This document shows, piece by piece, positions 1-64,000 of a DNA stretch of 64,000 bases. Numbering within the stretch: the stretch's first letter is position 1; the number at the start of each line of letters is the position of its first letter. Below the pieces are notes generated by a model. The model worked only from the letters and a program-made list of their open reading frames with translations. It did no database searches and was not told where the DNA came from. Location of the stretch: IMG/VR virus record IMGVR_UViG_3300021478_000002, positions 6,798 to 70,797 of that record. One strand, given 5' to 3'. This DNA is from a virus. The translations under genes and the position numbers were made by a program.

Positions 1-137
1 GGGTCGCCGCCCAGGTGGCGTTCACGGGTGGAGGCCGGGCGTTGACTGAGTACGTTTTGAACAATCAGCGGCGCTACATGGCGAACCTGGGTCTGGGCAC
101 CACCATTGAGGACGTGCCGGGCCGCAGGGCGATGTAA
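1..137 (+). CDS. 3' end of an upstream head gene (possibly scaffold/protease), partial
   Basis: Open frame VAAQVAF...GRRAM ends TAA at 137, followed by GGAGG RBS of the next gene; function inferred from position only. Confidence 0.5.
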   Translation, partial: VAAQVAFTGGGRALTEYVLNNQRRYMANLGLGTTIEDVPGRRAM

Positions 138-146
138 GGAGGAACG

Positions 147-551
147 ATGCCGTACAACGAAGGAATGCTCAACACTTTCAGCGCCCCTGCCGGGGCCGAT
201 CTGAGCGGCAAGCAATTCTATGGCGTGGCGCTGGTCAACGACACCAACAACCCTCCCGGTGTGCACGTGGCGCTCGGCGTGGCCGCCAAAGGGATTGCGG
301 GCGTACTGCAGAACAATCCGCTGATGGGGCAGGCCGCCTGCTATCAGTCCAGCGGAATTACCAAGGTGGCCATTTCCGCCAGCCAGACGATTGTGGGCGG
401 CACCACCCTGCTTGATTTGGACGTCGGCGGGACCTTTACCGCGCATGCGGCGGGCACGGCTGTTGCCCAGGCCCTGGAGAGTGTGGCCCCGGTAGCGAAC
501 ATTATGATCATCAGCGCCAAGCTGATGCCGAGCAATTTGCCCACTGCGTAA
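147..551 (+). CDS. Capsid cement/decoration protein (DUF2190-like)
   Basis: GGAGG RBS; AGADLSGKQFY...GVLQNNP...GITKV motifs; directly upstream of major capsid. Confidence 0.75.
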   Translation: MPYNEGMLNTFSAPAGADLSGKQFYGVALVNDTNNPPGVHVALGVAAKGIAGVLQNNPLMGQAACYQSSGITKVAISASQTIVGGTTLLDLDVGGTFTAHAAGTAVAQALESVAPVANIMIISAKLMPSNLPTA

Positions 552-580
552 GCTTTTTGTTTTTTTGAGTGTGTTTTGCC

Positions 581-623
581 GGGCCTTGACGGGTAGGCCC
601 TAACCCCAAAGTGATAACATCCC
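581..623 (+). ncRNA. Candidate structured RNA motif (H-type pseudoknot), copy 1
   Basis: GGGCCT-loop-AGGCCC TAACCCCAAAGTGATAACATCCC; similar copies at 53024 and 53930. Confidence 0.55.
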
Positions 624-715
624 GCCCTTGAGAGACGCACATTTCCGTGCGCCTTTTCCCAACCAATCTATTTTCACTGCCGGTCAGTATTGGCCGTGTG
701 AGGAGTTAAGGAACG

Positions 716-1798
716 ATGGCTCAACCTACCATGTCCGATTTGCACGTCAACGCTCTGCTGACTGACATGAGCGCGATGTACGCGCAAGAGGAGACCGTTT
801 TCATCGCGCGCGATGTGTTTCCCATCGTGAGCGTAACCAAGGTGTCTGACCGGTACACCGTCTATTCGCGCGCCGACTTTAACCGCAACCAGATGCAGAA
901 GCGTGCGCCCGGCACGACCGTCAAGAACATCGGCTACCGGGTCGACACCAACCCGACGTACCTCTGTGACGTCTGGGCGCTGGGCAAGACGATTGACGAT
1001 CAGGTGCGCGGCAACGCGGACTCAATCTTCAATCTCGACCTGGAGGCCACACGGCTGCTCACCACGCAGTCGTTGATCAATCGCGAGTACGCCTGGATGA
1101 GTACCTTCTTCCAGCCCGGCGTCTGGAGCAACCTGTGGACCGGCGGAGCGGCGGCGACCCCTCCCTATCCCACGGTTCCGGCCACTTCGCCCGCCAGCAG
1201 CTACACGTTTATGAAATGGAGCAATGCGTCCTCTACGCCTATCCAGGACGTACGCCAGCTCAAGCAGATCGTGCAGCTCACCAGCGGCGGCTTCCGCCCC
1301 AACCGCATGGTGATCGGTCGGCCCGTCTTCGATGTGCTGCTCGACCATCCCGAGTTCGTGGACCGCGTCAAGTACGGCCAGACCGCGCCCAAGCCCGCGC
1401 AGGTGATTCTCGACACGCTGGCCGCGATCTTCGAAATGGATCGCGTGCATGTCAGCGATGCGATCTACAACACCGCCGCTGAAGCCGCCGGTGTGGACTC
1501 TGGCGCGACGTATGTTCCTCCCGCGTACAACCAGGGCATCAACGCCGGTGAGTCGAATGCCTTCCTCGCTGGCCCCAACGTGTGGCTCGGCTATACGCCG
1601 AGCGCGCCCGGCATCATGACGCCCGCATGCGGCTACACGTTCGCGTGGTCAGGCTACTTCGGAGCCACCCAGACCGGAGAACGCCTCTCCAGCTACTACT
1701 TCCAACCCGACCGCAGCACGCACGTCGAGATCGAAAGCGCGTACGTCCACAAGGTCATCAGCGCCGACATGGGCGGCTTTCTCGCGGGCTGCATTTAA
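716..1798 (+). CDS. Major capsid protein
   Basis: 360 aa; LTDMSAMYAQ...FIARDVFPIVSV, RPNRMVIG...LLDHPEFVDRVKY and GYTFAW motifs typical of phage capsid E-like proteins; synteny. Confidence 0.9.
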   Translation: MAQPTMSDLHVNALLTDMSAMYAQEETVFIARDVFPIVSVTKVSDRYTVYSRADFNRNQMQKRAPGTTVKNIGYRVDTNPTYLCDVWALGKTIDDQVRGNADSIFNLDLEATRLLTTQSLINREYAWMSTFFQPGVWSNLWTGGAAATPPYPTVPATSPASSYTFMKWSNASSTPIQDVRQLKQIVQLTSGGFRPNRMVIGRPVFDVLLDHPEFVDRVKYGQTAPKPAQVILDTLAAIFEMDRVHVSDAIYNTAAEAAGVDSGATYVPPAYNQGINAGESNAFLAGPNVWLGYTPSAPGIMTPACGYTFAWSGYFGATQTGERLSSYYFQPDRSTHVEIESAYVHKVISADMGGFLAGCI

Positions 1799-1808
1799 GG
1801 AGTTGACC

Positions 1809-2609
1809 ATGGGAATCGCATTAGAGATCCTGCGCAGGCGCAGGCCACCGGTCAAATCCGATCTGCCGCCGGAGCTGCCGGTCAAGCAGGGTGACGAGCC
1901 CACTGAAGAGCAGAAGGCCACGGTGCTGCGCGAGGCGGTCAACTACTATATCCGCTCCGGCCTCCGAGCGCCCGACGTCCGCGCGATCTGCGAGGAGTTC
2001 TGCGCGGCCATCGATGCGGCGGCGGGCGGCGGCGGAGTGTCTGGCGATGTGACGGTCTTGCCGACCAGCGCGACCGCGCCAGCCGAGGCTGGGACCGGGA
2101 CTTTCGCTGTGTCCCTGACCAGCGAAGGCTCATGGATGGCGACTGCGATAGATCCGTGGCTGCACATTGATTCGCCGACGGGACCGCAGACGGCATCTGG
2201 GACGGTGGAGTTCAGCATGGAGGCGAATAACGGGGTAGTGGGACAGCCCCCTGCGGATCGGGTAGGGACGGTCGCCGTGAATAACGCAATATTCGAAGTG
2301 ACCCAAAGTCCGTGGGACGTGCTGCCGGTGGAGCTATCGCCGAAGGAAGCGACGTTGGCTGCGACGTCAAGTGTGGGGAATAAGTTCGATGTGACGATCA
2401 CGGGATCGGGGACAAGTGGGACGTGGACGGTGGATATCGAGAATGCAGCCAGACTGTGGCTGATCGTGGCCTCTCCCACGGCACCGCAGAGTACCAACGG
2501 CACGGTGACGTATAGCGTGCAGGCAAACGCGCTCACAACTGAGCGGACGGGCAAGTTCTTCGTGAACGGCCAGCCCTTCACGGTTACTCAAGCCGCCGGA
2601 GGCGTATGA
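1809..2609 (+). CDS. Virion-associated protein with two BACON/Ig-like domains
   Basis: Two repeats of W..W L.(I/V).SPT.PQ...GTV...(E/Q)AN...R.G...VN...F.VTQ; AGGAG RBS. Confidence 0.7.
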   Translation: MGIALEILRRRRPPVKSDLPPELPVKQGDEPTEEQKATVLREAVNYYIRSGLRAPDVRAICEEFCAAIDAAAGGGGVSGDVTVLPTSATAPAEAGTGTFAVSLTSEGSWMATAIDPWLHIDSPTGPQTASGTVEFSMEANNGVVGQPPADRVGTVAVNNAIFEVTQSPWDVLPVELSPKEATLAATSSVGNKFDVTITGSGTSGTWTVDIENAARLWLIVASPTAPQSTNGTVTYSVQANALTTERTGKFFVNGQPFTVTQAAGGV

Positions 2610-2971
2610 TCCACGACCTCATACCATGGCGTACATTGACGCGCACCGGCATTCCGGCGCTCAAGGTGACCCGCCGTCAGATCGTGCTCGGTGAGGTGAT
2701 CGTGCCGGTCGGCGAGACGCTCGATCCCGAGCTGCTCCCTCTGCAGATCCGCCGCGAGCGGCTGCGCCAGTTCTACGAGCAGCGTTTGCTGGAGCCGGTC
2801 AGCGCGCCCAAAGACTCCCGGCAGTTCTACCGCGAGCAGCTCGCGCGCGCGCAGGGCCAGGAGGTTCCGATCACGCCGATCCAGCCGGTCGCCTCGCAGA
2901 TCGTGGCTGACCTGCCAGCCATCGAAGTTGAAGTGGAAGCGGCGAAGCGCAGGCCGAAAGGAGCCAAGTAG
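2606..2971 (+). CDS. Hypothetical head-associated protein
   Basis: ATGA overlap with previous gene; position. Confidence 0.6.
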   Translation: MIHDLIPWRTLTRTGIPALKVTRRQIVLGEVIVPVGETLDPELLPLQIRRERLRQFYEQRLLEPVSAPKDSRQFYREQLARAQGQEVPITPIQPVASQIVADLPAIEVEVEAAKRRPKGAK

Positions 2972-3327
2972 TGGACTTCGATTCGTTGGTAGCCACGATG
3001 GACGACACGCTGGTCGCGACCTTTCAGAAAGTCGACCCGGCGGCAGGTGTTCTCCAGGTCACGCTGCATCCCAACGACGCGACCGGCGACGTCACGGTGT
3101 CCTGCATTGTGAAGAACCCGATCATGGAAGAGGATTATACGCCGGGCAGCCAGACCGGCACCTCCATGCTGACCCTGTTCATCCCGGCATCGGCTGGCGT
3201 GGTGGCGCTGCGCGGCCAGACAGCGACCTACAACGGCGTCGACTACGACGTCCTGCAATCCGATGCCGACCGCTGCGGCGGCGTGCATATCCGCATGCGC
3301 GCACGCACGCAGCCGTACAGCCAGTGA
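2971..3327 (+). CDS. Head-tail joining/closure protein (gpFII-like)
   Basis: 118 aa beta-rich protein; position between head and tail genes. Confidence 0.6.
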   Translation: MDFDSLVATMDDTLVATFQKVDPAAGVLQVTLHPNDATGDVTVSCIVKNPIMEEDYTPGSQTGTSMLTLFIPASAGVVALRGQTATYNGVDYDVLQSDADRCGGVHIRMRARTQPYSQ

Positions 3328-3337
3328 GGCCTATTGA

Positions 3338-3985
3338 ATGCTCGACCCGGATATCGTTCTCAGTTCGGTGCTGGCCTCGCTGCAATCGATCCCTGATTTG
3401 GCGACGGAACTGGGTGCGCCCACTATCCCAGCGACCGACTCGATTACGGGCCATTTTTTTTATAGCGGCGAGGAGAACGCCTACATCCGCTCGCTCGCGC
3501 TGATGAAGAGCCCCTCCATCCTGCTGGCCTACCTCGATTACATCATGGGCAACTATGATGGCATGACCGTCTGGAAGCACCGGATGAATCTCTGCATCCG
3601 CTCGCGCAATAAGGCGTCCAACGGCAGCGCCGCCACAGCGCAGCATATCTGGTGGATGGCCATGAACCTGCCGATCTCGGTGCCGCAGGTCGCGCCCAAC
3701 ATCCGCTACGTGGATCTGGCGGGCGGCATGCTGTGGCTCTTCGAGACCAATCTGAAGCACCAGACGGACGAGCTGGGCCAGGACTTCTTCATTGGCACCA
3801 TGGTCTTCAACGAATACGGTGACGCGGGACCGGACGGCCAGGAGTTCCTGAACGTTGGGCCCAGCAGGCTGGTTCAGCTTGCGCCCACGGTTGACGGCTT
3901 CGCGCATGCGATCAGGCAGAATTTATCCGCCGACGAACGGCGACAGCTCCTCGAAGGAATCACAGAGGAACAAGGAGTCAGTTAA
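3338..3985 (+). CDS. Putative tail terminator/completion protein
   Basis: Immediately upstream of tail tube gene; size. Confidence 0.5.
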   Translation: MLDPDIVLSSVLASLQSIPDLATELGAPTIPATDSITGHFFYSGEENAYIRSLALMKSPSILLAYLDYIMGNYDGMTVWKHRMNLCIRSRNKASNGSAATAQHIWWMAMNLPISVPQVAPNIRYVDLAGGMLWLFETNLKHQTDELGQDFFIGTMVFNEYGDAGPDGQEFLNVGPSRLVQLAPTVDGFAHAIRQNLSADERRQLLEGITEEQGVS

Positions 3986-5013
3986 TGGCGACACGCATAC
4001 AAAATAAAATTCTCGGCCTGGGACTGCACCGGCAGGCCGACATCGTCACAGCCAACACTACGTTCCTCCGTTTCCGCCAGCTCAACGCGGAGCTTGCGCC
4101 GAGCGGTTTCCTCACCGAGAACGACGCCAACGAAATCGGCAAGGGCAATGAGTTCATCTCCGCCAGCGGCGTGTACCCGGTCTCTTACAACCCGCTGGCC
4201 AGGATTGACAAGTATTCGTCGGCGGAGTTCATGACCTGGGCGTTTGCCTTCGCGCTGGGTAAGGTCGCCGAAGCCACCGGCGACTACACTCTTACGCCCA
4301 TCGATCCCTGCATTGACGGCCTGGAATTGCCGTACTTTACCGTGGTCGAGCAGGTGTGCGAATCCGGCGGGCAGGCGTTGGACGATGCCTTTATCGGCTG
4401 CGCCATCGAGGACGTCACCTACGATTTCAATTACGGGCCGGGCCGTCAATCGGGCCGGGTGACGTGCAACTGGGTCGGTTCCGGCAAGATGGCAACGCCG
4501 TCTACCGTGACAGTCCCTCCCGCTGTCAGCGAGCACTACATGCTGACCGGCTCGATGCAGTTGACGATTAACGGAATCAATTACATCACCGCCAAGACGA
4601 TCCTGTCAGGCCAGATTGCCTGGAAGAACAACCTGCTGGTCGGCCCTGGTTTCTTCCCCGGCAGCGGCATGCAGAACGGCGCAGCCATCCGTGGGCGCAT
4701 CGAAATCGGCCCGCGCGCGTCTACCTTCACCTTCACCGCGCGCCTATTGAAAAGTTCGACGGAGTACGCGCTGCTCATCGGGCAGAATACCGGCACGGCC
4801 ACCATCACCGTGAGCTTCGACGCCACCCACACCATGACCTTCACTTATCCGAGCATCCAGTACGAGGCGGTGGTGAACGGCGAGCAGGACGGCATCGTCA
4901 GCGTTACGGTCACCGTCGCGACCAAATACGATCCCACCCTTGGCGTGCTCACCATCACCTCGCAATGCGGCATCACCGGCATCGCGCAGGCTGGCACCCT
5001 GATTACGGGATAA
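3985..5013 (+). CDS. Major tail tube protein
   Basis: 342 aa, Thr/Gly beta-rich; followed by frameshifting chaperone; no sheath gene in window. Confidence 0.75.
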   Translation: MATRIQNKILGLGLHRQADIVTANTTFLRFRQLNAELAPSGFLTENDANEIGKGNEFISASGVYPVSYNPLARIDKYSSAEFMTWAFAFALGKVAEATGDYTLTPIDPCIDGLELPYFTVVEQVCESGGQALDDAFIGCAIEDVTYDFNYGPGRQSGRVTCNWVGSGKMATPSTVTVPPAVSEHYMLTGSMQLTINGINYITAKTILSGQIAWKNNLLVGPGFFPGSGMQNGAAIRGRIEIGPRASTFTFTARLLKSSTEYALLIGQNTGTATITVSFDATHTMTFTYPSIQYEAVVNGEQDGIVSVTVTVATKYDPTLGVLTITSQCGITGIAQAGTLITG

Positions 5014-5023
5014 GGAGCTGGAT

Positions 5024-5284
5024 ATGGCCCTTGGCAGCAACTCGAAAACGAACGTCGGGATACGGCGGTTCATTTACACCACGACTCCGCCGGGATACCG
5101 CAACTTCGAACCCAACGGCACGCAGACGTACGTGGTTACGTCGAGCCACGGCTACGTCCACGCGGGCAATGCCTATGCGAAGGGCCAGACCATTGCCTAC
5201 GACGCCGCTGGCGGCACGCTGTACAGCAACCTCGCGCGTCTGGAGCGCAGCTTCAATGGCCATTTGATTGATCCGTCGAGCTAG
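5024..5284 (+). CDS. Hypothetical protein
   Basis: AAGGAG RBS; 86 aa. Confidence 0.55.
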   Translation: MALGSNSKTNVGIRRFIYTTTPPGYRNFEPNGTQTYVVTSSHGYVHAGNAYAKGQTIAYDAAGGTLYSNLARLERSFNGHLIDPSS

Positions 5285-5295
5285 AGGAGAACTGA

Positions 5296-6000
5296 ATGTA
5301 CGGTGAGCTGTTTCTCATCAAAACGACGCAGGGCGGCGAGATTCCGGCGATCCCCATCGTCATCCAGAACCCGGCCAAGGTCGCGGCGCTGCGTCTCCCG
5401 ACCGCCGAGGAGATCAGCGCCTATACCGGCAGCATCCGGCAGGTGATCCACCGGCTGGGCCGCCGCCAGAGCGAAGATCGCGACGTGCCCAACACCGAGG
5501 CCGAGCGCAAGCTCTTCGACGCGATCCGTCTGGACAGAACCGGCGACGAGTTCGACGAAGCGGAGATGCGCCACTCCATCGATCTGGTGTTGCGCCACAA
5601 CGTGATCGCCTGTGAGCGCGACGGCGATCAGTACGTGATCAAAGTCAACACCCTCTGGGGCGTTACCTCTCACACCTGCCGTATCCCCACCACGCGCGAA
5701 CTGCAGAACTACCGGGAAGGCGTCATCAAGTCGCGCGAGCTGCCCCACAACGTCGAGGAGCGCCGCTTCCCGCCGGAAGCGCCGGTGCAGTTCTATAACG
5801 CGATCATCACGGCGGTAGAAGGGTACGCGCCGCAGTTCAACGTGCCCATCGGCACCGTCAACGGCAACCGGCATGTGCTCGAAGGCGCGGAGCTGAAGGC
5901 GCTCCTGCCGCAGATCCCGCCGCACCATAAACGCAGCGTGGCGGGCGAAGTCTCCAGCGCACTCTATGATCTCGACCCGCAACTTGACCCAAACGCATAG
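5296..6000 (+). CDS. Tail assembly chaperone (gpG-like)
   Basis: After tail tube; ends ...LDPNA over slippery heptamer C CCA AAC. Confidence 0.75.
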   Translation: MYGELFLIKTTQGGEIPAIPIVIQNPAKVAALRLPTAEEISAYTGSIRQVIHRLGRRQSEDRDVPNTEAERKLFDAIRLDRTGDEFDEAEMRHSIDLVLRHNVIACERDGDQYVIKVNTLWGVTSHTCRIPTTRELQNYREGVIKSRELPHNVEERRFPPEAPVQFYNAIITAVEGYAPQFNVPIGTVNGNRHVLEGAELKALLPQIPPHHKRSVAGEVSSALYDLDPQLDPNA

Positions 6001-6488
6001 AGCCGGAAGAGTGGCCATACCCGCTACCGCTCCGGCTGCTGATCTACCGGCTGCTGCGCGGCGAGGAGCTGTGCCGTGGCGAGGACCAGGGCGCGAGCGC
6101 GTGCCCGCTGGCCGACACGGTGCGCTGCGTGGCCTGCGGCTATCGCTGGAAGGCCGACGACGTGAACGTGCCCGGCCCGTGCCCTTCCTGCGATCAGAAT
6201 GCCTCCGTGGCCGAGCGCTGCGAGAGCTGCCCGGTGGTGGAAGTGGAGCACTACCGTGCGACCACGCCGAGCGGCCAGCTCCTGGACCGCGTGCTGGAAC
6301 ACGAGTTCGACACGAAGCACTACCGGGTCGATCCCGGCGACGTCAGCGCGGAAGTCAGGGAAGGCTTGAAGGTGCTGGAACACGAGCGAACGCGATGGGA
6401 AAAGGAAACGCGCGAGAAGGCCGACCAGGAGCGCGAGGAGCAGCAGCGGATACGGGAGATGCAGCGGAAGCAGGGGCGAGGGTTCTAG
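5988..6488 (+). CDS. Tail assembly chaperone gpT-like extension reached by -1 frameshift
   Basis: CCCAAAC at 5988-5994 phased X XXY YYZ; -1 frame open from 5988 (KRIEPEEWPYPLPL...) to 6488 without an obvious early ATG/RBS. Confidence 0.75.
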   Translation, partial: PKRIEPEEWPYPLPLRLLIYRLLRGEELCRGEDQGASACPLADTVRCVACGYRWKADDVNVPGPCPSCDQNASVAERCESCPVVEVEHYRATTPSGQLLDRVLEHEFDTKHYRVDPGDVSAEVREGLKVLEHERTRWEKETREKADQEREEQQRIREMQRKQGRGF

Positions 6489-6790
6489 CGACCTATTCCA
6501 TGCTCCCGGCAATTACCCAGGACAGAGAGCATATCGGACGTCATTTCGGAGAGCCTCATTTTTCGCAAATACGTGCAAGTCTCCACCATCATTTCGGCGT
6601 CCTTGGGGTTCAGCGGAGTGACGCTACCGTCCTTGTGTGTCACGAATGTCTGGCCCGCGAGCTGCCGAGCCTCAGCCCTTTGCTGCACCTCCAAGCCCCG
6701 AACGTCGTTGGACGTCTGGACTACCGCAATGATCACGCAAATAACGAGGTACGCGAGGCAGGCAACACCGAAGTATTTCACGATTTTCAT
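6485..6790 (-). CDS. Small membrane-anchored/exported protein (moron-like)
   Basis: Opposite strand inside tail operon; N-terminal hydrophobic helix YFGVACLAYLVICVIIAVV. Confidence 0.6.
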   Translation of the reverse strand: MKIVKYFGVACLAYLVICVIIAVVQTSNDVRGLEVQQRAEARQLAGQTFVTHKDGSVTPLNPKDAEMMVETCTYLRKMRLSEMTSDMLSVLGNCREHGIGR

Positions 6791-6866
6791 AGATCTTCAG
6801 GCTACCAACCTGTGGAAAACGCAGGCAATAGTTCGTGGGATAAATCTGGGAAAGTTGGGGCGAAAC

Positions 6867-7352
6867 ATGGCTGCTTTTGAAACTCGCATCACCTACTCCA
6901 AGCTCTCGTTTTCGCCGATTGCGACCGAAGACATGGCGGCCATCGGCGGCATCGTGCTCGACCACATGAAGGCCCGCATCCAGGCGCATGTGGACTGGGA
7001 TGACAATCCCGCCAGACCGCTGAAGCCAAGCTACGCGCAGGAGAAGGTAAAGGGCAGGCGCGTGGCCTTGACCGGCGGGCAGCTTTTTCGCGGCCAACCC
7101 TTCCGCGATTGGACGCTGCGCGGGCGCACGATGCAATCGCTGAAAGTGAAATCGGTGTCTCAGGATCAGGTGACCATCGGGCCGGTCTCAGAGGAGGCCT
7201 CCAAGATCATCAACGCGCGCAATCCGCTCGATCATATGTGGGCGATGTCGCCGAGCGATACCGAGGTTCTGCACGAAGCCGTTTACAACACCATAATGCA
7301 GACCGTGCGCGTGCGACTCCAGCCGACCGGCGAAGTGAGGATGGTCGCCTAA
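6867..7352 (+). CDS. Virion morphogenesis/tail completion protein (HK97 gp10/Mu gpG-like)
   Basis: PLKPSYAQEK...DWTLRGRTMQSLKV motif; ATG at 6867 preferred to the ORF-track start. Confidence 0.6.
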   Translation: MAAFETRITYSKLSFSPIATEDMAAIGGIVLDHMKARIQAHVDWDDNPARPLKPSYAQEKVKGRRVALTGGQLFRGQPFRDWTLRGRTMQSLKVKSVSQDQVTIGPVSEEASKIINARNPLDHMWAMSPSDTEVLHEAVYNTIMQTVRVRLQPTGEVRMVA

Positions 7353-10300
7353 TGGGATCGTTTCCCTCCGATCTGACGATGAAGGTCAACATCGACCCTA
7401 CATCTGCCCTCGCGACTGCCAAAAAGATGGACGAATTGCTAAGGCAAGGCGCGAAGGGCGATGCCGAGGCATACAAGCAGGCCGCAGAGATGGGCATGAG
7501 CATGGCCAAGCAACTGATCAACACCAGCACGCGCGCCGGTCGCCAGCTCGAAACCCAGCTTCGGTCCATCGAGAAACAGACGCAGTCGCTGGGAAAGACT
7601 GCAACGGAGATGAATGAGCAGCAGCGGAGCTGGATGCTGGAGCGCGCACGCGGGTTAAAGAACCAGGAGGAGCAGGAAAAACGGATCAATGCGATCTACG
7701 ATCAGCGGCGGAAATATTTTCAAGAGGAGGAGCGCAGGCAGCAGCAGAAAGGTCCCGGCACCGGTGCCCTGCTCTTCCGTGGTGCGCGCGATATTTTCGA
7801 AGGCCGCATGAGCTACGGCATGATGGATCTCGGCAGGGCCGCGCTTGGCGGGATGGGGGGCGGGGGCGCAGCAGCGGGAGGGGCGGCGGCTGGCGCAGGA
7901 GCGGGCGGAGTTGGAGGCGTGCTCGCCGGAATCAGCGGTACTGCGCTCGCCATCGGCGGTGTGGCGGCGGCCCTGGTCGGCGTGGAAGTCGCCGGTTACG
8001 CCGCCGCCAAAGCTATCGGCGAGTTTGGCCGCGAAGTCCACGACGTGCAGATCAAGACGGGGATGACCGCCGTCGAAGTGCAGCGCCTTCAGTTCGCCGC
8101 CCAAGTCACCGGTCAGGACATCGGCATCGTGGATCGCATGATGCGCGGCCTCACCATGGCCATCGAAGGCACCGATAAGAAGGCCTTTGCCGCCGCCAAG
8201 ACTCTCCAGGACATGGGCGTTGATTTGGTGGCTTTGCAAAAGGGTGGGATCAAGCCGCTGGAGCTATTGCAGCAAATCTCCACCGCGCTTGAAAAGCAGC
8301 CCAACAAATGGCTGCAGAACAAGGAGGCCATGGATCTATTCGGTCGCTCTGGCATTCCGGCGCTGCCCATGATCACGGAGCTGAACCGAGCGCTGGGGGA
8401 AAGCGGAAAACTCCATTTCGTCGACCAGGACCAAATCGACCGATGGAGGGAGGGAAATGTCGAGATCGCGAGAATGGAGACCGAGCTGAAACTGATCAAG
8501 CTCCACCTGGAGGGACTGGTCGCCAAGCCATTCATCATCACCATCGATGTGGTGGGGAAGCTGGGCGATCTGTTGACGAAGGGTATGGGCCAGCAAGAAA
8601 AGTCGGGCCAGGAGCCGGATATACCGGAGGACTTGATCGGGCGCTTTCGTGCCGCCATGGGCGCGGAGAAGACAGCGGAGAGAGCGCCGTATGTCGCCGC
8701 GCAGCAATACGCGAAGGAATTGCAGAAAAACAGCTTGGAGGCGGCGGAGCAGGAGCTATCAGCGGCGAAAGAGGTCTACGACGAAGATCTGAAGAGAGCA
8801 GCCTTAGGCACGGTCATGATCGATCAGCTCAAGGAGCACGAGGCGATCTACAAGAGAATCAGAGATCACGTGGAAGCAATGAGAAAGGCTGATAGCGACC
8901 GGAAGGCCATCGCAGAAGCGCTGCGCCGCTCAATCCTGAATGCGGAGCAGCAGAGAGAGAATCCGTTCGCGCTCCCGGCGGAAGCAGCGTTGAATCGAGA
9001 TTTGAGGATGCACGGAATTACGCCAGCCGACGCATTCCGCTTCTCCTGGCACGCTGCGCCGCAGATTTTGTTTGAGCGCGGGCAACAGGCCGCCAAGTTT
9101 CAGACGGAGATGCTGGGCGTGCAGGAGACCACACAGCGCGAGCTGATGCGTGCGCGCCTGGGCGGCATCGAGCCGGTGAATGTCCGCGAGCTGGGCCAGG
9201 GCGGCGTCACGCGCGCCGACGTGGAGCATGACATCGTGGAGCAGTATCAGCAGCGCGTCGAAATCGCGAAGGAGACCCGCACTATCGAAGAGGACCTGAT
9301 CAACAAACGCAAGATCGACGCCAAAGATAATGTCGGATTGGCCCAGAAGGCACGTGACCTCGAAGCTGTTGCGGGCAAGGAGTTGGTCGCCAATGCAGAA
9401 GCCACAATGGCGATAAAGAAACAGGCGCACGCACTCGCCCAGAGAGAGCGAGATGAGGAGCGGAAGCATACAGAGACGATGTCGAGGATTCAGCTCGCCG
9501 ACCAGGAGGAGTCCATCAAGCACGACGCGGATCTGGCGCGGAAACAAGCCGAGCTACGCTTCAAGGGCGACAACCCGGCGGCGGGCATCGCCGAATCATA
9601 TCGAATCGCCGTGGAGGAGTCTCACCAGCTTTACGATCTGGAGATGCAGCGCATCGCCCTGCATGAAACCGGCTATAAGGCCGAAGAGGACGCTGCCATG
9701 GCTCTCCACAAATTGCACCGGGAGGATGAGGCCGCGCGCGAAGATGCCCAGCTCAAGCTGGCGCAGATGCAACAGCAACAACTCGACGCTCTGAAGAGCA
9801 AGATCGAGCCGCTCTACCACACGCTGTTCACGAACCCTAGGCAATTTGGCACGCAGCTTCGCCAGACGGTGCAGGAAGCTGCGCTGCACCCCATCGTGAG
9901 CGGCCTGAGCGAGATGACCGCCACGGCGCTGCACCCGCTCATTTACGGCGCGGGCGGCACGGGAGGGATCGCAGGTACTCTCGGCGGGATGTTCGGCGGC
10001 GGCAGGCTCAACGACGTCCACCTGATCAACGGCGCGGTGCCGGTTCACATCGTGGGCGCTGGTGGCGGCTTCGGCGGAGGAGGTGGTGGTTTCTTCGGCG
10101 GCGGCTACGGTGGTGGTGGTGGCGGCGGCCTGCCGAGCTTCGCGCAACTCGCGAACCTCCCGATGACCACCGGCTCATACGGCGGCATGGATTTCGGCGG
10201 GATGGCCCTGAGCAGTGCGCTTGGAGGCGGCGTCGGCACATCGCTTTATAACCTGCCAACCGGCGGCAGCTCTGGCATGAATTTTGGTGCCATGACCCTG

Positions 10301-11263
10301 GCGTCTGCCCTTGGCGGCGGTGGTACGGCCAGCGGCGGTCGCGGATTCAACCTGGGCGGCCTGGGCGGGCTCGCGCGTGGTCTGTCGGGCTGGAAACAGA
10401 TGCTCGGCTTCGGCGCGGTGCGCGGAAGCACTCCCGGCTCGGAGTCTCTGGCGCGGGCAGCCGAAGGCCCAGGTGTGAGCGCAGGGGGCGCATTCAGCCT
10501 GAGAGGCTTTGCTGGATCGCCACTGGCCAGAGCCGGAGCCATGACCGGCGGGATGATGGCAGCGCAATCCGGTCTGCTCGGACAGCAGCGTGGCACCGGC
10601 CTTGGTGTCCTGGAAGGCACGCTCGGCGGAGCCGCTATCGGGTTCTCCTTGGCTCCTCCCGGCTTCCAGCCATTGGGCGCTGCCATCGGCGCAGGTGTCG
10701 GCCTGGGGATCGGCTTGGGCGAGATGATCGCGGGCGTGGAATCGCCGCGCAATGAGGCCAAGCGGCTGGTGAGAAGTGTCTACCATATCTCGATCAACAA
10801 CACGACCGCCGACCAGATCGTTTCCATCGCCAACCAATCGTACAGCGGCCACGTCTCTATCGCGGTGCGCTCGCCCGAGGTGCGCCATATGCTGGGGCTC
10901 TACGCCGCCGGAACGGGCCAGGGGTCGATCTTCGCCCAGTCGTCGAACGAACCGCACGGAGCTTCGCTGGTGGAATCTGGCGGCATCCTTGCGCAGCAGG
11001 CGACCTATCAGTACGGGCAGGCATTCAGCCAAAGTTCGAACCTGCCGATCTATGGCGGCACGCCCACGCACGTGCTGGGGCCGCCGGGCGGCGGCATGCA
11101 GCTCTCGCTGAATATCGGCGGCCAGGATGCCGCGCGATTTTTGCAGGGGAACGTAGTGAGCCCTGATGTCGTGCAAGGACAATATGCGGCGGCCATGTAT
11201 GGTTCTTCCGGTCGAGTGTCGCAGAGTTTGATGATGTCGGAGCCCGGCAGTATCGCGTCTTGA
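7352..11263 (+). CDS. Tape measure protein
   Basis: About 1300 aa, helical Ala/Gln/Glu-rich with Gly-rich hydrophobic stretches; KTGMTAVEVQRLQFAA, AMDLFGRSG motifs; TAATG coupling at 7352. Confidence 0.92.
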   Translation: MGSFPSDLTMKVNIDPTSALATAKKMDELLRQGAKGDAEAYKQAAEMGMSMAKQLINTSTRAGRQLETQLRSIEKQTQSLGKTATEMNEQQRSWMLERARGLKNQEEQEKRINAIYDQRRKYFQEEERRQQQKGPGTGALLFRGARDIFEGRMSYGMMDLGRAALGGMGGGGAAAGGAAAGAGAGGVGGVLAGISGTALAIGGVAAALVGVEVAGYAAAKAIGEFGREVHDVQIKTGMTAVEVQRLQFAAQVTGQDIGIVDRMMRGLTMAIEGTDKKAFAAAKTLQDMGVDLVALQKGGIKPLELLQQISTALEKQPNKWLQNKEAMDLFGRSGIPALPMITELNRALGESGKLHFVDQDQIDRWREGNVEIARMETELKLIKLHLEGLVAKPFIITIDVVGKLGDLLTKGMGQQEKSGQEPDIPEDLIGRFRAAMGAEKTAERAPYVAAQQYAKELQKNSLEAAEQELSAAKEVYDEDLKRAALGTVMIDQLKEHEAIYKRIRDHVEAMRKADSDRKAIAEALRRSILNAEQQRENPFALPAEAALNRDLRMHGITPADAFRFSWHAAPQILFERGQQAAKFQTEMLGVQETTQRELMRARLGGIEPVNVRELGQGGVTRADVEHDIVEQYQQRVEIAKETRTIEEDLINKRKIDAKDNVGLAQKARDLEAVAGKELVANAEATMAIKKQAHALAQRERDEERKHTETMSRIQLADQEESIKHDADLARKQAELRFKGDNPAAGIAESYRIAVEESHQLYDLEMQRIALHETGYKAEEDAAMALHKLHREDEAAREDAQLKLAQMQQQQLDALKSKIEPLYHTLFTNPRQFGTQLRQTVQEAALHPIVSGLSEMTATALHPLIYGAGGTGGIAGTLGGMFGGGRLNDVHLINGAVPVHIVGAGGGFGGGGGGFFGGGYGGGGGGGLPSFAQLANLPMTTGSYGGMDFGGMALSSALGGGVGTSLYNLPTGGSSGMNFGAMTLASALGGGGTASGGRGFNLGGLGGLARGLSGWKQMLGFGAVRGSTPGSESLARAAEGPGVSAGGAFSLRGFAGSPLARAGAMTGGMMAAQSGLLGQQRGTGLGVLEGTLGGAAIGFSLAPPGFQPLGAAIGAGVGLGIGLGEMIAGVESPRNEAKRLVRSVYHISINNTTADQIVSIANQSYSGHVSIAVRSPEVRHMLGLYAAGTGQGSIFAQSSNEPHGASLVESGGILAQQATYQYGQAFSQSSNLPIYGGTPTHVLGPPGGGMQLSLNIGGQDAARFLQGNVVSPDVVQGQYAAAMYGSSGRVSQSLMMSEPGSIAS

Positions 11264-11290
11264 AGTTGCGTGATTTATGGGTGAGAATAT

Positions 11291-11355
11291 GGCAGGGCTA
11301 GGTAAGGCGAGGCGGGGCAGGGCTTGGCGAGGCCGGGCTCGGTCTGGCATGGCGT
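11291..11355 (+). repeat. GGYNN pentamer tract (13 units)
   Basis: ggcag ggcta ggtaa ggcga ggcgg ggcag ggctt ggcga ggccg ggctc ggtct ggcat ggcgt. Confidence 0.85.
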
Positions 11356-11376
11356 GGGCGTCAATGACGCAAGGGC

Positions 11377-11832
11377 ATGGCGGGTTCCGTCATGCCTTCT
11401 AACCTCTCGCCAGCGACGGTCGCGCCCGGCAATGTGCTGCCGCAGTCACTCTCTACCTCATTCGTGGAGACTCTAGTCTATCCGTTGCTCGCCGTCTCAT
11501 ATGCCGACGGCACTTTCGAGCGTTCGTTGATTGTGGATGGAGTCAATCCGCCGCGCGCGCTGCGCACCTGGGTCATGGCGAAGCGGCTGACGACGGCGCA
11601 GCTTACAACGTTGTTCAATTTCTGGACGACTCAGGCGGTCGGCGGTCTCAATGCGTTCTACTTCTACAATCCGGTCGATATACTGCCCGGCCAGCACATC
11701 GGCTCCAACTACGACCCGACCGGCAATAATACGCAGGGTCGTGTGATCTGCTTCTTCCGGGGCGACTGGGCGCAACGCACCGAGCTGGGACGCCACGCAG
11801 GGCCCAACCTAATGCTCATCGAGGTCGCGTGA
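11377..11832 (+). CDS. Distal/minor tail protein (gpM/DUF2460-like)
   Basis: Follows tape measure; LFNFW...GGLNAFYFYNP...LIEV pattern. Confidence 0.65.
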   Translation: MAGSVMPSNLSPATVAPGNVLPQSLSTSFVETLVYPLLAVSYADGTFERSLIVDGVNPPRALRTWVMAKRLTTAQLTTLFNFWTTQAVGGLNAFYFYNPVDILPGQHIGSNYDPTGNNTQGRVICFFRGDWAQRTELGRHAGPNLMLIEVA

Positions 11833-11833
11833 G

Positions 11834-14800
11834 ATGGCGGATCAAATCGGTCGCATCCCGGTGCCAGTCCCGGTCAGGTCGGGCGCTACCTTCACGCTGA
11901 AATCCGAGTATGGCTACGGCGTCACACAGGATTGGCGCGTTGTGGAACACCGCTTTGGCGAGTTGGCCACGCTCGGAGTGCAGCGATACGGCGTCGGCAG
12001 CGGCGCGCGCCATTTTCAGTGGGTCAAATCCTCCCTGAACTACGCCGACCGGCAGTATCTGCTCACCTTCTACAATCAGGTGCAGGGTTCGTATCAATCC
12101 TTCACATACCCGGTGCCCAACACCGACCGCTCGACATTCACCAACGTCGAGGTCATATTCGACACGCCGCCGATCTCCATCACGGATCTGGTCAACCGCG
12201 CGCAGACCGGCCTGACCTTCACGGAGATCGTTAGCCAGGGTGCCGCATATACCGGCACCGTCGGTGCGGTATGCAGCCGCTTCCCGTCCACGGCCCTGGC
12301 TGCGGCGCTCGCCAGCGAGGTCCAGATCATCATCCCGCTGATTCACATCAAGGTGCGCAACCCGGCTGTGCCTGACATCTACCTGTCCGACCGGCGCGTC
12401 AATATGGTCGGTTTTCCCGGCGCACCCAGCCCGGTGACGTTCCTGCCGCGCCTGCTGGGCGTGGGCGTACCGGGCACTCAAGACGTCATCATGTCGCAGT
12501 CTCTCGATGGCCGCTCCGATAACGTCAGGTTCACGCTCGGCAACGCGGACAGGGCGATGTCGCAGCTCGTCAACGACTGCTCACTGGAATACGCCTCCAT
12601 CGATATGAGCTTCTTCCACGTCGGCACCGGCATCCTGCTGCAGCTCTGGAAGGGCGTGGTCCTCTCGTGGCAAGCGGATGGATCGCCGCAGTTCAGCATG
12701 CAGTGCTCCGACGGTCTCTATCCCATCACCCAGGCATACCCGCCGCGCACCGTTAGCAGGCAGTGCTGGAAGCCGTTCAACGCGGATGTCGTGCCCGGCT
12801 ACCGGCCCTGCCCGTGGGCGACGGTCGGCGGCAACGTCGGCAATGCGACGTCCTGCGACTATTTCTTCAACTCGCCGAACGGCTGTCTCTCGCACGGCAT
12901 GTCGAACTACTTCGGCGGCCATCCCGAACAACCGCAGAACGTGGTGATCAAAGATAACGGCACCGGCATTATGGGCGGATTTTTCCGTTCGACGGTGACA
13001 TCAACCTCGATCCTGTCGGATAGCATCTGGGGCCAGCCGCTGCCGGAAATTTGGTGCAATTATTTCGGCTCGCCGCAGCGGGCCTTTTGGGCGAACTGTC
13101 AGATCGCCGCTGTTCGCGACGAGTCCGATTACATGGACTTGTTGGGGATTGTGGGCGCGGGACCTATCGGCGCTTTCGAAGGCATGAGCGTGCAGACCAA
13201 CAGCGACGGCTACAAATTTGTCGTGGCACCGACGGCGGATGGGTTCTTCCCACAAGGCTTCAAGGTGGACAGCCACCTCAATATCGCCAGCAACTACTAC
13301 CAGCTAGGCCTGGGCTTGCGTCAGTCGCTCGGCAACGATCCCGCACACTTGGCCACGGCCCCCACCGATGGCATCGATGCGTTCTCGCTCGGTCAGGGGT
13401 CGCCGCAGCACTGGGACGAGCCCGACCCGAATTGGAGCAACCTCGCCGGGCATCCGAATACCATCATTCCCTACGCGGCAGGCACGGCGCTCTGCGAGGT
13501 GCGCTATCCCAAGTCTGCCGGGACCGGCCTTGCGCCGACGACCGCCGAGAGTCATAGCATGCAGTGCCCGATCCGCTTCGGGTTGACCGGCAGCGTCTTC
13601 GATACGACCGGCGCGCGCACGCTCGTTTCCGGTCTGGTCAACCCCTTCTGGGTGGCCGCCAATTCTTATTTTCGGGCGCTGGGAATCCAGCATGCGGATG
13701 CCGCCACGCAACTCTCCTATCTGGTCCTCAGTTCGATCACCAACACGAGCGGCATGGGATGCGCGGATATCGCCGGGCAGTGGGTTGCCCCCGTCGTCGG
13801 CATGCAGGTGATTCCGACCTATGTCGTGACCACTGCGGGCCAAGCATTGGCACACTACAATCTCGATTTTTTCAATGGCAACTTCGGCACCTTTACTTAT
13901 CAGAACAGTTCCGGCACCGTCATAACGATGTCGCTCTCGGCAGCCCAAACAGCAGGCTACATCACCGTCGTCAGCCAGCCGAACCAAGAGCTGCAATTCG
14001 TGTTCCAGGGCAGCATCGCGGAATTCAAACCGTTCCGCGATTGGCTGACGGAGATTCTCAACTGTGCGTTGGGTTATTTTTGCTTCGAGTTCGGCCAGTT
14101 GAAAATGGGCATCCGCTACAGTGCGGTGCCGACCGATTCGTTCACCATCGGCTCGATGCTGTACCAGTCGCTGACCATCACGCCGATCCAGTCCCAGTTC
14201 GAATACCTGAAGATCACCTTCGCGAACGTGGAGCTGCAATACCAGCAGGATCTCGCGGAATACCAGGACAAGGACCACGCGATCTACTATGGCCGCGCCG
14301 GTACGCCGCTGACCAGCAACATGCGCTCCGTGGGCTGCTCCACGCTTTCGCAGGGTCTGCGGATCGCCGTCACGCGCACGCGCGAGGAGATCGGCGGCAT
14401 CCTGCGCAAGGACCTTGGAGACGCCCAGAAGTACATCGAGTGGGACAACCATAAGCGCGTGAGCTTCAAATCCACACTGCTCGCGCTCAACAACGAGATC
14501 GGGCAGGTGATTGGCATCCAGCATCCCGACCTGCCGACGTACCCCGGTGCCGTGCCGAATCCCAACAAGCCCGGCAACAACGGTCCCTTCCCCGCGCATA
14601 CGTGGCCGTTCCGCATCCAGAAGTGGATGCTCCACAGCGACTGGTCGGTCAGCATCCTGGCTGACTCGTGCGTGGATAGCATGTATGACCTGGACGTTGG
14701 TCCGCAACCCTTAGGCGTCGGCCCGCGCCCGCTGCCGGTGATGTTTTTCCCCGAGCCACTGGGTCAGTGGGCCCCGTATCAGGTGCAGGCCGATCCGGCG

Positions 14801-16060
14801 GATGCGCTCTACCCGAGCGAGTGGACGTTCAATTTGCAACAGACCTTCCAATACCAGGGAGACGGCGTGCTGCTTACCAGCGCCGTGGTCGCGGGCTGCC
14901 TGCCGGTCAATCAATTCGTGCCCGGCTGCGGCGCTCCTGACGTCAAGAAGGGCGATGTCTCATGGGCGACCACTGGCGGCAGCATTCCCGGCGGCACCAC
15001 CCTGTTCGTCCAGATCTGCGCGGCCATCGCGGACACGACGAACCCCGCGAACCCCGTGGTGACGCAATACAGCCCGCCGTCAGAGATCCTGGTGCTCCAG
15101 GTGCCGACCGGCACGAATACGAATACGCTGACGATCAATGATATCCAGTGGCCGACGGCGAGCGGCCTGAATGCCTGGGTGCTGTTTGCGAACACCGTCG
15201 AGGATCTGCTCTGCGGCCAGGAAGCCGCGCTCGGCCAGCCCGCGTCCATCACCTTCGCCGGGCCGGTGCTCCGGCAGACGTACGGCGTCCCTGACTTCGA
15301 CCTGAACATTCTGCGCCTGCGCGCCCAGGTGCTGATCCATGGCGGCGTGCTCGGCGCGGGCGTCGATGCGCTGACCAGCTCGCCACATACCATCACCAGC
15401 CACGCCACGATTGATCTCGCAGGCACGGACAACTGGGCGAATCGCGTGCTCGCCATCATTGGTCGCCAGCAGGGCAGCGGCATCGCCCCGTTCGCGCATT
15501 TCAACATCACGTCGTTCTCCCCGTCGATGGGCACGTTTACGCTGGACCGCGATCCCATAGCGGCGGGCGTGCAGGTAGGCGACATCTTCGTCGTGTGCTT
15601 CCTGGGCGCGGACAACGGCTCAAACCCGCATGTGGTCGGCGACCCCGGCCTGAGCAACGCGAACAATACTCCACCGCACACCGGCGAGCTGGTGAACGAC
15701 CCCAACCGCATTGGCCGCATGGTCCGCGTCATCAAAGGTACGAGCCGTGGGATGTCGGCGAAGATCGTCAGCAACGATACCACTAGCTACACGCTCGATC
15801 AGGCGCTGCCCATTGATACCACGAGCGTGTGGGTCGTCTGCGATCCCGGCTGGAATTATTCCAAGGACGTGATCGTTAACAATGCCGATCCCATGAAGGT
15901 CACGGCGTCGGCCATCGAAATCAACAATTACAAACGGCTCGCGCTGTTGGTGGAAGGCGTGACGATTGACAACGAGGCGCAGATTGTGGACGACGCCAAT
16001 GCGTGCGTCCGAATGCTTTTCATTCCCGGTGCGCAGGGCACCACCAACGTGACGACCTGA
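11834..16060 (+). CDS. Tail tip/hub protein (gpJ-like, multi-domain)
   Basis: 1408 aa; N-terminal gpM-like domain, Cys cluster (CWKPF...CPW...CDY...C..H) as in gpL-type proteins, FRDWLTEILNCALGY hub-like region. Confidence 0.75.
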   Translation: MADQIGRIPVPVPVRSGATFTLKSEYGYGVTQDWRVVEHRFGELATLGVQRYGVGSGARHFQWVKSSLNYADRQYLLTFYNQVQGSYQSFTYPVPNTDRSTFTNVEVIFDTPPISITDLVNRAQTGLTFTEIVSQGAAYTGTVGAVCSRFPSTALAAALASEVQIIIPLIHIKVRNPAVPDIYLSDRRVNMVGFPGAPSPVTFLPRLLGVGVPGTQDVIMSQSLDGRSDNVRFTLGNADRAMSQLVNDCSLEYASIDMSFFHVGTGILLQLWKGVVLSWQADGSPQFSMQCSDGLYPITQAYPPRTVSRQCWKPFNADVVPGYRPCPWATVGGNVGNATSCDYFFNSPNGCLSHGMSNYFGGHPEQPQNVVIKDNGTGIMGGFFRSTVTSTSILSDSIWGQPLPEIWCNYFGSPQRAFWANCQIAAVRDESDYMDLLGIVGAGPIGAFEGMSVQTNSDGYKFVVAPTADGFFPQGFKVDSHLNIASNYYQLGLGLRQSLGNDPAHLATAPTDGIDAFSLGQGSPQHWDEPDPNWSNLAGHPNTIIPYAAGTALCEVRYPKSAGTGLAPTTAESHSMQCPIRFGLTGSVFDTTGARTLVSGLVNPFWVAANSYFRALGIQHADAATQLSYLVLSSITNTSGMGCADIAGQWVAPVVGMQVIPTYVVTTAGQALAHYNLDFFNGNFGTFTYQNSSGTVITMSLSAAQTAGYITVVSQPNQELQFVFQGSIAEFKPFRDWLTEILNCALGYFCFEFGQLKMGIRYSAVPTDSFTIGSMLYQSLTITPIQSQFEYLKITFANVELQYQQDLAEYQDKDHAIYYGRAGTPLTSNMRSVGCSTLSQGLRIAVTRTREEIGGILRKDLGDAQKYIEWDNHKRVSFKSTLLALNNEIGQVIGIQHPDLPTYPGAVPNPNKPGNNGPFPAHTWPFRIQKWMLHSDWSVSILADSCVDSMYDLDVGPQPLGVGPRPLPVMFFPEPLGQWAPYQVQADPADALYPSEWTFNLQQTFQYQGDGVLLTSAVVAGCLPVNQFVPGCGAPDVKKGDVSWATTGGSIPGGTTLFVQICAAIADTTNPANPVVTQYSPPSEILVLQVPTGTNTNTLTINDIQWPTASGLNAWVLFANTVEDLLCGQEAALGQPASITFAGPVLRQTYGVPDFDLNILRLRAQVLIHGGVLGAGVDALTSSPHTITSHATIDLAGTDNWANRVLAIIGRQQGSGIAPFAHFNITSFSPSMGTFTLDRDPIAAGVQVGDIFVVCFLGADNGSNPHVVGDPGLSNANNTPPHTGELVNDPNRIGRMVRVIKGTSRGMSAKIVSNDTTSYTLDQALPIDTTSVWVVCDPGWNYSKDVIVNNADPMKVTASAIEINNYKRLALLVEGVTIDNEAQIVDDANACVRMLFIPGAQGTTNVTT

Positions 16061-16061
16061 C

Positions 16062-19000
16062 ATGAGCACCGATTACACCGTTAAGATCACCGACAGGCTC
16101 CTGCGCTTCGACACGACCAACGACGACGTCCTCCTTACGCTCCTGCCCTTCAAACAGACCCCGAATGCGCCCTACGAAATCCACCGCATCAGCAAGGGCG
16201 ACGGGCACACCGTCACGATTCGCGTCGATCCATCGACCACAGATTTTCTCCTGCCCGACCGCAGCACGACGATCTTACTGACCGATGCGAATCCGACGGC
16301 GATGATCCGCATCCCGGCAGACGGTGCTTCTCCGGCCTTCGTCGCCCAAGGCGGCGGCAGCGGTGGTGGTGGCGGCGGCGGCACGGATACAATCATTGGG
16401 CCGGTCACCGGCTTCACGAGCGCAGGCGAGGTGGGCACCCGCTACGCCAGCGATCCCGACCGGCTCGTGCATCTGACCATCGGGTTCGTGCCGATCTCTC
16501 CGGTGCCGCAGCCGATCACCTACTTCGTCAGCGCCGACGATGGCGCGCACTGGACCTGGATCGGGTCGCAGCGCATGCAGGCGACCGGCCAGCAGCTCCT
16601 GGTGGACCGGCTGGCTCCAGGCGCGACGTCGACGTGGATGATGGCGGCGGTCGCGGGCAACCTGGGAGGCGATCCCTCACCTATCCTGGACGCCAACCTG
16701 AGCACGCTCTATGCGGGCGTCGTTCGGTCCAGTTCGTTCCCGGTGCTCGGCCTGACAGCGCCTGCTGCCTCGACCGGGATCACGGCCACCATCGGCACCC
16801 AGCAAAATGTGGTCTCAGCGGATGGCTTCACACAGTATGGTGTGATTACCGGCGTCTCCTACAACGGCGGGATTGTCGGCATGGTCTACACGGACCCGGT
16901 CGGCACGAGCAATTTTTTCGTGCGTATCACGTCTCAGATTTTGGACTCCTCTCGCAATTCGCTGGCAGCGGAAGCGCCGCACGGAGGAACGCTGATTACC
17001 GGGGGATCGCACTCCGAACCACCCCATCTCATTACCTACGTGCCCGGCTTGGCGTTCGTTCGCTACCGGTTTTACTTGGCGAATCGGAACTCACAAGGCG
17101 GCGGCGACTTCTCCGACGCGAGCACCAACACGTTACAGATGGTCAGCTACAACAGCGCCGCGCCCGCCGACCACTATGACGTCCCGATCACCATCCCGCC
17201 ATTCACGCCGATCAACCCCGACACCGCTTTCAACGTCACCTCAGTCACGGCGTCCGAAGTGGGGCCGAAATACCAGGACACCCAGCAGGGCCTGCACACC
17301 ACTATCGGCGTGGTCCCGGTCATCGACCATGACTACAGCAGCCCGCGCACGGTCACGATCTGGTTCGATTTCGGAACCGGGAACCCGGTGTGGCAGGGCT
17401 GGTACTCATTGTCCAACCAGGGGCAGGTGGTCCGCATCGGAGACTCCACGCTGGGCACCGACGGCGTTCGCAAATCGGGCAACATTTGGGTTCCCGCAAA
17501 CGCCGGTCAGGGCAACTGGATTTGCTACTGCGGCGCGGGCCACCTCGACAACGGCACCAATCCCAACGCATACAAGTCGTGCAATTTTACGGTGGTGCCG
17601 GTGGCCCCCTGCTTGCCCAACGGCGTCACCAACGCACAATTTCTTCCCAATCCGGCGACCAGCGACCCTATCGATTACAGCAAATACGATCCCGGCATCT
17701 GGTTTTGGGAATATTACTGCCTGACGTTCCAGCCGCCGACCCTGGCGTTCGACCCGAACTACTGGTTCACGCTCGTCACAATTCAAAAAGGCGGAATCAT
17801 CGGCGGCGTGTGGACCCAAGCCCCCGACTCTGAGGGTATCAACGCGGACCCGCACCTTAACTTTTTGGGCAGGGTGCATGCGGAGATCAACCAGCTTCCC
17901 GGCGTCAGCGGCGGCCAGATTAGCATCCTGAAAAAGTTCGGTGCTAACCCTGCGACCTGGAACATCCCGCCAGCGCAGAACGAAGACCTGACTCCGAATC
18001 CTTACCGGACCTTTCGCTTCTGGCTGTACAACGTGAGCAGGCTGGGCACGGACACAAGCGGCAGCGGCGGCGCTGGCACCTACACGTTGCAGACGTCCTG
18101 CTGGCCCGGCGGTGCGGATCACTTCGATCTGACGCCGGTGCCGAAGAACAGTTCGCTTGATTTCCGCGCTGCGAACCCGGCGACGATCACCGCTCCGCTC
18201 ACCGGCGGCAACGGCCAGCCGCTGACAATCCCGCCGTACGATGCGGGGAGCGGGACGGGCGGAATTGGTGTCGGATATCTGGGGCCTCAGTCGGTCCATG
18301 CGATCAACATGGCTAAGGACTCCATCACCGCAGCCAATCAGGCGCTGGCGGCAAGCTCGGTGGTAGATCCGAACCTCGTGAGCATGGGCATCAACAAGGT
18401 CACCTACGGCACCAGCATATTCGCGGGCGATGTGGTTCTCAGCCGGGGCATCAGCCTGCCCGTGATCATTCTGAAAAATACCGGGATCTTTTTGTACGGG
18501 CAGGCAGATGCTTCAACTGGCGCTTCCGGCCTACTCAGCAAGCCCTACGTCGGCATTCAGAATAATGCGATTGGACTCTTTCAGGGAGGTACGGGAACAG
18601 CATCAAATTCGGGGCCGGGAACAGGCGGCTCAGTCTTTCTCGACGCGGCGAACGCTGCGATCACGATCTACAGCACAAACGGTGATATCACCAAGCCCTA
18701 CCTCACGGTGAATTCAGCGGGAATCATGATCGTGAACGGCGTGAACAGCTTCGCCGTCAACAGCAATGCGATGGTGTTTCTCGACACCGGGAATAAAAAC
18801 CGGATCGACATCAATTCGGCTGGGATCACCCTGTCGAATAAGATCAACGCTGACGGTACGATCCCCACTACAGCCAATCAACTGGTGATGCTCTCCACCG
18901 GGCTACAGTTCACGATTGCTCAGGTTGCACAGATCACGGTCCACCAGACGAATGGCATCACCCTCTCAAACGGCGGCACCAGCAGCGTCGTGGTCACCAA

Positions 19001-19682
19001 TGCCAATGTCACGATTACCGCATCGGGCGCGCAGGCGACGTTCAGCAGCAACCAGATTCAGATGATACAAGGTGCCGCGACCGTGACGATCACCGCCGCC
19101 TCGCTCAAACTTTCCAACGGCACCAGCAGCGTGGAAGTCACCTCCAGTAACGTCACGATTACCAACGGAAGCCTGACCGCTGCAACGATTAACGGCGGCT
19201 CGCTGACCATCACGACCAGTCAGGGAATCGTCTCAATCACTCCCTCAACGAGCGGCGTCCAGGTGTCGGGCAACGGAGGAGTCGATCTCACTCACCTTGG
19301 CTCCAGTGTCATTTCGATTTACACCGGGTCACCAACCTACGGCTCTGAATTGTCGCCAACCACGCTGCTTGTGGGGCGGTTCGGCACCAGCCCTATTCTC
19401 ACTATTGGTCTAAATGCGAATGACGGCTCGATGAAGATCGGCAACAAGACTGTGATTGACGCGAACCAAGTGTGGCGGGAAAGCGTGCAGTGTACCGACC
19501 ATATTTTCGGCAATGATTTTGGGATCTCTGGCGTTGCCGTAGGGTGGCCGCAGACCTCGACGTCCGCAGGTAATCCAGGCGGCCCAGGCCCAGGCGCTGC
19601 TCAGGGGGCTGTATATAGCTTCGCCACCGGGGCAGGCAAAACCGTTTATGTTTGCGGCGGTCTTATCCTCAACGTAGTGTAG
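16062..19682 (+). CDS. Tail/receptor-binding protein with C-terminal beta-repeat region
   Basis: 1206 aa; internal duplication (EVGTRY/EVGPKY); Ser/Thr/Ile/Asn beta repeats. Confidence 0.7.
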   Translation: MSTDYTVKITDRLLRFDTTNDDVLLTLLPFKQTPNAPYEIHRISKGDGHTVTIRVDPSTTDFLLPDRSTTILLTDANPTAMIRIPADGASPAFVAQGGGSGGGGGGGTDTIIGPVTGFTSAGEVGTRYASDPDRLVHLTIGFVPISPVPQPITYFVSADDGAHWTWIGSQRMQATGQQLLVDRLAPGATSTWMMAAVAGNLGGDPSPILDANLSTLYAGVVRSSSFPVLGLTAPAASTGITATIGTQQNVVSADGFTQYGVITGVSYNGGIVGMVYTDPVGTSNFFVRITSQILDSSRNSLAAEAPHGGTLITGGSHSEPPHLITYVPGLAFVRYRFYLANRNSQGGGDFSDASTNTLQMVSYNSAAPADHYDVPITIPPFTPINPDTAFNVTSVTASEVGPKYQDTQQGLHTTIGVVPVIDHDYSSPRTVTIWFDFGTGNPVWQGWYSLSNQGQVVRIGDSTLGTDGVRKSGNIWVPANAGQGNWICYCGAGHLDNGTNPNAYKSCNFTVVPVAPCLPNGVTNAQFLPNPATSDPIDYSKYDPGIWFWEYYCLTFQPPTLAFDPNYWFTLVTIQKGGIIGGVWTQAPDSEGINADPHLNFLGRVHAEINQLPGVSGGQISILKKFGANPATWNIPPAQNEDLTPNPYRTFRFWLYNVSRLGTDTSGSGGAGTYTLQTSCWPGGADHFDLTPVPKNSSLDFRAANPATITAPLTGGNGQPLTIPPYDAGSGTGGIGVGYLGPQSVHAINMAKDSITAANQALAASSVVDPNLVSMGINKVTYGTSIFAGDVVLSRGISLPVIILKNTGIFLYGQADASTGASGLLSKPYVGIQNNAIGLFQGGTGTASNSGPGTGGSVFLDAANAAITIYSTNGDITKPYLTVNSAGIMIVNGVNSFAVNSNAMVFLDTGNKNRIDINSAGITLSNKINADGTIPTTANQLVMLSTGLQFTIAQVAQITVHQTNGITLSNGGTSSVVVTNANVTITASGAQATFSSNQIQMIQGAATVTITAASLKLSNGTSSVEVTSSNVTITNGSLTAATINGGSLTITTSQGIVSITPSTSGVQVSGNGGVDLTHLGSSVISIYTGSPTYGSELSPTTLLVGRFGTSPILTIGLNANDGSMKIGNKTVIDANQVWRESVQCTDHIFGNDFGISGVAVGWPQTSTSAGNPGGPGPGAAQGAVYSFATGAGKTVYVCGGLILNVV

Positions 19683-19686
19683 AAAA

Positions 19687-19893
19687 ATGCTTATGGAAAA
19701 CCTACAGAACGAATATCAACTCACATCCGACGAACAGGGACTGGTCAAACCCCTGATCGAAAACATTGAGGCAATGCAACGCGAAACCCAGGCCATCCTC
19801 CGTGCGATCACGCGCCTGCGCGCTCTGGAAGGCAACTGGAATTTGGTCGGCGATAAACTGGTCCGCATGCAGTCCCCCAACGGGAACGGGTAA
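19687..19893 (+). CDS. Small coiled-coil protein, possible fibre chaperone
   Basis: 68 aa between two tail genes. Confidence 0.55.
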   Translation: MLMENLQNEYQLTSDEQGLVKPLIENIEAMQRETQAILRAITRLRALEGNWNLVGDKLVRMQSPNGNG

Positions 19894-19899
19894 AACACT

Positions 19900-22719
19900 A
19901 TGGCCTCCACCGTCTTCGCAACCGTCACCACTCCTGGGCCTGCTGGCCCGACCGGCCCTCCCGGCTACAGTCCGCAGTTCATCGTCCAGGCTGGCGCTCC
20001 CACGGTCGGCTTGGGGCAGAACGGGGACATGTTTATCGACAGCAGCACCGGGAATGTGTGGGGGCCGAAGGCGAATAACGCGTGGCCAAGCGTGCCCGCC
20101 TGCAACATCAAAGGCCCGACTGGTGCCACGGGCGCTGCTGGCTATTCGCCGCAGTATATCGTCGCGGCGGGCGCTCCCGCACCTGCCACCGGCCAGAACG
20201 GCGACATGTACATCGACAGCAGCACAAGTAATGTGTTCGGCCCAAAGACCGGCGGAGCGTGGGGAGGCGTGGTCTGCAATATCAAGGGGGCCACGGGCGC
20301 GACCGGCCCCCAAGGCCCTCCTGGCGTCGGCTACAACCCGAAGGGCGCGTGGTCGTCGGCGACGACGTATGTGCAGGGGGATGAGGTTACCAGCGTCAAC
20401 CTGCTCTACATCTCCCTGCAGGGCGGCAACCTCAACAACGTCCCGGCCAGCTCTCCGACATGGTGGCAGCTTGTGGGCAGCGGAACCTCGCAAACGCCGT
20501 GGACGAGTGATATCGATGGCGGCACGCACACGCTCTTTAACGTCGGGAAAATCGCCGTCGGCAATCCCGGTACGGTGCTGCCCGATGCCGACACCGCGAA
20601 TGTTCACGTGATGGTCGGACCCTCCGTGGCCGGGTCGGCTTACGGAGAGATGCATCTCATTGCCAATGCGTCAAGCGGGGCAGTGGGCAGCTTCAATTTT
20701 GCCAATCTCGCCAACACCGGCACTGAGAAGCGCATCGGCGCAATTGCCGTGTACACCGATGGGGCTATCAATTCAGGATCTATGGCGTTCTACACCTGGA
20801 ATACAGGGGCAGTCGCCGAAGCAGCGCGCATCTCATCGCAATCCAACGTCGGCATTGGCCTAGCCCCAACCAATACCGCGCGCGTGGACGTACTCGCGCA
20901 GGGTGCCATCGGCATCCGCCTGAAGGCCGTCACCGGCAACAACGTGCAGCTCCGGTTCGCCGGTAGTGGAGCGACGGGCGATATATGGGCAGTGGGCTCC
21001 GATATCCTCGCGGGAAACGGCGGCAAGGACTTTACGATTGACGACTTGGCGGCTGGCCCGCGCTTCGTGATCCTGCCATCCGGCAATTGCGGCATTGGCC
21101 TGACCGCCCCGGCCCAGAGGCTCGACGTCGGGGGAACGATAGGATTCACGACTTATTTGTACGGCGATAGCAAACTGGCACTCCAGACGAACGATGCGTT
21201 TCTCCGCATCAATGCCTCTGGAAGTTTTACATCGGGTATCTGGGTCGGTGCCAGCCCCTTCTACATGAACTCCGGGGCGCTGCATCTCGGCAGCCAGGGA
21301 GGCACTGGCTCTATCAATATTTCCGCCACTGCCGCAGATGCAGGCAATAGGGTCCAAATCGACGGGAACGCCAACGGCATCACCTTCTTCAACACCAAGG
21401 GAAATTTCGGAATCAACACACCATCACCGACAGGAGTGCTTACCGTAATCCCTGCGAGCAATCCGAATTCAGTCGCGACCGCAACTCAAATCCAGATCGG
21501 GGAAGCCAGCGACAACGGTGCCTATCGCCTCAGCCTGGGCTTCGGCGTCCTCTCAAGTACGTGGTGCGGAATCATTCAGAATACCGCTGGCGGCGCTGCT
21601 GGATATCTCATGATCAATCCCAGCGGCGGCCTCGTCGGGATCGGCGGCGGCACGACCCTTCCCATTTTCAATTTGCAGGTGATCGGCAATCTCGGCGTGA
21701 CTCAGAGCGCGAACCTTCACATCACGTTGGGGATTGCTCCCGGCGGTGTCGCGACGGCTACCGGCATCACTGCGGGCGGCTTGTATTATGACACCGGGAA
21801 TAACTGCCTCCGCCTCGAAACGCTGAGTGCCAATGTCGCATGGCGACCCCTGGTCATCAACTACTCTGGCGGCAACGTGGGCATCGGAGCTAATCTGGCT
21901 CCTGTCTATACGCTTGACGTGACTGGAAGCTGCCGCGCCACATCCGGCTTCGCCACCAGCAGCAAATACAACGTGTTCGGCGGTCCCGTTGGCAGTGCGA
22001 CGGCTCCCGCTCCCACCGACGCGAATCTGGTTCTGTATAACAACAGCGGCGGGAACTGGGCCGGGATCGGCAGCGACAGCGCCGGAAACATGTGGTTCCG
22101 AACGGGCACATCGGGAACGCCGAATCCGGCCCTGATGATCTACGCCAACCCGCAGAATCGGGTGGGCGTCAACCAGCTCACCCCAAGCTACGCTCTCGAC
22201 GTCACAGGTGACATCAACGCCACAGGAAATTTCAGGCTCAACGGCGCTGTGTTCCAAGGCGGCGGCTTGGCAGGCGTCCAGACCAACGGTGGTGGCAACA
22301 CAACTGGTACGTTCACTTGGATCAATTTTTGCTCTTCCTCGCCCATCATCGTTCAAAATCTCGGTGTCAGCGGGCCGAACAATAACACGATATCGATCAG
22401 TTACGGGTATTCTTCCGATCTGAGGCTCAAGCAGAATGTCGTACCGCTTGAAGGTGGCCTTTCCGTGATCATGCAACTGAAACCAGTGCGCGGTGAGTGG
22501 AACGGTCTTGCCAGCACCAACGAGGGAGAGCCGATCGTTTCGGTAATCGCACAGGATCTGCAAGCCGTCATACCCGATGCCATCCATCCATTCCCGGCGA
22601 GGTTGCAGCCGGAGGATACAGAACTCACCGACATCTTAGGATTTGATCCGATGGCAATCGTCGCGCATTTGATTCTAGCCGTTCAGCAACTGAATCAACA
22701 GTTGAATCCCCCGGCGTAG
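19900..22719 (+). CDS. Tail fibre with collagen-like repeats, CBM5/12-like module and C-terminal peptidase S74 chaperone
   Basis: GPTG repeats; WSSATTYVQGDEV...PTWW; repeated GNVGIG...P...LDV.G; SDLRLKQNV. Confidence 0.88.
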   Translation: MASTVFATVTTPGPAGPTGPPGYSPQFIVQAGAPTVGLGQNGDMFIDSSTGNVWGPKANNAWPSVPACNIKGPTGATGAAGYSPQYIVAAGAPAPATGQNGDMYIDSSTSNVFGPKTGGAWGGVVCNIKGATGATGPQGPPGVGYNPKGAWSSATTYVQGDEVTSVNLLYISLQGGNLNNVPASSPTWWQLVGSGTSQTPWTSDIDGGTHTLFNVGKIAVGNPGTVLPDADTANVHVMVGPSVAGSAYGEMHLIANASSGAVGSFNFANLANTGTEKRIGAIAVYTDGAINSGSMAFYTWNTGAVAEAARISSQSNVGIGLAPTNTARVDVLAQGAIGIRLKAVTGNNVQLRFAGSGATGDIWAVGSDILAGNGGKDFTIDDLAAGPRFVILPSGNCGIGLTAPAQRLDVGGTIGFTTYLYGDSKLALQTNDAFLRINASGSFTSGIWVGASPFYMNSGALHLGSQGGTGSINISATAADAGNRVQIDGNANGITFFNTKGNFGINTPSPTGVLTVIPASNPNSVATATQIQIGEASDNGAYRLSLGFGVLSSTWCGIIQNTAGGAAGYLMINPSGGLVGIGGGTTLPIFNLQVIGNLGVTQSANLHITLGIAPGGVATATGITAGGLYYDTGNNCLRLETLSANVAWRPLVINYSGGNVGIGANLAPVYTLDVTGSCRATSGFATSSKYNVFGGPVGSATAPAPTDANLVLYNNSGGNWAGIGSDSAGNMWFRTGTSGTPNPALMIYANPQNRVGVNQLTPSYALDVTGDINATGNFRLNGAVFQGGGLAGVQTNGGGNTTGTFTWINFCSSSPIIVQNLGVSGPNNNTISISYGYSSDLRLKQNVVPLEGGLSVIMQLKPVRGEWNGLASTNEGEPIVSVIAQDLQAVIPDAIHPFPARLQPEDTELTDILGFDPMAIVAHLILAVQQLNQQLNPPA

Positions 22720-22723
22720 CCCG

Positions 22724-23014
22724 TCATCCGTTGTCGTTGCGCTTCATCTCCCGCTGCGCCTTCCGCAGATTGCTCTCGAAGCGTTCGGCGAACTGCGTAA
22801 AGCTGATGGGAAAGACGGGTAGCAGTCTGTAGATAGTATCGAGCGTGGGCAGATGGCGTCCGCGCTCCAGCCCGCCCATATACCCCCGGTCAACTCCTGA
22901 TTCCAGCGCCAACATTTCCTGTGCCATTCCCTTGGTGCGGCGAAGCTCGATTATGGTCATGGCAAATGCCTTCCGTAGTAGCTCACGGTCAGGCCCTTTC
23001 GCTCCTGCCCTCAT
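22724..23014 (-). CDS. XRE-family HTH transcriptional regulator
   Basis: LRRTKGMAQEMLALESGVDRGYMGGLERGRHLPTLDTI. Confidence 0.9.
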   Translation of the reverse strand: MRAGAKGPDRELLRKAFAMTIIELRRTKGMAQEMLALESGVDRGYMGGLERGRHLPTLDTIYRLLPVFPISFTQFAERFESNLRKAQREMKRNDNG

Positions 23015-23080
23015 GCTTGATGGTTACATTCCCACCGGATTGAGAGCCACGCGATAAAGCTCCACGTGATAAATAATACT

Positions 23081-24178
23081 TCAGCGGTCACCTTCCGGCG
23101 CAGCGCCCGGCGCGATGATGAACCTCCTGCGGCTGCGCTGGATCGTCTCGAAGGGAGTCTCGCCGTGGAACTCCCGCTGGTAATGATCGGCAAAGCGCCC
23201 GGCATTGCTGAATCCGCATTCGTGGGCGATGGAGATGACCGTATCGTGGGGCTGAGGGTTCTCCAATCGGTTGTGCGCGCAGTGCAGCCGCATGCGCCGC
23301 ACGATCATCTCCGGTGTCATGTCGCGGATGCGGTGGCAGGCCTCCCGCAGGGTTCGCGCGCCGACACCAGTCGCACGCGCCAGATCTCCGACCGTGATGG
23401 GTTGGCGAATGTGCGCTTCAATGTATTCTTCCATCATGGCGACGTGCCGCCGGGCAGGCCCGCCGAAGTGGTGTCCGAGCAGCGGCAGATAGTTGTTTTG
23501 CGTTTGCTCGATCAGCGCGCCAACCAATTTGCGCTGAAACTCTTGGCCGAGCAGAGGATACTTTTCGAAGACGCCGCCGTCGCGCTCCAGTTCGTCCAGG
23601 AGATAATCAATTCTCTGCCCGAGATAGGTGGAAGGCCACAAACCCATCGACCCGATGATTTCGAGTGGTTGATGGACCGGCTCTCCGATCAAAAGCTCTG
23701 CTTCCCGTTTTACTATTGCGGCTGGCAGCGCTATCGTCACTGAGGACGTGGTGCCCACCCATCGCGGCAATTTATTCGCGGCATGTTGCCCCGGCATCGC
23801 CAGATACCCGGAGCCAGCCGTGAAGAGGTGTTCGCGGTTGTCGGCCCGGCGCTCGATGCCACCTCTTTCCACACGCGCCAAGCTATAGTCTGCGGTTACC
23901 AAGTCAATCGATAACCCGTCAGTTACTTCTACTGCATTGATTGTGAGTAACTCCAATTTGGCCGTATGAACGGTGAAGTGAAATTTCTCGTGTCCCTTCA
24001 ACAAGTCGATCTGGCGGCCCAATAAGCGGGCAGCGGATGCAAAGAACTCTTCCACATCTTCGGTATCGAAACGCAGGTGTCGCGCCAGTCGCAACATTCT
24101 CCTCCCATGGTGGGCATCCCCTATACGAAATCGGCGGGCGAGGCCGCCGTTTCTGTCCATGGAGGACGAAAACGGCAT
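23081..24178 (-). CDS. AraC-family transcriptional regulator
   Basis: EEYIEAHIRQPITVGDLARATGVGARTL...IAHECGFSNAGRFADHYQREF.GETP; N-terminal ligand-binding-like domain; start uncertain. Confidence 0.92.
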   Translation of the reverse strand: MPFSSSMDRNGGLARRFRIGDAHHGRRMLRLARHLRFDTEDVEEFFASAARLLGRQIDLLKGHEKFHFTVHTAKLELLTINAVEVTDGLSIDLVTADYSLARVERGGIERRADNREHLFTAGSGYLAMPGQHAANKLPRWVGTTSSVTIALPAAIVKREAELLIGEPVHQPLEIIGSMGLWPSTYLGQRIDYLLDELERDGGVFEKYPLLGQEFQRKLVGALIEQTQNNYLPLLGHHFGGPARRHVAMMEEYIEAHIRQPITVGDLARATGVGARTLREACHRIRDMTPEMIVRRMRLHCAHNRLENPQPHDTVISIAHECGFSNAGRFADHYQREFHGETPFETIQRSRRRFIIAPGAAPEGDR

Positions 24179-24412
24179 AGCCGACTGCCGTTACTGTCAC
24201 CGGTTGTTAATAAATTTTGGAGTCGCTATACAGATGTCATTGACCGCCGTATACTGCTCGCAATTCCTCCCCCGAAACACTGCGTAAAACTAGGCGTGCG
24301 TAAACAGCACGAAGGAGTGTTTTAAATGGACGTTTCAATTCCGCAGAATGTAACGGTTACGGGGAATTCAATCTCCCCGCCCCTTCCGTGATCCGCGCGG
24401 CTTTCGCGCGGG

Positions 24413-24467
24413 TTTGGCACCACTTTGGCACCGCTTTGGCACCGCTTTCGCACCAATAAGGCACATA
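24413..24467. repeat. Five tandem 11-bp repeats (TTTGGCACCRC consensus) in divergent control region
   Basis: tttggcaccac tttggcaccgc tttggcaccgc tttcgcaccaa taaggcacata. Confidence 0.8.
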
Positions 24468-24620
24468 TTTTCAACAATTTAGGGCTTGACACGAGAATTG
24501 GCTGGCGGTAGTATTCGAGTTGCGCGGAAGCGGCGCACAGCGAGTTTTCTCGGCGAGGGCCAAACAAAATAATAGGGTCAATTCATACAGGATATCTGTG
24601 TGCCTAGGAGACTTTCGTAT

Positions 24621-24911
24621 ATGAAAACACAGTGGGAAGCCTTTACCGTTCGCCTCAATTTGCAGATGCGAACGGACATCAAGGACGCCATGGAAGAGCT
24701 GCGGGCGAGGCGGCACCGGGCCGAGGGTGGATACGTAAGCCTGGGTCGTGTCTATGCCGAAGCCGCGCTGCTGCTGCTGGAGAGCGAGGGCATCAGCATC
24801 GCGACGGACGAATCCGGCAAGGCGCGCAAACCACTGGCGCTGCCAGCCCCGAAACCCGCGAAGTCGGATACCCGGCGGAAGCGCGGCGCAATCGCGGTGC
24901 GGGCATCATGA
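24621..24911 (+). CDS. Putative ribbon-helix-helix DNA-binding protein (Cro position)
   Basis: First rightward gene; TVRLNLQMRTDIKDAMEEL...SLGRVYAEAA; AGGAG RBS. Confidence 0.55.
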   Translation: MKTQWEAFTVRLNLQMRTDIKDAMEELRARRHRAEGGYVSLGRVYAEAALLLLESEGISIATDESGKARKPLALPAPKPAKSDTRRKRGAIAVRAS

Positions 24912-25093
24912 GCCAAGAGTCCCTGTTGGGCAACCACTATCTGTGCGACCTCTGCTCTCGCCAGCGCCCTGGAGAGCCGCGCGAGGTGGGTTGTAAGTGG
25001 CTCGACGGCTTCTTCGTTTGCGTGGAGTGTTTCAATCTCTACTGCCGCGAGCTGATGGCCGCCGGAAGGAAAGTGTATGTCTCACGAGCTTGA
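24908..25093 (+). CDS. Small Zn-finger protein
   Basis: CDLC...CVEC; ATGA coupling. Confidence 0.55.
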   Translation: MSQESLLGNHYLCDLCSRQRPGEPREVGCKWLDGFFVCVECFNLYCRELMAAGRKVYVSRA

Positions 25094-26075
25094 TCTGGAA
25101 GCCAGGAAGGATGCTTACGGAGCCAGTGAGCTGGGCGCGTTCCACGGCGTTGATCCGTACTACAGCCTTCTCGATAAATATCTCCGAGATGTGGAGGGCG
25201 TTGTCTACCCACCCACCAAACAGATGCAATACGGCAAGCTCTTCGAGGAGGCCATCTTTAACGTTGCCTGCCTGGAGACCGGCAAGCAATTCCGGCCTTC
25301 CTTCAACAGAACATATCGGCACCCGGAGTTCCCGAAATACCGCTTGGTGGCCACGCCCGATGGGCTCTGGCCGGAGGACGATCCGAACGAAGGCGGCGTG
25401 GAGTGCAAGTCTCTAAACCCGCACCAGTGGCACCAATATGGGCCCACCGTCGATGACATTCCGCCGCGTGTGGAGTTGCAGGCGCGCGGCAATATGGCAG
25501 TCTTGCAAAGGCCGCGATGGACCGTCGCTGTCTGGTGCGGCGACCGGCTTCTGCTCTACACGGTCGAGCGCGATCTGGAATTCGAGGTCTTCATCCTGGA
25601 GCACGCCGAACGGGAATACCGGCGCTACTTCGACGCCAGGGAGCGCCCGCCTATCGACGGCAGTAAGAACGCTTCGGCGTGGCTACAGCGGAAATGGCCC
25701 ACGCATAAGCGCCCCGATCTGCGCGTGGCTACCGACGCAGAGATCGAGCAGCTCCGGCGATACGGCAGACTGCGCGCCGACCAGAAGGAGTTGGCCAGGG
25801 AGCGCGCCAAGCTCGAAAACGAAATCAAGGATGCCATCAAAGACCGCGAGGGATTGGTGTGGGAGGGTGGCCGGTTTACGTGGCGGCGCACCAAGGATTC
25901 GACCTTTGTTGACTGGGAGTCGATGGCGATAGGCCTGCGAACCTTCTACATCAAAGATGAAGACGCGCGCGTGAAATTGACCGAAGACTACACGCACACG
26001 AAGCCGGGATCACGCCGCATCTATTTCGCGTCGGACGAATTCATTGAGACCGAGGAGGCCGCCGATGCAGCCTGA
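25077..26075 (+). CDS. YqaJ-like (lambda Exo/RecE-type) exonuclease
   Basis: GASE...DPY.S...GKLFE...ATPDG...ECKS; next to RecT. Confidence 0.9.
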   Translation: MSHELDLEARKDAYGASELGAFHGVDPYYSLLDKYLRDVEGVVYPPTKQMQYGKLFEEAIFNVACLETGKQFRPSFNRTYRHPEFPKYRLVATPDGLWPEDDPNEGGVECKSLNPHQWHQYGPTVDDIPPRVELQARGNMAVLQRPRWTVAVWCGDRLLLYTVERDLEFEVFILEHAEREYRRYFDARERPPIDGSKNASAWLQRKWPTHKRPDLRVATDAEIEQLRRYGRLRADQKELARERAKLENEIKDAIKDREGLVWEGGRFTWRRTKDSTFVDWESMAIGLRTFYIKDEDARVKLTEDYTHTKPGSRRIYFASDEFIETEEAADAA

Positions 26076-26349
26076 CTTGTTCAGCCCGGCCCATGACGGA
26101 TCGGGGGTAACGGAGCCGGATCAGGTGCCGGTTGTTGAGCGCCTGGGCAACGAGGTCGCGGCGCTGCGCAAGATCATTGCGGACTTGCTGAAGCATGTGG
26201 GCCAGCCCGCCGTCTGCAGGGGCCCGCAATGCCAGCAGGGTATTTTCATGGTCTTCCACAGATCGGGCAAGTTGACGCCGTACAACGCGGACGGCACCAA
26301 TCATTTTGGAACGTGCATTGATCGCGAACTATTCAGGAAGGAGAAGTGA
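26065..26349 (+). CDS. Hypothetical protein (Cys/His motif)
   Basis: CRGPQC...HFGTC; GAGGAGG RBS. Confidence 0.6.
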   Translation: MQPDLFSPAHDGSGVTEPDQVPVVERLGNEVAALRKIIADLLKHVGQPAVCRGPQCQQGIFMVFHRSGKLTPYNADGTNHFGTCIDRELFRKEK

Positions 26350-27314
26350 GCATGGCGGAAGATCCAAAACCAACGAGCGAACAACTGCCGGTAGATGACA
26401 CCGATATCGACAAGGCCGCTGTGGTCGAGCAAGCCGTCCAGAGTATTGCCAAGCAGCCGAAGCCCAGGACCGTTCGCGATTTGATCCAGGGGACGGAGTT
26501 CAAGAACGCGCTGCGAGCGGTTCTGCCGCGCGCGATGCGGCCCGACCGGTTCGTGCGCGTGGCACTCACCGCCATGATGCGGACACCAGATCTGGCGGAG
26601 TGCTCCAGGGAGAGCCTGTTCAAGGCGCTGCTCGATCTGTCGAGTTACGGCCTGGAACCGGACGGGCGGCGCGCGCACCTGATTCCATTTCGCAATAGCA
26701 AGATGTGCGCGTGCGGCCACGAAATGGACGCGCATCGCGGGCAGGAGTGCTCGAAGTGCGACTGCCGCCAGCGGCGCACGCTGATCGAATGCACGTTGAT
26801 CATCGACTACAAGGGTCTTGCCGAGCTGGTGCGCCGGTCGGGCGACGTGAGCTACATCCACGCGGACGTGGTCTACGGCAACGACGAATGGAGCTATTCC
26901 TTCGGCACTGGCGCGCACTTGAAGCACACGCCCAGCGCCAAGGATCGCGGCACCGAGAAGATCGCCTACTACAGCTATGTGCGCCTGAAGGACGGGTCCG
27001 AGGATTTCGTGGTTATGAACCCGGCGGAGGTAGAGAAGATTCGCAAGCGCAGTAAGTCTCCTGACAAGGGCCCGTGGGTCACCGACTACGACGAAATGGG
27101 CAAGAAGACCGCGTTCCGGCGGCACAGCAAATGGCTGCCGCTCTCGCCGGAAGTACGCGGTGCCATCGAGCAGGAGGACACCGAGGCGGTGGATATCTCT
27201 GGCTGGGAGGAACTCGTTGAAGAGCCGAAGGAAGGCCTGCCTCCGGCGCGGCCCACCCTGAAAGACAGGCTCATGCCGGGTAAGGAACAGCCCAAGGCGG
27301 AGGCCGGGAAATGA
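26346..27314 (+). CDS. recT: RecT-family single-strand annealing protein
   Basis: RFVRVALT...L.ECSRES...GLEPD...AHLIPF...IDYKGLAELVRRSG...PWVTDYDEMGKKT. Confidence 0.93.
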   Translation: MSMAEDPKPTSEQLPVDDTDIDKAAVVEQAVQSIAKQPKPRTVRDLIQGTEFKNALRAVLPRAMRPDRFVRVALTAMMRTPDLAECSRESLFKALLDLSSYGLEPDGRRAHLIPFRNSKMCACGHEMDAHRGQECSKCDCRQRRTLIECTLIIDYKGLAELVRRSGDVSYIHADVVYGNDEWSYSFGTGAHLKHTPSAKDRGTEKIAYYSYVRLKDGSEDFVVMNPAEVEKIRKRSKSPDKGPWVTDYDEMGKKTAFRRHSKWLPLSPEVRGAIEQEDTEAVDISGWEELVEEPKEGLPPARPTLKDRLMPGKEQPKAEAGK

Positions 27315-27610
27315 GGTGGCCGTGGGAGCACCGGCCAGCACTGACCACGGCGCAGCTCGCCGTGGAGAACCTGCTGACGCAGTTGACGAAGCTGCCGGTC
27401 GGGCAGTCCATCGTGCTCATGGATCGTGCGGGCGATGGCTTTGGCGGCCTCGTGGTGAAGCGCCATTCGCGGCACACGTTGGTCTTCCAACGCAGCGGCT
27501 TTCAGGGACACTCGCGCTGGGCTGACCGGCCCGATGAGGCGCGGGAAGAGATCGCAGCGTACATCAACACCGGCAAGCTGCACGAGCCCGACAACATTAA
27601 GGGGTTTTGA
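27311..27610 (+). CDS. Hypothetical protein
   Basis: ATGA coupling. Confidence 0.55.
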   Translation: MRWPWEHRPALTTAQLAVENLLTQLTKLPVGQSIVLMDRAGDGFGGLVVKRHSRHTLVFQRSGFQGHSRWADRPDEAREEIAAYINTGKLHEPDNIKGF

Positions 27611-27877
27611 ATGGAAATCTCGCCGCTGGTTCTCGCGAACTTGAATCGCTGGATCTCGCACGGTGTCAATCCGGGGCACTTCTTGACCGCAGTGTTGATG
27701 AACGACCTGCGCGAGGCCGTGGTGCGCGCCGACGATGACAACCTCCGCGCGCTGCCGGAGATTGTGAATTGGGTTCGCAGGAACGCGCCCATCGGCTGCT
27801 GGGGCAGCCCGCAGGCCGTGAACCGCTGGAGGATGTCGCGGCGGCGCGCAGTCCACGAGCCGCAGATCAAGGGGTAA
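27611..27877 (+). CDS. Conserved phage hypothetical protein
   Basis: PGHFLTAVLMNDL.EAV.RAD...CWGS motif I recognise from phage small proteins. Confidence 0.65.
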   Translation: MEISPLVLANLNRWISHGVNPGHFLTAVLMNDLREAVVRADDDNLRALPEIVNWVRRNAPIGCWGSPQAVNRWRMSRRRAVHEPQIKG

Positions 27878-27880
27878 AGC

Positions 27881-28135
27881 ATGGGACGCAACGATTGGGT
27901 GGAGTCGGACGGCAGGATTATGCCCAGCACCATTTTCGAACCAACGCGCGAGCAGATCCGGTCTGCTGCCTGTAAGTTGTGCGGGGATAGTGGCGTCCTG
28001 ATCGAGTGCATTGACGAGGAGCGCTACAACGTCACGGTGCCGTGCTGGAAGTGCCAGGAATATTGCAGGATTTGCGACAAGCATGTAGCGAAGACCGGGC
28101 ACAAGTGCGTGCCGAAGAAGGAGAAGAAGCCATGA
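27881..28135 (+). CDS. Small Cys-rich protein
   Basis: Three CxxC motifs. Confidence 0.55.
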   Translation: MGRNDWVESDGRIMPSTIFEPTREQIRSAACKLCGDSGVLIECIDEERYNVTVPCWKCQEYCRICDKHVAKTGHKCVPKKEKKP

Positions 28136-28356
28136 GCCGCCGCCGTCAATGGGGTGAGGATTCCACCGCGAGCATCGATCTTTCATCAGGTGGGTCAGTC
28201 ACCCTGAGCTTCAAAGGAAATCTGTTCGACCTGTCGGCTGACGAGCGGAAACTGATAAGCGATCTGTCGGCCATCATCCAGACGTACAGGGATGCCGAGC
28301 AGGAGCCGGGCCGACTTGCACCGGCGCTGCCGGTCAGGGAGGTACAGCATGGCTAA
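28132..28356 (+). CDS. Hypothetical protein
   Basis: ATGA coupling. Confidence 0.55.
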   Translation: MSRRRQWGEDSTASIDLSSGGSVTLSFKGNLFDLSADERKLISDLSAIIQTYRDAEQEPGRLAPALPVREVQHG

Positions 28357-28567
28357 GATGTGCGAGCCGCAAATCGACGCCGATCTCGAAATCGCGGAAC
28401 AGGCGGAGAAGGAAACCCTGGCGCAACTCGCGATTATCCGGCTGATGAAGCCGCTCACGCAGGAGCAGCGCGGGCGTGTTTTCCGAGCCATTCTCCACCT
28501 TCTGGAGGCCGACAAGCTGGTGCCGGGCGTGATCGATGCCTTCAGGCAGCCGGAGGTGCACCGGTGA
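28349..28567 (+). CDS. Hypothetical protein
   Basis: GGAGG RBS before ATG 28349. Confidence 0.55.
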   Translation: MAKMCEPQIDADLEIAEQAEKETLAQLAIIRLMKPLTQEQRGRVFRAILHLLEADKLVPGVIDAFRQPEVHR

Positions 28568-28737
28568 AGCTACATCAGATGGTCGAGGATTTCGCCGACA
28601 AGTGGGGGCCCAGCAGGCCTGCCAGATATCAGAACTTTGTGTTCGAGCTGCGCGAGCTGCTGGAGGCGTATGGCCGGGCCGCGCTCCAGCATGAGAGTCT
28701 GCCCGACACCGACCACGAGCACGGAGATCCGGTATGA
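28564..28737 (+). CDS. Hypothetical protein
   Basis: GGAGG RBS; GTGA coupling. Confidence 0.5.
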   Translation: MKLHQMVEDFADKWGPSRPARYQNFVFELRELLEAYGRAALQHESLPDTDHEHGDPV

Positions 28738-28964
28738 AGAAACTCTCCATGCGCTCGGCGATGCGTTGTGAGGCGGCGAAGACCGGGCGCTGCCGGTGCC
28801 GATGCGGCGGCCTGCTCCATGGCGCGGCCAGGGGCATGGACCCGGAGTACTTCGCGGCGCTGCCGGATGACGACCCGCACAAGGCGATGCAGCGCCAGGA
28901 AAAGAAGAGGCGCGTGCTGAAGCGCGACCGGGTGCCGCCGCTGTTTGAGGGAATTGAAGCGTGA
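28734..28964 (+). CDS. Small Cys-rich protein
   Basis: CEAA...CRCRCGG..HG; ATGA coupling. Confidence 0.55.
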   Translation: MKKLSMRSAMRCEAAKTGRCRCRCGGLLHGAARGMDPEYFAALPDDDPHKAMQRQEKKRRVLKRDRVPPLFEGIEA

Positions 28965-28968
28965 GCGT

Positions 28969-29427
28969 ATGGCGACGGCGACTTGCTACATACCGATTGT
29001 GTTGACGCCAGACGAGGTGTGTCTCGCTGCCCACCACGCCATCCAGCGCCGCCGGGCGAAGCTGACCGGCGAGCGGCGGGATCGAGAGCAGGGGCAGCGG
29101 TCACTCTGGGACAACGAAGTCGAGGGCGCGTGCGCGGAGCTGGCCTTCTGCAAATTCCATCGGATCTATTGGTCCGGTGTGACGGGGCTCAGGGCGAGGG
29201 ATGGCGGCGTGGAGGAAGTCCGCTGGACGCGCCACGACGAAGGCGGCCTAATCCTCTATACCAACGACCGTGACGATGCGCGCATGGTGCTGATGGATGG
29301 CCATGCGCCGAACTTTCGCATCATCGGCTGGCTGTACGGTCGCGAAGGGAAAGTCGATCAATACCGCGATCCGGCAGGGTATTTTCTGGTGCCGCGCCGG
29401 ATACTGCGGTCCTACATGGAGGCGTGA
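28969..29427 (+). CDS. Putative PD-(D/E)XK-like nuclease
   Basis: GACAELAF...D....EVR pattern; inference. Confidence 0.5.
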   Translation: MATATCYIPIVLTPDEVCLAAHHAIQRRRAKLTGERRDREQGQRSLWDNEVEGACAELAFCKFHRIYWSGVTGLRARDGGVEEVRWTRHDEGGLILYTNDRDDARMVLMDGHAPNFRIIGWLYGREGKVDQYRDPAGYFLVPRRILRSYMEA

Positions 29428-29786
29428 TGGGCGATCAACGAACGTACGAACAGGTGAGGCGGAACTTTACCGACAAAGAGATGACCGACATGCACGATGC
29501 GCTGGTGCAGCGCGTGGGCGAGGTCAAAGATCTGCGCTCCGAAAAAACCCAGGCCAACGCCTCGATGAATGCCGCCATTAAGGGCACGGAGAAGGGCGTC
29601 TTCGACCTTCAGGAGAAACTGGCGCTGGGTTACGAGACGGTCGAGATCGAGGTGCTCGCCGTCATGGATAGGCCGACGGTCGGCACCAAGACCATCATCC
29701 GCGTCGATACGGGCCAGGAGCTGCGCACCGAGATAATGACGGCGCGCGAGAAGCAGCAGAGTTTCGGATTCGAAGAGCCGAAATAA
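29427..29786 (+). CDS. Hypothetical coiled-coil protein
   Basis: GGAGG RBS; coupled to previous gene. Confidence 0.6.
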   Translation: MGDQRTYEQVRRNFTDKEMTDMHDALVQRVGEVKDLRSEKTQANASMNAAIKGTEKGVFDLQEKLALGYETVEIEVLAVMDRPTVGTKTIIRVDTGQELRTEIMTAREKQQSFGFEEPK

Positions 29787-29857
29787 GGCATGGCAGGCGA
29801 GGCGAGGGATGGCGCGGACGGGCGTGGAGAAGCACGGCGGCGCAGGTTTGGGGCATG
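29787..29857 (+). repeat. Degenerate GGNNN pentamer tract
   Basis: ggcat ggca ggcga ggcga gggat ggcgc ggacg ggcgt ggaga... Confidence 0.65.
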
Positions 29858-29861
29858 ACGA

Positions 29862-31751
29862 GTGAGCTTGCGTCGGTTCTTTAATCGTAGAGAACGGCGC
29901 GCTTTGTTCCTGGCGGCAGAGGGCTACTGCCGTTGTGGCCTGGAACTCGAAAAGGGATGGCACGCCGATCATGTGGTCGCCTTCGCGGCGGGCGGCGAAA
30001 CAGACGTGTTCAATGGGGAAGCGCTCTGTCCAAAATGCAACCAACGGAAGGGGGGCAAAGGCATGGATTTACGCGAATGGCAGGGAAGATTTCTTAGGCA
30101 CTTCAGCGAGTTCATGGAGAAGCAGCGGGACTATCTGTTGGTGGCCACTCCCGGCTCTGGCAAGACGACGGGGGCCACCCATGCCTCGCTGCGTCTCCTG
30201 AATTCCAGAATTGCTGAACGCATAGTGGTCGTCGTGCCCACCGAATCGCTGAAAAACCAGTGGGCAAAGGCGGCACATAAATGCGCCCGACTATCGTTGA
30301 ACCCGGATTGGGCTGGCGATGCCCCTGAAGGACGAGACTTCCGTGGGGTTGTCGTTACGTACCACAGTCTCTCGTCCGCTTCGCAGCGCTCAATGCACGC
30401 GCAACTCTGTCGGCGGCGGAGAACAGCAGTGATTTTCGATGAAATACACCACCTGGGCGAAGGCGCGTGGGGCGTGGGGGCTCAACAAGCTTTCGGCCAT
30501 GCAGCGTTTCGGCTTGGGCTCTCAGGAACTCCCTTCCGGTCTGATGGTGTGCGAATACCCTTTGTCCGTTACGAACCGCATCAGGACGTGGAAGGTGCGG
30601 TCGAGTGTATCGCTGATTTTTCCTATAGCTACATGGATGCGATGCGCGCACGCCCGCAGGTGTGCCGTTTCGTCTATTTTCCGCGCCGAGAAGGGGAGGC
30701 GCATTGGATCGGGCGCAAGGGCGAGCAGCGGGCAGCGATTAGCGAGCAGATATCCAAGGATCTCGACAGTGAACGCCTGCGCGCCATTCTTGAGCCGTCG
30801 GGAGAATACATTCGAACCCTATTCCAACAGGCTGATGAAAAGCTCACGGAGTGCCGCGCCACCGGACATCGAAACGCGGGAGGACTGATCATAGCCTCTG
30901 ACGTATACGCTGCGGAACGCTACATGCGGGTGATTGAATCGATCACCGGCGAGAAGGCGATGCTCGTCGTCTCCAACCATGAAGAGGCCACCAGTATCGA
31001 TGCTTTTAGGGGCTCGACATGCCGCTGGTTGGTAGCCGTCCGTATGGTTAGTGAGGGCGTCGACATCGACCGCTTGCGGACACTCGTTTATGCGACCGAC
31101 TACCGGACGGAGCTGTATTTCCGGCAAGCCGTAGGCCGGGTAGTTCGCATGACCGACGGGATCACCAATCAACCGGCGTACGTCTTTATCCCTGACGACA
31201 AGCAACTGCGCGAGTGGGCTACGAACATCGAGAACGAAGTCAATCAGATCTTGCGCGAACGGGAGCGGGAACCTAAAACCGGCGGCAATCCTAACGGCGG
31301 CTCGTTGAGTAACGGCGTGTTCCATGTCCTAAATACCAGCGCGGCGACCGACGCCGGGACGATAGCGCCGGGAGTTACGTATACGCCCGAAGAAATTGCT
31401 GAGGCCAGAACACTGCGCAGCGAGTTTGGGATCTCCGAGGCGCATGAAGAGCAAATCGCCCATATGCTGCGGGCACACGATAATCGCAAAGGAACAGAAT
31501 CGACGCCGGGTCCGGTGCTGGCTGAGGACGAGCCTCCCCACGTCAAACTGGCTCGTCTTAGGCGGGAATGCTCGAAGCTGGCCAACCGGCTCGACAAAAT
31601 ACTTGAACGCGAACCCGGTGAAACGCACGCCGAATGGAGAAGGCAAGGTGGCATGCCGCAAGGGGGGGCCTCAATAGATGATCTCGAAAAGAAAAAGAAA
31701 TGGCTCGTTCAGCGAGTCGCACAATTTGCCGATGGCTCAGGAGATGAATGA
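29862..31751 (+). CDS. HNH endonuclease fused to SF2 (DExH, ResIII-like) helicase
   Basis: C.CG...HADHVVAFAAGG.T...N...LCPKCN then LREWQ, ATPGSGKT, FDEIHH, SGTP, MVSEGVD, QAVGRVVR. Confidence 0.9.
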   Translation: MSLRRFFNRRERRALFLAAEGYCRCGLELEKGWHADHVVAFAAGGETDVFNGEALCPKCNQRKGGKGMDLREWQGRFLRHFSEFMEKQRDYLLVATPGSGKTTGATHASLRLLNSRIAERIVVVVPTESLKNQWAKAAHKCARLSLNPDWAGDAPEGRDFRGVVVTYHSLSSASQRSMHAQLCRRRRTAVIFDEIHHLGEGAWGVGAQQAFGHAAFRLGLSGTPFRSDGVRIPFVRYEPHQDVEGAVECIADFSYSYMDAMRARPQVCRFVYFPRREGEAHWIGRKGEQRAAISEQISKDLDSERLRAILEPSGEYIRTLFQQADEKLTECRATGHRNAGGLIIASDVYAAERYMRVIESITGEKAMLVVSNHEEATSIDAFRGSTCRWLVAVRMVSEGVDIDRLRTLVYATDYRTELYFRQAVGRVVRMTDGITNQPAYVFIPDDKQLREWATNIENEVNQILREREREPKTGGNPNGGSLSNGVFHVLNTSAATDAGTIAPGVTYTPEEIAEARTLRSEFGISEAHEEQIAHMLRAHDNRKGTESTPGPVLAEDEPPHVKLARLRRECSKLANRLDKILEREPGETHAEWRRQGGMPQGGASIDDLEKKKKWLVQRVAQFADGSGDE

Positions 31752-32391
31752 AGAGCCGCCCCGCGAATTACTCGCAAACGGGGATGTGGTATTCGATCTC
31801 GCGGAGACGGCTCGCGCCGACGCCGCTGCCTTGAAAGATGCACCGAAAATGGTCCGCAAGACTCTGGAGCGGGGGGCGTGGCGAAAGTTCGCGGACCCGT
31901 ACAGCAAGGCCGTCTTCGAATATGGGCCGGATGAGTTCGAGAAATTCACGCTGGCGAAGCGGCCTGCTGGCCTGGAATTGCCGGAAGGCATCAAGACCCT
32001 GATTGGCATTTGCGAATTGGCGAAAGGCGACGAGGACGCGGCGGCGGCGCTCGTGATATTGCGCGGGCTGGAGCCAAAGGCAGATACCCACGCCGAAGCT
32101 GGAGCGAAAGGCGGCAGGGGCAAGAAAGCTCCTGATAATATCAGGGGCTTTTCAGAGTACGGTACTTCCGATACCTACCTGCTGCGTCGTCTGAAGCGCG
32201 ACCATGCCGACCTTGCGGCGAAGGTTGTGAGCGGCGAGATGAGCGCCCACGCTGCCGGAGTCGAGGCGGGCTTCGTAAAACTGATGGTTCAGCACGAGCC
32301 GACCGTTACCGGGTTCGCGCGTGCAGCCAAAAAGCACCTGACTGATGCCGACCGACTGCAACTGGCGAAACATCTTGAGGCAACCGGATGA
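31744..32391 (+). CDS. Hypothetical protein, possible DNA-binding
   Basis: GTSDTYLLRRLKRDHADLA..V.SGEMSAHAA..EAG motif; overlaps helicase stop. Confidence 0.65.
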   Translation: MNEEPPRELLANGDVVFDLAETARADAAALKDAPKMVRKTLERGAWRKFADPYSKAVFEYGPDEFEKFTLAKRPAGLELPEGIKTLIGICELAKGDEDAAAALVILRGLEPKADTHAEAGAKGGRGKKAPDNIRGFSEYGTSDTYLLRRLKRDHADLAAKVVSGEMSAHAAGVEAGFVKLMVQHEPTVTGFARAAKKHLTDADRLQLAKHLEATG

Positions 32392-32573
32392 AACCTCCAG
32401 AGGACAAGAAGCCGCCGTTATCGCGCGCCGACATGGAGACCATCATCCGTATTGGCCGCGAGCGCGCCGTGCTGCTGGCGCGCCTGAAGGAGGCCATCCT
32501 GACCGGCGACGGGCTGCTGGAGCACCAGCTCGCGCGTGAGCTGGTGGGCCTGCCCAAGGAGGCCACGCAGTGA
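32388..32573 (+). CDS. Hypothetical protein
   Basis: ATGA coupling. Confidence 0.55.
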   Translation: MKPPEDKKPPLSRADMETIIRIGRERAVLLARLKEAILTGDGLLEHQLARELVGLPKEATQ

Positions 32574-32764
32574 CGTCCCACTGGGTAAGCACCCTCGCAT
32601 TCACCATCCTGGTGAAGACCGACGGAGCGAAGATCGTGTTCACCGCGCCGCTGGTGAAGCGCTTCTACGGGCAGCCCGTCGGCAATCTGCTCAACTGGGC
32701 GATCCCCTTCGGCGGCCTGCGGCATACAACCTGGGAATCGGCGCAAAAATCACCGATGGGGTGA
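32570..32764 (+). CDS. Hypothetical protein
   Basis: AAGGAGG RBS; GTGA coupling. Confidence 0.5.
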   Translation: MTSHWVSTLAFTILVKTDGAKIVFTAPLVKRFYGQPVGNLLNWAIPFGGLRHTTWESAQKSPMG

Positions 32765-32810
32765 AATATTATTGACGTGCGCATGTAGTCGTGCAAAACT
32801 GGAATCCATG
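32758..32810 (+). promoter_or_regulatory. Leaderless-type promoter of integrase with inverted TTCACCCC box
   Basis: GGGGTGAA..TTGACG-17 bp-AAAACT-7 bp-ATG; no SD. Confidence 0.65.
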
Positions 32811-34559
32811 ATGCAACCAAACGAACTTCCCCCCGAGGTAATTTCCCTTATCAGATTCAGCACCGCCGAGCAGGTCGGCGAAGGCAAGGCCGGGATTGAC
32901 GGCCAGCGCCAAGTCAACCAGTCCAGCGCAGCTTACCACGGTCTCAAGATCCGCCGCGAGATGGTGGTCGTGGATGTGTCGGGTAAGCACGTCAAGGACG
33001 ACCCGCAGTTCCAGGCACTCTTCAAGGAGCTGGAGGACCCGACGCTCGCCGGTGTGGTCACATCCGAGCAGTCGCGCATCGTGCGTCCCGAGAGCTTTGA
33101 CGATTATCCGATCCTGGGCCACTTCCAGCGCAATAAGAAGTTGATCTATACGCCGACCGGGCGCATCGATCCCAACACGCCGGAAGGCCGCATGGCGCTC
33201 ACCGTCGGCGGCATGATGTCGGGCGAGGAGCTGCACAACCTGCGTAGCCGCTTCGCGCGCGGCAAGGCCACCAAACGCCTCGAAGGCAAGCACGTCGGCG
33301 GCAATCAGATGTTGCCCAAGACCGTGCGCTTCGTGCGCGAGCGCAACGCCGAAGGTGTGAAGACCGGCAAGTCGCACTGGGAGCTGGTACCGCTCGAAGC
33401 CGAGCGCATGAAGCGCGCCTTCCAGTTGCTTCTGGAGGGTCACAGCTACGAGACCATCGCGGAGATGGTCGGTGGCTGGACTGGCAGCGGCCTGCACCGC
33501 GCCTTCATGAACCCGATCCACATCGGCATCCGCCGCTGCGAGTGGACCGTGGGCGCGGAGTATCTGCCGGAGCCGACCGTCAAGAACCCGACGCCGAAAA
33601 AGCGCCGCTATCTGATCAAGCGCGCCGCGCCGCTCGACGTGCCCACGCGCCAGGAGTTGGAGTCGGGCGCGAAGCCGCCGGTCGTGGAGCCGATCATCTC
33701 TCTCGCCGATTGGGATCGCGCGCAGGAGATCATTGCCGCACGCATGAGCCACTGGCGCAAGGGCAAGCTCAAGAACGAAGGCCGCGACCGTGGCGTAGCG
33801 ACCGGCATCGCGGACTGCTCCTGCGGCATGCCGCTCTACATGAAGTACGGCTCGCGCGGCTCGCACACCGACGCCTACATCTGCAAGTCGCGTCACCCGA
33901 GGGGCAAGGGCTGCGGCATGAAATCGATCAAGCGCATCGACCTCGACGCGGCCATCGCGCAAACCATAATGATGCTCGCCGACGCCAGCTTCGTGATGTC
34001 GGCGCTGGAGGCCGCGCTGGCGCTACAGGTGGCCGTTCCCGATCCGGCGCGCGTGCAACGCGAACTGGCGCTCGCCAAGCTCGAAAGCGGGCGCAAGGAA
34101 ATGATTGTTATGGTGCGCAAGGGCGAGATGACGCGCGACGAATTCCGCGAGCAGATGGGCGCGCTGGAGATGGAGGTCCGCGCACTCGAAGCTCTAGTCC
34201 CGGCACCGGCACCGAAGGTGGATGCGAGGCAGCTCGTGGAGCTGGTGGTGGCGGTCTTCACTGAGTTCGCCTTCCTGGCGTTCGTTCAACAGCGTGAGGT
34301 CTTGCGCGGAGCCGTGCGCAGCATTATTGTGGATGGGCATGCGAGGGCGATTACGACTGTGACCATCGACGGGGGATACCTGGGACGCGGCGCTAATTCA
34401 GTACTGCATTCAAGAGCGCAGTACGGAATTAACTCCATTCCCGATCTGACGATTCGGTTCCCCGAACCGTTCATGATTCCAGACACTTACGTGGACCGGC
34501 GCACAGCCAACGGGCATCACCCCGCGAGCATCGCCAGCCGGTGGGAGTCGGTCCAATGA
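32808..34559 (+). CDS. Large serine recombinase (integrase)
   Basis: IRFST.EQ catalytic Ser, DVSG, SRI.R, recombinase domain, Zn ribbon CSCG...YIC...C, coiled coil. Confidence 0.93.
   Translation: MMQPNELPPEVISLIRFSTAEQVGEGKAGIDGQRQVNQSSAAYHGLKIRREMVVVDVSGKHVKDDPQFQALFKELEDPTLAGVVTSEQSRIVRPESFDDYPILGHFQRNKKLIYTPTGRIDPNTPEGRMALTVGGMMSGEELHNLRSRFARGKATKRLEGKHVGGNQMLPKTVRFVRERNAEGVKTGKSHWELVPLEAERMKRAFQLLLEGHSYETIAEMVGGWTGSGLHRAFMNPIHIGIRRCEWTVGAEYLPEPTVKNPTPKKRRYLIKRAAPLDVPTRQELESGAKPPVVEPIISLADWDRAQEIIAARMSHWRKGKLKNEGRDRGVATGIADCSCGMPLYMKYGSRGSHTDAYICKSRHPRGKGCGMKSIKRIDLDAAIAQTIMMLADASFVMSALEAALALQVAVPDPARVQRELALAKLESGRKEMIVMVRKGEMTRDEFREQMGALEMEVRALEALVPAPAPKVDARQLVELVVAVFTEFAFLAFVQQREVLRGAVRSIIVDGHARAITTVTIDGGYLGRGANSVLHSRAQYGINSIPDLTIRFPEPFMIPDTYVDRRTANGHHPASIASRWESVQ
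34389..34436. other. Candidate attP site (48-bp imperfect dyad inside integrase ORF)
   Basis: GGCGCTAATTCAGTACTGC attcAAgagc GCAGTACGGAATTAACTCC; arms 16/19 complementary; central AA at 34412-34413. Confidence 0.65.
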
Positions 34560-34807
34560 CCGGCCAACCGAGCTTAACAGTACAGCGGAGCCCCTACGGG
34601 GGCTCCGTTTGCATTTTGGGGGACCGCTGGGCCCGGCTGAACTACCCGCAAGGGAAGAAGCGCTGGCACGCTACGAACGGCCACCGGGCCATCTGCGGAT
34701 CGGTGGAGTTCGACCATCCACGGGCCGAGTTCAGCGCGGTGAAGCCGGAGCGCGGCAGACTCTGCAAGCGCTGTGTGGCAATCCTGGCGTCTACAGGGGG
34801 TCTGTGA
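34556..34807 (+). CDS. Hypothetical Zn-binding protein
   Basis: ATGA overlap with integrase stop; WH...ICG...CKRC. Confidence 0.55.
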   Translation: MTGQPSLTVQRSPYGGSVCILGDRWARLNYPQGKKRWHATNGHRAICGSVEFDHPRAEFSAVKPERGRLCKRCVAILASTGGL

Positions 34808-35130
34808 TGCGCAGCCCGTCTGCTCGCCCGGCCTGGATTCGCTGCCCCGAGGGATGCGAGGACTACTGGTGCCAGATCCACCAGCAACACGTTTTTCAGT
34901 GCGACTGTCCTCCCGTCGAGGAGTGGGAGGAAGATCCCTACGTCACCGGCGCACCGGTGAAGTGCAGCGTGTGTCAGGACGACGGCTGGCTCGCCTACCC
35001 TACCTGGGCCGACGAGGAGAAAAAAGTGATCCGCATCCGCAAGGTCGCCTGCCCGCGAGGCTGTCCGCTGGCCGACCCGGATGAAAAGGGCGTCCTGCCT
35101 GCGTTCGACGGCGGAGGTGCCACAGCATGA
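34807..35130 (+). CDS. Cys-rich hypothetical protein
   Basis: Multiple Cys/His motifs; TGATG coupling. Confidence 0.55.
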   Translation: MRSPSARPAWIRCPEGCEDYWCQIHQQHVFQCDCPPVEEWEEDPYVTGAPVKCSVCQDDGWLAYPTWADEEKKVIRIRKVACPRGCPLADPDEKGVLPAFDGGGATA

Positions 35131-35330
35131 ACACGCCGATCAATCCTGGGAATACCGGAATTGGCACCACCAGCCCGCAACACCTACTGCACATCTCCCA
35201 GCCGCCGCCTTGGCGCTCGAAACTCTGGATTACTCCTGAGTTCGCGTGCGACTTCACGCACGACGCGCCAAACCGCTGGCGGCGCTTCTGGTATTGGGCG
35301 CTGCTCGGCTGGCGCTGGAGCAAGCCATGA
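35127..35330 (+). CDS. Small protein carrying one tail-fibre-type repeat
   Basis: GGAGG RBS; GNTGIGTTSPQHLLHI. Confidence 0.55.
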   Translation: MNTPINPGNTGIGTTSPQHLLHISQPPPWRSKLWITPEFACDFTHDAPNRWRRFWYWALLGWRWSKP

Positions 35331-35406
35331 ACACTTCCGGTCTAGCCAGGGGTAAGGGCGTACTCGTACACGCTGGTCTGATGTGGAGCGCCGCCGGAGA
35401 TCGCCC

Positions 35407-35601
35407 ATGAGCACCCTGGTGTGGAGTGACAGCAGCATCAGCGAATGCCCCGGCTGTGGTGCAACCGTGGTCGTCGGCATCATGTCGCTGTGCGCTACCT
35501 GCGCCTGCGGCATGTACTACGTGGACGCTGACGGATGGCGCGGCTGGTATTACTCACCCGCACACTTTGCGGGTGGCGGCGAGCCCGTGGGGAGGCCCTG
35601 A
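35407..35601 (+). CDS. Small Zn-finger protein
   Basis: CPGC...CATCACG. Confidence 0.5.
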   Translation: MSTLVWSDSSISECPGCGATVVVGIMSLCATCACGMYYVDADGWRGWYYSPAHFAGGGEPVGRP

Positions 35602-35745
35602 ATGTATTGGGATCACGAGCGCTTCCAGACCCACTGCCGATTCTGCAATAAAACGCTGGAGGCCGATTCGGCGGCGGAAGCCATCGAGCTGGTCGAGGAG
35701 CACGAAAAAACCGACTGTCCGAAAAGAAAGGTCGTGGCGAAATGA
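35602..35745 (+). CDS. Small Zn-finger protein (47 aa, below ORF-track cutoff)
   Basis: GGAGG RBS; CRFC...H....C. Confidence 0.5.
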   Translation: MYWDHERFQTHCRFCNKTLEADSAAEAIELVEEHEKTDCPKRKVVAK

Positions 35746-36071
35746 GACACTGCGCGCAAGGCCACTTCATCCCCGAAGACAAGCTGACCTGTCCCGAGTG
35801 CGCCACGGCGCGCGGCGAGGAGGCCTTCCATAGCCTGCAGCTCGAATTCCTGCGCAAGGCGGCAGACGGCGAGCATAACTACACGCTGCGCGTTGCCAAG
35901 GGCCCCGACCGGCACGTGCTGATGTACACGTCGTGGGTACGCACCTTCTGCGGGCAGGAACTGAAGACGAAGCCGCAGATTGCATACGAGGCACTCGACG
36001 CCAACGCGCTCTCCAGGGTCTGCGCCGGATGCCGTATCGAAATTACCCGTGCGCTCCAGGAGGTTTCATGA
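35742..36071 (+). CDS. Cys-rich hypothetical protein
   Basis: CAQGH...CPEC...CAGC. Confidence 0.55.
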   Translation: MRHCAQGHFIPEDKLTCPECATARGEEAFHSLQLEFLRKAADGEHNYTLRVAKGPDRHVLMYTSWVRTFCGQELKTKPQIAYEALDANALSRVCAGCRIEITRALQEVS

Positions 36072-36280
36072 GGCGCTTTGCACTTTGCGAACACAAGCGG
36101 GTCATCGTCGCGGGCGCGGTGCGCGTCCATGCGCGCCTCAGGGCGTTGCGCTGCGGTGAGTGGCCCATCGTAGGCGTTTTTCAACTGGACGAAGGCGAGT
36201 GGACGGAGCTGGCGCAGCTCTGCTCTGAACTTGGGATCGCGGTGACACAAGATGTCGAAGAATCCGCAATTCAAACTTAG
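36068..36280 (+). CDS. Hypothetical protein
   Basis: AGGAGG RBS; ATGA coupling. Confidence 0.5.
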   Translation: MRRFALCEHKRVIVAGAVRVHARLRALRCGEWPIVGVFQLDEGEWTELAQLCSELGIAVTQDVEESAIQT

Positions 36281-36617
36281 GCCGCCAGTTCTGAAGCTGT
36301 CGGAGAACGACGTCGAAAGCGGCTGCCTGGATATCCTGCGTCTGCGCAACTACTGGCCCGTGCGGCTGCACGCCGGGCTTTTCAAGAGCGCAGACGGGAA
36401 GCGCTGGATTCGCGGTGTTGAGAAGGGCACCCCGGATTATCTGGCGGTGCGCCCGCCGAGCTTCTTCATGGAAACGAAGCGACCGGATGGCATCCTGAGC
36501 GACGACCAGAAGCGGAAGATCGACCACCTCCAGAGATTTTTCGGGCTCGAAACCATCGTGGTGGAAGGTGCCGAGGAACTGCTCGCGTGGTTGGAACGCC
36601 GTGATCGCAGCCCGTAA
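36252..36617 (+). CDS. VRR-NUC domain nuclease
   Basis: SENDVE...GTPDY...FMETKRPDG.LS.DQ. Confidence 0.85.
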   Translation: MSKNPQFKLRPPVLKLSENDVESGCLDILRLRNYWPVRLHAGLFKSADGKRWIRGVEKGTPDYLAVRPPSFFMETKRPDGILSDDQKRKIDHLQRFFGLETIVVEGAEELLAWLERRDRSP

Positions 36618-36654
36618 AAAAAGCGCGGGTGCCTACTCGATAAGCACCCGCGTT
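36616..36654 (-). terminator. Putative intrinsic terminator (minus strand)
   Basis: A-run then GCGCGGGTGC/GCACCCGCGT hairpin. Confidence 0.45.
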
Positions 36655-36783
36655 CGGTGGTCCCAGTGATCCTGCGATGCCGTCACCCGGCATTGCAAAA
36701 CCCAGTCCAGGATACGGGTCCTCATCCTCCCCCGAGGACGAAGCTTATTTGGCAACGAAGACGGCACTCAGAAAGGAAATCTT

Positions 36784-37704
36784 ATGCCGTTACTCAACAG
36801 CATACTCGAAATCCACAATCTGTCCAGTGGGGCACACCGGGCTTTAATTGGCTTGTTATCGTTCCGAAACAAAGCCAATGGGCAGTGTAATCCGAAGATG
36901 GAGACGCTGGGAGAACGCCTGGGCGGAATCCCCGAGCGCACATTACGCCGCTGGTTGCACGAGCTGCGGCTCGCCGGTGTAGTGTACGCGACCAAACATC
37001 GCGGGTCGAATTCCTACCGGATTAACATTTCCACAGACTGTGAAAAACCGGCTGTGGAAAACGCTCAAGACCGGCCAAAAGTGGCCGCTCAAGACCGGCC
37101 AAAAGTGGCCGCTCAAGACCGGCCAAAAATGGCCGGTCTCAACGCTCGTATCCTTACTGAACAGACAGTATTGAACAGACAGAGGGGAACCGCCGCCGCC
37201 GACGTACACGCTATACGTGTGGAAAAGGCGGCGGCGGCGGCACTGCCCTTGTTTGATGAAATCGAAACCCCAACACCCCAGGCCGAGGCTGAGAAGCTGG
37301 TGGCCGAGCTGATGCCGCAGCACCCGGAGCCGGGCAATTTGCCTAAGGCCATCAACGAAGCTGCAAAGCTCCTGGCCAGCAGGCCGGAGACGCTCACGGC
37401 GACCATCGAGACCCTCCGGCGCAACCACGGGCTCTGGCGGGCGCGCTGGGCCACGTATGCCGCCGGTCGATTCGTGCCGCAGTTGTGGCGCTGGTTTCAT
37501 GACGGCGACTGGGAACATCCGCCGGTGGACCGGAAACCGGTGCAGAGCGAGACGTGGCACGAGCGCCACGAGCGGGAACGCAAGGAATCGGACGAGGAAA
37601 ATTACCGGCGTTATGCCGAGCTAGGTATGTGGTCGGCGCTGCGCGAGTATGGCGGCGATGCTCTTGTGGAGGTATGGCGTGAGAAAGTCAAAGCTGTTGG
37701 ATGA
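36784..37704 (+). CDS. Replication initiator (N-terminal winged HTH, lambda O-like)
   Basis: GQCNPKMETLGERLGGIPERTLRRWLHEL...SNSY; internal iterons. Confidence 0.85.
   Translation: MPLLNSILEIHNLSSGAHRALIGLLSFRNKANGQCNPKMETLGERLGGIPERTLRRWLHELRLAGVVYATKHRGSNSYRINISTDCEKPAVENAQDRPKVAAQDRPKVAAQDRPKMAGLNARILTEQTVLNRQRGTAAADVHAIRVEKAAAAALPLFDEIETPTPQAEAEKLVAELMPQHPEPGNLPKAINEAAKLLASRPETLTATIETLRRNHGLWRARWATYAAGRFVPQLWRWFHDGDWEHPPVDRKPVQSETWHERHERERKESDEENYRRYAELGMWSALREYGGDALVEVWREKVKAVG
37028..37134. repeat. Putative replication origin: three 24-bp iterons plus inverted TTTCCACAG pair
   Basis: GCTCAAGACCGGCCAAAARTGGCC x3 at 37063-37134; TTTCCACAG (37028) / CTGTGGAAA (37052). Confidence 0.75.
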
Positions 37705-38062
37705 TTTTACCTACGACAAGGAAATCGAACGCTTAAGTGCCTTGCCGAAATTCCCGCAGATGCCCGCCGCCCAGAAAGAACTACGTCGGGCGCTGCGGCG
37801 GATTTCGGAGACCGATATCGATTTCCTGCACCGGCTGATCAGCGATGTGATTGATCAGGCTTTCACCTGCCCGACGCCAGCGGACCTGATCAGGATCGCC
37901 GGAGAGAAGCGCGCCCGCGTGCAGACAGCGGTCGGCAACGCCGACTGCGAAATCTGCCACGGCAGCGGCTTCGTGACGACCGAACGGCAGGTTAACATTC
38001 GCGGAGTGGAGCCATACGAAGCGGAATTTGCGGCGCTATGCGCCTGCCGGGGAGGGAAGTGA
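37697..38062 (+). CDS. Replication accessory protein with Zn finger (helicase loader/inhibitor-like)
   Basis: Follows initiator; PTPADL...CEICHGSGF...CAC; no ATPase domain. Confidence 0.55.
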   Translation: MDDFTYDKEIERLSALPKFPQMPAAQKELRRALRRISETDIDFLHRLISDVIDQAFTCPTPADLIRIAGEKRARVQTAVGNADCEICHGSGFVTTERQVNIRGVEPYEAEFAALCACRGGK

Positions 38063-38063
38063 G

Positions 38064-38294
38064 ATGGATTTGAATCCATTCGCCGCCTGGGGCGAATCGG
38101 TGCGCGGCCTCCGTGACCGGTTCACCACTGAGCTGGGCGAGGAGCGGCCATTCTCACCCTACCGGGACGACGTCCTGGATGGGATGGCGGAGATGACCGC
38201 GCTCTGCAAATCTCTCGGCGTCTCGCTGCAACGATTGCAGCAGCACGACGCGAAGGCCTTCGACGCGTTCGTGCGGGCGCTAGAGACCAGTTAG
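38064..38294 (+). CDS. Hypothetical protein
   Basis: GGAGG upstream; followed by terminator. Confidence 0.5.
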   Translation: MDLNPFAAWGESVRGLRDRFTTELGEERPFSPYRDDVLDGMAEMTALCKSLGVSLQRLQQHDAKAFDAFVRALETS

Positions 38295-38320
38295 AGACAG
38301 AAACGGCAGTCGGAACCGCC

Positions 38321-38347
38321 GTTTTTGTACATCCGAAACGCAATGGG
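38321..38347 (+). terminator. Putative intrinsic terminator
   Basis: AAACGGC...GCCGTTT hairpin with T tail. Confidence 0.5.
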
Positions 38348-38448
38348 TAGGAATCGAACATAATGCGCGAAAGCGGTGTATGATTGGCACGCTGGTGACA
38401 GTAATATGAATCCTTCAAGCGGCAGGACACAGGCGAGGGCAAACCGAA

Positions 38449-38919
38449 ATGAAAAAAGATGACGGCGACTTAAATAAATACGCGCAGATGGGGCTCGCGG
38501 CTCTGATCCCCGGCATGCAGCGCATGATTGAACTGATGCAGCACGAGCTGGACATGATGCGCGAGCGACTGACAGGCTTGCAGGAGCCGCGCAAGAAGAC
38601 GGGCCGACCGCCGAAGGCGATTGCCGGAGAGAAGCTGGCGAGCGGCTGGCCCGCCGATCCCGAGGAGCGCAAAGCTGAGGCGAGGCGGCGCATGCAGAAC
38701 CGCGACTCCAAGCGCAGGCAGCGCGCGGCGAAAGCTGCGAAGTCTATGGTGAGTAAAGATTCTCCCGACCACGACAAGTTCCGCAAGAAGATGAAACAGG
38801 CCGCCAAGCGTCGGTGGGCTAACATGAGCTTCAAGGAACGCAAGGCCAAGCTCGCGGCGATGCGGGCCGGAAGGAAACAGAAGAAGGCCCCGGTCCTCAA
38901 ACTGGAGGCAGTATCATGA
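38449..38919 (+). CDS. Highly basic putative nucleic-acid-binding protein
   Basis: Lys/Arg-rich; GRPPK; KMKQAAKRRWA. Confidence 0.6.
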   Translation: MKKDDGDLNKYAQMGLAALIPGMQRMIELMQHELDMMRERLTGLQEPRKKTGRPPKAIAGEKLASGWPADPEERKAEARRRMQNRDSKRRQRAAKAAKSMVSKDSPDHDKFRKKMKQAAKRRWANMSFKERKAKLAAMRAGRKQKKAPVLKLEAVS

Positions 38920-39206
38920 CATTCCCAACGGAAGCGGAAGCGCGCGAATTCATCAGGTCGACGACAATCGACATCAAGATCGAAAAGGTTTCTGTGATCC
39001 CGACAACTCACGGGTACTGGACGATTACCAGCGCCAAAGAATCCGAGCGGCCAGCCAAAACCTGTTCCATCTGCGGGGAGTCATTCCGCGAGTTCAAGAA
39101 TAATGCCCAGCCCATCAACGGCGGCGGCTGCTGTAACTATTGCGATGATCACGTGGTGACGCCAGCCCGGCTCGCACTCTCGCGGCAGCAGAGGGCCAAC
39201 TCATGA
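38916..39206 (+). CDS. Small Zn-finger protein
   Basis: CSICG...NNAQPI..G.CC.YC. Confidence 0.6.
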   Translation: MTFPTEAEAREFIRSTTIDIKIEKVSVIPTTHGYWTITSAKESERPAKTCSICGESFREFKNNAQPINGGGCCNYCDDHVVTPARLALSRQQRANS

Positions 39207-39550
39207 CGCGCCTTTCCAACCGGCAGTGGCCGATGTTGAAGATGCTTTTCGATAACGGCAGCGATGTCTACATGACGCTTGAAGAAGCGGCGCAGTTTGA
39301 TCAAAGACCATTCCGAAGCATGCTGATTCAGCGGTGGTGCGCGTACCGGCCCGGTCGCGGCTTTCATATCACGAAGGAAGGCAAGGCCGCGATGTACGAG
39401 TTCCAGACGACCGACATCGTCCGCAAGAATCCGAACCTGCCGCTGACGGCTTACTTCGATGCGACGGCCTACGGGTTGCACGTGCCCAGGCGCAAGGCCG
39501 CAGCGAAGACGGTGCGTGAGCTGGTCTCTAGCAGTCGGGGTGTCGCTTGA
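39203..39550 (+). CDS. Hypothetical protein (possible winged helix)
   Basis: FHITKEGK motif; ATGA coupling. Confidence 0.55.
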   Translation: MTRLSNRQWPMLKMLFDNGSDVYMTLEEAAQFDQRPFRSMLIQRWCAYRPGRGFHITKEGKAAMYEFQTTDIVRKNPNLPLTAYFDATAYGLHVPRRKAAAKTVRELVSSSRGVA

Positions 39551-40122
39551 CCGATGCCGAACTCCAGGGGATCGCGGCGCAGTCCCTGAACATGGCGAAG
39601 CGCGACCTCGCGCGTGGTAGATTTAACTTCCTGCTTGCCGCCTATAACCTATGCGACACACCGCCGCTGCACCGCATGGACAAGATCGAAGCGCTGGTTA
39701 TCGAACGGCTGGGCGAGAACTGGCTCAATAGCGGCAGGACCAAGAACATCGGCTTTCAGACGCTGCGCATCGCCGTCGATTTGCTGCCGCCCGATGCGGT
39801 CGTCATCGTCACCATGTGCAACGGTTTTTCTCTGACCGCGAAGTTCTGGGAGCTGACTCCGGCGCAGCAAAGGGAGCTGCACAACGCGACTCACGACCGC
39901 CACCACGAAGCCGTCAAAGAGGGCTTGATGGACGTGTGCGACGTTCTGCTGGCGACCGTCCAGACGCCCGAACGGGTGTGTATGTATCAACAGAACCTGG
40001 ACCGGCGTGGGGAGTTCACTGGCAGGCCTGAGACGAAATGTTTTCCGCAAGAAGGGTTCGATGGCCGGTTGAAGATGTACGGGAAACACTATGACCCGGT
40101 GAAGTTTGCGTACGAGGCCTGA
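39547..40122 (+). CDS. Hypothetical protein
   Basis: Coupled 191 aa ORF. Confidence 0.55.
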   Translation: MTDAELQGIAAQSLNMAKRDLARGRFNFLLAAYNLCDTPPLHRMDKIEALVIERLGENWLNSGRTKNIGFQTLRIAVDLLPPDAVVIVTMCNGFSLTAKFWELTPAQQRELHNATHDRHHEAVKEGLMDVCDVLLATVQTPERVCMYQQNLDRRGEFTGRPETKCFPQEGFDGRLKMYGKHYDPVKFAYEA

Positions 40123-40123
40123 T

Positions 40124-40615
40124 ATGCCACTACTCGATGACCAGCACGTGCAGGAATTGCTCAAGCTCGCAGAGCATCACCGGGAGTGTGGCGAGTGCGG
40201 ACACTTCGCCGCGCATGATTATTGCCGTTCCTGCGACGAGTTCTACTGGCTGCACGCGCCCGGCTGCCGCATGTATGAGACGAAGCATTTCGGCCACCGG
40301 CTGACCATTGTGCCGTTCGTGGAGGATCGCGGCGGAGGGGGAGTGCAACCAAAGCAACCCGTGCTCGAATGCATGTTCTTCGCGAACGGCGTCACCGCCG
40401 TCTTTCACGACGGCGAACAGCAGCCGCGATTGCAGCAGTCGTGGCTGGAGTTGTTCGCGGAATTCCTGGAGTCGCACGGGCGCGATCCGCTTGCCTACCG
40501 GCTGATCATGCCCGATGGCAAGAAGGCCAGCTTCTTCCGTACGGAGGATGGCTGGAGCTGGAGATTTTCCCATGAAGGACAAGGACACAAAGAAACCACC
40601 CCGACGTCGAGCTAG
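40124..40615 (+). CDS. Cys/His-rich hypothetical protein
   Basis: CGEC...CRSC...H..GC. Confidence 0.55.
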   Translation: MPLLDDQHVQELLKLAEHHRECGECGHFAAHDYCRSCDEFYWLHAPGCRMYETKHFGHRLTIVPFVEDRGGGGVQPKQPVLECMFFANGVTAVFHDGEQQPRLQQSWLELFAEFLESHGRDPLAYRLIMPDGKKASFFRTEDGWSWRFSHEGQGHKETTPTSS

Positions 40616-40898
40616 CTATACACTATGTGACGAGTTGGAATACTGGATTGGCCGGGAACTGACTCGACGCCGGACTCTCAAATTGCGGCACGCGAGCAAG
40701 AACGAGATTCTGAACGACTGGGGGATGGCATGGGTCAACTACCTCCGGCAATACTACCCTGGACTCTATCCCGCCAATTCCGGTTTAGCCCACCTTGGCG
40801 TGGCGGTCGAAGTGAAGGCGGTAGATCCGGCTGACGAGGCCAAACTCGAACAGTTGCTCGACAACGGCATCGGAGTGGGCTTCCAGAAAATACCATGA
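40572..40898 (+). CDS. Putative ribbon-helix-helix regulator
   Basis: RRASYTLCDEL...SKNEILND pattern. Confidence 0.45.
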   Translation: MKDKDTKKPPRRRASYTLCDELEYWIGRELTRRRTLKLRHASKNEILNDWGMAWVNYLRQYYPGLYPANSGLAHLGVAVEVKAVDPADEAKLEQLLDNGIGVGFQKIP

Positions 40899-41128
40899 GG
40901 CGCGACCCCAAGACGCCGGAAGAGTGGCAGGAAGCCGTCGATGCCGCCGCAGGCGCGCGCGCCATTGCCGATTGCGCGATGTACGGGCTGATCACGGGCG
41001 GCCCCAAGATCAACGTACGGCGCTGTGACGACATCCTGGCACGCGGACGCAAGCGCGGCATCGCGCCGTCGCGCACGGACACGGAACTGGTGGTCGAGCT
41101 GGTCAAGCAGATCAACGCTATGCTTTAA
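40895..41128 (+). CDS. Conserved phage hypothetical protein
   Basis: P.TPEEWQEAVDAA...YGLITGGP.INV.RC. Confidence 0.6.
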   Translation: MRRDPKTPEEWQEAVDAAAGARAIADCAMYGLITGGPKINVRRCDDILARGRKRGIAPSRTDTELVVELVKQINAML

Positions 41129-41129
41129 T

Positions 41130-41182
41130 TTCACCCCAAGCTCTTTGACAACTGCATGTAGTCGTGGCATGATTGACTCATG
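41130..41182 (+). promoter_or_regulatory. Leaderless-type promoter, TTCACCCC family
   Basis: TTCACCCC-7-TTGACA-17-CATGAT-6-ATG. Confidence 0.75.
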
Positions 41183-41422
41183 ACACACAACGGAATCGAA
41201 TACGTGACCAAAGAAGAAGCGGCGGCGCGGTGCAGGGCATTCGCGGCGGCCAACCCCGGCAGCGTGTTTCACAACTATGCACACGACAAAGTGGTCCGTA
41301 CTGCGGACAACCGAACGACGCTGTACGAGTGGAACAAGTTGTACGCGGACGTGGTTAAGAGTAACCCGGAGCTGAAGGGCCTGTGGACCTTGAACACGCG
41401 TTATACCCAGGAGGCCAAGTAG
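41180..41422 (+). CDS. Hypothetical protein (leaderless)
   Basis: ATG at predicted +1. Confidence 0.6.
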   Translation: MTHNGIEYVTKEEAAARCRAFAAANPGSVFHNYAHDKVVRTADNRTTLYEWNKLYADVVKSNPELKGLWTLNTRYTQEAK

Positions 41423-41424
41423 CC

Positions 41425-41679
41425 ATGACGATCACCGACTACATCAACCGCAAGGGCATCGAGGCGCTGCTGGACGACCGCCAGGATCTCTGCAAGGGCC
41501 TGCTGGAGGCCGCCCGCATCGCCATCGGCAGCCGCTGCCCCGAAGGGCACGGCAACGACGAGATCTCGCTCAACGGCGACGGGGAGGCCTTCTGCGCCGC
41601 CTGCGACGAGGTCTACTCGCTGAATGAGGAGGCATGCAAATGCCTGCGGCACCTGGGCTACGACGTGTGGGCGGAGTAG
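41425..41679 (+). CDS. Small Zn-ribbon protein
   Basis: AGGAGG RBS; CPEGH...CAAC. Confidence 0.55.
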   Translation: MTITDYINRKGIEALLDDRQDLCKGLLEAARIAIGSRCPEGHGNDEISLNGDGEAFCAACDEVYSLNEEACKCLRHLGYDVWAE

Positions 41680-41680
41680 T

Positions 41681-41733
41681 TTCACCCCATCGTAATTGAC
41701 AACAACATGCGGATGGTAGATACTTTGAATATG
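41681..41733 (+). promoter_or_regulatory. Leaderless-type promoter, TTCACCCC family
   Basis: TTCACCCC-7-TTGACA-17-GATACT-6-ATG. Confidence 0.8.
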
Positions 41734-42156
41734 AGCACAGCAAAACAGATCAACGCCTACCGCGAGATTCTCCACACGCGCCAGCAAGAGCACCTGCGCA
41801 AGACCTACGGCATGCAGCCGGTTGCCGCCCGCTTCATGGGCAAGTGCGGCTGTGGCCGCATCTTCGGCGAGGGCAGCGGCTGGGCCGCCGGTACGCCCTG
41901 CCGGTTCGACCGGGGCAACCTGATCGCCAAATACAAGGGCGAGGGCTGGTGGAACCTGTCCTGCATCGACACCGCGCGCCAGGATGAGTTCAAGGCCAAC
42001 GCCCGCTACGTCCGTGAGGCACTCAGCCGCAGGGGCTGGGTGGCCTTCGACTGGACGAACGAAGCGCGGCAGGCAGATCTGTGGCGCGAAGAGCTGGAGT
42101 TCGACGCCGAAGCCGCCGCGCGCGAGCGCGTCACCGACCGTCAGGAGGTGAAGTAA
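41731..42156 (+). CDS. Hypothetical protein (leaderless)
   Basis: ARFMGKCGCG motif; ATG at predicted +1. Confidence 0.6.
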   Translation: MSTAKQINAYREILHTRQQEHLRKTYGMQPVAARFMGKCGCGRIFGEGSGWAAGTPCRFDRGNLIAKYKGEGWWNLSCIDTARQDEFKANARYVREALSRRGWVAFDWTNEARQADLWREELEFDAEAAARERVTDRQEVK

Positions 42157-42377
42157 TGAAGCCCGGCGACAAAGTCCAAGTACACACGGATCGCGGCTAC
42201 CGCGACTGCATCGTACTCGAAAGCAAGCCCTACCGGACCTGGGTGGAGTGGCGCTATCAGTTCGACCCGATGCCGCAGTTCGATCCGGCCACCTGGATCT
42301 CCCCCAGCACCGGCGGCTGGGCAGCCTCCCAGTATTTCCGGCCACGGCCCGCAGGGATTTCACCCCAAAATATTTGA
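42156..42377 (+). CDS. Hypothetical protein
   Basis: AGGAGG RBS; MKPGDKV SH3-like start. Confidence 0.55.
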   Translation: MKPGDKVQVHTDRGYRDCIVLESKPYRTWVEWRYQFDPMPQFDPATWISPSTGGWAASQYFRPRPAGISPQNI

Positions 42378-42411
42378 CAACAACATGCGGACGGTAGATA
42401 CTTTGAATATG
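42359..42411 (+). promoter_or_regulatory. Leaderless-type promoter, TTCACCCC family
   Basis: TTCACCCC-7-TTGACA-17-GATACT-6-ATG; near-identical to the 41681 copy. Confidence 0.8.
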
Positions 42412-42684
42412 AACTGCTCACGTCAACACATTCACCGGGCGCTGGACTTCAGCGCCATCAGAAACGCGGACACCGCGATGGCCAACGCCATCCTGGCGCT
42501 GCTGCGCCGCCGCAAGAACGCCCTGCGCGAAAAAGAGATCGCCCGCTGGTTCCGTGCCACGCCCCAGGCCTTTATCTCCGCGACACTGGGCGACATGCTG
42601 CTGCGGGATGACGTCAAGGCCTGCCGCACCTCGCTGAACCGCAACCGCTGCGTTCTGGAATACTACCTGCCGGAGGTGAACTAG
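42409..42684 (+). CDS. Hypothetical protein (leaderless, possible winged helix)
   Basis: ATG at predicted +1. Confidence 0.55.
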   Translation: MNCSRQHIHRALDFSAIRNADTAMANAILALLRRRKNALREKEIARWFRATPQAFISATLGDMLLRDDVKACRTSLNRNRCVLEYYLPEVN

Positions 42685-42686
42685 CC

Positions 42687-42926
42687 ATGATGCACGACGA
42701 TCTGATCGGCGTTAGCTTCCTGCCCAACAACGGCGAGGGCCTCACCCTTCAAGACCTGCTGGAGCTGATCCGCAATTTCCCAGCGAAGGCGCGGCAGAAT
42801 TACGTGCGGGTGAACATGGGCGGCGAGAGCGCCGAAGTCACCGGCATCGCATTCGCCCAATCCGACCAAGCCGAGAAATGGGAGTTCAAGATTTACATCA
42901 CTACCGACTACAAGGAAACCAAATGA
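42687..42926 (+). CDS. Hypothetical protein
   Basis: GGAGG RBS. Confidence 0.55.
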   Translation: MMHDDLIGVSFLPNNGEGLTLQDLLELIRNFPAKARQNYVRVNMGGESAEVTGIAFAQSDQAEKWEFKIYITTDYKETK

Positions 42927-43306
42927 CAGATAACAACGGCATCATTAGAACGGAATTCGACCGCATCCTGGCCAGCCTCAACGGCCTGCCGGATGTGACC
43001 CATACCGCGCCATCCACCATCCGTACCGTGGACTTCATCGGCACCAGCCATACCTTCGTAATCACGACCTATCGGATGAGGGATCGCGGCGACACCGTGT
43101 TTTTGGAGACCATCTCAGGCGATGACAGAGCCCTGCGCCTCGTGATCCCACCGGCGGTCGCGGATGCCATCGTGCGCCAGCGCGATGCCTTGACAACCAA
43201 GGTGCGCCGCAGGATCGGGAAGGCCAGCGCCGAGGCACGCAAGGCGCGCGGCGAGCAGCCCGGCTTCATGAAACACAAAAAGGCGGTGAAGAAACCGGGG
43301 GCCTAA
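42923..43306 (+). CDS. Hypothetical protein
   Basis: AAGGA RBS; ATGA coupling. Confidence 0.6.
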   Translation: MTDNNGIIRTEFDRILASLNGLPDVTHTAPSTIRTVDFIGTSHTFVITTYRMRDRGDTVFLETISGDDRALRLVIPPAVADAIVRQRDALTTKVRRRIGKASAEARKARGEQPGFMKHKKAVKKPGA

Positions 43307-43315
43307 CGCCCCCAT

Positions 43316-43368
43316 TTCACCCCAAACTATTTGACGTCTGCATGCGGACGTGAGAAACTTTGAATATG
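43316..43368 (+). promoter_or_regulatory. Leaderless-type promoter, TTCACCCC family
   Basis: TTCACCCC-7-TTGACG-17-GAAACT-6-ATG. Confidence 0.8.
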
Positions 43369-44343
43369 AACGACACAGCAAACAACACGAACCTGACCGA
43401 AGCCTTCGAGACCACCGTCTGCGGGCGCTGCGGCGGCTGCGGCCAGTACAGCTACTGCCAGATGCATGGCACGGTGTGCTTCGGCTGCTCCGGCAAAGGC
43501 AAGGTCTACACCAAGCGCGCCAACGCGGCCATGGAATACGCCCGCACGCTGCGCACGGTGAAGGTGGAGCAGGTGCAGGTCGGCTGGCTGCTCTGGGAGG
43601 CCGGTGGGCCATTCAGCAAGGCCGGTTGGTTCACGGTTACGGCCATCGGGCAGGATGGCTCGAAGTACCGCACCAGCCCCGACGGCGAGTGGCTGCCCTA
43701 CACCAACTTCACCACCAAGCAGGGCACCATTGGCACCTTCCCCGGCAGTGACGTCCAGGCCGTCGAAAACAAGGCCCGCCTGACCGAAGTGCGCGCCCTG
43801 GCGCTCGCCTACCAAGCCACCCTGACCAAGCAGGGCACGGTGGCACCGGCGGGCTACTTCGAAGCCGAAGCCAAGCGCGAAGCCAAGCGCGCCGCCAAGG
43901 CGGAGGCCGCCCGCATCGCCTACGAGGCCGAGCAGGCCGCCCAGGCCGTCGTCCGCGCCGCGCAGGAAGCCGAAGCCCAGGCCCAGGCCGAAGCGCGCGC
44001 CGCCGAGCTGGAGGCCACCCGCATCGCCAAGCTTGCCACCACCCAGTACGTCGGCACCGTCGGCGAGCGCCGCGAGTTCACCCTGACGGTCGAGCGCACG
44101 GTGCGCTTCGAGTCCTACAAGTACGGCTGGCCCGCCGCGACCCTGTACATCTGCCGCGACGAGCAGGGCAATAAGGTGGTCTACAAGGGCACGGGCAGCT
44201 TCCTGCGCTCTGGCGAGACCGGCACGGTCACGGCGACGGTCAAGGATCACACGGAGTACCGCGACGAGAAGCAGACGGTGCTCACGCGCCCCAAGGTCGC
44301 CCGCCCGGCGGAAGAGGAAGCGGTGGCGGAGGCGGCGCAGTGA
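43366..44343 (+). CDS. Protein with DnaJ-type Zn finger, Ala-rich linker and C-terminal OB-fold-like domain
   Basis: CGRCGG.G...CFGCSGKG; YVGTVGER...ATVKDH.EYRDEKQT.L.RP. Confidence 0.65.
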   Translation: MNDTANNTNLTEAFETTVCGRCGGCGQYSYCQMHGTVCFGCSGKGKVYTKRANAAMEYARTLRTVKVEQVQVGWLLWEAGGPFSKAGWFTVTAIGQDGSKYRTSPDGEWLPYTNFTTKQGTIGTFPGSDVQAVENKARLTEVRALALAYQATLTKQGTVAPAGYFEAEAKREAKRAAKAEAARIAYEAEQAAQAVVRAAQEAEAQAQAEARAAELEATRIAKLATTQYVGTVGERREFTLTVERTVRFESYKYGWPAATLYICRDEQGNKVVYKGTGSFLRSGETGTVTATVKDHTEYRDEKQTVLTRPKVARPAEEEAVAEAAQ

Positions 44344-44519
44344 GCGCCATCATCCGCATGACCCGGTTCGGCAGGATCTGGAAAATCCTGCTGGACTGCG
44401 GTCACACCATGGAGCGCACCCAGGCCGAGATCAAGTTGCAGCAGCTCTACATCGACAAGCGCATCGGGTGCCGGGAGTGCGAGCGCGAGCCGCTCGATTC
44501 CCTGACCATCAGCAAATAG
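44340..44519 (+). CDS. Small L.CGH...CxxC Zn protein (59 aa, below ORF-track cutoff)
   Basis: GGAGG RBS; GTGA coupling; LDCGH...CREC. Confidence 0.55.
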   Translation: MSAIIRMTRFGRIWKILLDCGHTMERTQAEIKLQQLYIDKRIGCRECEREPLDSLTISK

Positions 44520-44604
44520 TCGAAACGGGAATTGACACCGTCACGCGGAGATGGCCTCCCGCGCTTTGAACAAGACAGGCTAAATGAAAAGGAAAAACCA
44601 AACG

Positions 44605-44970
44605 ATGAAACGCATAGCTGTACTCTTGACTGTTCTCACGGTACTGGCGAGCTTCGCCGGTGCTCAGACCATATTCGGCACGCAGACGCGGATCGGAAAC
44701 GCGACCGTTTATTCCGACAGCCGTGGCAACACGGGGACCTCGATGCAGATCGGCAACCAGACCTACGGAACCCACCGTGACGCTTCGGGGACTTATAACA
44801 GCACCCAGACGCAGATCGGCAACCAGACCGTGTACCAGAATTCGCGCGGCACCACAGGCAACACCATGCAGGTAGGCAACCAGAGCTTCAGTACCTACCG
44901 GAACGGAGGAACCACCACGACCTGCACGAGCAATCGCATCGGCAATCAGGTCTTCACCAACTGCCGGTAA
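44605..44970 (+). CDS. Secreted protein with (Q/R)IGNQT repeats
   Basis: Signal peptide MKRIAVLLTVLTVLASFAGA; five IGN/VGN repeats; GC hairpin at 44977-44997. Confidence 0.75.
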   Translation: MKRIAVLLTVLTVLASFAGAQTIFGTQTRIGNATVYSDSRGNTGTSMQIGNQTYGTHRDASGTYNSTQTQIGNQTVYQNSRGTTGNTMQVGNQSFSTYRNGGTTTTCTSNRIGNQVFTNCR

Positions 44971-45167
44971 TCCAAGCGGGGGCCGCAAGGCCCCCCACTA
45001 GAGATCGAAAGGACGAGGTGTTAGAAGCTATCGAAGTTACCGCATTCATTCTGCTGATGATCATGATTTATGTCGGCAAAAAGAAAGGGAAATGGAAGTA
45101 ATCACGAAGAGGACCGGCGGTATCCTGCCGCCGGTGCCTTGCCAAAAGGGCGGGAAGTGAAACTGGT

Positions 45168-45205
45168 TTGACAACGGCATACGGTATTGGGAGGATTAAA
45201 TCATG
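45168..45205 (+). promoter_or_regulatory. Promoter of the same family (variant)
   Basis: TTGACA-17-GAGGAT-6-ATG; the -10 overlaps a possible GGGAGG SD. Confidence 0.55.
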
Positions 45206-45403
45206 ACATCGGACGAGAGAATCGACAAGCTGGCAGAGACAGTGCAGAACCTGGAGCGGGTGGTGCGCCAAGGCTTCGCCGTGCTCACGGAACTGCATGG
45301 TGATACGCAGCGCGAGATGCAGAAAATGGCCAATTCGGTGTCTGCCTTGGCGGATCACATCGCGGACCATAACACGCGGCTGGATAAATTGGAGGGCAAG
45401 TAA
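45203..45403 (+). CDS. Small coiled-coil protein
   Basis: MTSDERIDKL...HNTRLDKLEG heptads. Confidence 0.6.
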   Translation: MTSDERIDKLAETVQNLERVVRQGFAVLTELHGDTQREMQKMANSVSALADHIADHNTRLDKLEGK

Positions 45404-45832
45404 ATGAGCACCGAGACCGAGATCAAGGCAGTCAAGTGCTGCCCGCATTGCGAGGCAGAGCTGACGCCGGAGGAAATCAAGACGCTGTGGTCGAGCTACA
45501 CCACGTCGCTGCGCACGACGCTGGGCGGGCCGAAGCGCACGCCGCGCCCCTGCCCGAGCTGCGGCATGACCTGCGACACTGCGCGCGAGGCCTGGAGTCA
45601 CTGCCGCATCCCGCGCAACCTGGACCCGGCGGCGCTGTTGGCCTACGTGCTAGGCCGGATGCCGGAAGAGCTGACGAAACTCCTGAGCCACCGTCATGGC
45701 GGTCTGGCGAACCTGCACGTCGCCGTGACCGGCATCCTGATGACGAAGCTCAAACCGGCGCAGAAGCGGCAGGCGAAGTGGTATCTGAGCATGATCGACC
45801 GCGCCATGGACAAGCTGGAGGACGTGGCCTGA
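45404..45832 (+). CDS. Zn-finger hypothetical protein
   Basis: CPHC...CPSCG...HC. Confidence 0.6.
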   Translation: MSTETEIKAVKCCPHCEAELTPEEIKTLWSSYTTSLRTTLGGPKRTPRPCPSCGMTCDTAREAWSHCRIPRNLDPAALLAYVLGRMPEELTKLLSHRHGGLANLHVAVTGILMTKLKPAQKRQAKWYLSMIDRAMDKLEDVA

Positions 45833-46081
45833 ATGGACAACGAAATCGGGCGCGAGTTGCTCGCGAGCGAGCTGAAGCCGAAGACCATCGTGGTGCTCGA
45901 AAGGCCCGACACCGCCATTGTCACTATGTGGGTGGCCGAGGTGACGCCCCAATACGTCATTTTCCTGGCAGGCGTTACCCAAACCTGTTTCCTCGCGCAG
46001 CGCGCCGGTCCCCACCTGGAGCAGATCACGGACGACACGGGCCGCATGCTGCGCGTCTTCGAATACCTAGGGGAACCATGA
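45833..46081 (+). CDS. Hypothetical protein
   Basis: GGAGG RBS. Confidence 0.55.
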   Translation: MDNEIGRELLASELKPKTIVVLERPDTAIVTMWVAEVTPQYVIFLAGVTQTCFLAQRAGPHLEQITDDTGRMLRVFEYLGEP

Positions 46082-46326
46082 CAGACCGGTTGAAGCGCGG
46101 AGACTACGTGCGGGTGCGCCTGAGTGATCGCGACGAGTGGACACCGGCGTTCGTCGCGCTGGCGTCCGACACCGATCCATCTTCCGTCATGCTGATGCTG
46201 GATGGCGCGGTGCGGTCGTCGTCGGGCGGCATGTTCGTTAATGCCCTGCCGTTGACGATAGACTACGCAGCGGAAACCGTCACCAGCCTGCATGGCGATG
46301 CCTACGACATCGAGGTGCCGTCTTGA
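46078..46326 (+). CDS. Hypothetical protein
   Basis: ATGA coupling; LKRGDYVRV. Confidence 0.55.
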   Translation: MTDRLKRGDYVRVRLSDRDEWTPAFVALASDTDPSSVMLMLDGAVRSSSGGMFVNALPLTIDYAAETVTSLHGDAYDIEVPS

Positions 46327-46913
46327 CCGTACCCGAACGTATCGCCCGGCTGCCGCGCGATCCGCGTGGTTACCCGATCCCGTGGAACGTGCTGCGCGAG
46401 GGCGACACGGCGTTCTTCACGATCAACGACGACCGCCGCGCCTGGGAGGCTTTGCGCAAAGGCCTGTGCCCGATCTGCGGCGAGCGCCTTGGGCGCTATC
46501 TCTGGTTTGTCGGCGGCCCGCGCTCCGCGTTCGATCCCGGCGGATGCTACCTCGACCTGCCCGGCCATCGCGACTGCATGGAGTTCGCGTTGATGACGTG
46601 CCCCTACTTGGCAATGCCGAAATACCTGGGGCGCATCGACGTCGTGCATCCCGAGAAGCTGCCGCCGCAGGCAAAGCTCCTGCTCGATGAGACCATGATC
46701 CGCGACCGGCCCGAGATCTTCGTGGCCGTCGCCTGCACGCGCATCGAGGCCAATGATCGCGGGCCGCTTCAGCCGTACTTGAAGCCGGTCGCACCGTTTC
46801 TCGATTGGACCTACTGGCGGCATGGCCGCCAAATCACCGAAGAGGAGGCAATGCCGTTCCTGCGCGCGGCGCTGGGCGACGAATGGCAGCTACCGGGGAG
46901 GGCAGCAGCATGA
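46323..46913 (+). CDS. Conserved phage Zn-binding hypothetical protein
   Basis: RGYPIPW...LCPICGERL...GGP...HRDC..FAL..CPYL. Confidence 0.65.
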   Translation: MTVPERIARLPRDPRGYPIPWNVLREGDTAFFTINDDRRAWEALRKGLCPICGERLGRYLWFVGGPRSAFDPGGCYLDLPGHRDCMEFALMTCPYLAMPKYLGRIDVVHPEKLPPQAKLLLDETMIRDRPEIFVAVACTRIEANDRGPLQPYLKPVAPFLDWTYWRHGRQITEEEAMPFLRAALGDEWQLPGRAAA

Positions 46914-47134
46914 AGATCGCGCTCGATAGCGGCGGCGGCTACCTGGAGCCCGACGAGGGACCGCGCGACACGCGCTTCCACAAGCGCATTGTGCGCGTCG
47001 AGGTGATCCAGGGCATGCGCGCGGGCCATCAGTTGATGCTCGAATGCGGCCATGGCGTGATGGCCATCGGCAACCTCGCGCACGCCGAAGGCGTGGTTCT
47101 CTGCACAAAATGCCGCGACTTGGAGGAAGGGTGA
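46910..47134 (+). CDS. Small L.CGH...CxxC Zn protein
   Basis: LECGH...CTKC. Confidence 0.55.
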   Translation: MKIALDSGGGYLEPDEGPRDTRFHKRIVRVEVIQGMRAGHQLMLECGHGVMAIGNLAHAEGVVLCTKCRDLEEG

Positions 47135-47820
47135 ATGAAGAGCTAGCCAATGCGAGCAAAGAGCTAGCCAAGGCCGCTGCAGCCCTGCGCGGCATCCAGG
47201 AGCGCCAGGAGGCCCGCCGCCGGGCTGCGCGCTTCCGGCCTGACGGCAAGCTGCGGCCAACTGAGTCGCGCAACCGGTTCATCGCGGAGACCGCCCTGGT
47301 GCGCGAGCCGATCCCTGACGGCCACGGTGCCGAGTTCTGGATCACATACACCGGCAATCGCGCGGAGTGGCAGCGCGTGAAAGACGATCCGATCCTGGCC
47401 CAGCTTCCCGAGCTTTCGAAGCACCTCGATCCCGACGCGCTCAACGGCTACGTGGCCTATCCGAAGCGCCACGCGCCGCGCCTGCCGAAGGGTGACTGCA
47501 ACATTGTGCAATACATTCCGGTGCATGGCGGCATCACCTGGGCGTGCAAAGACAGCTACATGGCCGTGTGGGGCTTCGACACCATGCACTGTAACAGCGC
47601 AGAGCAGCCGCGCGCCGACCAGGATTGGATTCGCGCCAACTGTTGGGTACTGTATCGCGGGCTGATGCTCGCGGAGAAGCGCTGGCCGGAATTCCGGCGG
47701 GCCTCACGGTCGCGGCGCGCGGAGATCGCCGATGAACTGCTCGCGTTGATCGAGGAGCAGCCGCTGCTGGAGAAGCTCGGCTTCAACGCCATGATCAACA
47801 TGCTGTTCGGGAGGATTTGA
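47131..47820 (+). CDS. Conserved phage hypothetical protein
   Basis: NGYV...VHGGITW...WGFDTMH. Confidence 0.65.
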   Translation: MNEELANASKELAKAAAALRGIQERQEARRRAARFRPDGKLRPTESRNRFIAETALVREPIPDGHGAEFWITYTGNRAEWQRVKDDPILAQLPELSKHLDPDALNGYVAYPKRHAPRLPKGDCNIVQYIPVHGGITWACKDSYMAVWGFDTMHCNSAEQPRADQDWIRANCWVLYRGLMLAEKRWPEFRRASRSRRAEIADELLALIEEQPLLEKLGFNAMINMLFGRI

Positions 47821-47969
47821 TGGGATTCGGACAAGATCAGAACGGAATCTTTAAGCCGCTGCCCGATGGGCGCGTGCTGCGCGTCACCAAGCGAACGTTC
47901 AACACCATCCTGACCCTTTCCAGTTCTCAGCAGGACGACGGGTGGAAGGATGGCTGGTGATACACGACC

Positions 47970-48164
47970 ATGGAAGCCGCCGTGAGCGACTTTGTGATCT
48001 GGGAACCGGGCGAGACCGTGATCTGCGTGCTCTGCAACAGGGAGCGCGGCGGCGACGATCCGCCCGGCAATTGGATGCGGCACCGGCCCAGCCAGCGGCG
48101 GCGCATCCCGATCTTCGGCGAGCGCTGGGGGACGTTGGGCTACATGGAGTACATCCACGAATGA
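47970..48164 (+). CDS. Hypothetical protein
   Basis: Fills gap; coupled to next gene. Confidence 0.35.
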   Translation: MEAAVSDFVIWEPGETVICVLCNRERGGDDPPGNWMRHRPSQRRRIPIFGERWGTLGYMEYIHE

Positions 48165-48499
48165 AGAAAAAACGCTTGGCACTAATCGTCAGCGGGAAGA
48201 CCGTCGCCGATGCCTGCCCGAACTGCATGCATAGGCTGGATGGGATGACGGCGGCCCGTCTGGACGGACCTTTCGAGCGTACCGGGCCGACGAGGCGGGT
48301 CAGCCTGAAGGGAAATGTGAGCATGTGCGTCTACTGCGGGGCAATGCTGGTTTTTGCCGACGATGAGGGACACCTGCGGACGATGACCGCTGCGGAGCGG
48401 TCCACTTACCATCTGGAGCCGGTCCTTCAAGACATCATGGACAAAATTCGGTCCAAGCGGCCCAACCCACCCGACTTCACGAGGAAGAATTTCAATTGA
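48161..48499 (+). CDS. Zn-ribbon hypothetical protein
   Basis: CPNC...G.VSMCVYCG..L.F. Confidence 0.6.
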   Translation: MKKKRLALIVSGKTVADACPNCMHRLDGMTAARLDGPFERTGPTRRVSLKGNVSMCVYCGAMLVFADDEGHLRTMTAAERSTYHLEPVLQDIMDKIRSKRPNPPDFTRKNFN

Positions 48500-48506
48500 G
48501 GCGCAC

Positions 48507-49430
48507 ATGCCACGACTGATCGATGACCTGCGCGCCAAGAGCGCCCGGATCGCGAAGCCGCACTTCGTGCCGCCTGACAAGGTGGACGCATGGCAGGATA
48601 TGGCCAAGCGCACGCACGAGACGCTGATGTGGCCGGAGCTGCCGGTGCTGCTCATCGACAACGTGTCCGAGTACTTTTACACGAGCGAGCAAGAGTATTG
48701 GGATCTGCGCGACGACTTCCCGAATCTGGCTCCGCCCTATCCGGTGTTCTGGGCCGAGTGCAAGATGGCCAAGCGCATCCACAGCAAGCAGTGTGGCGAC
48801 ACCAACGTGGGCGCTCTCGTGCCGCATGGCCGACTTGGCGCGCTGATTCACGGTCTCAATCCGTCGGAGGTAAACGGCGAGGGCATCCCCGAGAACGTCC
48901 GGTGGATTCTGTGGTGCGAGCTGTTCATCGACTACGGTCGGCGCGGCGTGACGGCGGATGGACCGCATGGTTCCACATTCCTGTGCGTGGATGCCGAGGG
49001 CGTGATCATCGAAAAGCCGTGGATGCAGTCGCTCGCCGACCAGAGCGATGCCGGGATCATGCGCAGCTACATGACGTTCTTCAACCCGGTCTTCCTGGCG
49101 ATGAGCTTTCTCCACTGCCGGAACGTCACCATCGTCGAGAACGAGGTGCCCCCGAAGGTCGCGAAGAAGTATCGCGCGCGCACCGGCGTGCAGCCGACCC
49201 GCTACAAGACTCTGATCATCGAGCCGCTGAAAAAGATCCTGCGCACCGAAGGCCGCAGCGACACGGTCGGCGTGCAGAAGGCGATGCACATCTGCCGGGG
49301 CCACTTCAAGGACTACCGCGAGGGTCGCGGGCTGTTTGGCAAATATCACCAGCTCGTGTGGCAGCCATCCATCGTGCGCGGCACCAAGGGCAAGAGCGCG
49401 CCGCCGAGGGAGATCGAGGTCAAGCTATGA
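48507..49430 (+). CDS. Protein with C-terminal HxxRGH motif (possible distant AcrVA2/FinQ relative)
   Basis: LAPPYPVFWAE...FLHCRNV...HICRGHFK.Y...W.P..RG. Confidence 0.6.
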   Translation: MPRLIDDLRAKSARIAKPHFVPPDKVDAWQDMAKRTHETLMWPELPVLLIDNVSEYFYTSEQEYWDLRDDFPNLAPPYPVFWAECKMAKRIHSKQCGDTNVGALVPHGRLGALIHGLNPSEVNGEGIPENVRWILWCELFIDYGRRGVTADGPHGSTFLCVDAEGVIIEKPWMQSLADQSDAGIMRSYMTFFNPVFLAMSFLHCRNVTIVENEVPPKVAKKYRARTGVQPTRYKTLIIEPLKKILRTEGRSDTVGVQKAMHICRGHFKDYREGRGLFGKYHQLVWQPSIVRGTKGKSAPPREIEVKL

Positions 49431-50503
49431 ATCCATCCATCGAAGAGAAGGTCAGGCGACCGGTAAAATATCTGACCGCAGTATCGCAACGCTATCCCGG
49501 CATATGGAGATCAGTGGATCAGTTGCGCGCAAATCGCGACAAGGTGGCGCAACACCACGATTGGCCGACATGGTGCTATTTGCCCCTGCCGGGGGCCGCA
49601 GGGATTATTACCTCCCCGACCCTCGATGATGGCCAGGAGAATATAGAAGCAGCCTGCGTGGCGACGCTAGCTGGTTGGCGGCTTGCCAAGGACATTTATA
49701 TTTTTGATGAGACCGTTCTTGAGGAGTTGTGGAATACGCCCATCGAAGGGAACATCCCTATCGATGTCCTGTATAGGCTGCCTACGTTATGTGCCTACGT
49801 GGCATTCCCTTCGCCCAGAGACGTAGAAGACGGCAAGCTTCACGGCTTCTTCGTCCACCTGAACTACATCAGAATGCCGATGCTGGTGATCGCCATGGAT
49901 TTCGGCACCCTTAATCGCATCTCCTCCGAGTATGTTCCTCTGGCTGTCTTTCCCGTGGAACTGCACGAGGGCGTTGATCTGCTCCAATGCCTGACGATCA
50001 TGCATGAAAAATTGCAGCGGCGGAGAGGCAAGCCACCTGAAGAGATCGAGCGAGTCGTACTGCCGGAAGCAATAAAACGTACGCTGGAACCGCTGGTGAG
50101 TCTTACGATTTATCTCTGTTCGACGTCGGCGGAAATCAGAGCGCGAGACCCGTTGCGCGGCCTAAAGCAGGGCCACTACACCAAGAAGACGAAGAAGGGC
50201 GTGCGCACTTTTGTCCCCGAGCAGCCGCAGGTTTGGGAGGTCGCGTATCGCATCGGGGCCACTTTACGCGCAGCAACCGCTGCCGCCGTATCGCGGAGCA
50301 CCGACAACGGCGGCACGCACGCAAGCCCGCGTCCGCACATGCGCAAGGCGCACTGGCACTCGTTCTGGACGGGTCCGAAGGCTGCTGTCGGCAAGGCTCC
50401 GGTGCCTGCGCGTGAGATTGTTCTCAAATGGATTCCGCCTATTGCCGTCGCGATGGGACCGGATGACGAGACCATTCCAACCGTCCACCGGGTGACGAGG
50501 TGA
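49427..50503 (+). CDS. AcrVA2/FinQ-like protein
   Basis: WRLAKDIYIFD...LP..CAYV...GFF...IYLC...RIG..LR...PRPHMRKAHWHSFWTG...LKW.P follows the AcrVA2 motif order as I recall it; start at 49427 (ATGA). Confidence 0.75.
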   Translation: MNPSIEEKVRRPVKYLTAVSQRYPGIWRSVDQLRANRDKVAQHHDWPTWCYLPLPGAAGIITSPTLDDGQENIEAACVATLAGWRLAKDIYIFDETVLEELWNTPIEGNIPIDVLYRLPTLCAYVAFPSPRDVEDGKLHGFFVHLNYIRMPMLVIAMDFGTLNRISSEYVPLAVFPVELHEGVDLLQCLTIMHEKLQRRRGKPPEEIERVVLPEAIKRTLEPLVSLTIYLCSTSAEIRARDPLRGLKQGHYTKKTKKGVRTFVPEQPQVWEVAYRIGATLRAATAAAVSRSTDNGGTHASPRPHMRKAHWHSFWTGPKAAVGKAPVPAREIVLKWIPPIAVAMGPDDETIPTVHRVTR

Positions 50504-50715
50504 AGCTTATGAACTGTCCGTTTTATGGCCGTGCCATGTATCAGACGGGCCTGATCGGCGGGCCGCGACCGATTCTGCTGTTGAATACCAACGGCAATCA
50601 ATGCGCCATCGTCACCACCAGCCACGCACCGTGCCGGATGGAGATCAACGGCGAGACCCCGGATTGGAAGACGTGCGTGCTGGTCCGCGACATGCGGATG
50701 GAGCCGGAGCTATGA
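50500..50715 (+). CDS. Small Cys-rich protein
   Basis: Coupled; CPFYG...QCA...PC...C. Confidence 0.5.
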   Translation: MKLMNCPFYGRAMYQTGLIGGPRPILLLNTNGNQCAIVTTSHAPCRMEINGETPDWKTCVLVRDMRMEPEL

Positions 50716-50858
50716 TCGAGCAGCCGCCCTACATCGTGTGCCCGAAATGCGGCATGGTCTCGCATAATCCGAACGACGTGCGAGAACGCTACTGCGGCAA
50801 CTGCCACGGCTTCCACGACGATCTACTCAGGGAGCTGAAGGGCCGGGAGGAACCATGA
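50712..50858 (+). CDS. Small Zn-ribbon protein
   Basis: CPKCG..SHNPND....YCGNCH. Confidence 0.6.
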   Translation: MIEQPPYIVCPKCGMVSHNPNDVRERYCGNCHGFHDDLLRELKGREEP

Positions 50859-51205
50859 GCGAACCTCTTGCGATCTACACCTGGGTCGGCGAGGACGAAC
50901 ACGCCAACATGATCGAACAACAAGTGGCCAAACTAAGGCGGGAGCGTGAGGCGAGCGAACAACAAGTGGCAAGCGTGATGACGGTGGAGAATGATCTGAA
51001 ATACGTCATACAGGGTGCGCATTACGGCAAGAATGACTGGTGGGACTTGCCCAACCAGACCTACGACAGTCGAAGCGAAGCCCTGTACCACAAGCGCTGG
51101 CCCAACGACCCAGACGACACGGGGTGGATGTGGATACCGGACCTTCAACTCCGTGTCGTGCGCCGGGTGCGGCGAGTGGTCACGGTCGAGCAATGTGTGT
51201 CCTGA
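50855..51205 (+). CDS. Hypothetical protein
   Basis: GGAGG RBS; ATGA coupling. Confidence 0.55.
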   Translation: MSEPLAIYTWVGEDEHANMIEQQVAKLRREREASEQQVASVMTVENDLKYVIQGAHYGKNDWWDLPNQTYDSRSEALYHKRWPNDPDDTGWMWIPDLQLRVVRRVRRVVTVEQCVS

Positions 51206-51214
51206 GGCGCGAGC

Positions 51215-51454
51215 ATGAAGCACTGTAGCTTTTGCGAGGAGCCGATCTTGAAGGGAGAAGCTGCGCGGGTCTTCGGCGAGCCGCTGCACCAGGAATGCCA
51301 CCTGCGCTTGATCTTCGGTTCGGTCGCCCACCTGGAGCGCCGGTGCGGCTGCTTCGTGCCGGGATCGATGGAAAGCGATCCGCTCACCATGACCAAGCGC
51401 CAAGCGGCGCGCGCGGCGGTCCTGCTCTTCGGCGTAATGTCACGGAGCAACTGA
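51215..51454 (+). CDS. Small Zn-finger protein
   Basis: CSFCEEPI...HQEC...GSVAH....CGC. Confidence 0.6.
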   Translation: MKHCSFCEEPILKGEAARVFGEPLHQECHLRLIFGSVAHLERRCGCFVPGSMESDPLTMTKRQAARAAVLLFGVMSRSN

Positions 51455-51521
51455 CACCACCATCCTGCTGCCGGAGGAATACTGACAACTGCATGTGATA
51501 GGCTGATGCCTGCGAGGGCTT

Positions 51522-51950
51522 ATGGACAAAAAGTTTGAGCGTGCACTACGAAAGGCGTGTAAAGAAGCGGGCGATTGGAGGGCTCAGGCTCGTCATGCTG
51601 CGAAATATCTTCGGCAGGCCGTTAAAGCGCCGACGGAGGAAGAGTCGGGCGACTACCTGGAGGAAGCCAGCCAATGTATATCTCAAATGTTCGAAGTATT
51701 CTGGGATCGCAAAGAAGGCAGCGCCGAGAACAAATACCTTGATCCGAATTACACACCGGACCCGCTTTTCGGGGATATTCCCTCCACGAGTCAGGTCCAC
51801 CTTCCAGAAAGGGCTTGGCATCTGCTCTACATGCAGGCCAAGAGGGATGGCGTCGATATCCACACGGCGCTCGCCCGGCTGATCCTGCACGAACCATACG
51901 AGCCGCCGGAATTCCCCAAGCTGGATTTTGGTGGTGGCCCGGTCCAGTGA
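51522..51950 (+). CDS. Hypothetical protein
   Basis: 142 aa; preceded by variant CTGACAACTGCATG box at 51482. Confidence 0.55.
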   Translation: MDKKFERALRKACKEAGDWRAQARHAAKYLRQAVKAPTEEESGDYLEEASQCISQMFEVFWDRKEGSAENKYLDPNYTPDPLFGDIPSTSQVHLPERAWHLLYMQAKRDGVDIHTALARLILHEPYEPPEFPKLDFGGGPVQ

Positions 51951-51958
51951 TTGGCCAT

Positions 51959-52011
51959 TTCACCCTTTGCGGTTGACAACTGCATGCGATGGTCCGTATA
52001 TTGTGAATATG
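51959..52011 (+). promoter_or_regulatory. Leaderless-type promoter, TTCACCC family
   Basis: TTCACCCT-6-TTGACA-18-TATATT-6-ATG. Confidence 0.75.
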
Positions 52012-52329
52012 AACAATGTTTGCCAATTCTGCAATGTCGAGCACGCAACCACGGTGCCGACCGTACACCTGAACGGAACCAGCGCCGAGGAGCTGCGTGA
52101 TCAGCTCGACGCCGCCGTCGAAGGGCTGCGCGCCGCCCGGCAGGCCGTGGTGCAGGCCGCACCCAACGGGCGCGACTACTACGTGCAAGACGCCATCGCG
52201 CGCGGACGTGCCATGGGCGCACACGAACGCCGCTGCGGCGAACTGACCCGCATGCTGGCCGAGCTGGAAGAAATGCGCGACCACGTGCAGGCCGTCATCG
52301 ACTTCAAGGCCGCGCAGCGGGCACGATGA
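52009..52329 (+). CDS. Conserved phage hypothetical protein (leaderless)
   Basis: PTVHLNGTS...APNGRDYYVQ. Confidence 0.65.
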   Translation: MNNVCQFCNVEHATTVPTVHLNGTSAEELRDQLDAAVEGLRAARQAVVQAAPNGRDYYVQDAIARGRAMGAHERRCGELTRMLAELEEMRDHVQAVIDFKAAQRAR

Positions 52330-52913
52330 CCGCCCGCGAGATCTTCGACGGGATAGCGCCGCTGGTCGCGCCGTTGCTGGAGGCGGAGTTCGACCGGCGC
52401 GACTCCTGCATCCTGGCCACACGGGTGGCGATTGAGACGGCGGCCTACTTCGGCATCGAAGCAAGGCCGCAGCCGGTCAAGGTGATGCTCCTGAACGCCA
52501 CCTTCGCGCGCCACGTTGCCGAGGGCTTCGCGGGTGTCGACCGGAACCAGCCCTGTAGCACCTGGGGCGACGATTCCTGGGGCGTCGGCATCGGTATGGG
52601 CAAGCCGAACGAGCCGAACCGTTGGGACGGGCACCTGATCGCCGTCGCCGACGGTGCCTTCGGCGATTTCAGCATCCAGCAGGCCGAGCGGCTGCAACGA
52701 AATATCTACACCGGCCCGGCGCTGGTCGGCCCGTACCACGAAGAGGACATGTGGAGGGCGATCCACGAGCCGAGCGGCACCGTGGTCGAGTATTCGCGCA
52801 CGCTGGACAATCAGTGGCGCAACGCGCCCGACTGGAAGGATGAGGCCCGCCGCCGCCCGATAGTCGGCAAACTGGTCCGCGCGCTGCGCGCGAGGGAGGT
52901 CAGCCGGTCCTGA
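52326..52913 (+). CDS. Putative transglutaminase/papain-like protein
   Basis: SCILAT...GHLIAV...D.S..Q candidate Cys-His-Asp triad. Confidence 0.5.
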   Translation: MTAREIFDGIAPLVAPLLEAEFDRRDSCILATRVAIETAAYFGIEARPQPVKVMLLNATFARHVAEGFAGVDRNQPCSTWGDDSWGVGIGMGKPNEPNRWDGHLIAVADGAFGDFSIQQAERLQRNIYTGPALVGPYHEEDMWRAIHEPSGTVVEYSRTLDNQWRNAPDWKDEARRRPIVGKLVRALRAREVSRS

Positions 52914-53023
52914 CTGGCCTTCCAGGCCCGTGGCGGGCTTCCTAGTGTGACAGCGGGCCATTCTACGCGCTGTAACCCAACTTTGCCTTGCTTGTGGCGA
53001 CGTCGCGGGCTTACTATGCGTGT

Positions 53024-53064
53024 GGGCCGCCGGGACGGCCCTAACCCAAAAGCAATAGCATCCC
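53024..53064 (+). ncRNA. Candidate pseudoknot RNA motif, copy 2
   Basis: GGGCCG CCGGGA CGGCCC TAACCCAAAAGCAATAGCATCCC. Confidence 0.55.
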
Positions 53065-53116
53065 GTTCCCCCCTAACGGCACACACAGCAAATTTAGAGA
53101 ATAGGAGAGCTTTGTC

Positions 53117-53800
53117 ATGGGTTTCCAACGTTTTATAGGCTTTGCATGGGTTCCAGGTCCCGGCGAGCCGACTGATCCAGGATTCGGCGGCGGCATTCCC
53201 GCACCGCCCGATCCAGGCTGGGGGATTGGCAGTGGCCTGCATCCTTCGCATGGGCTGCCGGGCGGCGGGCACATCAGCACCGGGCCGATCTATCCCGGCG
53301 GGCATCCCGGCAATAAGCCTCCGGGGCGGCCCATCGTTCCTCCGCATCCCGGCCAACGACCGCCGATGGGCGGCGCTCCGCCGCATCCGTGGCTTCCCGG
53401 TCACTGGGACATCATCGATCCCGGCTGGGGCAAACCGCCGTTGATCGGATTTTTGCCGGTCGATCCCGGCTGGGGCGTTGACACTGGGACCGGACCCGAT
53501 CAGGGCCTGCCGCCGACCGGAGCGCCTCCGGTGGCGGGAATGCCGCTACCTCCGACCGGCGCACCTCCGGCACCGGGCCAGGGTCTGCCAGGGACACCGC
53601 CCACGAAGCCGCCGGTTGTCGGCGGCGGCCCGATCACGGGTCCTGGTGGTGGTGTCTGGGTGCCCGTCGATCCCGATTGGGGAGTGCCCGGCTGTCCCGG
53701 TGGCAAACCGCATCCGCCCATCTGGGCGTGGATTCCCGCGCCGCCTGATCTGAGCAAGCCGGTGCCGGTGCCGCCCGAACCTGCGCCCGCGCCGAAGTAG
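53117..53800 (+). CDS. Pro/Gly-rich low-complexity protein with DPG(W/F)G repeats
   Basis: AGGAG RBS; DPGFG, DPGWG x3, DPDWG. Confidence 0.7.
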   Translation: MGFQRFIGFAWVPGPGEPTDPGFGGGIPAPPDPGWGIGSGLHPSHGLPGGGHISTGPIYPGGHPGNKPPGRPIVPPHPGQRPPMGGAPPHPWLPGHWDIIDPGWGKPPLIGFLPVDPGWGVDTGTGPDQGLPPTGAPPVAGMPLPPTGAPPAPGQGLPGTPPTKPPVVGGGPITGPGGGVWVPVDPDWGVPGCPGGKPHPPIWAWIPAPPDLSKPVPVPPEPAPAPK

Positions 53801-53929
53801 TCGTTCAACGAGTTGGCGAGGCAGGAGCTGGCCGCCGGATGCTTCCCGGTCCTGCGTCCAGGCCGTCGACCTGCCTCGCCATTGCATGTGCGCGGCGCTT
53901 GGACTATGATTGGGACGTCTTTCGCCGCC

Positions 53930-53972
53930 GGGCCGCTGGGACAAGGCCCTGACCCCGAAGTGATAACATCCC
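53930..53972 (+). ncRNA. Candidate pseudoknot RNA motif, copy 3
   Basis: GGGCC GCTGGGACAA GGCCC TGACCCCGAAGTGATAACATCCC. Confidence 0.55.
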
Positions 53973-54130
53973 ACTCAGTTTTTACCGTATCGCCGCCACA
54001 GCGACTAGCCCTCGCGTCCACGGCGGCGTTCCCACTCCATGTGTAGCCGCTTAACCTTGCCGGGGTGGGGCAACACGGGGCAGCTTTCATTACGGGCTGC
54101 CCCGTTCCAACTCCGTTAAGGAGAAGACCT

Positions 54131-54295
54131 ATGACGATATCAGTCCTGTTTCTGGTGATCGCAATCGTGCTCTTCGCGCTCGGTTCCTGGAGCCGCTGGT
54201 GGGCCACCCAGCAGCAAGCCTACTACCCGACCTTCGTCTGCGGCGGCCTGTTCTTCTGGGCCCTCTCCCAGCTCTGGCCGATGCTCGCCAAGTAA
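54131..54295 (+). CDS. Small two-TM membrane protein (possible holin)
   Basis: AAGGAG RBS; two hydrophobic helices in 54 aa. Confidence 0.55.
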   Translation: MTISVLFLVIAIVLFALGSWSRWWATQQQAYYPTFVCGGLFFWALSQLWPMLAK

Positions 54296-54540
54296 CAAAG
54301 TCCTCCATCCCTCCCTGGCTCACCAAGTGAGCCCGCTCCCGCGTTAAGGAACATTAATTTTGACACGTGTGCCTCGCGCCGGTCGTGGCATTCCCAGCAC
54401 GTCACGCGCTTGCCGATGAACAATCGCAGGCGAGTCAGGTCCGTCACCGGCACCACGTAACGGTGCCCGCAGGCGAGAACCACCAGATACTCCTGCGGCC
54501 CCAGCCGGTGGAGCCCGATGACGGTGGTCCTGGTGTCCAT
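54223..54540 (-). CDS. Small L.CGH...CxxC Zn protein
   Basis: LACGH...LFIGKRVTCWEC, similar to the 44340 protein. Confidence 0.45.
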   Translation of the reverse strand: MDTRTTVIGLHRLGPQEYLVVLACGHRYVVPVTDLTRLRLFIGKRVTCWECHDRREAHVSKLMFLNAGAGSLGEPGRDGGLCYLASIGQSWERAQKNRPPQTKVG

Positions 54541-54673
54541 ATCGGGTCGCGCCGCCAAATTCTACCATCAACGCCGCCCGCGCCACTCTTGACAACTGCA
54601 TGCAGATCAACAACTTACAGGCCATAACTTCATAGTTAGCTCTAAGTCGGTGTGTCAATATCGCGCGTTTTGG

Positions 54674-54719
54674 GCACTGCGGACACCCGCCCGCTGCACC
54701 ACCCCTGAGGGTAGGACCC
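54674..54719 (-). other. Candidate cos site (cosQ/cosN-like) on minus strand
   Basis: Minus strand GGGTCCT, 20 bp, then GGGCGGGTGTCC in a GCGG/CCGC dyad; IHF-like ATCAACAACTTA at 54606; GpA-type terminase. Confidence 0.4.
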
Positions 54720-54880
54720 AAAAACATTCGCGTGCTAAGTGCGTTCAAAACGCGCGCCCGCTGCGTTAACGTGCGCTAAGTGATTGAAAGTAAGTGCGGG
54801 TTTCGGACGCGCCCATCTTAGGGCATTTACGACCCACTTACTACCACCCGTACATACCCTATGTCCTAAGGTGTTGACTT

Positions 54881-55807
54881 ATGACCAACACCAAACGCAA
54901 CACCACGAAGCACACGACCACGAAGCACAGCAAACCCGCGAACTATCGCAATATTCTGCAATTGCAGAATGCGAAAACCACAAAGGGCGAAGCGCTCGGG
55001 TACATAACTGGTATCTCGTATCTCGCACCCGCTAACGAATCGGGAGTTATGAATACTTGCCAATTCGCCACAACAGGCCCCGACGGCTGTCTAGATGTAT
55101 GTATCTATAAACAGGGTCGCGGGCGATTCACCAACACCATTAAGGCGCGCATCGCGAAGACAGTCTTTTTGCATGAGCACCGCGAGGACTTCTTAAACAG
55201 TTTGCGTTTTGACATTGAAGCGCTGCGGCTGAAAGCTTCGAAGCTTCGATTCTGCGCAGCATGCGCCACTATCGTGAAGGCGCGCACTAGCAAGGGTCGC
55301 GAGCGCCGCAATTGCCGCAAGTGTGGTAACGCGCTTGTGGCTGTGAAGTTTGCGGTACGTATCAATGGAACATCGGATCTAGCGTGGATACCGATGCAAA
55401 TGTCGGCTGAATTCCCCGACGTCGAATTCTATGACTACACGAAGCTTCCGAAACCGTTTTTGCGCACGCGTCCCAACTATGCAATCACTTTCAGCCACAC
55501 AGGTTACAACGCGTCCGATTGCATGCAAGCGCTCGCGAATGGTGTAAATGTGGCTGTCGCATTTGCGCTCAAAAAAGGGCAGCCGCTACCCGAGACTTGG
55601 AACGGGTACAACGTCATAGACGGAGATACTCACGACTTGCGCTTTTTGGACGCGCGCGCGGTCGTGGTGGGTCTCCGTGGCAAGGGTACTTCGTGGAAAC
55701 AGCCGACCGCGTTTATGGTAGATCCGAACGCGCAAACGCAAACCTGCATTATGCCAGCACTAATTCAGATCACAGCCGCAGCACAGCCGCAGCAAATCGC
55801 AGCATAA
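54881..55807 (+). CDS. GP88-like protein (possible Fe-S/radical-SAM-like) with Zn-ribbon insertion
   Basis: NAKT.KG...YLAPA...C(x9)C(x3)C...GRG...RINGTSD...FYDYTK...TFS...IDGD.HDLRFLD...GL..KG. Confidence 0.7.
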   Translation: MTNTKRNTTKHTTTKHSKPANYRNILQLQNAKTTKGEALGYITGISYLAPANESGVMNTCQFATTGPDGCLDVCIYKQGRGRFTNTIKARIAKTVFLHEHREDFLNSLRFDIEALRLKASKLRFCAACATIVKARTSKGRERRNCRKCGNALVAVKFAVRINGTSDLAWIPMQMSAEFPDVEFYDYTKLPKPFLRTRPNYAITFSHTGYNASDCMQALANGVNVAVAFALKKGQPLPETWNGYNVIDGDTHDLRFLDARAVVVGLRGKGTSWKQPTAFMVDPNAQTQTCIMPALIQITAAAQPQQIAA

Positions 55808-55819
55808 GGGGAAAAAACG

Positions 55820-56077
55820 ATGAACACACAGCCGATGTATCTTGACGGAGTATTGACAGCACGTGAAGTTATGGCCACGAATGACAGCGCGCGCCTTATG
55901 TGGCGCATGGTGTGGCGCTCTATGCGCCATTGTGGCGGAATGGAGCGCGCGGACGCGCTGCTATTGGCACACCACACCACACGCGTGGCAATGCGCGCGC
56001 GTTTGCTCGCATGCGCCTATAGCGCGGTGTGGCTGTCAAGCTGGGAGAGAATGTCACTCTCGGGAGATGTGCGCTAA
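55820..56077 (+). CDS. Hypothetical protein
   Basis: AAGGGG RBS; 85 aa. Confidence 0.5.
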   Translation: MNTQPMYLDGVLTAREVMATNDSARLMWRMVWRSMRHCGGMERADALLLAHHTTRVAMRARLLACAYSAVWLSSWERMSLSGDVR

Positions 56078-56265
56078 TGGCACGCGTCATTTGGTCCGCG
56101 CGCTGCAAATCGGGGTATACGTTCAAGGGTCGTATCTGCAATCGCGCCACACCGCGCGGAATGCTCCTATGCTCTGATTGCCTTACAGCCGAACGCATCC
56201 CAGCACAGCCGAAATTAGGCGTATTGCGCGCGCTGCTAGTGGCTGTGCTCGCGATTTGGCGCTAA
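56077..56265 (+). CDS. Small Cys-containing protein with C-terminal hydrophobic tail
   Basis: TAATG coupling; C...C...CSDC; LRALLVAVLAIWR. Confidence 0.5.
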   Translation: MARVIWSARCKSGYTFKGRICNRATPRGMLLCSDCLTAERIPAQPKLGVLRALLVAVLAIWR

Positions 56266-56315
56266 GATGCGCACGGTATCCCGTCTATATGATGGGTGTC
56301 CGTTTGCACCTTAGA

Positions 56316-56782
56316 CCACAGCCACGCGGGCGACCACAGCCGCAGCACAGCCACGGACAGCCGCAGCCGCAGCCACGCGGGCGACCACCACGGGCGATAG
56401 CTCCACAGCCACGCGGGCGACCCTCACACCACAGCCACGCACAGCCACAGCCACGGGCGACAGCCACGGGCAATAGCTCCACACCACAGCCACGCGGGCG
56501 ACCACAGCCACGCGGGCGACCCTCACACCACAGCCACAGCCACGGACAGCCGCAGCGCGGGCGACCCTCACGCGGGCGACAGCACAGCCACGGACAGCCA
56601 CGGGCGATAGCTCCACAGCCGCAGCCGCAGCACAGCCACGGGCGACCACAGCCACGCGGGCGACCCTCACAGCCGCAGCGCGGGCGACAGCCGCAACACA
56701 GCCACGGACAGCCACGCGGGCGACCACAGCCACGGACACCACAGCCGCAGCGCGGGCGACAGCCACGCGGGCGACCACAGCG
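56316..56782. repeat. Mosaic short-unit array (ACAGC, CGGGCGA, CCTCA, ATAGCTC)
   Basis: About 28 ACAGC and about 16 CGGGCGA by eye, all one orientation; almost no T on + strand. Confidence 0.9.
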
Positions 56783-57119
56783 CGCGCAAATCACTGAAAA
56801 GACACGAAATACCGCGCGTTTACGCGTGCCATGGCGCGTCCGCGCCACTACTCACGCGTGTATTGCTCCTATCGGTAGGCAAGGGGAGAAACCCTACCGC
56901 CATGAAAACAAAGGGGCGTTAACGTTCTGGCGCGCATCCGCCACGTTACACCGGTGTGGTACTGTGCATTTCACCCCGATAGTACGAAAAACGGGGTAGT
57001 TTTCGCCAGACGTAGAAAATTTGCGGGCACTTTTTGGGCACGGCCAATTTCAAAAAGCAATTTGGATTTTTTCGGGAGGGTGGCCCGGCGCTGGGCTGGC
57101 GCGCACTTGAAGTGGTAGA

Positions 57120-57440
57120 GTGATGCCAATGTTCCGGCTGGTAAAAACACTCGACACCGCCGAGCCCGCCTACTTCCTGCTGTGCGATCACCGGCAATGC
57201 ATGGAAGCCCGGCGCGGCAACGCCGTGGTGTCGAACAGCGATGACTATCAACTCAGCAAGCGCACGTTTCTGAAGGCCGCCATTGCGGAAGGCTGGTGGG
57301 TGGATCTCGAAGGTGCGTTTTGTCCACCGCATGCGCGCGAGATGCTACACGCCGCGCGTGAAATCATCGAGAAGGGCAAGCAGGTGGTGGAGGCGGCGCG
57401 GCCTGAGCAGATCCTGGCCTTTGGAAAGGGACGAGTATGA
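57120..57440 (+). CDS. Hypothetical Zn-binding protein
   Basis: CDH..C...GW....FCP.H. Confidence 0.6.
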   Translation: MMPMFRLVKTLDTAEPAYFLLCDHRQCMEARRGNAVVSNSDDYQLSKRTFLKAAIAEGWWVDLEGAFCPPHAREMLHAAREIIEKGKQVVEAARPEQILAFGKGRV

Positions 57441-58000
57441 AGAAAGCACCGCCTGCAACCAAGGTCGTGCAAGTGGGCGTCAACGCGCTGGCGCGTGAAG
57501 TCGGTCTGACGCCGACCACCATCAGTAAGAAACTGAAGCAAGGCCAGACGCCTGAACAGATCCGCCGCGATGCCGCGCGCAGGCAGGGCCGTGAGCCATC
57601 GCCGACAGGTACGCCCCCAAGCCGGGGCCGCGCGCCGGTGGGTCAACCACCCCGCTCCGAGTACGACATGGTCATCAAGGGCCGCGAGCGCCTGGACAAC
57701 ATCGATGAAGCCAAGCTGCGCCGGGCGCGTGCGCTGGCCGAGCGCGGCGAGCTGGACAACATGCTCAAGCGCGGCGAACTGATTCCGGTCGCGCACGTGC
57801 GCCAGTGGGGCTCGCGATTCCTGACCGATGCCCGCGACACACTCATGGCGGGTCCAAGCGAATTACAGGACACGCTGGCTGCCGAAGATGACCCGCTGAA
57901 AGTGCAGGCGATCTTGCGCGCGTGGCTGGAGCGTGTGATGGCCAAGTTCCATCAATGCGAACGGCTGTGGGGCATTGGCGACGAAGAGCAGGTGGCGTGA
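57437..58000 (+). CDS. Terminase small subunit
   Basis: N-terminal HTH (NALAREVGLTPTTISK); A...EL......GELIP motif of Nu1-like proteins; upstream of large subunit. Confidence 0.75.
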   Translation: MKKAPPATKVVQVGVNALAREVGLTPTTISKKLKQGQTPEQIRRDAARRQGREPSPTGTPPSRGRAPVGQPPRSEYDMVIKGRERLDNIDEAKLRRARALAERGELDNMLKRGELIPVAHVRQWGSRFLTDARDTLMAGPSELQDTLAAEDDPLKVQAILRAWLERVMAKFHQCERLWGIGDEEQVA

Positions 58001-58242
58001 TGCCGCTCGTTGCCGCCAAGGCGTTGATTGGCGTCCAGGCCGGTGTGATCCCTGGTCAACCGATGCCGGAGTACACCAAAAACTGGAGCTATACCAGCGA
58101 GGATTACGAGCTGGACATGAAGGCGGCGCTAGACCAGCCGACCATCTTCAGCACCCGGCTCAAAGAAGCGCACGACTACGCGATGGGCCTGAGCAATCCG
58201 ATCTGCGTCAACTGGGTGCGCGTGGATTGGATCTGGGTATGA
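58000..58242 (+). CDS. Hypothetical protein
   Basis: TGATG coupling. Confidence 0.55.
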   Translation: MPLVAAKALIGVQAGVIPGQPMPEYTKNWSYTSEDYELDMKAALDQPTIFSTRLKEAHDYAMGLSNPICVNWVRVDWIWV

Positions 58243-58406
58243 GCCCCACGCACAGCAGCGCCTATGACGAGGAACTGTTTTGCGACGAGTGCGGCGCAAC
58301 GCTGGGTTACGGACACGGCGACTTCAACTGCACTTACATTCTGTGCCAGACCTGCATGGATGCGCGCAAGGCGGCAGAGATGCGTGAGCCGGGGGCAGAG
58401 GTATGA
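58239..58406 (+). CDS. Small Zn-finger protein
   Basis: CDECG...CQTC; ATGA coupling. Confidence 0.5.
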   Translation: MSPTHSSAYDEELFCDECGATLGYGHGDFNCTYILCQTCMDARKAAEMREPGAEV

Positions 58407-58423
58407 GCTACACTTGAAAAACT

Positions 58424-58600
58424 ATGGAGATCGAGACCACAACCAACGCTGAACACGCAGCAGACACTGACCGCGATTTGGTCTTTCGCACCGAGGGCGT
58501 GGAGCGTCTCCGTATCGGCGATCCATATCCTGCGGCGCGCGCTCTTCACGTTGTGCACCTCGACGCGGAGACGAAAGCGCCCGCTACCCAGAAGGACTAG
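58424..58600 (+). CDS. 58-aa ORF with tail-fibre repeat fragment
   Basis: DLVFRTEGVERLRIGDPYPAARALHV; weak RBS. Confidence 0.4.
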   Translation: MEIETTTNAEHAADTDRDLVFRTEGVERLRIGDPYPAARALHVVHLDAETKAPATQKD

Positions 58601-58606
58601 CAGGTT

Positions 58607-60664
58607 GTGAGCGCCGCTCCCACCTTGCTGATCCCCGGCTTTCCGTGGCCGCCGCCGGTGCTGGGCGAGTTCCGCGAGATCTTCCGCGTCCGTCCCAAGG
58701 TCCCGTTGTCGGAGTGGAGCGAGAGCAACATCGTGCTCTCGCCGGAATACAGCAATTCGACCGGACCACTCATGCTTTTCGGCTGGCAGCGCGCGATCTT
58801 CGATGCCATCACCGATCCGAGCATCGAGACCGTGGTGATCATGTCGAGCACGCAGGTGGTGAAGTCGCTCGCGCTGATGTGCGCCATCGCGTACTGGATC
58901 TGCGAAGACCCTGGCCCGATTTTGTTGGTCGAGCCGAAGAAAGACGCCGCACGCGATTTCTCCAAGCGCCGCCTGATGCCGCTGACGCGCGACTGCACCG
59001 TGCTGCACGGGCGCATCTCCGACAGCGTGCACGACGGCCACAATACGATTCAGAGCAAAGATTTTCCCGGCGGCAACCTGCTGATCGTCTCCGCGCACAC
59101 ACCGGTGGATCTGGCGCAGCACACCATCCGCTATCTCGTATGCGATGAGGTGGACAAGTACGACGACGACGTGGGCGGCAGCGTCGAGCGCCAGGGCGAA
59201 GGCGATCCCATCGATCTGGCCTGGGAGCGCGCCATGACGTTCGGCAGCAGGCGCAAGCGCGTGCTCGCATGTTCGCCGACTGTCGCCGGTCAGAGCCGCA
59301 TCGGCAAGGCCTTCGCGCTTTCCGATCAGCGGCGGCCATGGGTTCCGTGCCCGCGCTGCGGCGCGATGCAGGTGCTGAAATTCAGGGACCGTGACGGCTA
59401 TCACGTGAAGTGGGACAGCTCACTGGCGCGCGAGCTGCAAGCGGCCACGGCGCGCTATTACTGCGTTCGGTGCGACCGGCCATGGACGGAGCAGGAGCGG
59501 TGGAGCGCGGCCAATCACCAAGTCGAATGGAGGCAGGATAAGCCGGGCGCGGACCCGAAGATCGCCGGGTTCTGGGTCAACCACATGTACGTCCCGCCGA
59601 CCTGGAAAACGTGCGCCAGCATCGCCAACCAGTTTCTGACGGCGAAGGATGACCGGCAATCGCTCAAGACTTTCATCAACACGGTGCTCGCCGAGGAGTG
59701 GGTCGAGGAAGGTGTCGCGCCCGATAAGGAGATTCTCTACGCGCGCCGCGAGGGCTATGCGTTCGGCGATACGGCGGTGGTGCCGCAGCGCGGCCTGTTC
59801 CTCACCGCCGCATGCGATGTGCAGGAGAATCCGCCGCGCCTGGAAGTCGAAGTCAAGGCGTGGGGCCGTGGGCGCGAGAACTGGTCGATGGGCTATTGGA
59901 TTCTGCAGGCCTTCGCCGAGAACGGCCAGGAGCTGCCGGTCAGCGCGCGCGAGTTGTGGGACGCGCTCGATGAGCTGCTGTATCGCGACTGGGCGCACGA
60001 GAGCGGGCGCACGCTGTCGATCCTGGCGATCTGTATCGACACCGGCAGGAATCCGAAACCCGTCTACGAATTCGCGCGGCGGCCCGGCCACCATCAGCTC
60101 CACTACGGGCCGCAGGGCATCAAGATCATCGCGCACCGCACCGTCGTGCCGGTCAAGGGCACGGCGGATATGCTGCGCATCATTAGCGGCGTCTCGAAGG
60201 AAGACGCGGCGCGCAAACGCCAGGGCGTGCGCATCGTCAGCATCGGCACCAACTGCGTCAAGGCCGAAGTCTTCGATCTGCTGCGCCACGCGAGGCCGAC
60301 CGTGGATGGCAGCCCATCACCCGGCTGCTTCCACTTCCCACTGTATGAGATGGTGTATTTCGAAGGCCTCACATGCGAAGTGAAGATTGTCAAGTCTAAC
60401 GGCGATGTCGTGTATGAGAAACGCGGCCCACGCAATGAGCCGGTCGATTTGGCGGTCTACAATCGCGGCGCTGCCGCCATTGTTGGCATCGACAGAATGA
60501 ACGAAGAGCACTGGCGGCGCTTTGAGAAGGCCGTGGAGCCCGTCGGCGGCCCACCGGTGCCGCCACCAGCGCCTGCGCCAGCACCGGCAGCGCCTGCGCC
60601 GCGAGCAGCGGCACCGCCGATCACCATCCTGCCCGGCGGGCGCGGCGGCTTCCGGCGAGATTAA
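58607..60664 (+). CDS. Terminase large subunit (lambda GpA family)
   Basis: LSEWSE...WQRAI.D...DEVDKY...EGDP..LA.ER..TF...SPT...PCPRCG...FINTVLAE.W...CDVQ...IDTG...RNEPVD. Confidence 0.95.
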   Translation: MSAAPTLLIPGFPWPPPVLGEFREIFRVRPKVPLSEWSESNIVLSPEYSNSTGPLMLFGWQRAIFDAITDPSIETVVIMSSTQVVKSLALMCAIAYWICEDPGPILLVEPKKDAARDFSKRRLMPLTRDCTVLHGRISDSVHDGHNTIQSKDFPGGNLLIVSAHTPVDLAQHTIRYLVCDEVDKYDDDVGGSVERQGEGDPIDLAWERAMTFGSRRKRVLACSPTVAGQSRIGKAFALSDQRRPWVPCPRCGAMQVLKFRDRDGYHVKWDSSLARELQAATARYYCVRCDRPWTEQERWSAANHQVEWRQDKPGADPKIAGFWVNHMYVPPTWKTCASIANQFLTAKDDRQSLKTFINTVLAEEWVEEGVAPDKEILYARREGYAFGDTAVVPQRGLFLTAACDVQENPPRLEVEVKAWGRGRENWSMGYWILQAFAENGQELPVSARELWDALDELLYRDWAHESGRTLSILAICIDTGRNPKPVYEFARRPGHHQLHYGPQGIKIIAHRTVVPVKGTADMLRIISGVSKEDAARKRQGVRIVSIGTNCVKAEVFDLLRHARPTVDGSPSPGCFHFPLYEMVYFEGLTCEVKIVKSNGDVVYEKRGPRNEPVDLAVYNRGAAAIVGIDRMNEEHWRRFEKAVEPVGGPPVPPPAPAPAPAAPAPRAAAPPITILPGGRGGFRRD

Positions 60665-60677
60665 CATCGAGGATCGA

Positions 60678-61097
60678 ATGACGAACCTTCAGCAATACGC
60701 GCTATCGCACCCGCTGGCCAGGGCAACTGGCTCATCGTCTCAAGAGTTCCGCCGCATCACGATGCCGTGGTCAATCATCCTCACGGTCAATAAGTGACTG
60801 ACCGTGAACTCTGGGCGGCCCGTGTGGCACGCCTCGATTGCACGGCTGGCGCGCTCGGGCGAAGTGATCCACACAGCGCGGTGGGGACAGGGAACCCTGC
60901 GGGAAGCGCGGCGAATCGCAATGGACACGTTGCGCGACGTCGGTGCCGGTGAGTCGGTGGAGGCGCTCCGGCCTGCGTGCCTGCATCTCCGGCGGTCGCT
61001 GTCGTCCGATGAAATCGGACAACTGAGTGCGGAGTGGCTGGCGATCCCGGCGCGCGATGAGTTCTCGCAAGACGGCACGGTGGAGAGCAGGCTCTGA
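60678..61097 (+). pseudogene. Hypothetical gene split by in-frame TGA (60795-60797), or two small ORFs
   Basis: GAGG RBS and ATG at 60678; frame stays open after the TGA to 61097. Confidence 0.4.
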
Positions 61098-61123
61098 AGT
61101 AGCAGTGGTACAATCCCCGCAGA

Positions 61124-61465
61124 ATGCCCAGCACGGCCAATCTTGCCATCTATCAGGGCGACGATTTTGCCGCCGTCGTGACCGTCACCAATGGCACTCC
61201 AACACCACCGGACCTGACCGGCTGCCTGCCGCAGGCGCAGATCCGCTTGGGGCCCGCTGATTCCAATCCGACGGTCGTGGTCGAGATCGCCGCCGCTTTG
61301 AATCCGCCGAACCTGATCAACCTGACCATTCCCCATTCCGTCACAAAAATGCTCGAAGGACAGTATGCGTGGGATCTTCAGCTCACCGATCCCACCGGCC
61401 TGATCGCCACGATCCTGGCAGGCACGGTAATCGTGACCGCCGAAATTACGCGGGAAGGCCCATAA
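61124..61465 (+). CDS. BppU-N-like fibre adaptor protein
   Basis: IYQGDDF...DLTG...AQIR...WDLQLTD...ILAGTV.V..EITR. Confidence 0.7.
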
Positions 61466-64000
61466 TGGCCGAGGATCTGAACGCTTCGCTGCAGCCGAAG
61501 CAGCAGTTCGGTGCTTCCATCAAGGCGCAGCAGCTCGCGGCCACAGTCGTCGCGAAAACGTCAGCCAGAGCTTCGCTACAGCCGCCGCAGCTCGCTGCCA
61601 AGAGCACGACGGTGCAACTCGCCGCCTCGCTCATGGGAGGCGCACAGGGGCCGCCGGGACCAGAGGGACCTGAAGGGCCGCCTGGGCCAACCGGGCCGCC
61701 AGGACAACAGGGCCCGAAGGGAGATCCCGGCCCGACAGGACCCGAAGGACCACAGGGCAATCCAGGCGCAACCGGCGCGGTAGGCTCTCCCGGTGCTCCA
61801 GGCGCGACCGGCCCGGCTGGTCCGCAAGGTCTTCCGCTTGCAGTCGAAGATGAGGGCACGCCGCTAACGCAGCGGAGCTATCTCAATTTCGTTGGCGTCG
61901 GCGTCACGGCCACGGATGACAGCACCAACAACCGGACGACGGTAACGATCCCCGGAGGTGCATCGCAAACGCCCTGGTTGAGTGACATCGACGCGGCGAG
62001 TCACAACCTGAAAAACGCGGGGAAGATCGGTATCAACACGAGCGCGTTTTGGGGCAACGTCAAGCTGCACATTGTGGGCGTCTCTGACGTTCCGGCGACG
62101 GCGAACGACCAAGCGATTGTGGCGATCACGGGAAGTGGAGTCCCAGAGTTCAACCTTGGGATACTACCGGCATCGCCGTTCGCCACATGGCTCCAGACCA
62201 AGGCATCGGACGACAGCGGGCCTACCTATCCGATCCTTTTGAACCCGGCGTCTGCCGGGACATCCGGTTACGTCGGCATCAGGCTGGGGGCGACGACCGC
62301 TCCCGCGTTCGCGCTCGATGTTGCGGGCGACGTAAACCTCACCGGTGGTGCTTATCGCGTGAACGGCGTGCCCATCAGCACGTTCGCCGATCCGACGACC
62401 ACGAAGGGCGACGTTATCGCACGCGGTGCGTCAGCACCGGCCACGCGCTTGGGGATCGGCACCGACGGCCAAGTGCTCACTGCCGACTCAACCCAGACGC
62501 TCGGAGTGAAGTGGGCAACGCCCGCTACCGGTGGATCGCAGACGCCCTGGACGAGTGACATCAATGCGGCGAATTTCAACCTGAACAGCGTCGGCCATAT
62601 CGCCATCGGCACCACCATCAACACGCAGCCGGGAATCATGTTGGCGATCACGAGCAGTGGCGCGAACGCGGGCATCCGCCATTCCGAAATGAGCGCGACC
62701 GGCGCGGCGGGCTTCATCGCCACGAATGATGGTGCCCACAATTGCGGGTTCCTCATCGGATCGAGCGGCTACACGCCGACCCTGTTTCGAAATGCGTTCG
62801 TGATCTATACCAGTTCTGCCGACGATATCCTGATCGCCCCTTCCCAGATTGAGCGCATGAGAATCACCGGTGCCGGTCTGGTGGGCATCAGGCGTGTCCC
62901 TACGACTTATCCGCTCGAAGTCGCGGGCGACATGAACCTCACTAGCGGCGTCTACCGCATCAACGGCGTGGCGATCAGTACTGCCCAGACGCCCTGGACG
63001 AGCAACATTGACGCAGCCAGCTTCAACCTGAATAACGTTACGGGCATCGGCATCGGTCAGTCGGCACCGTCGGTCGGCGGAATCGGTGTCACCGGGAATA
63101 CGAATCTTGAATGGGGCATGCAGATGTCCCAGCCAGTGACGACCCGTCGCGCTGGGTTCTACTTCACGAACGACACGTTCGACAACTTGATTGTTGGCAT
63201 CTACGGCTCGGCTTATTCAGTTGCCAATCAGCAACGGCAGGCCTTCCTGTATTCGAGCAACGCGATCATCTTTCAGGCAGGCGGCAACCTCTCAGGAGAA
63301 TCGATGCGGATCTCGGCGGCTGGTCTGGTCGGCATCGGGCGCGTCCCCACAACCTACCCGCTGGAAGTCGCCGGGGATGTGAATCTCGTCAGCGGAGTCT
63401 ATCGTGTGAATGGCGTCCCGATTTCGACGGGCGGCGCGGCCCAGACGCCTTGGACGAGCAACATTGACGCGGCGGGGTTTCAGCTTGGCAATGCGGGAAG
63501 GATTGGAATCGGGAATGCGGCGACATTGCTACCTGACGCGGGCACGCCCAACTCAAATCTGATTGTTGGGCCTACAGTGTCAGGCACCACTGCGTTTGGT
63601 GAAGTCACGGTTTGCGCATATCAAAATATCACCACGGCTCCCTGCGGCGTACTTTCATTTGCCAATTACAATACCGCCGCAGTGGAGAAGCGGATTGCCG
63701 CCATCAACGGCTACTGTGATGGTGCGCTTAATTCTGGAAACCTTGTGTTCTACACGGCGAACGCCGGGACGCTCGGTGAGCGCATGCGGATCACATCGGC
63801 GGGTCTGGTGGGGGTAGGTACTTCAACGCCAGCCCGCTTGATCGACTGCCAAGCAGCCTCGACCAACACCATCGTAACCAACGCATCGACAACGACAATC
63901 CGGTTGATCAATTCTGACCTCACCGTCAATAACACTGCGGATCTGACTTTTGCCACTAACGATGCAGGAGGGACAGTAACTACGGCTGCGAAGGTCACTG
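61465..64000 (+). CDS. Second long fibre protein with collagen-like N-terminus and QTPW-delimited modules (runs off window end)
   Basis: TAATG coupling; about 21 Gly-X-Y triplets at about 61648-61833; four QTPW(T/L)S(D/N)I(D/N)AA modules; ERMRI...GLVGIG repeats; missing from ORF track, consistent with no stop in window. Confidence 0.85.

Follow-up and report, generated by a model that had tools for sequence, protein, structure and literature searches.

A predicted covarying RNA pseudoknot in the leaders of packaging and capsid operons of uncultured soil phages

How tailed phages time and drive their late genes beyond the classic models is mostly unknown. The locus analyzed here raises this question in a compact form: what could be the role of a short intergenic sequence that occurs three times in one phage genome, each time upstream of a gene, and that could fold as a pseudoknot in the RNA? 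The genome is the IMG/VR record IMGVR_UViG_3300021478_000002, a phage record of 70,797 bp with direct terminal repeats and a completeness of 100, and the window under study is its stretch from base 6798 to base 70797 (64,000 nucleotides). All clear genes of the window are on the + strand; they include tail fibre, RecE/RecT-like, HNH-helicase and serine-recombinase-like genes. Three ORFs of 1,206-1,408 aa in the window are without a family match, and a DNA megablast with 20 kb of it returned no match.

The motif in one phage genome and among its relatives

The 45 copies gathered in this work share a predicted H-type pseudoknot of about 45 nt with three helices. P1 is a hairpin of five to seven pairs with a GGCC core; P2 forms between the P1 loop (GGGA) and the 3' tail (UCCC); P3, missed by the earlier reader of this DNA, is a two-pair mini-hairpin, G-Y-GAUA-R-C, inside loop 3. 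This loop is conserved and 19-22 nt long, and the two arms of P1 are 6 to 14 nt apart.

An earlier note on the window had claimed three intergenic copies on the sense strand, and all three are present where it placed them, on the + strand. Copy 1 (581..626; 51.2 bits with the covariance model) lies in the leader of the major capsid protein gene (716..1798, +; phrog_1005, E 5.7e-71), about 90 nt ahead of the start codon. Its P1 pairs 581-586 with 595-600, its P2 590-593 with 621-624 and its P3 G611 with C618 and U612 with A617, loop 3 being 601-620. No promoter-like site of its own was found for this copy. On its 3' side stands a second hairpin (632..657, +), terminator-like but weak, with a core at 636-640/647-651, extendable to 632-655, and a U run at 654-657.

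Copy 2 (53024..53065, +; 46.3 bits) follows a sigma-70-like promoter (52988..53017, +) made of TTGCTT (52988-52993), an 18-nt spacer and TACTAT (53012-53017), which ends 6 nt upstream of P1. The pairs are 53024-53029/53036-53041 for P1, 53031-53035/53061-53065 for P2, and G53052-C53059 and C53053-G53058 for P3. About 50 nt downstream starts the ORF of a Pro-rich protein without a family match (53117..53800, +). A promoter of the same type (53882..53910, +), with TTGCAT (53882-53887), a 17-nt spacer and TATGAT (53905-53910), ends 19 nt upstream of P1 of copy 3 (53930..53974, +; 52.3 bits), in which P1 is 53930-53934/53945-53949, P2 53937-53941/53970-53974, and P3 G53960-C53967 and U53961-A53966. 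The next ORF, some 157 nt downstream, encodes a hydrophobic product of 54 aa without a family match (54131..54295, +). Further downstream of copies 2 and 3 comes the packaging module (57437..60664, +), with a terS-like gene at 57437-58000 and terL at 58607-60664.

The complementarity of loop and tail that had been read from the letters holds in each copy (CGGG/CCCG in copy 1, CGGGA/TCCCG in copy 2, TGGGA/TCCCA in copy 3), so that P2 of copy 3 has a U-A pair at the place of the C-G pair of copies 1 and 2. The sixth P1 pair, also said to covary, is indeed T-A in copy 1 and G-C in copy 2; in copy 3, this position is an unpaired G/A.

Chance is a poor account of this repetition. The pattern GGGCC-N5-14-GGCCCTRACCC has three matches in the window, as against a mean of 0.00 in 100 dinucleotide shuffles, none of which reached three, and a degenerate 23-nt loop-3 word allowed up to three mismatches matched the same three places only. 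Over the whole 70,797-bp genome, there were three forward matches and no reverse match, and the backwards control gave none. The covariance model found no further copy in the window at E <= 1.

Outside this genome, a covariance model built from 14 copies (R1) retrieved 45 distinct copies at E <= 0.01 in 42 sources, consisting of viral, metagenome and MAG contigs. A looser pattern scan returned 61 loci in viral contigs, 39 in metagenome contigs and 17 in a bacterial and archaeal collection with one genome per species (185,579 species genomes). True copies and chance matches were cleanly told apart by the presence of the hairpin, and only two of the 17 species-genome matches were real: of their contigs, one (40 kb) had been binned as Terriglobales and the other (55 kb) as Burkholderiales, and both look like binned phage genomes. 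Because the scan pattern prescribed the loop-3 core, most of the tail and the GGCC on the 3' strand of P1, these parts are invariant in part by construction. A scan anchored on the hairpin, in which a different loop 3 was allowed, gave 70 loci and a single new copy, L203, whose P3 loop is longer by one inserted nucleotide; the rest of the new loci were chance matches. In GenBank phages, the motif was not found, blastn giving nothing or only chance matches inside genes, and the closest cultured relatives of the capsid protein are only about 41% identical.

The association with capsid genes could also be seen from the protein side. Among 15 loci anchored on capsid homologues, and hence independent of the motif, the element precedes the capsid gene in 12, and the other three have no intergenic gap there. 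The phages that bear the motif are 37-71 kb long and have few proteins in common. Among six near-complete genomes, two have three copies (G000 and G002) and four have one (G001, G003, G004 and G005). Locus L031 carries a tandem pair with a divergent second copy, all other copies being single.

We looked for a protein that could act on the motif in all six genomes. No cluster is common to all of them (BLASTP E 1e-5, ORFs of at least 60 aa from a crude ORF caller), and the widest clusters, found in five of the six, correspond to tail fibre, RecE-like exonuclease and replication initiator. Together with the conserved loop 3, the lack of a shared protein points to a partner on the host side or to a ligand.

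Two groups of candidates were left aside. Matches of about 20 bits in a Cupriavidus-binned MAG contig (L087) and in a metagenome contig (L115) have an opposite-strand ORF across them and were considered as probable chance. The AGGAGGAATGCC...AAGTAATAGC group was rejected as coding, since, as seen in L027, an 807-codon frame of the opposite strand contains it.

Fold and covariation

The H-type pseudoknot had been proposed from the three window copies, and the homologues bear it out, with changes in loop and tail as well as in P1: every helix covaries. Over the 45 copies, the outer pair of P1 is GC in 23, AU in 11, GU in 7, CG in 2 and unpaired in 2; one pair of the P1 core is CG in 42, UG in 2 and UA in 1; and the sixth pair is UA in 11, AU in 5, GC in 4, GU in 2, CG and UG in 1 each, and unpaired in 21. 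The Y/R pair of P3 is UA in 27 and CG in 18 and never unpaired. Since this pair was left free in the scan pattern, it offers a separate check, and it is Watson-Crick in 44/44 family copies vs 19/40 pattern matches that do not belong to the family.

In the model alignment, which had been fitted to P1 and P3, 99.0% of P1 and P3 cells pair, compared with 92.4 +/- 0.7% in shuffles. None of 500 shuffles reached the observed covariation score for this fitted alignment, and sliding the partner strand left only 13-55% of cells paired. A plain MAFFT alignment of the 16 capsid leaders given to RNAalifold led to P1 as well as to the second hairpin described below.

P2 had to be counted by an anchored script with a fitted register, because no single alignment carried P1 and P2 together; in MAFFT as in both covariance-model alignments, the capsid-type loop (GACGGGU) was shifted by one column relative to the GUGGGAC type. 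By this anchored count, the three core pairs of P2 are GC in all 45 copies, GC in 41 (CG in 3 and AC in 1) and again GC in all 45. The next pair is CG in 29, UG in 11, UA in 3 and unpaired in 2, and the first one is AU in 29 and UU in 16. When the tails were permuted and the register refitted, 0/2000 controls reached the observed helix length, and 0/2000 loop shuffles did so.

Over the 45 copies, 20 cells are G-U and 4 are A-C. This bias fits an RNA made from the sense strand, and not the opposite strand or a site in duplex DNA. All copies for which the orientation could be called (41/45) are sense to the downstream gene.

The motif had also been said to match no familiar riboswitch or ribozyme class. 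With Rfam 15, we obtained no match at the gathering threshold in the 64-kb window, and the weak matches at E <= 10 (5; 7) were all off the motif. The earlier note had named three findings that would speak against its reading, namely a match to an Rfam family, a lack of covariation between loop and 3' end, and a random orientation; we found no such match, clear covariation and a uniform orientation, and its reading stands on these points.

Promoters, downstream genes and competing helices

Where is the element placed in the transcript? For the 27 copies that do not precede a capsid gene and have enough upstream sequence, the pattern NTGNNN-N16-18-TANNNT ends 4-32 nt upstream of P1 in 25, compared with 32/2250 positions drawn at random from these loci. 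TTGCGC-N17/18-TACGAT and GTGACA-N17-TAGAAT are typical. Between promoter and P1, 14 copies have a gap of 6-7 nt and 9 a gap of 15-19 nt; the remaining two have 23 and 27 nt. In the 14 of 25 copies whose -10 box ends 6-7 nt upstream of P1, transcription would begin on the paired purine that opens P1. No credible promoter was seen for the 16 capsid-type copies, copy 1 of the window included; six matches are weak words overlapping the end of the upstream gene. Readings as a sigma-54 promoter, an ECF promoter or a CsrA site, judged by eye against the consensus sequences, were dropped.

At least six kinds of gene follow the motif. The gene is that of the capsid protein for 16 copies, the terminase small subunit (phrog_57) for 7, with the AUG about 21-24 nt past the tail, and the Pro-rich protein for 5, including L024, L026, L067 and L077. 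Two families of small proteins without matches follow 4 copies each. In G002, the tandem pair is followed by a 73-aa basic protein and then by a homologue of RecE-like exonuclease. One copy lies upstream of terS/terL in 6/6 near-complete genomes, G003 being assigned via BLAST clusters and G002 and G005 being inferred by reading across contig ends; the distance is 3.5-4.4 kb in G000, 21 nt in G001 and about 0.9 kb in G004. As judged from these promoter words and gene orders, the motif is at or within about 25 nt of a predicted transcript 5' end, downstream of host-type promoters, and heads packaging/morphogenesis and sometimes other operons.

In 7/7 terS-type leaders, GUGAUAACAUCCCG, which comprises P3 and the 3' strand of P2, is complementary to a downstream arm ending 1-3 nt upstream of the terS AUG. 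This arm differs among phages and the complementarity is kept. The alternative helix and the knot are mutually exclusive. For the five terS leaders whose start was found by the ORF caller, the duplex with their own ribosome-binding window has a predicted energy between -17.9 and -22.4 kcal/mol; none of 95 other such windows from phages was as good, the mean of this background being about -9. In copy 2 of the window, loop 3 and the tail could pair with the ribosome-binding site and AUG (about 53093-53122) at -16.7 kcal/mol, 2/95 background windows being as good; in its predicted fold, the UGGGUU at the AUG is paired to AACCCA and the Shine-Dalgarno GGA to UCC. For L077, a homologue of copy 2, this pairing is not above background (86/95 as good). 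With the exception of window copy 2, strong pairing with the ribosome-binding site was not found in the Pro-rich, Ig-like and small-protein leaders, and it is only mild in the capsid leaders (median rank about 16 of 95). Downstream segments that could pair with the 3' half of the knot exceeded the controls in terS-type leaders and nowhere else.

The capsid-type leaders display another feature. In 16/16 of them, a second hairpin of the form (GA)GACGCAC-loop-GUGCGYC(UU), followed by a short U run, stands 3-14 nt past the tail and shows compensatory changes. An intrinsic terminator has a GC-rich stem with a run of U immediately behind it; here the stem is conserved, but it is followed by CCUUUU or UUUACC, the eight bases past the longest stem containing only 0-4 T, and with so poor a U tract the hairpin may not terminate transcription. 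Among the non-capsid copies, 10/28 have a nearby hairpin of at least 5 bp, which in one case is P1 of the second copy of a tandem; 175/900 controls show a hairpin of at least 6 bp. Terminator-like sites in the late region are not in excess over shuffles (14 vs 11.4 +/- 4.0; 9 vs 13.1 +/- 3.6).

A soil metatranscriptome (X2) contains two perfect 151-nt pieces, 53030-53180 and 53182-53332, and nothing else across the 7 kb examined. They begin six bases into copy 2 and extend as far as the Pro-rich gene. They fit a start at about 53024, yet they may come from a single read pair or from carried-over DNA, and we did not count them as evidence.

Possible functions and relation to known systems

On comparative grounds, promoter-proximal leaders of these phages contain a conserved pseudoknot that covaries as a sense-strand RNA and in one subfamily is predicted to compete with a helix occluding the ribosome-binding site. 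Its promoter-proximal site, the pairing with the ribosome-binding site and the following hairpin favour a translational or antitermination leader, and it is probably a fold-dependent on/off element for late genes of uncultured soil phages. As to how it would operate, we tentatively propose, with somewhat less than an even chance of being right, an effector-stabilised and phage-specific 5'-leader switch acting in cis via its fold. The folded knot would be the ON state, in which the conserved 3' half (GYGAUARCAUCCC) is kept from competing pairings. In terS leaders, an unformed knot would leave this half free to pair with the downstream arm and translation start would be occluded; in capsid leaders, the folded knot might favour read-through of the second hairpin, sterically or via RNA polymerase. 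The knot could be stabilised by a partner common to the hosts, such as the transcribing polymerase, another host factor or a small ligand.

Some observations do not go in the direction of such a switch. Strong pairing with the ribosome-binding site is limited to terS-type leaders and window copy 2. The second hairpin has a weak U tract and is found in only 10/28 non-capsid copies, and terminator-like sites are not above shuffles. To our knowledge, there is no precedent for a riboswitch confined to phages and placed ahead of structural genes.

A parallel can be drawn with the pseudoknot riboswitches. As in the preQ1-I, SAM-II, guanidine-III and fluoride aptamers, the loop of a short hairpin pairs with a 3' tail and a purine-rich loop 3 could lie in the P1 groove; as in these RNAs, a conserved core would be joined to variable expression platforms that overlap the 3' strand, as predicted for the terS leaders. 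Like a riboswitch, the motif is a covarying structured element. However, it has no Rfam riboswitch match, its loop 3 of 19-22 nt contains a mini-hairpin of its own, it occurs in phage contigs only, and the genes downstream are structural rather than metabolic: capsid, terS, Pro-rich and small proteins and a RecE-like operon, and not genes of ligand metabolism. A second parallel concerns the tug-of-war riboswitches. In the part of the preprint considered here (10.64898/2026.06.17.733018), stable structures 0-4 nt upstream of a terminator suppress termination, and the natural examples are ZTP riboswitches of Gram-positive bacteria. The 16 capsid-type leaders similarly have a stable structure just upstream of a hairpin and without overlap, but the spacers of 3-14 nt are mostly beyond the 0-4 nt of that part of the work and the U tract is weak.

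The nearest functional precedent is the put RNA of phage HK022, although the motif is not a put homologue. In the sections of PMC9378689 used here, putL lies just downstream of PL and is an RNA of about 70 nt with two stem-loops, of which stem I holds a triplex; sigma-dependent pausing is proposed to result from a conserved -10-like sequence in it. Both RNAs are phage-borne, act or would act in cis just downstream of host-type promoters, and are present in few copies heading long operons, and no dedicated phage protein is involved according to these sections. The put RNA attaches to the beta-prime zinc-binding domain and suppresses termination in the absence of protein factors. One could then assume that the transcribing host RNA polymerase is bound by the knot as it emerges, alone or together with the second hairpin, and thereby resists pausing and termination along the long co-directional operon, with neither a protein factor nor an ON/OFF state. 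We consider this unlikely, while still giving it appreciable weight. It would account for the promoter-proximal position, for one to three copies per genome heading different operons, one of them apparently early (in G002, a small protein and then the RecE-like exonuclease), and for the absence of a phage protein common to the six genomes. The knot and the second hairpin would make a two-element layout of about 80 nt, comparable to the two structured elements of put, and a conserved -10-like TA(A/G)CAT lies on the non-template strand inside the element, a word that was part of the scan pattern. This word is, however, equally conserved in the capsid-type copies, which have no nearby promoter. 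There is no likeness to put in sequence or structure: R1 reached at most 8.7 bits (E 1.2) on the HK022 genome, a comparison by model and not by direct alignment, and put as described in these sections of PMC9378689 consists of two long stem-loops with tertiary (triplex) contacts in the first and with no pseudoknot, where the motif is a 45-nt pseudoknot with an optional hairpin. The put sites belong to early operons of an enterobacterial lambdoid phage, whereas the motif heads packaging and late operons of uncultured soil phages. Such an antiterminator leaves aside 18/28 non-capsid copies that lack the second hairpin, finds no excess of terminator-like sites downstream to act on, and does not require the pairing with the ribosome-binding site seen in 7/7 terS leaders.

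Other explanations appear weaker still. Stem-loops at the 5' end stabilise E. coli mRNAs, and the knot could likewise block 5'-end-dependent decay and raise the yield of late proteins, at the primary 5' end or, in capsid leaders, at a processed one. In 14/25 promoter-linked copies, transcription would begin directly with the paired purine at the foot of P1, and U-rich unpaired stretches upstream of the capsid-type copies could be cleavage sites. But the other 11/25 would have some 8-20 unpaired nucleotides before P1, a plain barrier could do without the covarying 2-bp mini-hairpin and without an invariant 12-nt loop 3, and the pairing with the ribosome-binding site is left unexplained, so that a stabiliser seems improbable. 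An operator bound at loop 3 and P3 by a phage-encoded protein, for translational control as with gene 32 of T4 or antitermination as with lambda N-boxB, has well-known phage precedents and would make use of the conserved single-stranded nucleotides and of the exposed small hairpin loop (GAUA); small conserved ORFs lie directly downstream of the copies in L028, L075, L046 and L053. This possibility has only a slender chance, as no protein cluster extends to all six genomes (at the BLASTP and ORF-length thresholds given above) and the downstream genes vary (capsid, terS, Pro-rich and others), which makes autoregulation by the downstream product unlikely. The T4/T2 gene 32 operator is also a 5'-terminal H-type pseudoknot in a phage leader tied to translational control, but only one gene depends on it, and the protein that reads it is the product of this gene, whereas the motif precedes at least six kinds of gene, none of them encoding a single-strand-binding protein. 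A lambda nut site has a boxA word and a boxB hairpin, read by an arginine-rich N protein whose gene lies next to it downstream; in the motif, the part of loop 3 where the boxA consensus would fall is variable, and no shared small protein was found. Many small ribozymes are phage-associated, as is the motif, and a knot this compact (about 45-50 nt), whose unpaired nucleotides hardly vary, could be a self-cleaving element that processes late transcripts; the X2 pieces beginning at 53030, inside copy 2, would be a very weak sign of it, given that the two may be one read pair or carried-over DNA. With no candidate cleavage site and nothing at E <= 10 on the motif from Rfam models that include pistol, twister, hatchet, hammerhead and HDV-like ribozymes, we hold a ribozyme to be very improbable. 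Finally, a site in double-stranded DNA, whether a pac site, an operator or, with TG-n-TAACAT as its extended -10, a promoter element, would suit the proximity to promoters and terS, the inverted repeat of P1 and the likeness of TAACAT/TAGCAT to a -10 hexamer, and yet is barely credible: the P1 arms stand 6 to 14 nt apart depending on the copy, covariation extends over three helices that are nested or interleaved, the prevailing G-U pairs (20 vs 4 A-C) would be mismatches on the other strand, every copy is sense to its downstream gene, and the downstream arm of the terS hairpin varies while it stays complementary. The motif also differs from type III antitoxin RNAs (ToxI-like), in which pseudoknot repeats form a tandem array ahead of an endoribonuclease toxin gene, as its copies are single save for the L031 pair and no toxin-like gene lies downstream.

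A bolder reading, possible but doubtful, would be that the motif represents a new class of effector-binding leader RNA restricted to phages. It would be either the second known RNA, after put, that reprograms the host polymerase directly or the first riboswitch-like sensor that turns on packaging and capsid genes, with occlusion of the ribosome-binding site and a terminator hairpin as modular outputs.

We found no description of the motif in the literature on phage RNA motifs and antitermination. PMC10690425 reports intergenic covarying phage RNA candidates from the same collection, IMG/VR, as an anonymous list of 8,495 models; the passages used for comparison describe no pseudoknot in a capsid or terminase leader, and the motif may stand unnamed among these models. 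It would be a further cis-regulatory leader pseudoknot, outside the families of Rfam 15. Its interest lies in a compact and well-supported RNA structure at the predicted first transcribed bases of packaging and capsid operons, found in soil phages of 37-71 kb that are otherwise dissimilar. Binding of polymerase or a ligand, if it occurs, would make the motif a new RNA-based control of late genes and a small, portable regulatory part of about 45 nt. Even as a mere stabiliser, it would mark promoters and operon starts in phage genomes that can otherwise hardly be annotated, and synthetic leaders allow it to be tested without phage culture.

Tandem knots and their operon

Two knots in direct orientation follow one another in contig L031 (3404-3502). 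The identical sequence occurs on the minus strand of the near-complete genome G002 (18217-18315), and L033 and L035 carry the same pair. The second copy is divergent: its P1 hairpin reads GGUC/GACC, the loop of P3 (the mini-hairpin within loop 3) is GAAG in place of GAUA, and P2, which pairs the P1 loop with the 3' tail, contains one A-C mismatch. Downstream of the pair are encoded a 73-aa basic protein, whose sequence looks by eye like that of a ribbon-helix-helix protein, and then a RecE-like exonuclease homologue. Since the tandem knots head this operon, the motif is not confined to late operons.

Proteins encoded directly after the knot

Five distinct phage contigs encode, in the first gene 3' of the motif, a Pro/Gly-rich protein of 150-230 aa (window 53117-53800; the others in L024, L026, L067 and L077), for which no match was found in Pfam or PHROG. 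Four other genes immediately 3' of the motif (L028:452-736, L075:9585-9848, L046:4197-4346 and L053:9874-10059) encode a family of small proteins, 49-94 aa long, that have in common the sequence ...RIG-P-G...GV-F-R.... Neither the L075 member, searched against PHROG and Pfam, nor the L046 member, searched against PHROG, gave a match. This family may act as a late regulator.

Capsid leader and doubtful or neighbouring loci

Reading the alignment by eye, we observed a third conserved hairpin, CGGUC...GGCCG, between the second hairpin of the capsid leader and the capsid ribosome-binding site (window 660-715, and the equivalent place in L004-L019). This hairpin is absent from the RNAalifold prediction.

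A knot-like sequence scoring about 20 bits is present in a Cupriavidus-binned MAG contig (L087:5754-5806) and in a metagenome contig (L115:11147-11199). Its elements are a GGCCC/GGGCC hairpin, the core of loop 3 and a tail that reads CGCG. Because an ORF on the opposite strand spans it, we consider that it is probably a chance resemblance; alternatively, it might represent a remote bacterial or prophage relative.

In L116, the motif copy lies about 340 nt downstream of a tRNA gene (1391-1464, minus strand, 59 bits), on the same strand.

Other features of the window

Three successive ORFs of 1,384, 1,408 and 1,206 aa (7109-19682) had no Pfam or PHROG match. The top sigma-70-like site of the late-proximal region, TTGACA-N18-TATATT (11/12 matches; 51973-52002, plus strand), is not followed by the motif. 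A large ORF with collagen triple-helix repeats (PF01391; 61369-63999) extends past the window end.

Follow-up and report, generated by a model that had tools for sequence, protein, structure and literature searches.

A probable attP site within the reading frame of the large serine integrase of a soil phage

The attP of large serine integrases (LSRs) is an imperfect dyad of about 50 bp around a crossover dinucleotide. A sequence of this appearance lies close to the 3' end of an integrase gene (int) in the DNA analysed here, a window of 64,000 bases comprising bases 6798-70797 of a virus record of 70,797 bp. This raises the question whether the phage carries its attachment site inside the coding sequence of its own integrase, and what integration would then do to the enzyme. 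We consider it very probable that the phage's own LSR uses the dyad at 34389-34436, located within the int coding sequence, as its attP, and that the record represents the free form of the phage.

The record (G+C about 61%) has direct terminal repeats and a completeness rating of 100%. Because of these terminal repeats we regard it as the free attP form, which agrees with the unintegrated state proposed earlier from the letters of the window. No tRNA genes were found in the record, and a megablast search of positions 32000-36000 against a phage collection gave no match. Parts of the window are present in two sequencing runs (X1 and X2), both labelled soil metagenome. On the same strand, int is preceded by an HNH-helicase gene and followed by a gene for a replication initiator. 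Directly behind int, 25 bp past its stop codon, an intrinsic-terminator-like hairpin was detected on the plus strand (34584-34617), with a stem of 11 pairs, 8 of them G-C, followed by a T-rich tail with a T-run.

The int gene itself (32811-34559, plus strand) encodes 582 amino acids. The frame is open from 32772 on, and the ATG at 32811 was taken as the start since the database's own gene product (P0002) comprises 582 aa. In the complete ORF of 595 residues, Pfam recognised the domains Resolvase (PF00239, residues 24-173, 48.4 bits), Recombinase (PF07508, 209-323, 22.5 bits) and Zn_ribbon_recom (PF13408, 345-399, 29.7 bits), each above its cut-off. The Ser and Arg columns of the catalytic region are nearly invariant across the homologues. 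An AlphaFold2 model calculated with 30 homologues in the alignment (mean pLDDT 76.9) contains long helices at residues 388-475, corresponding to the coiled-coil region. The top full-length matches of this model in Foldseek were the integrases of SPbeta, PhiC31, Bxb1 and LI (E 8.6e-19 to 5e-09; for SPbeta, PhiC31 and Bxb1 alone about 1e-14 to 1e-19); at sequence level the match to the SPbeta integrase was weak (6.5e-05). By Pfam and by fold the encoded enzyme is a large serine integrase and belongs to the same family as the enzymes of PhiC31, Bxb1, A118/LI and SPbeta (SprA).

The dyad consists of two arms of 19 nt each (34389-34407 and 34418-34436), of which 16/19 positions (84%) are complementary, separated by a spacer of 10 nt. 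Across all 48 bp, complementary bases occur at 18 of the 24 positions. The centre of symmetry lies between A34412 and A34413 and divides the site into a P half (34389-34412) and a P' half (34413-34436). The central AA dinucleotide (34412-34413), the predicted crossover, is split between a Ser codon, which ends with the first A, and an Arg codon, which begins with the second. The site corresponds to codons 540-555 of the 595-codon ORF and encodes GANSVLHSRAQYGINS. Its centre is followed by 48 codons, and the int stop codon ends 147 bp downstream of it. The G+C content of the 60-nt intervals 34390-34449 and 34420-34479 is 0.47 and 0.48, compared to 0.52-0.77 (mostly 0.58-0.77) in the rest of int, excepting the first ~50 bases. 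The sequence-only reading had described a 48-bp imperfect repeat with 19-bp arms (16/19 complementary) and a central AA, about 150 bp before the int stop, AT-richer than the rest of the gene and downstream of the recognisable domains, the last of which ends at residue 399; in all these points it was borne out. Within the 64,000 bases the dyad is the only one of such quality (19-nt arms, at least 16 matches, spacer of 0-12). Since at least one equally good dyad also turned up in 15 of 100 shuffled versions of the window with preserved dinucleotides (mean 0.24), this single copy is not significant alone; the significance comes from its conservation in relatives.

Homologue searches yielded 38 proteins, and 20 loci were collected from contigs of viruses and metagenomes (L003 is the same contig as L011). 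Nine loci bear the site, i.e. the window and the relatives L007, L009, L012, L002, L011, L014, L013 and L006, whose proteins share 32-55% identity with the integrase of the window. In 9/9 loci the top 48-bp dyad within int and 1 kb on either side is found at the homologous codons, with a score of 16-19 of 24 compared to 13-15 for the next best one, and thereby ranks first among about 1,850-3,800 positions. Over positions 1-24 counted from the centre, 157 of 216 cells form Watson-Crick pairs. The symmetry is highest at positions 6-10 (41/45 cells) and 14-24 (87/99), positions 11 and 13 are complementary in 2/9 loci each, and beyond position 24 it falls sharply to chance (10/36 cells at 25-28). 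Eight of the 9 loci have AA as the central pair, and L006 has TC. Despite a protein identity of 55%, the window and L007 share an identical left arm of 19 nt. Across the loci the arms have changed jointly, examples being GGCGC...GCGCC, GGAGT...ACTCC and TGTGTC...GACACA. Both sides were altered in 13 of 17 pairs (0/500 shuffles as high), and 88.9% of the cells were paired as opposed to 68.3% in shuffles (none of 500 reached this value) and 24-42% when the partners were displaced, figures that are somewhat flattered as the 17 pairs were picked after inspection of the symmetry table. All three terminal-repeat records (the window, G003 and G005) carry an intact dyad. A degenerate pattern of the arms matched twice in viral contigs; both matches lie in AT-rich phages without integrase homology and were rejected as chance.

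Conservation by codon position differs between the site and its surroundings. Comparing 5 loci in 10 pairs, the identity at first, second and third codon positions was 0.72/0.65/0.69 within the site, the third position being as conserved as the first and second, whereas the flanks exhibited the usual coding pattern with 0.57/0.74/0.33 upstream and 0.59/0.81/0.46 in the tail. Judged by this pattern, the tail past the site is under selection at protein level. The proposal that the dyad is an attP-like site is thus upheld by its location at the same codons in 9/9 loci, by the compensatory changes of the arms, by its extent of 48 bp and by the LSR enzyme encoded around it.

In the protein, ORF residues 536-555, essentially the codons 540-555 of the site, have pLDDT values below 50 in the AlphaFold2 model, so that the att site occupies a predicted disordered linker. 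The segment behind the centre (34413-34559, plus strand; 48 codons and the stop), which integration would detach, contains a conserved strand at ORF residues 559-568 (DLTIRFPEPF), and the block 561-570 reaches a mean pLDDT of 82. Most homologues preserve this strand and the subsequent motif IPDTYVDRR..NG.HP at protein level, and the C-terminal region as such is present in 36 of the 38. In a subgroup of homologues the end of the tail is swapped for a long extension rich in Lys, Arg and Ala.

These features suggest the following course of integration. Integrase dimers would bind the two half-sites and bring the site together with an attB of the host, which is shorter, both sites would be cut at the central AA, and the strands would be exchanged. 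Because the site comprises ORF codons 540-555, codons 1-547 would stay at one end of the prophage (attR, P-O-B'), where the int frame would run on into host DNA for a short stretch of codons. The other end (attL) would receive the final 48 codons, without a start codon, together with the terminator. With attP inside its own frame, integration would consequently truncate the integrase and remove its terminator. The free phage would synthesise the full-length integrase, whose tail comprises the disordered, att-encoded linker followed by the beta-strand, which is predicted with confidence. From the prophage, an integrase would be made that lacks the tail and ends in a few residues specified by the host, and excision would re-establish the complete gene. 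We infer that this very phage may integrate at the site, with the exact crossover as predicted, and that presence or loss of the tail might affect the activity, directionality or stability of the enzyme, the latter two having been suggested in the sequence-only reading.

An integrated copy of this phage, a split read or an attB were not found in the species genomes or in the contigs of the two soil runs. Among 185,579 species genomes there were no relatives, neither by integrase alignment nor by the 50-residue tail. The Logan contigs of run X1 span no part of 34276-34543. In run X2 a single contig crosses the site; it belongs to a relative and has an intact dyad. For the phage itself, the contigs of both runs neither bridge the site nor break at it. 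Four changes occur in its right arm, two of which repair mismatches between the arms of the window and two of which fall on positions 11-12. Two loose ends at 32647 and 32679 were considered as a junction and rejected, as they derive from the single record that lies only in part on the window (121 + 33 + 97 nt). The letters of these ends are absent from the genome, and in our reading a homologous gene has 33 nt in common with the window here.

Three relatives with 30-34% protein identity (L004, L005 and L019) exhibit a hybrid structure: the left half of the site is kept and the right half is unrelated. At the homologous place the symmetry is at background (8-10 of 24, ranks 109-323), and the integrase frame stops 3-12 codons past the centre. 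In L004 the sequence to the right of ...CTCA/A is that of a radical SAM gene (PF04055, 2.2e-11, profile positions 2-133), entered directly ahead of its CxxxCxxC motif, and int stops 12 codons further on. In L019 the integrase frame ends after 3 codons, and the right side encodes a 5'-truncated MCP signalling domain lacking profile positions 1-57 (PF00015, 1.2e-24), followed by a gene of the beta-lactamase family. The L005 record, classified as provirus in IMG/VR, extends 33 nt beyond the centre, up to the stop codon of int. The switch of sequence takes place at the centre with the AA kept in L004 and L005. The junction letters of L019 are A/T instead of AA, indicating either a crossover 1-2 nt away from the assigned centre or a different core. 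Compared to the expected P', the three B' halves agree at 7, 5 and 6 of 10 inner positions (2-11) and at 2, 5 and 0 of the 11 positions 14-24. Such a resemblance restricted to the inner part fits foreign attB half-sites sharing an inner recognition motif with attP. A displaced outer motif, as known from the geometry of attB, was not recognised at a consistent offset in the three B' halves. An attL at DNA level, searched as a P' arm with up to 7 mismatches together with a tail-like peptide, was not found elsewhere in the records G001 and G002.

At protein level, four homologues with 62-69% identity (P0009, P0010, P0024 and P0026) lose their similarity 0-2 residues past the central Ser codon; for P0011 a divergence at the central codon is ambiguous. 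The earlier claim that integration replaces the last ~48 residues is accordingly supported via relatives, i.e. three DNA hybrids and four to five diverging proteins, and not via the phage itself.

The detached tails may have left traces as well. A tail-only profile searched against 1.84 billion representatives gave 16 matches, 10 of which were retrieved: 2 full-length integrases, 6 C-terminal fragments or fusions and 2 orphan tails. The orphan tail ORFs comprise 48 aa (P0042) and 41 aa (P0052), and the first 16 residues of the latter are unlike any integrase. To judge from their sequences, these orphans are what attL would leave behind. With the tail as a word-based protein query, one search mode detected only integrases and another only P0042; a locus for P0042 was not found in the viral contigs. 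The remaining six matches (P0046, P0047, P0049, P0050, P0051 and P0054) were set aside, since their length of 461-3,699 aa and their 4-9 matched stretches suggest repeat proteins. A resemblance of the N-terminal part of P0040 to a competence protein was unsupported, as Pfam gave no family.

Could the dyad have another origin or function? That the dyad arose by chance or follows from the conservation of a peptide, and has no function at DNA level, is already disfavoured and seems very improbable to us. The frequency of equally good dyads in the shuffled windows and the conservation of the peptide GANS...I.S speak for such an origin. Against it, the third codon positions are conserved and covary between the arms, and the arms change jointly as the peptide changes (GANSVL/QSGISA, GVNSSL/QSPIDS, CVNSQL/QQQIDT). 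Moreover, the encoded segment is predicted to be disordered, and protein identities of 32-55% argue against the sites of the relatives being recent copies of one sequence. The same compensatory changes would be expected for a conserved RNA stem, so that the dyad might act exclusively as a hairpin in the int mRNA, e.g. as a processing or stability element or as a translational pause, with the real attP located elsewhere. The predicted hairpin is indeed more stable (-24.1 kcal/mol) than the mean of shuffled sequences (-13.4 kcal/mol; z -4.17, 0/200 shuffles as stable), which makes some role at RNA level conceivable. However, G:T accounts for just 3 of the 59 non-Watson-Crick cells, so wobble pairs are not made use of; positions 11 and 13 of the supposed stem are non-complementary in 7/9 loci each, and the AA within the central 10 nt is fixed. 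In addition, three relatives change to foreign genes at the centre, and a better dyad within 1 kb of int exists in 0/9 loci. We therefore regard a purely RNA-level function as quite unlikely.

The dyad might also be a site of the integrase which this phage uses for purposes other than integration, such as autoregulation of int or resolution of genome multimers, with only distant relatives integrating by it. We judge this unlikely. It would account for the observation that an integrated form was seen at DNA level neither for the phage itself nor for relatives above 55% identity, all DNA-level hybrids being derived from relatives of 30-34% identity. It is at odds with the proteins of 62-69% identity that diverge at the same codon. 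Furthermore, a site of 48 bp with a non-palindromic centre has the architecture of an attP, and the enzyme possesses the full set of integrase domains and the coiled-coil region. An attP used by the phage's own integrase remains the reading we prefer.

The attP sites of PhiC31, Bxb1, A118 and SPbeta are likewise imperfect dyads, and the proposed site described here shares their design with about 48 bp and a non-palindromic central dinucleotide. In contrast to those sites, it is not intergenic and instead makes up 16 codons of the integrase's own frame. Recombination sites within int genes are known from the SSV1-type integrases, tyrosine recombinases of archaeal viruses, whose gene is interrupted once the virus has integrated. 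In those viruses the break falls nearer the middle of the gene, while a tail of 48 residues would be lost here. In the mycobacteriophages BPs and Brujita and in the sib system of lambda, integration at attP alters the 3' end of a gene or transcript: in the former the C-terminal tag of the repressor is affected, in the latter an RNase III site downstream of int. As predicted for our case, the product differs between phage and prophage; the integrases of these phages are tyrosine recombinases and, unlike here, their coding sequences are spared.

The closest parallel is the myxophage Mx8. According to a review, its attP is located within the int coding sequence, integration provides the gene with a new 3' end (IntP/IntX), and the recombinant product exhibits an altered, not an abolished, integrase activity (PMC6070905). 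The position of attP in the int frame and the replacement of the C-terminus would be shared with the present phage, and the hybrids described above end 3-12 codons past the centre. Mx8 Int belongs to the tyrosine recombinases and differs in its chemistry and in the architecture of its site, whereas the enzyme studied here is a serine recombinase, and the two are not members of the same family. By analogy, the Mx8 integrase sets a precedent for an activity, directionality or stability that may depend on the tail. Surveys of LSRs describe conserved motifs within the coding sequences of host genes as their targets (PMC10083194), and the relatives analysed here seem to resemble the surveyed LSRs in this respect. 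A serine integrase with attP in its own reading frame is not described in the accessible sections of the literature we found, including PMC10083194 and PMC3556126. Within that literature, Mx8 with its tyrosine integrase exemplifies the principle.

It is possible, if rather doubtful, that the intragenic attP constitutes a built-in switch between two forms of the integrase throughout this clade of soil phages, its product helping to set directionality or commitment to lysogeny beside a separate factor. In that case the strand of the tail could dock on the DNA-binding or coiled-coil region and favour attP x attB recombination, or it could mark the enzyme for turnover, and the tail-less enzyme of the prophage would have an altered activity or stability. 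As a corollary of such a switch, the linker peptide would be dictated by the enzyme's own DNA site, with the two arms encoding mirror-related peptides (GANS.../...GISA).

Serine integrases are valued as tools because they are simple and act in one direction only, a directionality that is attributed to the coiled coil together with a separate directionality factor. If integration rewrites the C-terminus of the integrase throughout a clade, this would be a natural experiment on the further control of direction, activity or stability, and both isoforms can be made and compared side by side. For annotation, sets of integrases derived from prophages would record the truncated, host-fused form and miss the conserved tail, and orphan tails of 40-50 codons can mark the scars of old integrations. 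The locus is also a clear case in which a DNA site and a protein sequence written in the same 48 bases constrain each other.

The gene of the large serine integrase (32811..34559 on the plus strand) lies within the replication module and is oriented in the same direction as the module. An HNH-endonuclease/helicase fusion is encoded upstream of it at 29862-31751 (phrog_16, 2.2e-33; phrog_2118), and a replication-initiation protein downstream at 36784-37704 (phrog_270, 7.6e-11). An AT-rich stretch (32740-32860, G+C 0.45-0.47) extends across the integrase start and contains the hexamer TTGACG at 32773; a consensus scan of this stretch revealed no plus-strand promoter. Besides the 48-bp dyad at 34389-34436, proposed as attP, the next best 48-bp dyad near the integrase gene (15/24, 32510-32558, centre 32534) is located in the upstream coding region.

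A contig of 251 nt from the soil metagenome run X1 shares only 33 nt with the window (32647-32679), and these fall within a small open reading frame at 32570-32764. The phage genome contains neither of the contig's flanks. The contig probably represents a homologous gene from another phage.

The integrase tails, i.e. window positions 34437-34556 and their counterparts in the homologue alignment A1, can be sorted into classes according to their terminal residues. These end in V/I-Q, in A-A or V-A, or in a long Lys/Arg/Ala-rich extension, the latter being present in the homologues P0017, P0027, P0034, P0036-P0038 and P0055 as well as at the integrase locus L014. The Ala-Ala ends may resemble protease-recognition tags. 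In the fusion protein P0040 (272 aa), 78 N-terminal residues, for which no Pfam family was found, precede the last approximately 190 residues of an integrase including an intact tail. The fusion point is situated about 120 residues upstream of the dyad position and not at the dyad itself.

On the 2.6-kb soil contig L020 (stretches 3-362, 1427-1789 and 2003-2630), a C-terminal integrase remnant exhibits a frameshifted tail and lacks the symmetric site. A second, separate piece is an N-terminal fragment with 75% identity to the enzyme of the window. Both pieces are adjoined by a PIN-domain gene (PF01850, 2.4e-12) and its small upstream partner ORF. L020 may be a scarred integration hotspot.

At the loci L004 and L019 the left half-site is joined to a foreign gene. 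The L004 target is a radical SAM gene (L004:11499-11915), at its CxxxCxxC cluster motif; to the frame of this gene the phage half-site contributes 12 codons together with a TTG start. The L019 target is a chemotaxis receptor gene (L019:1231-1818), at the hairpin-tip motif of the signalling domain. These integrase relatives insert into host genes at coding motifs that are strongly conserved.

Follow-up and report, generated by a model that had tools for sequence, protein, structure and literature searches.

Gene neighbourhood of the array

The window analyzed here is a stretch of 64,000 nucleotides that corresponds to bases 6798-70797 of a 70,797-bp virus record. Between a gene of the GP88 family and the terminase genes it contains a block of short repeated words, which is accompanied by the following features (window coordinates):

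54223-54558, minus strand: ORF of 111 aa, following the cos in the orientation of the cos
54667-54722, minus strand: canonical cos core, TTTGGGTCCT-N24-GGTGTCCGCAG-TGCCCAAAAC, the only match in 70,797 bp
54677-54687, minus strand: cosN with an 11-nt cohesive end, reading GGTGTCCGCAG on the minus strand; position of unitig ends
54881-55807, plus strand: GP88-family protein (PF17338, E 4.7e-32), the first gene inward from the virion end
55820-56077 and 56029-56265, plus strand: two small overlapping ORFs in the gap between gp88 and the array, for which no family was found
56316-56782, plus strand: mosaic array of short words around CAGCC, CCACG(C)GG and GGGCGAC
56783-57110, minus strand: array flank or "leader", with phased A/T tracts and GGGCAC motifs, homologous to the leaders of the related contig L005
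57050-57108, plus strand: degenerate cos-like "site B", identified by eye in comparison with the relatives L008, L009 and G001
57120-57440, plus strand: conserved 106-aa ORF (orf106) upstream of terS
57437-58000, plus strand: terminase small subunit, TerS (phrog_57, E 4.4e-14)
58607-60664, plus strand: terminase large subunit, TerL, of the lambda GpA type (PF05876, PF20454, E ~1e-62)

The array thus lies where it had originally been placed, between the GP88-like gene and the terminase genes. The plus strand carries nearly all likely genes of the phage, which include a large serine integrase, RecE-like and RecT-like recombination proteins, and a protein combining HNH and SF2 helicase domains. 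The presence of the integrase and the RecE-like and RecT-like genes indicates a temperate life style, and the window hence derives from a 70.8-kb temperate lambda-like phage with a GpA terminase. A replication initiator gene (36784-37704; phrog_270, E 7.6e-11) contains three 24-bp direct repeats (37050-37140), iterons that mark the probable origin of replication. No tRNA was detected in a tRNA search, and a DNA search against phage records returned a single weak match of 164 nt.

The closest relatives by TerL, at 72-90% identity, are 15 viral contigs plus L172, all of them metagenomic. One further related contig is binned with a Terracidiphilus MAG, and the nearest cultured phage shows a TerL identity of 36%. 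Taken together, these relationships suggest that the host is likely to belong to the Acidobacteriota.

Among the neighbouring genes, the GP88 protein yields a structural model with a pLDDT of 89, and 19 of its 20 top structure matches are radical SAM enzymes (Z 4.8-6.3), suggesting a predicted radical-SAM-like fold. Its cysteines C60, C70 and C74 are invariant across 37 sequences. A sequence search of the PDB gave 0 matches, Foldseek gave nothing at E up to 0.001, and a literature search on GP88 led to papers on progranulin. The second of the small ORFs (56029-56265) has a weak relative in the related contig L015. On the other side of the cos, the 111-aa ORF is preceded by a TTGTCA...TAGAAT promoter-like site, and no family was found for it. 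A conserved promoter-like -10 element, TGGTAGAGT (57113-57121), lies ahead of orf106. The homology of the leader to those of L005 is seen in two blastn matches, namely window 56993-57092 with L005 1647-1546 (73% over 104 nt) and window 57005-57088 with L005 2908-2828 (75% over 84 nt). The two L005 leaders precede their arrays, and relative to the polarity of its array the window leader has the opposite orientation. The leader also has motifs in common with the cos, namely GGGCAC plus a T-run, and GGGAGGGTG.

Physical ends of the genome

The "direct terminal repeat" of the virus record is a 127-bp overlap between the two contig ends and represents an assembly overlap, the physical ends being elsewhere. 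In two runs, each from a different study, some unitigs stop at 54687 and others start at 54677, so that they overlap by 11 bases, a pattern that matches 5'-protruding cohesive ends presumably filled in during library preparation. The physical ends of the genome are accordingly the 11-nt cohesive ends at 54677-54687, and the DNA end that had been predicted near 54.7 kb is thereby located. Relatives have a conserved site upstream of orf106 and terS, consisting of TTTGGGTCCT, about 24 GC-rich bases, GGTG[GT]CCGCAG and TGCCCAAAAC, with which the cos core of the window was aligned by eye; the consensus of the 11-nt cohesive end in the clade is GGTG-N2-C-N-CAG. Five independent contigs (L007, L013, L016, L003 and L172) start at most 1 base from the first G of this 11-mer, and G001, a contig of 73,592 bp, has the 11-mer at both its start and its end.

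The unitig ends, together with the single copy of the core on the minus strand, show that the cos of the window is functional and inverted relative to terS and terL. Its cosB side faces the terminase genes in L004, L005, L009, L011 and L015 but not in the window, where the cos is on the minus strand, 2.4 kb from the plus-strand orf106 and terS. In other respects the site conforms to the lambda type, in that the phage has a GpA-family TerL (PF05876, PF20454) and the molecule has defined ends with a short cohesive overlap at 54677-54687. Directly upstream of orf106 and terS, at the position of the cos in relatives, site B, which is probably a relic or pseudo-cos, shows GGCTGGCGCGC in place of their GGTGnnCnCAG.

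On the model of lambda, packaging would start on the side that carries GTGCCCAAAAC and TAAGTC words (54560-54676), and the opposite end, which extends from 54677 into gp88, would be the last to be packaged and the first to leave the virion. The array is 1639-2105 bases from that 54677 end, at which, given the mapped cos, its minus strand is the 3'-ended strand, as had been predicted.

Composition and organization of the array

The plus strand of the array (467 nt) comprises 206 C, 139 G, 112 A and 10 T, corresponding to shares of 44%, 30%, 24% and 2%, and with 1.5-3% T in 200-nt windows it is the T-poorest part of the entire 70,797-bp genome. T-poor stretches are also found in coding parts of the plus strand, and the T-poverty of the array follows the general composition of this strand in part. 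Across its 462 hexamer positions the array has 89 distinct 6-mers, whereas 300 dinucleotide-preserving shuffles average 287 and never fall below 267; this difference, along with the scarcity of T, establishes the array as a real feature. Sixty-three 8-mers are present at least 3 times, and the reverse complement of none of them is found within the array; the words are hence in a single orientation, as first described.

The commonest words are ACAGCCAC, with 19 copies inside the array and in the rest of the genome 1 on the plus and 4 on the minus strand, CGGGCGAC, with 14 copies inside the array, and CACAGCCACG, with 13 copies in the array and 0 elsewhere in the genome on either strand. The original prediction spoke of two short motifs; more than two are present, and the grammar of the array is centred on CAGCC (29 copies) and GGGCGA (16 copies) words, which are joined by linkers. 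Word lengths range from 4 to 26 nt, and an 18-mer recurs in 5-7 copies. Tandem Repeats Finder, run on 55500-57500, reported 20 overlapping rows, mostly within the array, with periods from 5 to 48 and no one dominant period, bearing out the claim that a fixed period is absent. The genome contains 4 copies of an inverted form of the main array word, GTGGCTGT, and all of them are confined to the 1 kb upstream of the array, where they sit inside ORFs and encode Val-Ala-Val.

The longest exact repeat within the array is 36 nt, which 150-nt reads would bridge, so an assembly artefact is unlikely; similar arrays in four independent assemblies also speak against this concern of the original prediction. 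One run (X1), possibly the source sample itself, has a 174-nt unitig that falls within the array (56495-56668) and matches it with 0 mismatches. The other run (X2) gives no cover over the array, and neither run spans 57027-57194, the region of site B.

Arrays in related phages

Of the 5 clade genomes in which at least 2 kb beside the cos are readable, 4 carry arrays of this kind, with one each in the window and G001 and two each in L005 and L167. In addition to the window array they comprise (distances from the cos end):

L005 array 1: 114 nt, 2399-2512 nt from the cos end, words GGCGACCACGGGCTCACC
L005 array 2: 239 nt, 956-1194 nt from the cos end, words CGCCAGCA and CGGA
G001 array: about 410 nt, 102-514 nt from the cos end, words CCCCACCAC, GCGGCCCGCC and GTCGGCCC
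L167 array a (first): 225 nt, 4096-4320 nt from the cos end, 20-21-nt units
L167 array b (second): 158 nt, 1925-2082 nt from the cos end, a 20-nt unit in 8 copies

The fifth genome, L015, has no array in the 4.7 kb left of its cos. Outside this count are L004, L009 and L011, with less than 500 nt left of the cos, and L002/L173, in which neither a cos motif within 4.7 kb upstream of TerL nor an array was found, the T-poor stretch at the contig end reading as Gly/Pro-rich coding DNA on the other strand.

On the TerL-sense strand the six arrays are alike in composition (C 43-47%, G 27-31%, T 0-9%), with a GC skew of -0.16 to -0.28 in all of them. CCACG and CACGG are each present in at least 2 copies on the same strand in five of the six. 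Repeated 6-mers common between phages lie on the same strand in most pairs of arrays, the exceptions being pairs with G001 and the pair of the window and L167 array b. Beyond this core, the words differ between phages whose TerL proteins are 74-85% identical and even between the two arrays of one phage, as in L005 and in L167, and the distance to the cos end varies from 102 to 4320 nt across the six arrays.

Wider searches delimit this distribution. The 18-mer of the window gave 4 single chance matches, in coding DNA, in other viral contigs, and no arrays were found in distant relatives by TerL (~24-35% identity; 32 loci, L181-L212). Scanning metagenomes with TerL recovered 12 loci, none of them from a new genome that includes a cos-left flank, and a scan with the cos pattern returned 12 stretches, in which L167 is the only new true cos. 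A 17-nt leader word recovered 24 stretches from the viral collection; besides the L005 contig all are chance matches, 12 of them from one unrelated coding family, which makes them a poor control set. The gp88 loci contain 13 arrays in 728 kb, compared with 1 in the 175 kb of this poor control and 3 in the 236 kb of TerL loci, counts that do not establish an association of arrays with gp88.

The arrays therefore represent a class that recurs in a clade of temperate lambda-like cos phages, and we take them for a fast-evolving non-coding repeat element of the accessory region beside the cos.

Polarity of the arrays

Relative to TerL and to most genes, all six arrays run in the same direction. The 3'-ended strand at the cos end is G-rich in the window and C-rich for the five arrays of G001, L005 and L167. 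The cos is inverted in the window with respect to its relatives, the leader is inverted between the window and L005, and gp88 is on the plus strand in the window and G001 and on the minus strand in L004, L015 and L167. As the direction of the arrays stays constant while cos, gp88 and leader flip, it tracks the direction of genome transcription rather than any of these three elements. This holds for a sample of 6 arrays in 4 phages, and the common polarity may be inherited, not selected, if all of the arrays descend from one ancestral array.

Coding potential, RNA structure and other candidate functions

Several functions that could be imagined for such a tract were rejected. It does not represent a repetitive protein-coding gene, since the G001 array has stops in all frames (0 of 6 open), the L005 words of 8, 9 and 12 nt do not keep the frame, and the three ORFs that span the array gave 0 Pfam families; even in the window only 3 of the 6 frames, and not all of them, run open through the array. 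An origin of replication is placed elsewhere by the iterons inside the initiator gene, away from the array. Against a structured RNA, the sense RNA folds no more than shuffles do (z-score +0.61 for the plus strand and -0.58 for the minus strand), at a folding energy of -168 kcal/mol for 501 nt. Searches of Rfam found no family across the entire window with gathering thresholds, nor between 54300 and 57500 at E values up to 5; this, along with words of 4-26 nt and the lack of a period, also speaks against a CRISPR array or a repeat-mimic RNA with repeats of about 28-37 nt.

A Csr/Rsm-type sponge RNA was likewise rejected. CsrA was found in 0 of 4 candidate host genomes, which makes a CsrA-type sponge unlikely, and ACGGA, which has 5 copies in the window array and 17 in L005 array 2, is by reading missing from L005 array 1 and L167 array b. 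In a broader sense, a putative non-coding RNA sponge is, among the four functions originally proposed, the one that appears most compatible with a polarity that follows transcription.

A possible role through the sense transcript

Because the polarity of the arrays is constant relative to transcription, we propose that they act through the sense transcript. Under this reading, which is the best explanation we can offer and a tentative one that still stands well below even confidence, the array is a non-coding element tied to the direction of transcription whose sense RNA would serve in Rho loading, insulation or protein binding. That the array is transcribed, that RNA is its active form and that Rho or another protein is its partner are each conjectures from sequence and position. 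The gp88 operon would begin about 200 bp from the virion end that would enter the cell first, and its transcription would run into an untranslated gap of about 860 nt (56266 to ~57120). The core of this gap would be a 467-nt RNA tract that is C-rich and nearly U-free, with neither a conserved frame nor a special fold. Such a tract would load Rho or another protein recognizing the recurring CCACG/CACGG core, and this loading would stop or insulate rightward transcription ahead of the terminase operon.

The positions of the arrays are consistent with such a role, as each of them lies where a rightward transcription unit ends. In the window and in G001 the array is downstream of gp88 and small ORFs, and both L005 arrays and L167 array a face convergent minus-strand genes. 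A minus-strand hairpin with a T-run lies beside the L005 arrays and L167 array a, called by the scan for L005 array 1 and recognized by reading in the others. L167 array b is followed by a strong bidirectional intrinsic terminator with a 12-bp stem, so that a terminator is already present there, which is a point against a terminating function of the array itself.

The likeness to the rut tracts of Rho is partial. Like these, the six arrays are long, untranslated sense tracts in which C exceeds G, at the end of a transcription unit, and the structure of the window array is at the chance level. Classical rut sites are G-poor, whereas G is not depleted in the arrays (27-31%), the absolute folding energy of the window array is high, and the arrays are built from exactly repeated words and keep a core. 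Neither the repeats nor such a core is required by Rho, which by itself would leave the mosaic grammar unexplained; the conserved CCACG/CACGG core hints at a partner more specific than Rho. Further points against action through the sense RNA are that neither the window region nor the L005 leaders yielded a promoter in strict sigma-70 scans, that part of the T bias follows the general strand composition, that the six arrays come from four phages and may have inherited their polarity, and that the confinement of the 4 inverted GTGGCTGT copies to the 1 kb upstream is not predicted by an RNA model.

Possible binding of double-stranded DNA or recombination by-product

The inverted copies would be more readily accommodated if the array were a dense set of sites for a sequence-specific phage or host protein that binds double-stranded DNA at the CCACG(C)GG core, in the manner of iterons, centromeres or roadblocks. 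This possibility appears rather unlikely to us but is a serious rival. It would account for units of 18-21 nt, or about two helical turns (8 x 20 nt in L167 array b, 20-21 nt in L167 array a, and the 18-mer of the window), for the persistence of a short core amid drifting flanks, as in arrays undergoing concerted evolution, and for the phased A/T tracts in the flank. Among known direct-repeat arrays are the iterons of the lambda origin, plasmid parC and the heptad arrays of omega protein. The present arrays resemble iteron and centromere arrays in their short direct repeats of one orientation, partly of about 20 bp, beside phased A/T tracts, and differ from them in the absence of an initiator or partition gene nearby, in their irregular units and in words that differ within one phage (L005, L167). 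The origin iterons of this phage are elsewhere, the rest of the genome shows no enrichment of the core, and no candidate binding protein was found, gp88 being the only protein family common to at least three of the five cos-left regions, where two other matches link pairs. Moreover, the inverted copies all encode Val-Ala-Val in ORFs, and most proteins that bind double-stranded DNA need no strict strand polarity. Asymmetric sites that follow the direction of transcription in a temperate phage are known from the stoperators of mycobacteriophage L5, which are repressor sites that occur singly and dispersed over the genome; the array words, unlike these, lie in one block, with no copies at other intergenic sites.

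An equally serious rival, and one that is about equally doubtful, is that the array has no function of its own and is a minisatellite-like tract in dispensable DNA near the end of the genome, generated and reshuffled by replication slippage or by RecE/RecT single-strand annealing, its composition being inherited from an ancestral tract. The near-perfect copies in mosaic order, the divergence of the words between phages whose TerL proteins are 74-85% identical, the RecE and RecT encoded by the phage and the location of the arrays 0.1-4.3 kb from the cos end would all fit such an origin, and the ends at the cos of lambda are entry points for recombination of this kind. L015, too, manages without an array. 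The persistence of arrays in 4 of 5 genomes, with two each in two of these, argues against a mere by-product, as do the maintenance of T at 0-9% and of the core words, and a polarity that was not flipped where cos, gp88 and leader were. Several hundred useless bases are, besides, rarely kept in phage genomes.

Proposed Chi-like, packaging and injection-stop functions

The geometry of the locus recalls a Chi-like array, which would modulate a host helicase-nuclease of the AddAB/RecBCD type entering at the free cos end and thereby serve in protection or in recombination-dependent growth. With an end at 54677, the G-rich strand of the window array (GGCTGTGG, GCGTGGCTG) is 3'-ended there, and AddB-like ORFs of 892-1055 aa are present, below the family cut-off, in 3 of 4 candidate host genomes. 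There is a precedent in the lambdoid phages LLS and MD8, which, according to PMC12315714, have clusters of 20-32 Chi sites at the right cos end; these sites are in the active orientation, which is set by the cos. The window array resembles these clusters in its strand-polarized short G-rich words, which are concentrated close to the free right cos end, and in both cases the terminase of the phage is of the GpA type; the orientation of the window array to the end matches the active one. In LLS and MD8 the known Chi octamer of the host is dispersed over kilobases of coding DNA, and phages rich in Chi are those without a Rec module (PMC12315714), whereas the window has a compact non-coding block of several words and the phage carries RecE/RecT.

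Other lines of evidence also make a Chi-like function decidedly unlikely. The five arrays of G001, L005 and L167 point the other way with respect to the cos end of their own genome, and one Chi word could not be active both in the window and in these relatives. The expected over-representation in hosts was not observed for the two words tried, as GGCTGTGG in one candidate host genome (102/104 against 136/120 for the control) and CCACGCGG in three are at or below control counts, the true host being possibly different from these candidates. None of the 4 candidate host genomes yielded RecC, and in the phage genome the words are not dispersed. Of the Chi-like stop array in the original prediction, which is plausible if the window is considered by itself, the geometry at the 54677 end thus stands, and the reversed arrays of the relatives and the presence of RecE/RecT count against the function.

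Still less probable is a packaging element, in which the array would provide binding or decoy sites for TerS or another cos-binding factor and slow the motor or aid termination upstream of the cos. The arrays are on the cosQ side of the cos in G001, L005 and L167, the window array is about 300 bp from site B, and leader and cos have the above-described motifs in common. In lambda, the cos is organized as cosQ-cosN-cosB with R sites for gpNu1 and has a 12-nt 5' cohesive end. The present phage is similar in its terminase family, its short 5' cohesive end of 11 nt and the repeats in non-coding DNA near the cos. It differs in that the array is not between cosN and terS, where R sites would be expected, but on the other side of the cos, has no words in common with the cos flanks and varies where the cos is constant, and in that the entire cos of the window is inverted relative to the terminase genes. 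The words beside cosN in all relatives are GTGCCCAAAAC and TAAGTC, which are not array words; cosN and its flanks are conserved while the array words change from phage to phage, contrary to the proposed binding or decoy array for TerS. Furthermore, the window array has the reverse polarity with respect to packaging, no array accompanies the cos of L015 or of L004, and the distance to cosN ranges from 0.1 to 4.3 kb.

A T5-like injection stop, a repetitive coding gene (three of the six frames being open in the window array) and an assembly artefact are together highly improbable: the array does lie behind three small genes and at 1.6-2.1 kb from the end that, on the model of lambda, would leave the virion first, but inverted repeats number 0 in the window array and neither the distance (0.1-4.3 kb) nor the polarity to the end is conserved, the G001 array is open in 0 of 6 frames with 0 Pfam families, and the longest exact repeat is 36 nt, with arrays in four independent assemblies.

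Implications for phage biology

By its position and organization the array belongs with the short-repeat arrays in non-coding DNA near the cos. No description of such arrays was found in the results of literature searches on cos-proximal repeats and on Acidobacteriota phages. More speculatively, and with rather low probability, the arrays and their conserved flanks might constitute a new phage module of spacer-less, reshuffled words, read as sense RNA or as a displaced DNA strand, which would act as polar decoys for a host machine such as Rho or an AddAB-type nuclease, their own direction being kept aligned with that of the genome and not with the cos. Comparable units of a promoter, a conserved leader and a hexamer array are seen in L069, an unrelated phage with gp88. 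If the reading as a new module is true, these units would represent a second lineage of the same principle.

Independently of the function of the array, the physical ends of the phage and its relatives have been mapped, and a cos is shown to be able to have an orientation opposite to that of the terminase genes. Phages have little non-coding DNA, and what there is usually signals a point of control; in the present case, a whole clade of uncultured soil phages retains several hundred bases of fast-changing, one-stranded arrays near the packaging site. If action through RNA or as a polar decoy is true, it would be a form of transcription or host-nuclease control that is new for lambda-like phages, and would provide a handle on the poorly known biology of Acidobacteriota phages.

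Array words and repeat arrays at GP88 loci

The main word of the strand-polarised mosaic array at 56316-56782, GTGGCTGT, has four minus-orientation copies in the genome (at 55337, 55550, 56029 and 56239), all of which lie less than 1 kb upstream of the array and each of which forms Val-Ala-Val codons inside an ORF. Array-like words (CACAGCCGCAGCACAGCCGCAGC) are also present at the 3' end of the GP88-family gene, gp88, where positions 55768-55803 are 81% like 56332-56367; this segment may represent either the seed of the array or a spill-over from it.

Short-repeat tracts are also present in two other genomes with a gp88 homologue. A distant gp88 phage (L069) contains five tandem units, at 5740-6540 and 8440-8610. 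Each unit combines a sigma-70-like promoter with a conserved start (ATGAAGAAATCAATCTACAAAAGAAATATT, about 35 nt) and a tract of NGGTCT hexamers 130-200 nt long. The units may be small RNAs; alternatively, they may be small ORFs in which X-Ser repeats come after MKKSIYKRNIWS. Ser is encoded by an invariant codon in these repeats, pointing to constraint at the nucleotide level. The Microvirga massiliensis contig (L150) has four mosaic short-word arrays flanking its gp88 homologue, at 3171-3521 and 5341-5831, built from words such as GCTCGAG, GCCTGGCAC and GCTCCTGGCGTGCC, with some words present in both orientations.

The GP88 family protein (PF17338; window 54881-55807) yields a high-confidence predicted fold (pLDDT 89), and three cysteines are invariant across 37 sequences. 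The top structure matches of the model, albeit weak (Z 4.8-6.3), are radical SAM enzymes, including QueE, PFL-activase, spore photoproduct lyase and viperin. The gene is adjacent to cos, the cohesive-end site, in the window and in the related phages L004, L015 and L167, and lies less than 2 kb from the record start in several cultured podophages.

The cos region and promoter-like motifs

The features at and behind cos are as follows (ORF ends approximate):

54065-54295, plus strand, putative small membrane-protein ORF
54223-54558, minus strand, putative ORF behind cos
54667-54722, functional cos (cosN 54677-54687), oriented opposite to terS/terL

The two ORFs are convergent, with an overlap of about 70 nt. 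The functional cos is 2.4 kb from the terminase genes terS/terL. A degenerate cos-like site (57050-57108) just upstream of orf106/terS occupies the exact position of cos in the relatives and may have been left over from an earlier layout. The record's "direct terminal repeat" of 127 bp was rejected as the virion ends, being an assembly overlap.

A conserved TGGTAGAGT motif is found at 57113-57129 and at homologous sites in the related loci L002-L009, where it lies 8-10 nt upstream of the orf106 or terS ATG. A similar motif, TAGAAT, precedes the minus-strand ORF at cos. The short spacing suggests that the transcripts are leaderless. In addition, the first bases of contigs L050 and L055 are exactly TAGAGT.

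Replication initiator and probable origin

36784-37704, gene for the replication initiator (phrog_270, HTH_36)

Within the initiator gene, at 37050-37140, lie three direct repeats of 24 bp (GCTCAAGACCGGCCAAAAGTGGCC), which probably constitute the origin. This layout, an initiator gene with internal repeats, resembles that of lambda O/ori.
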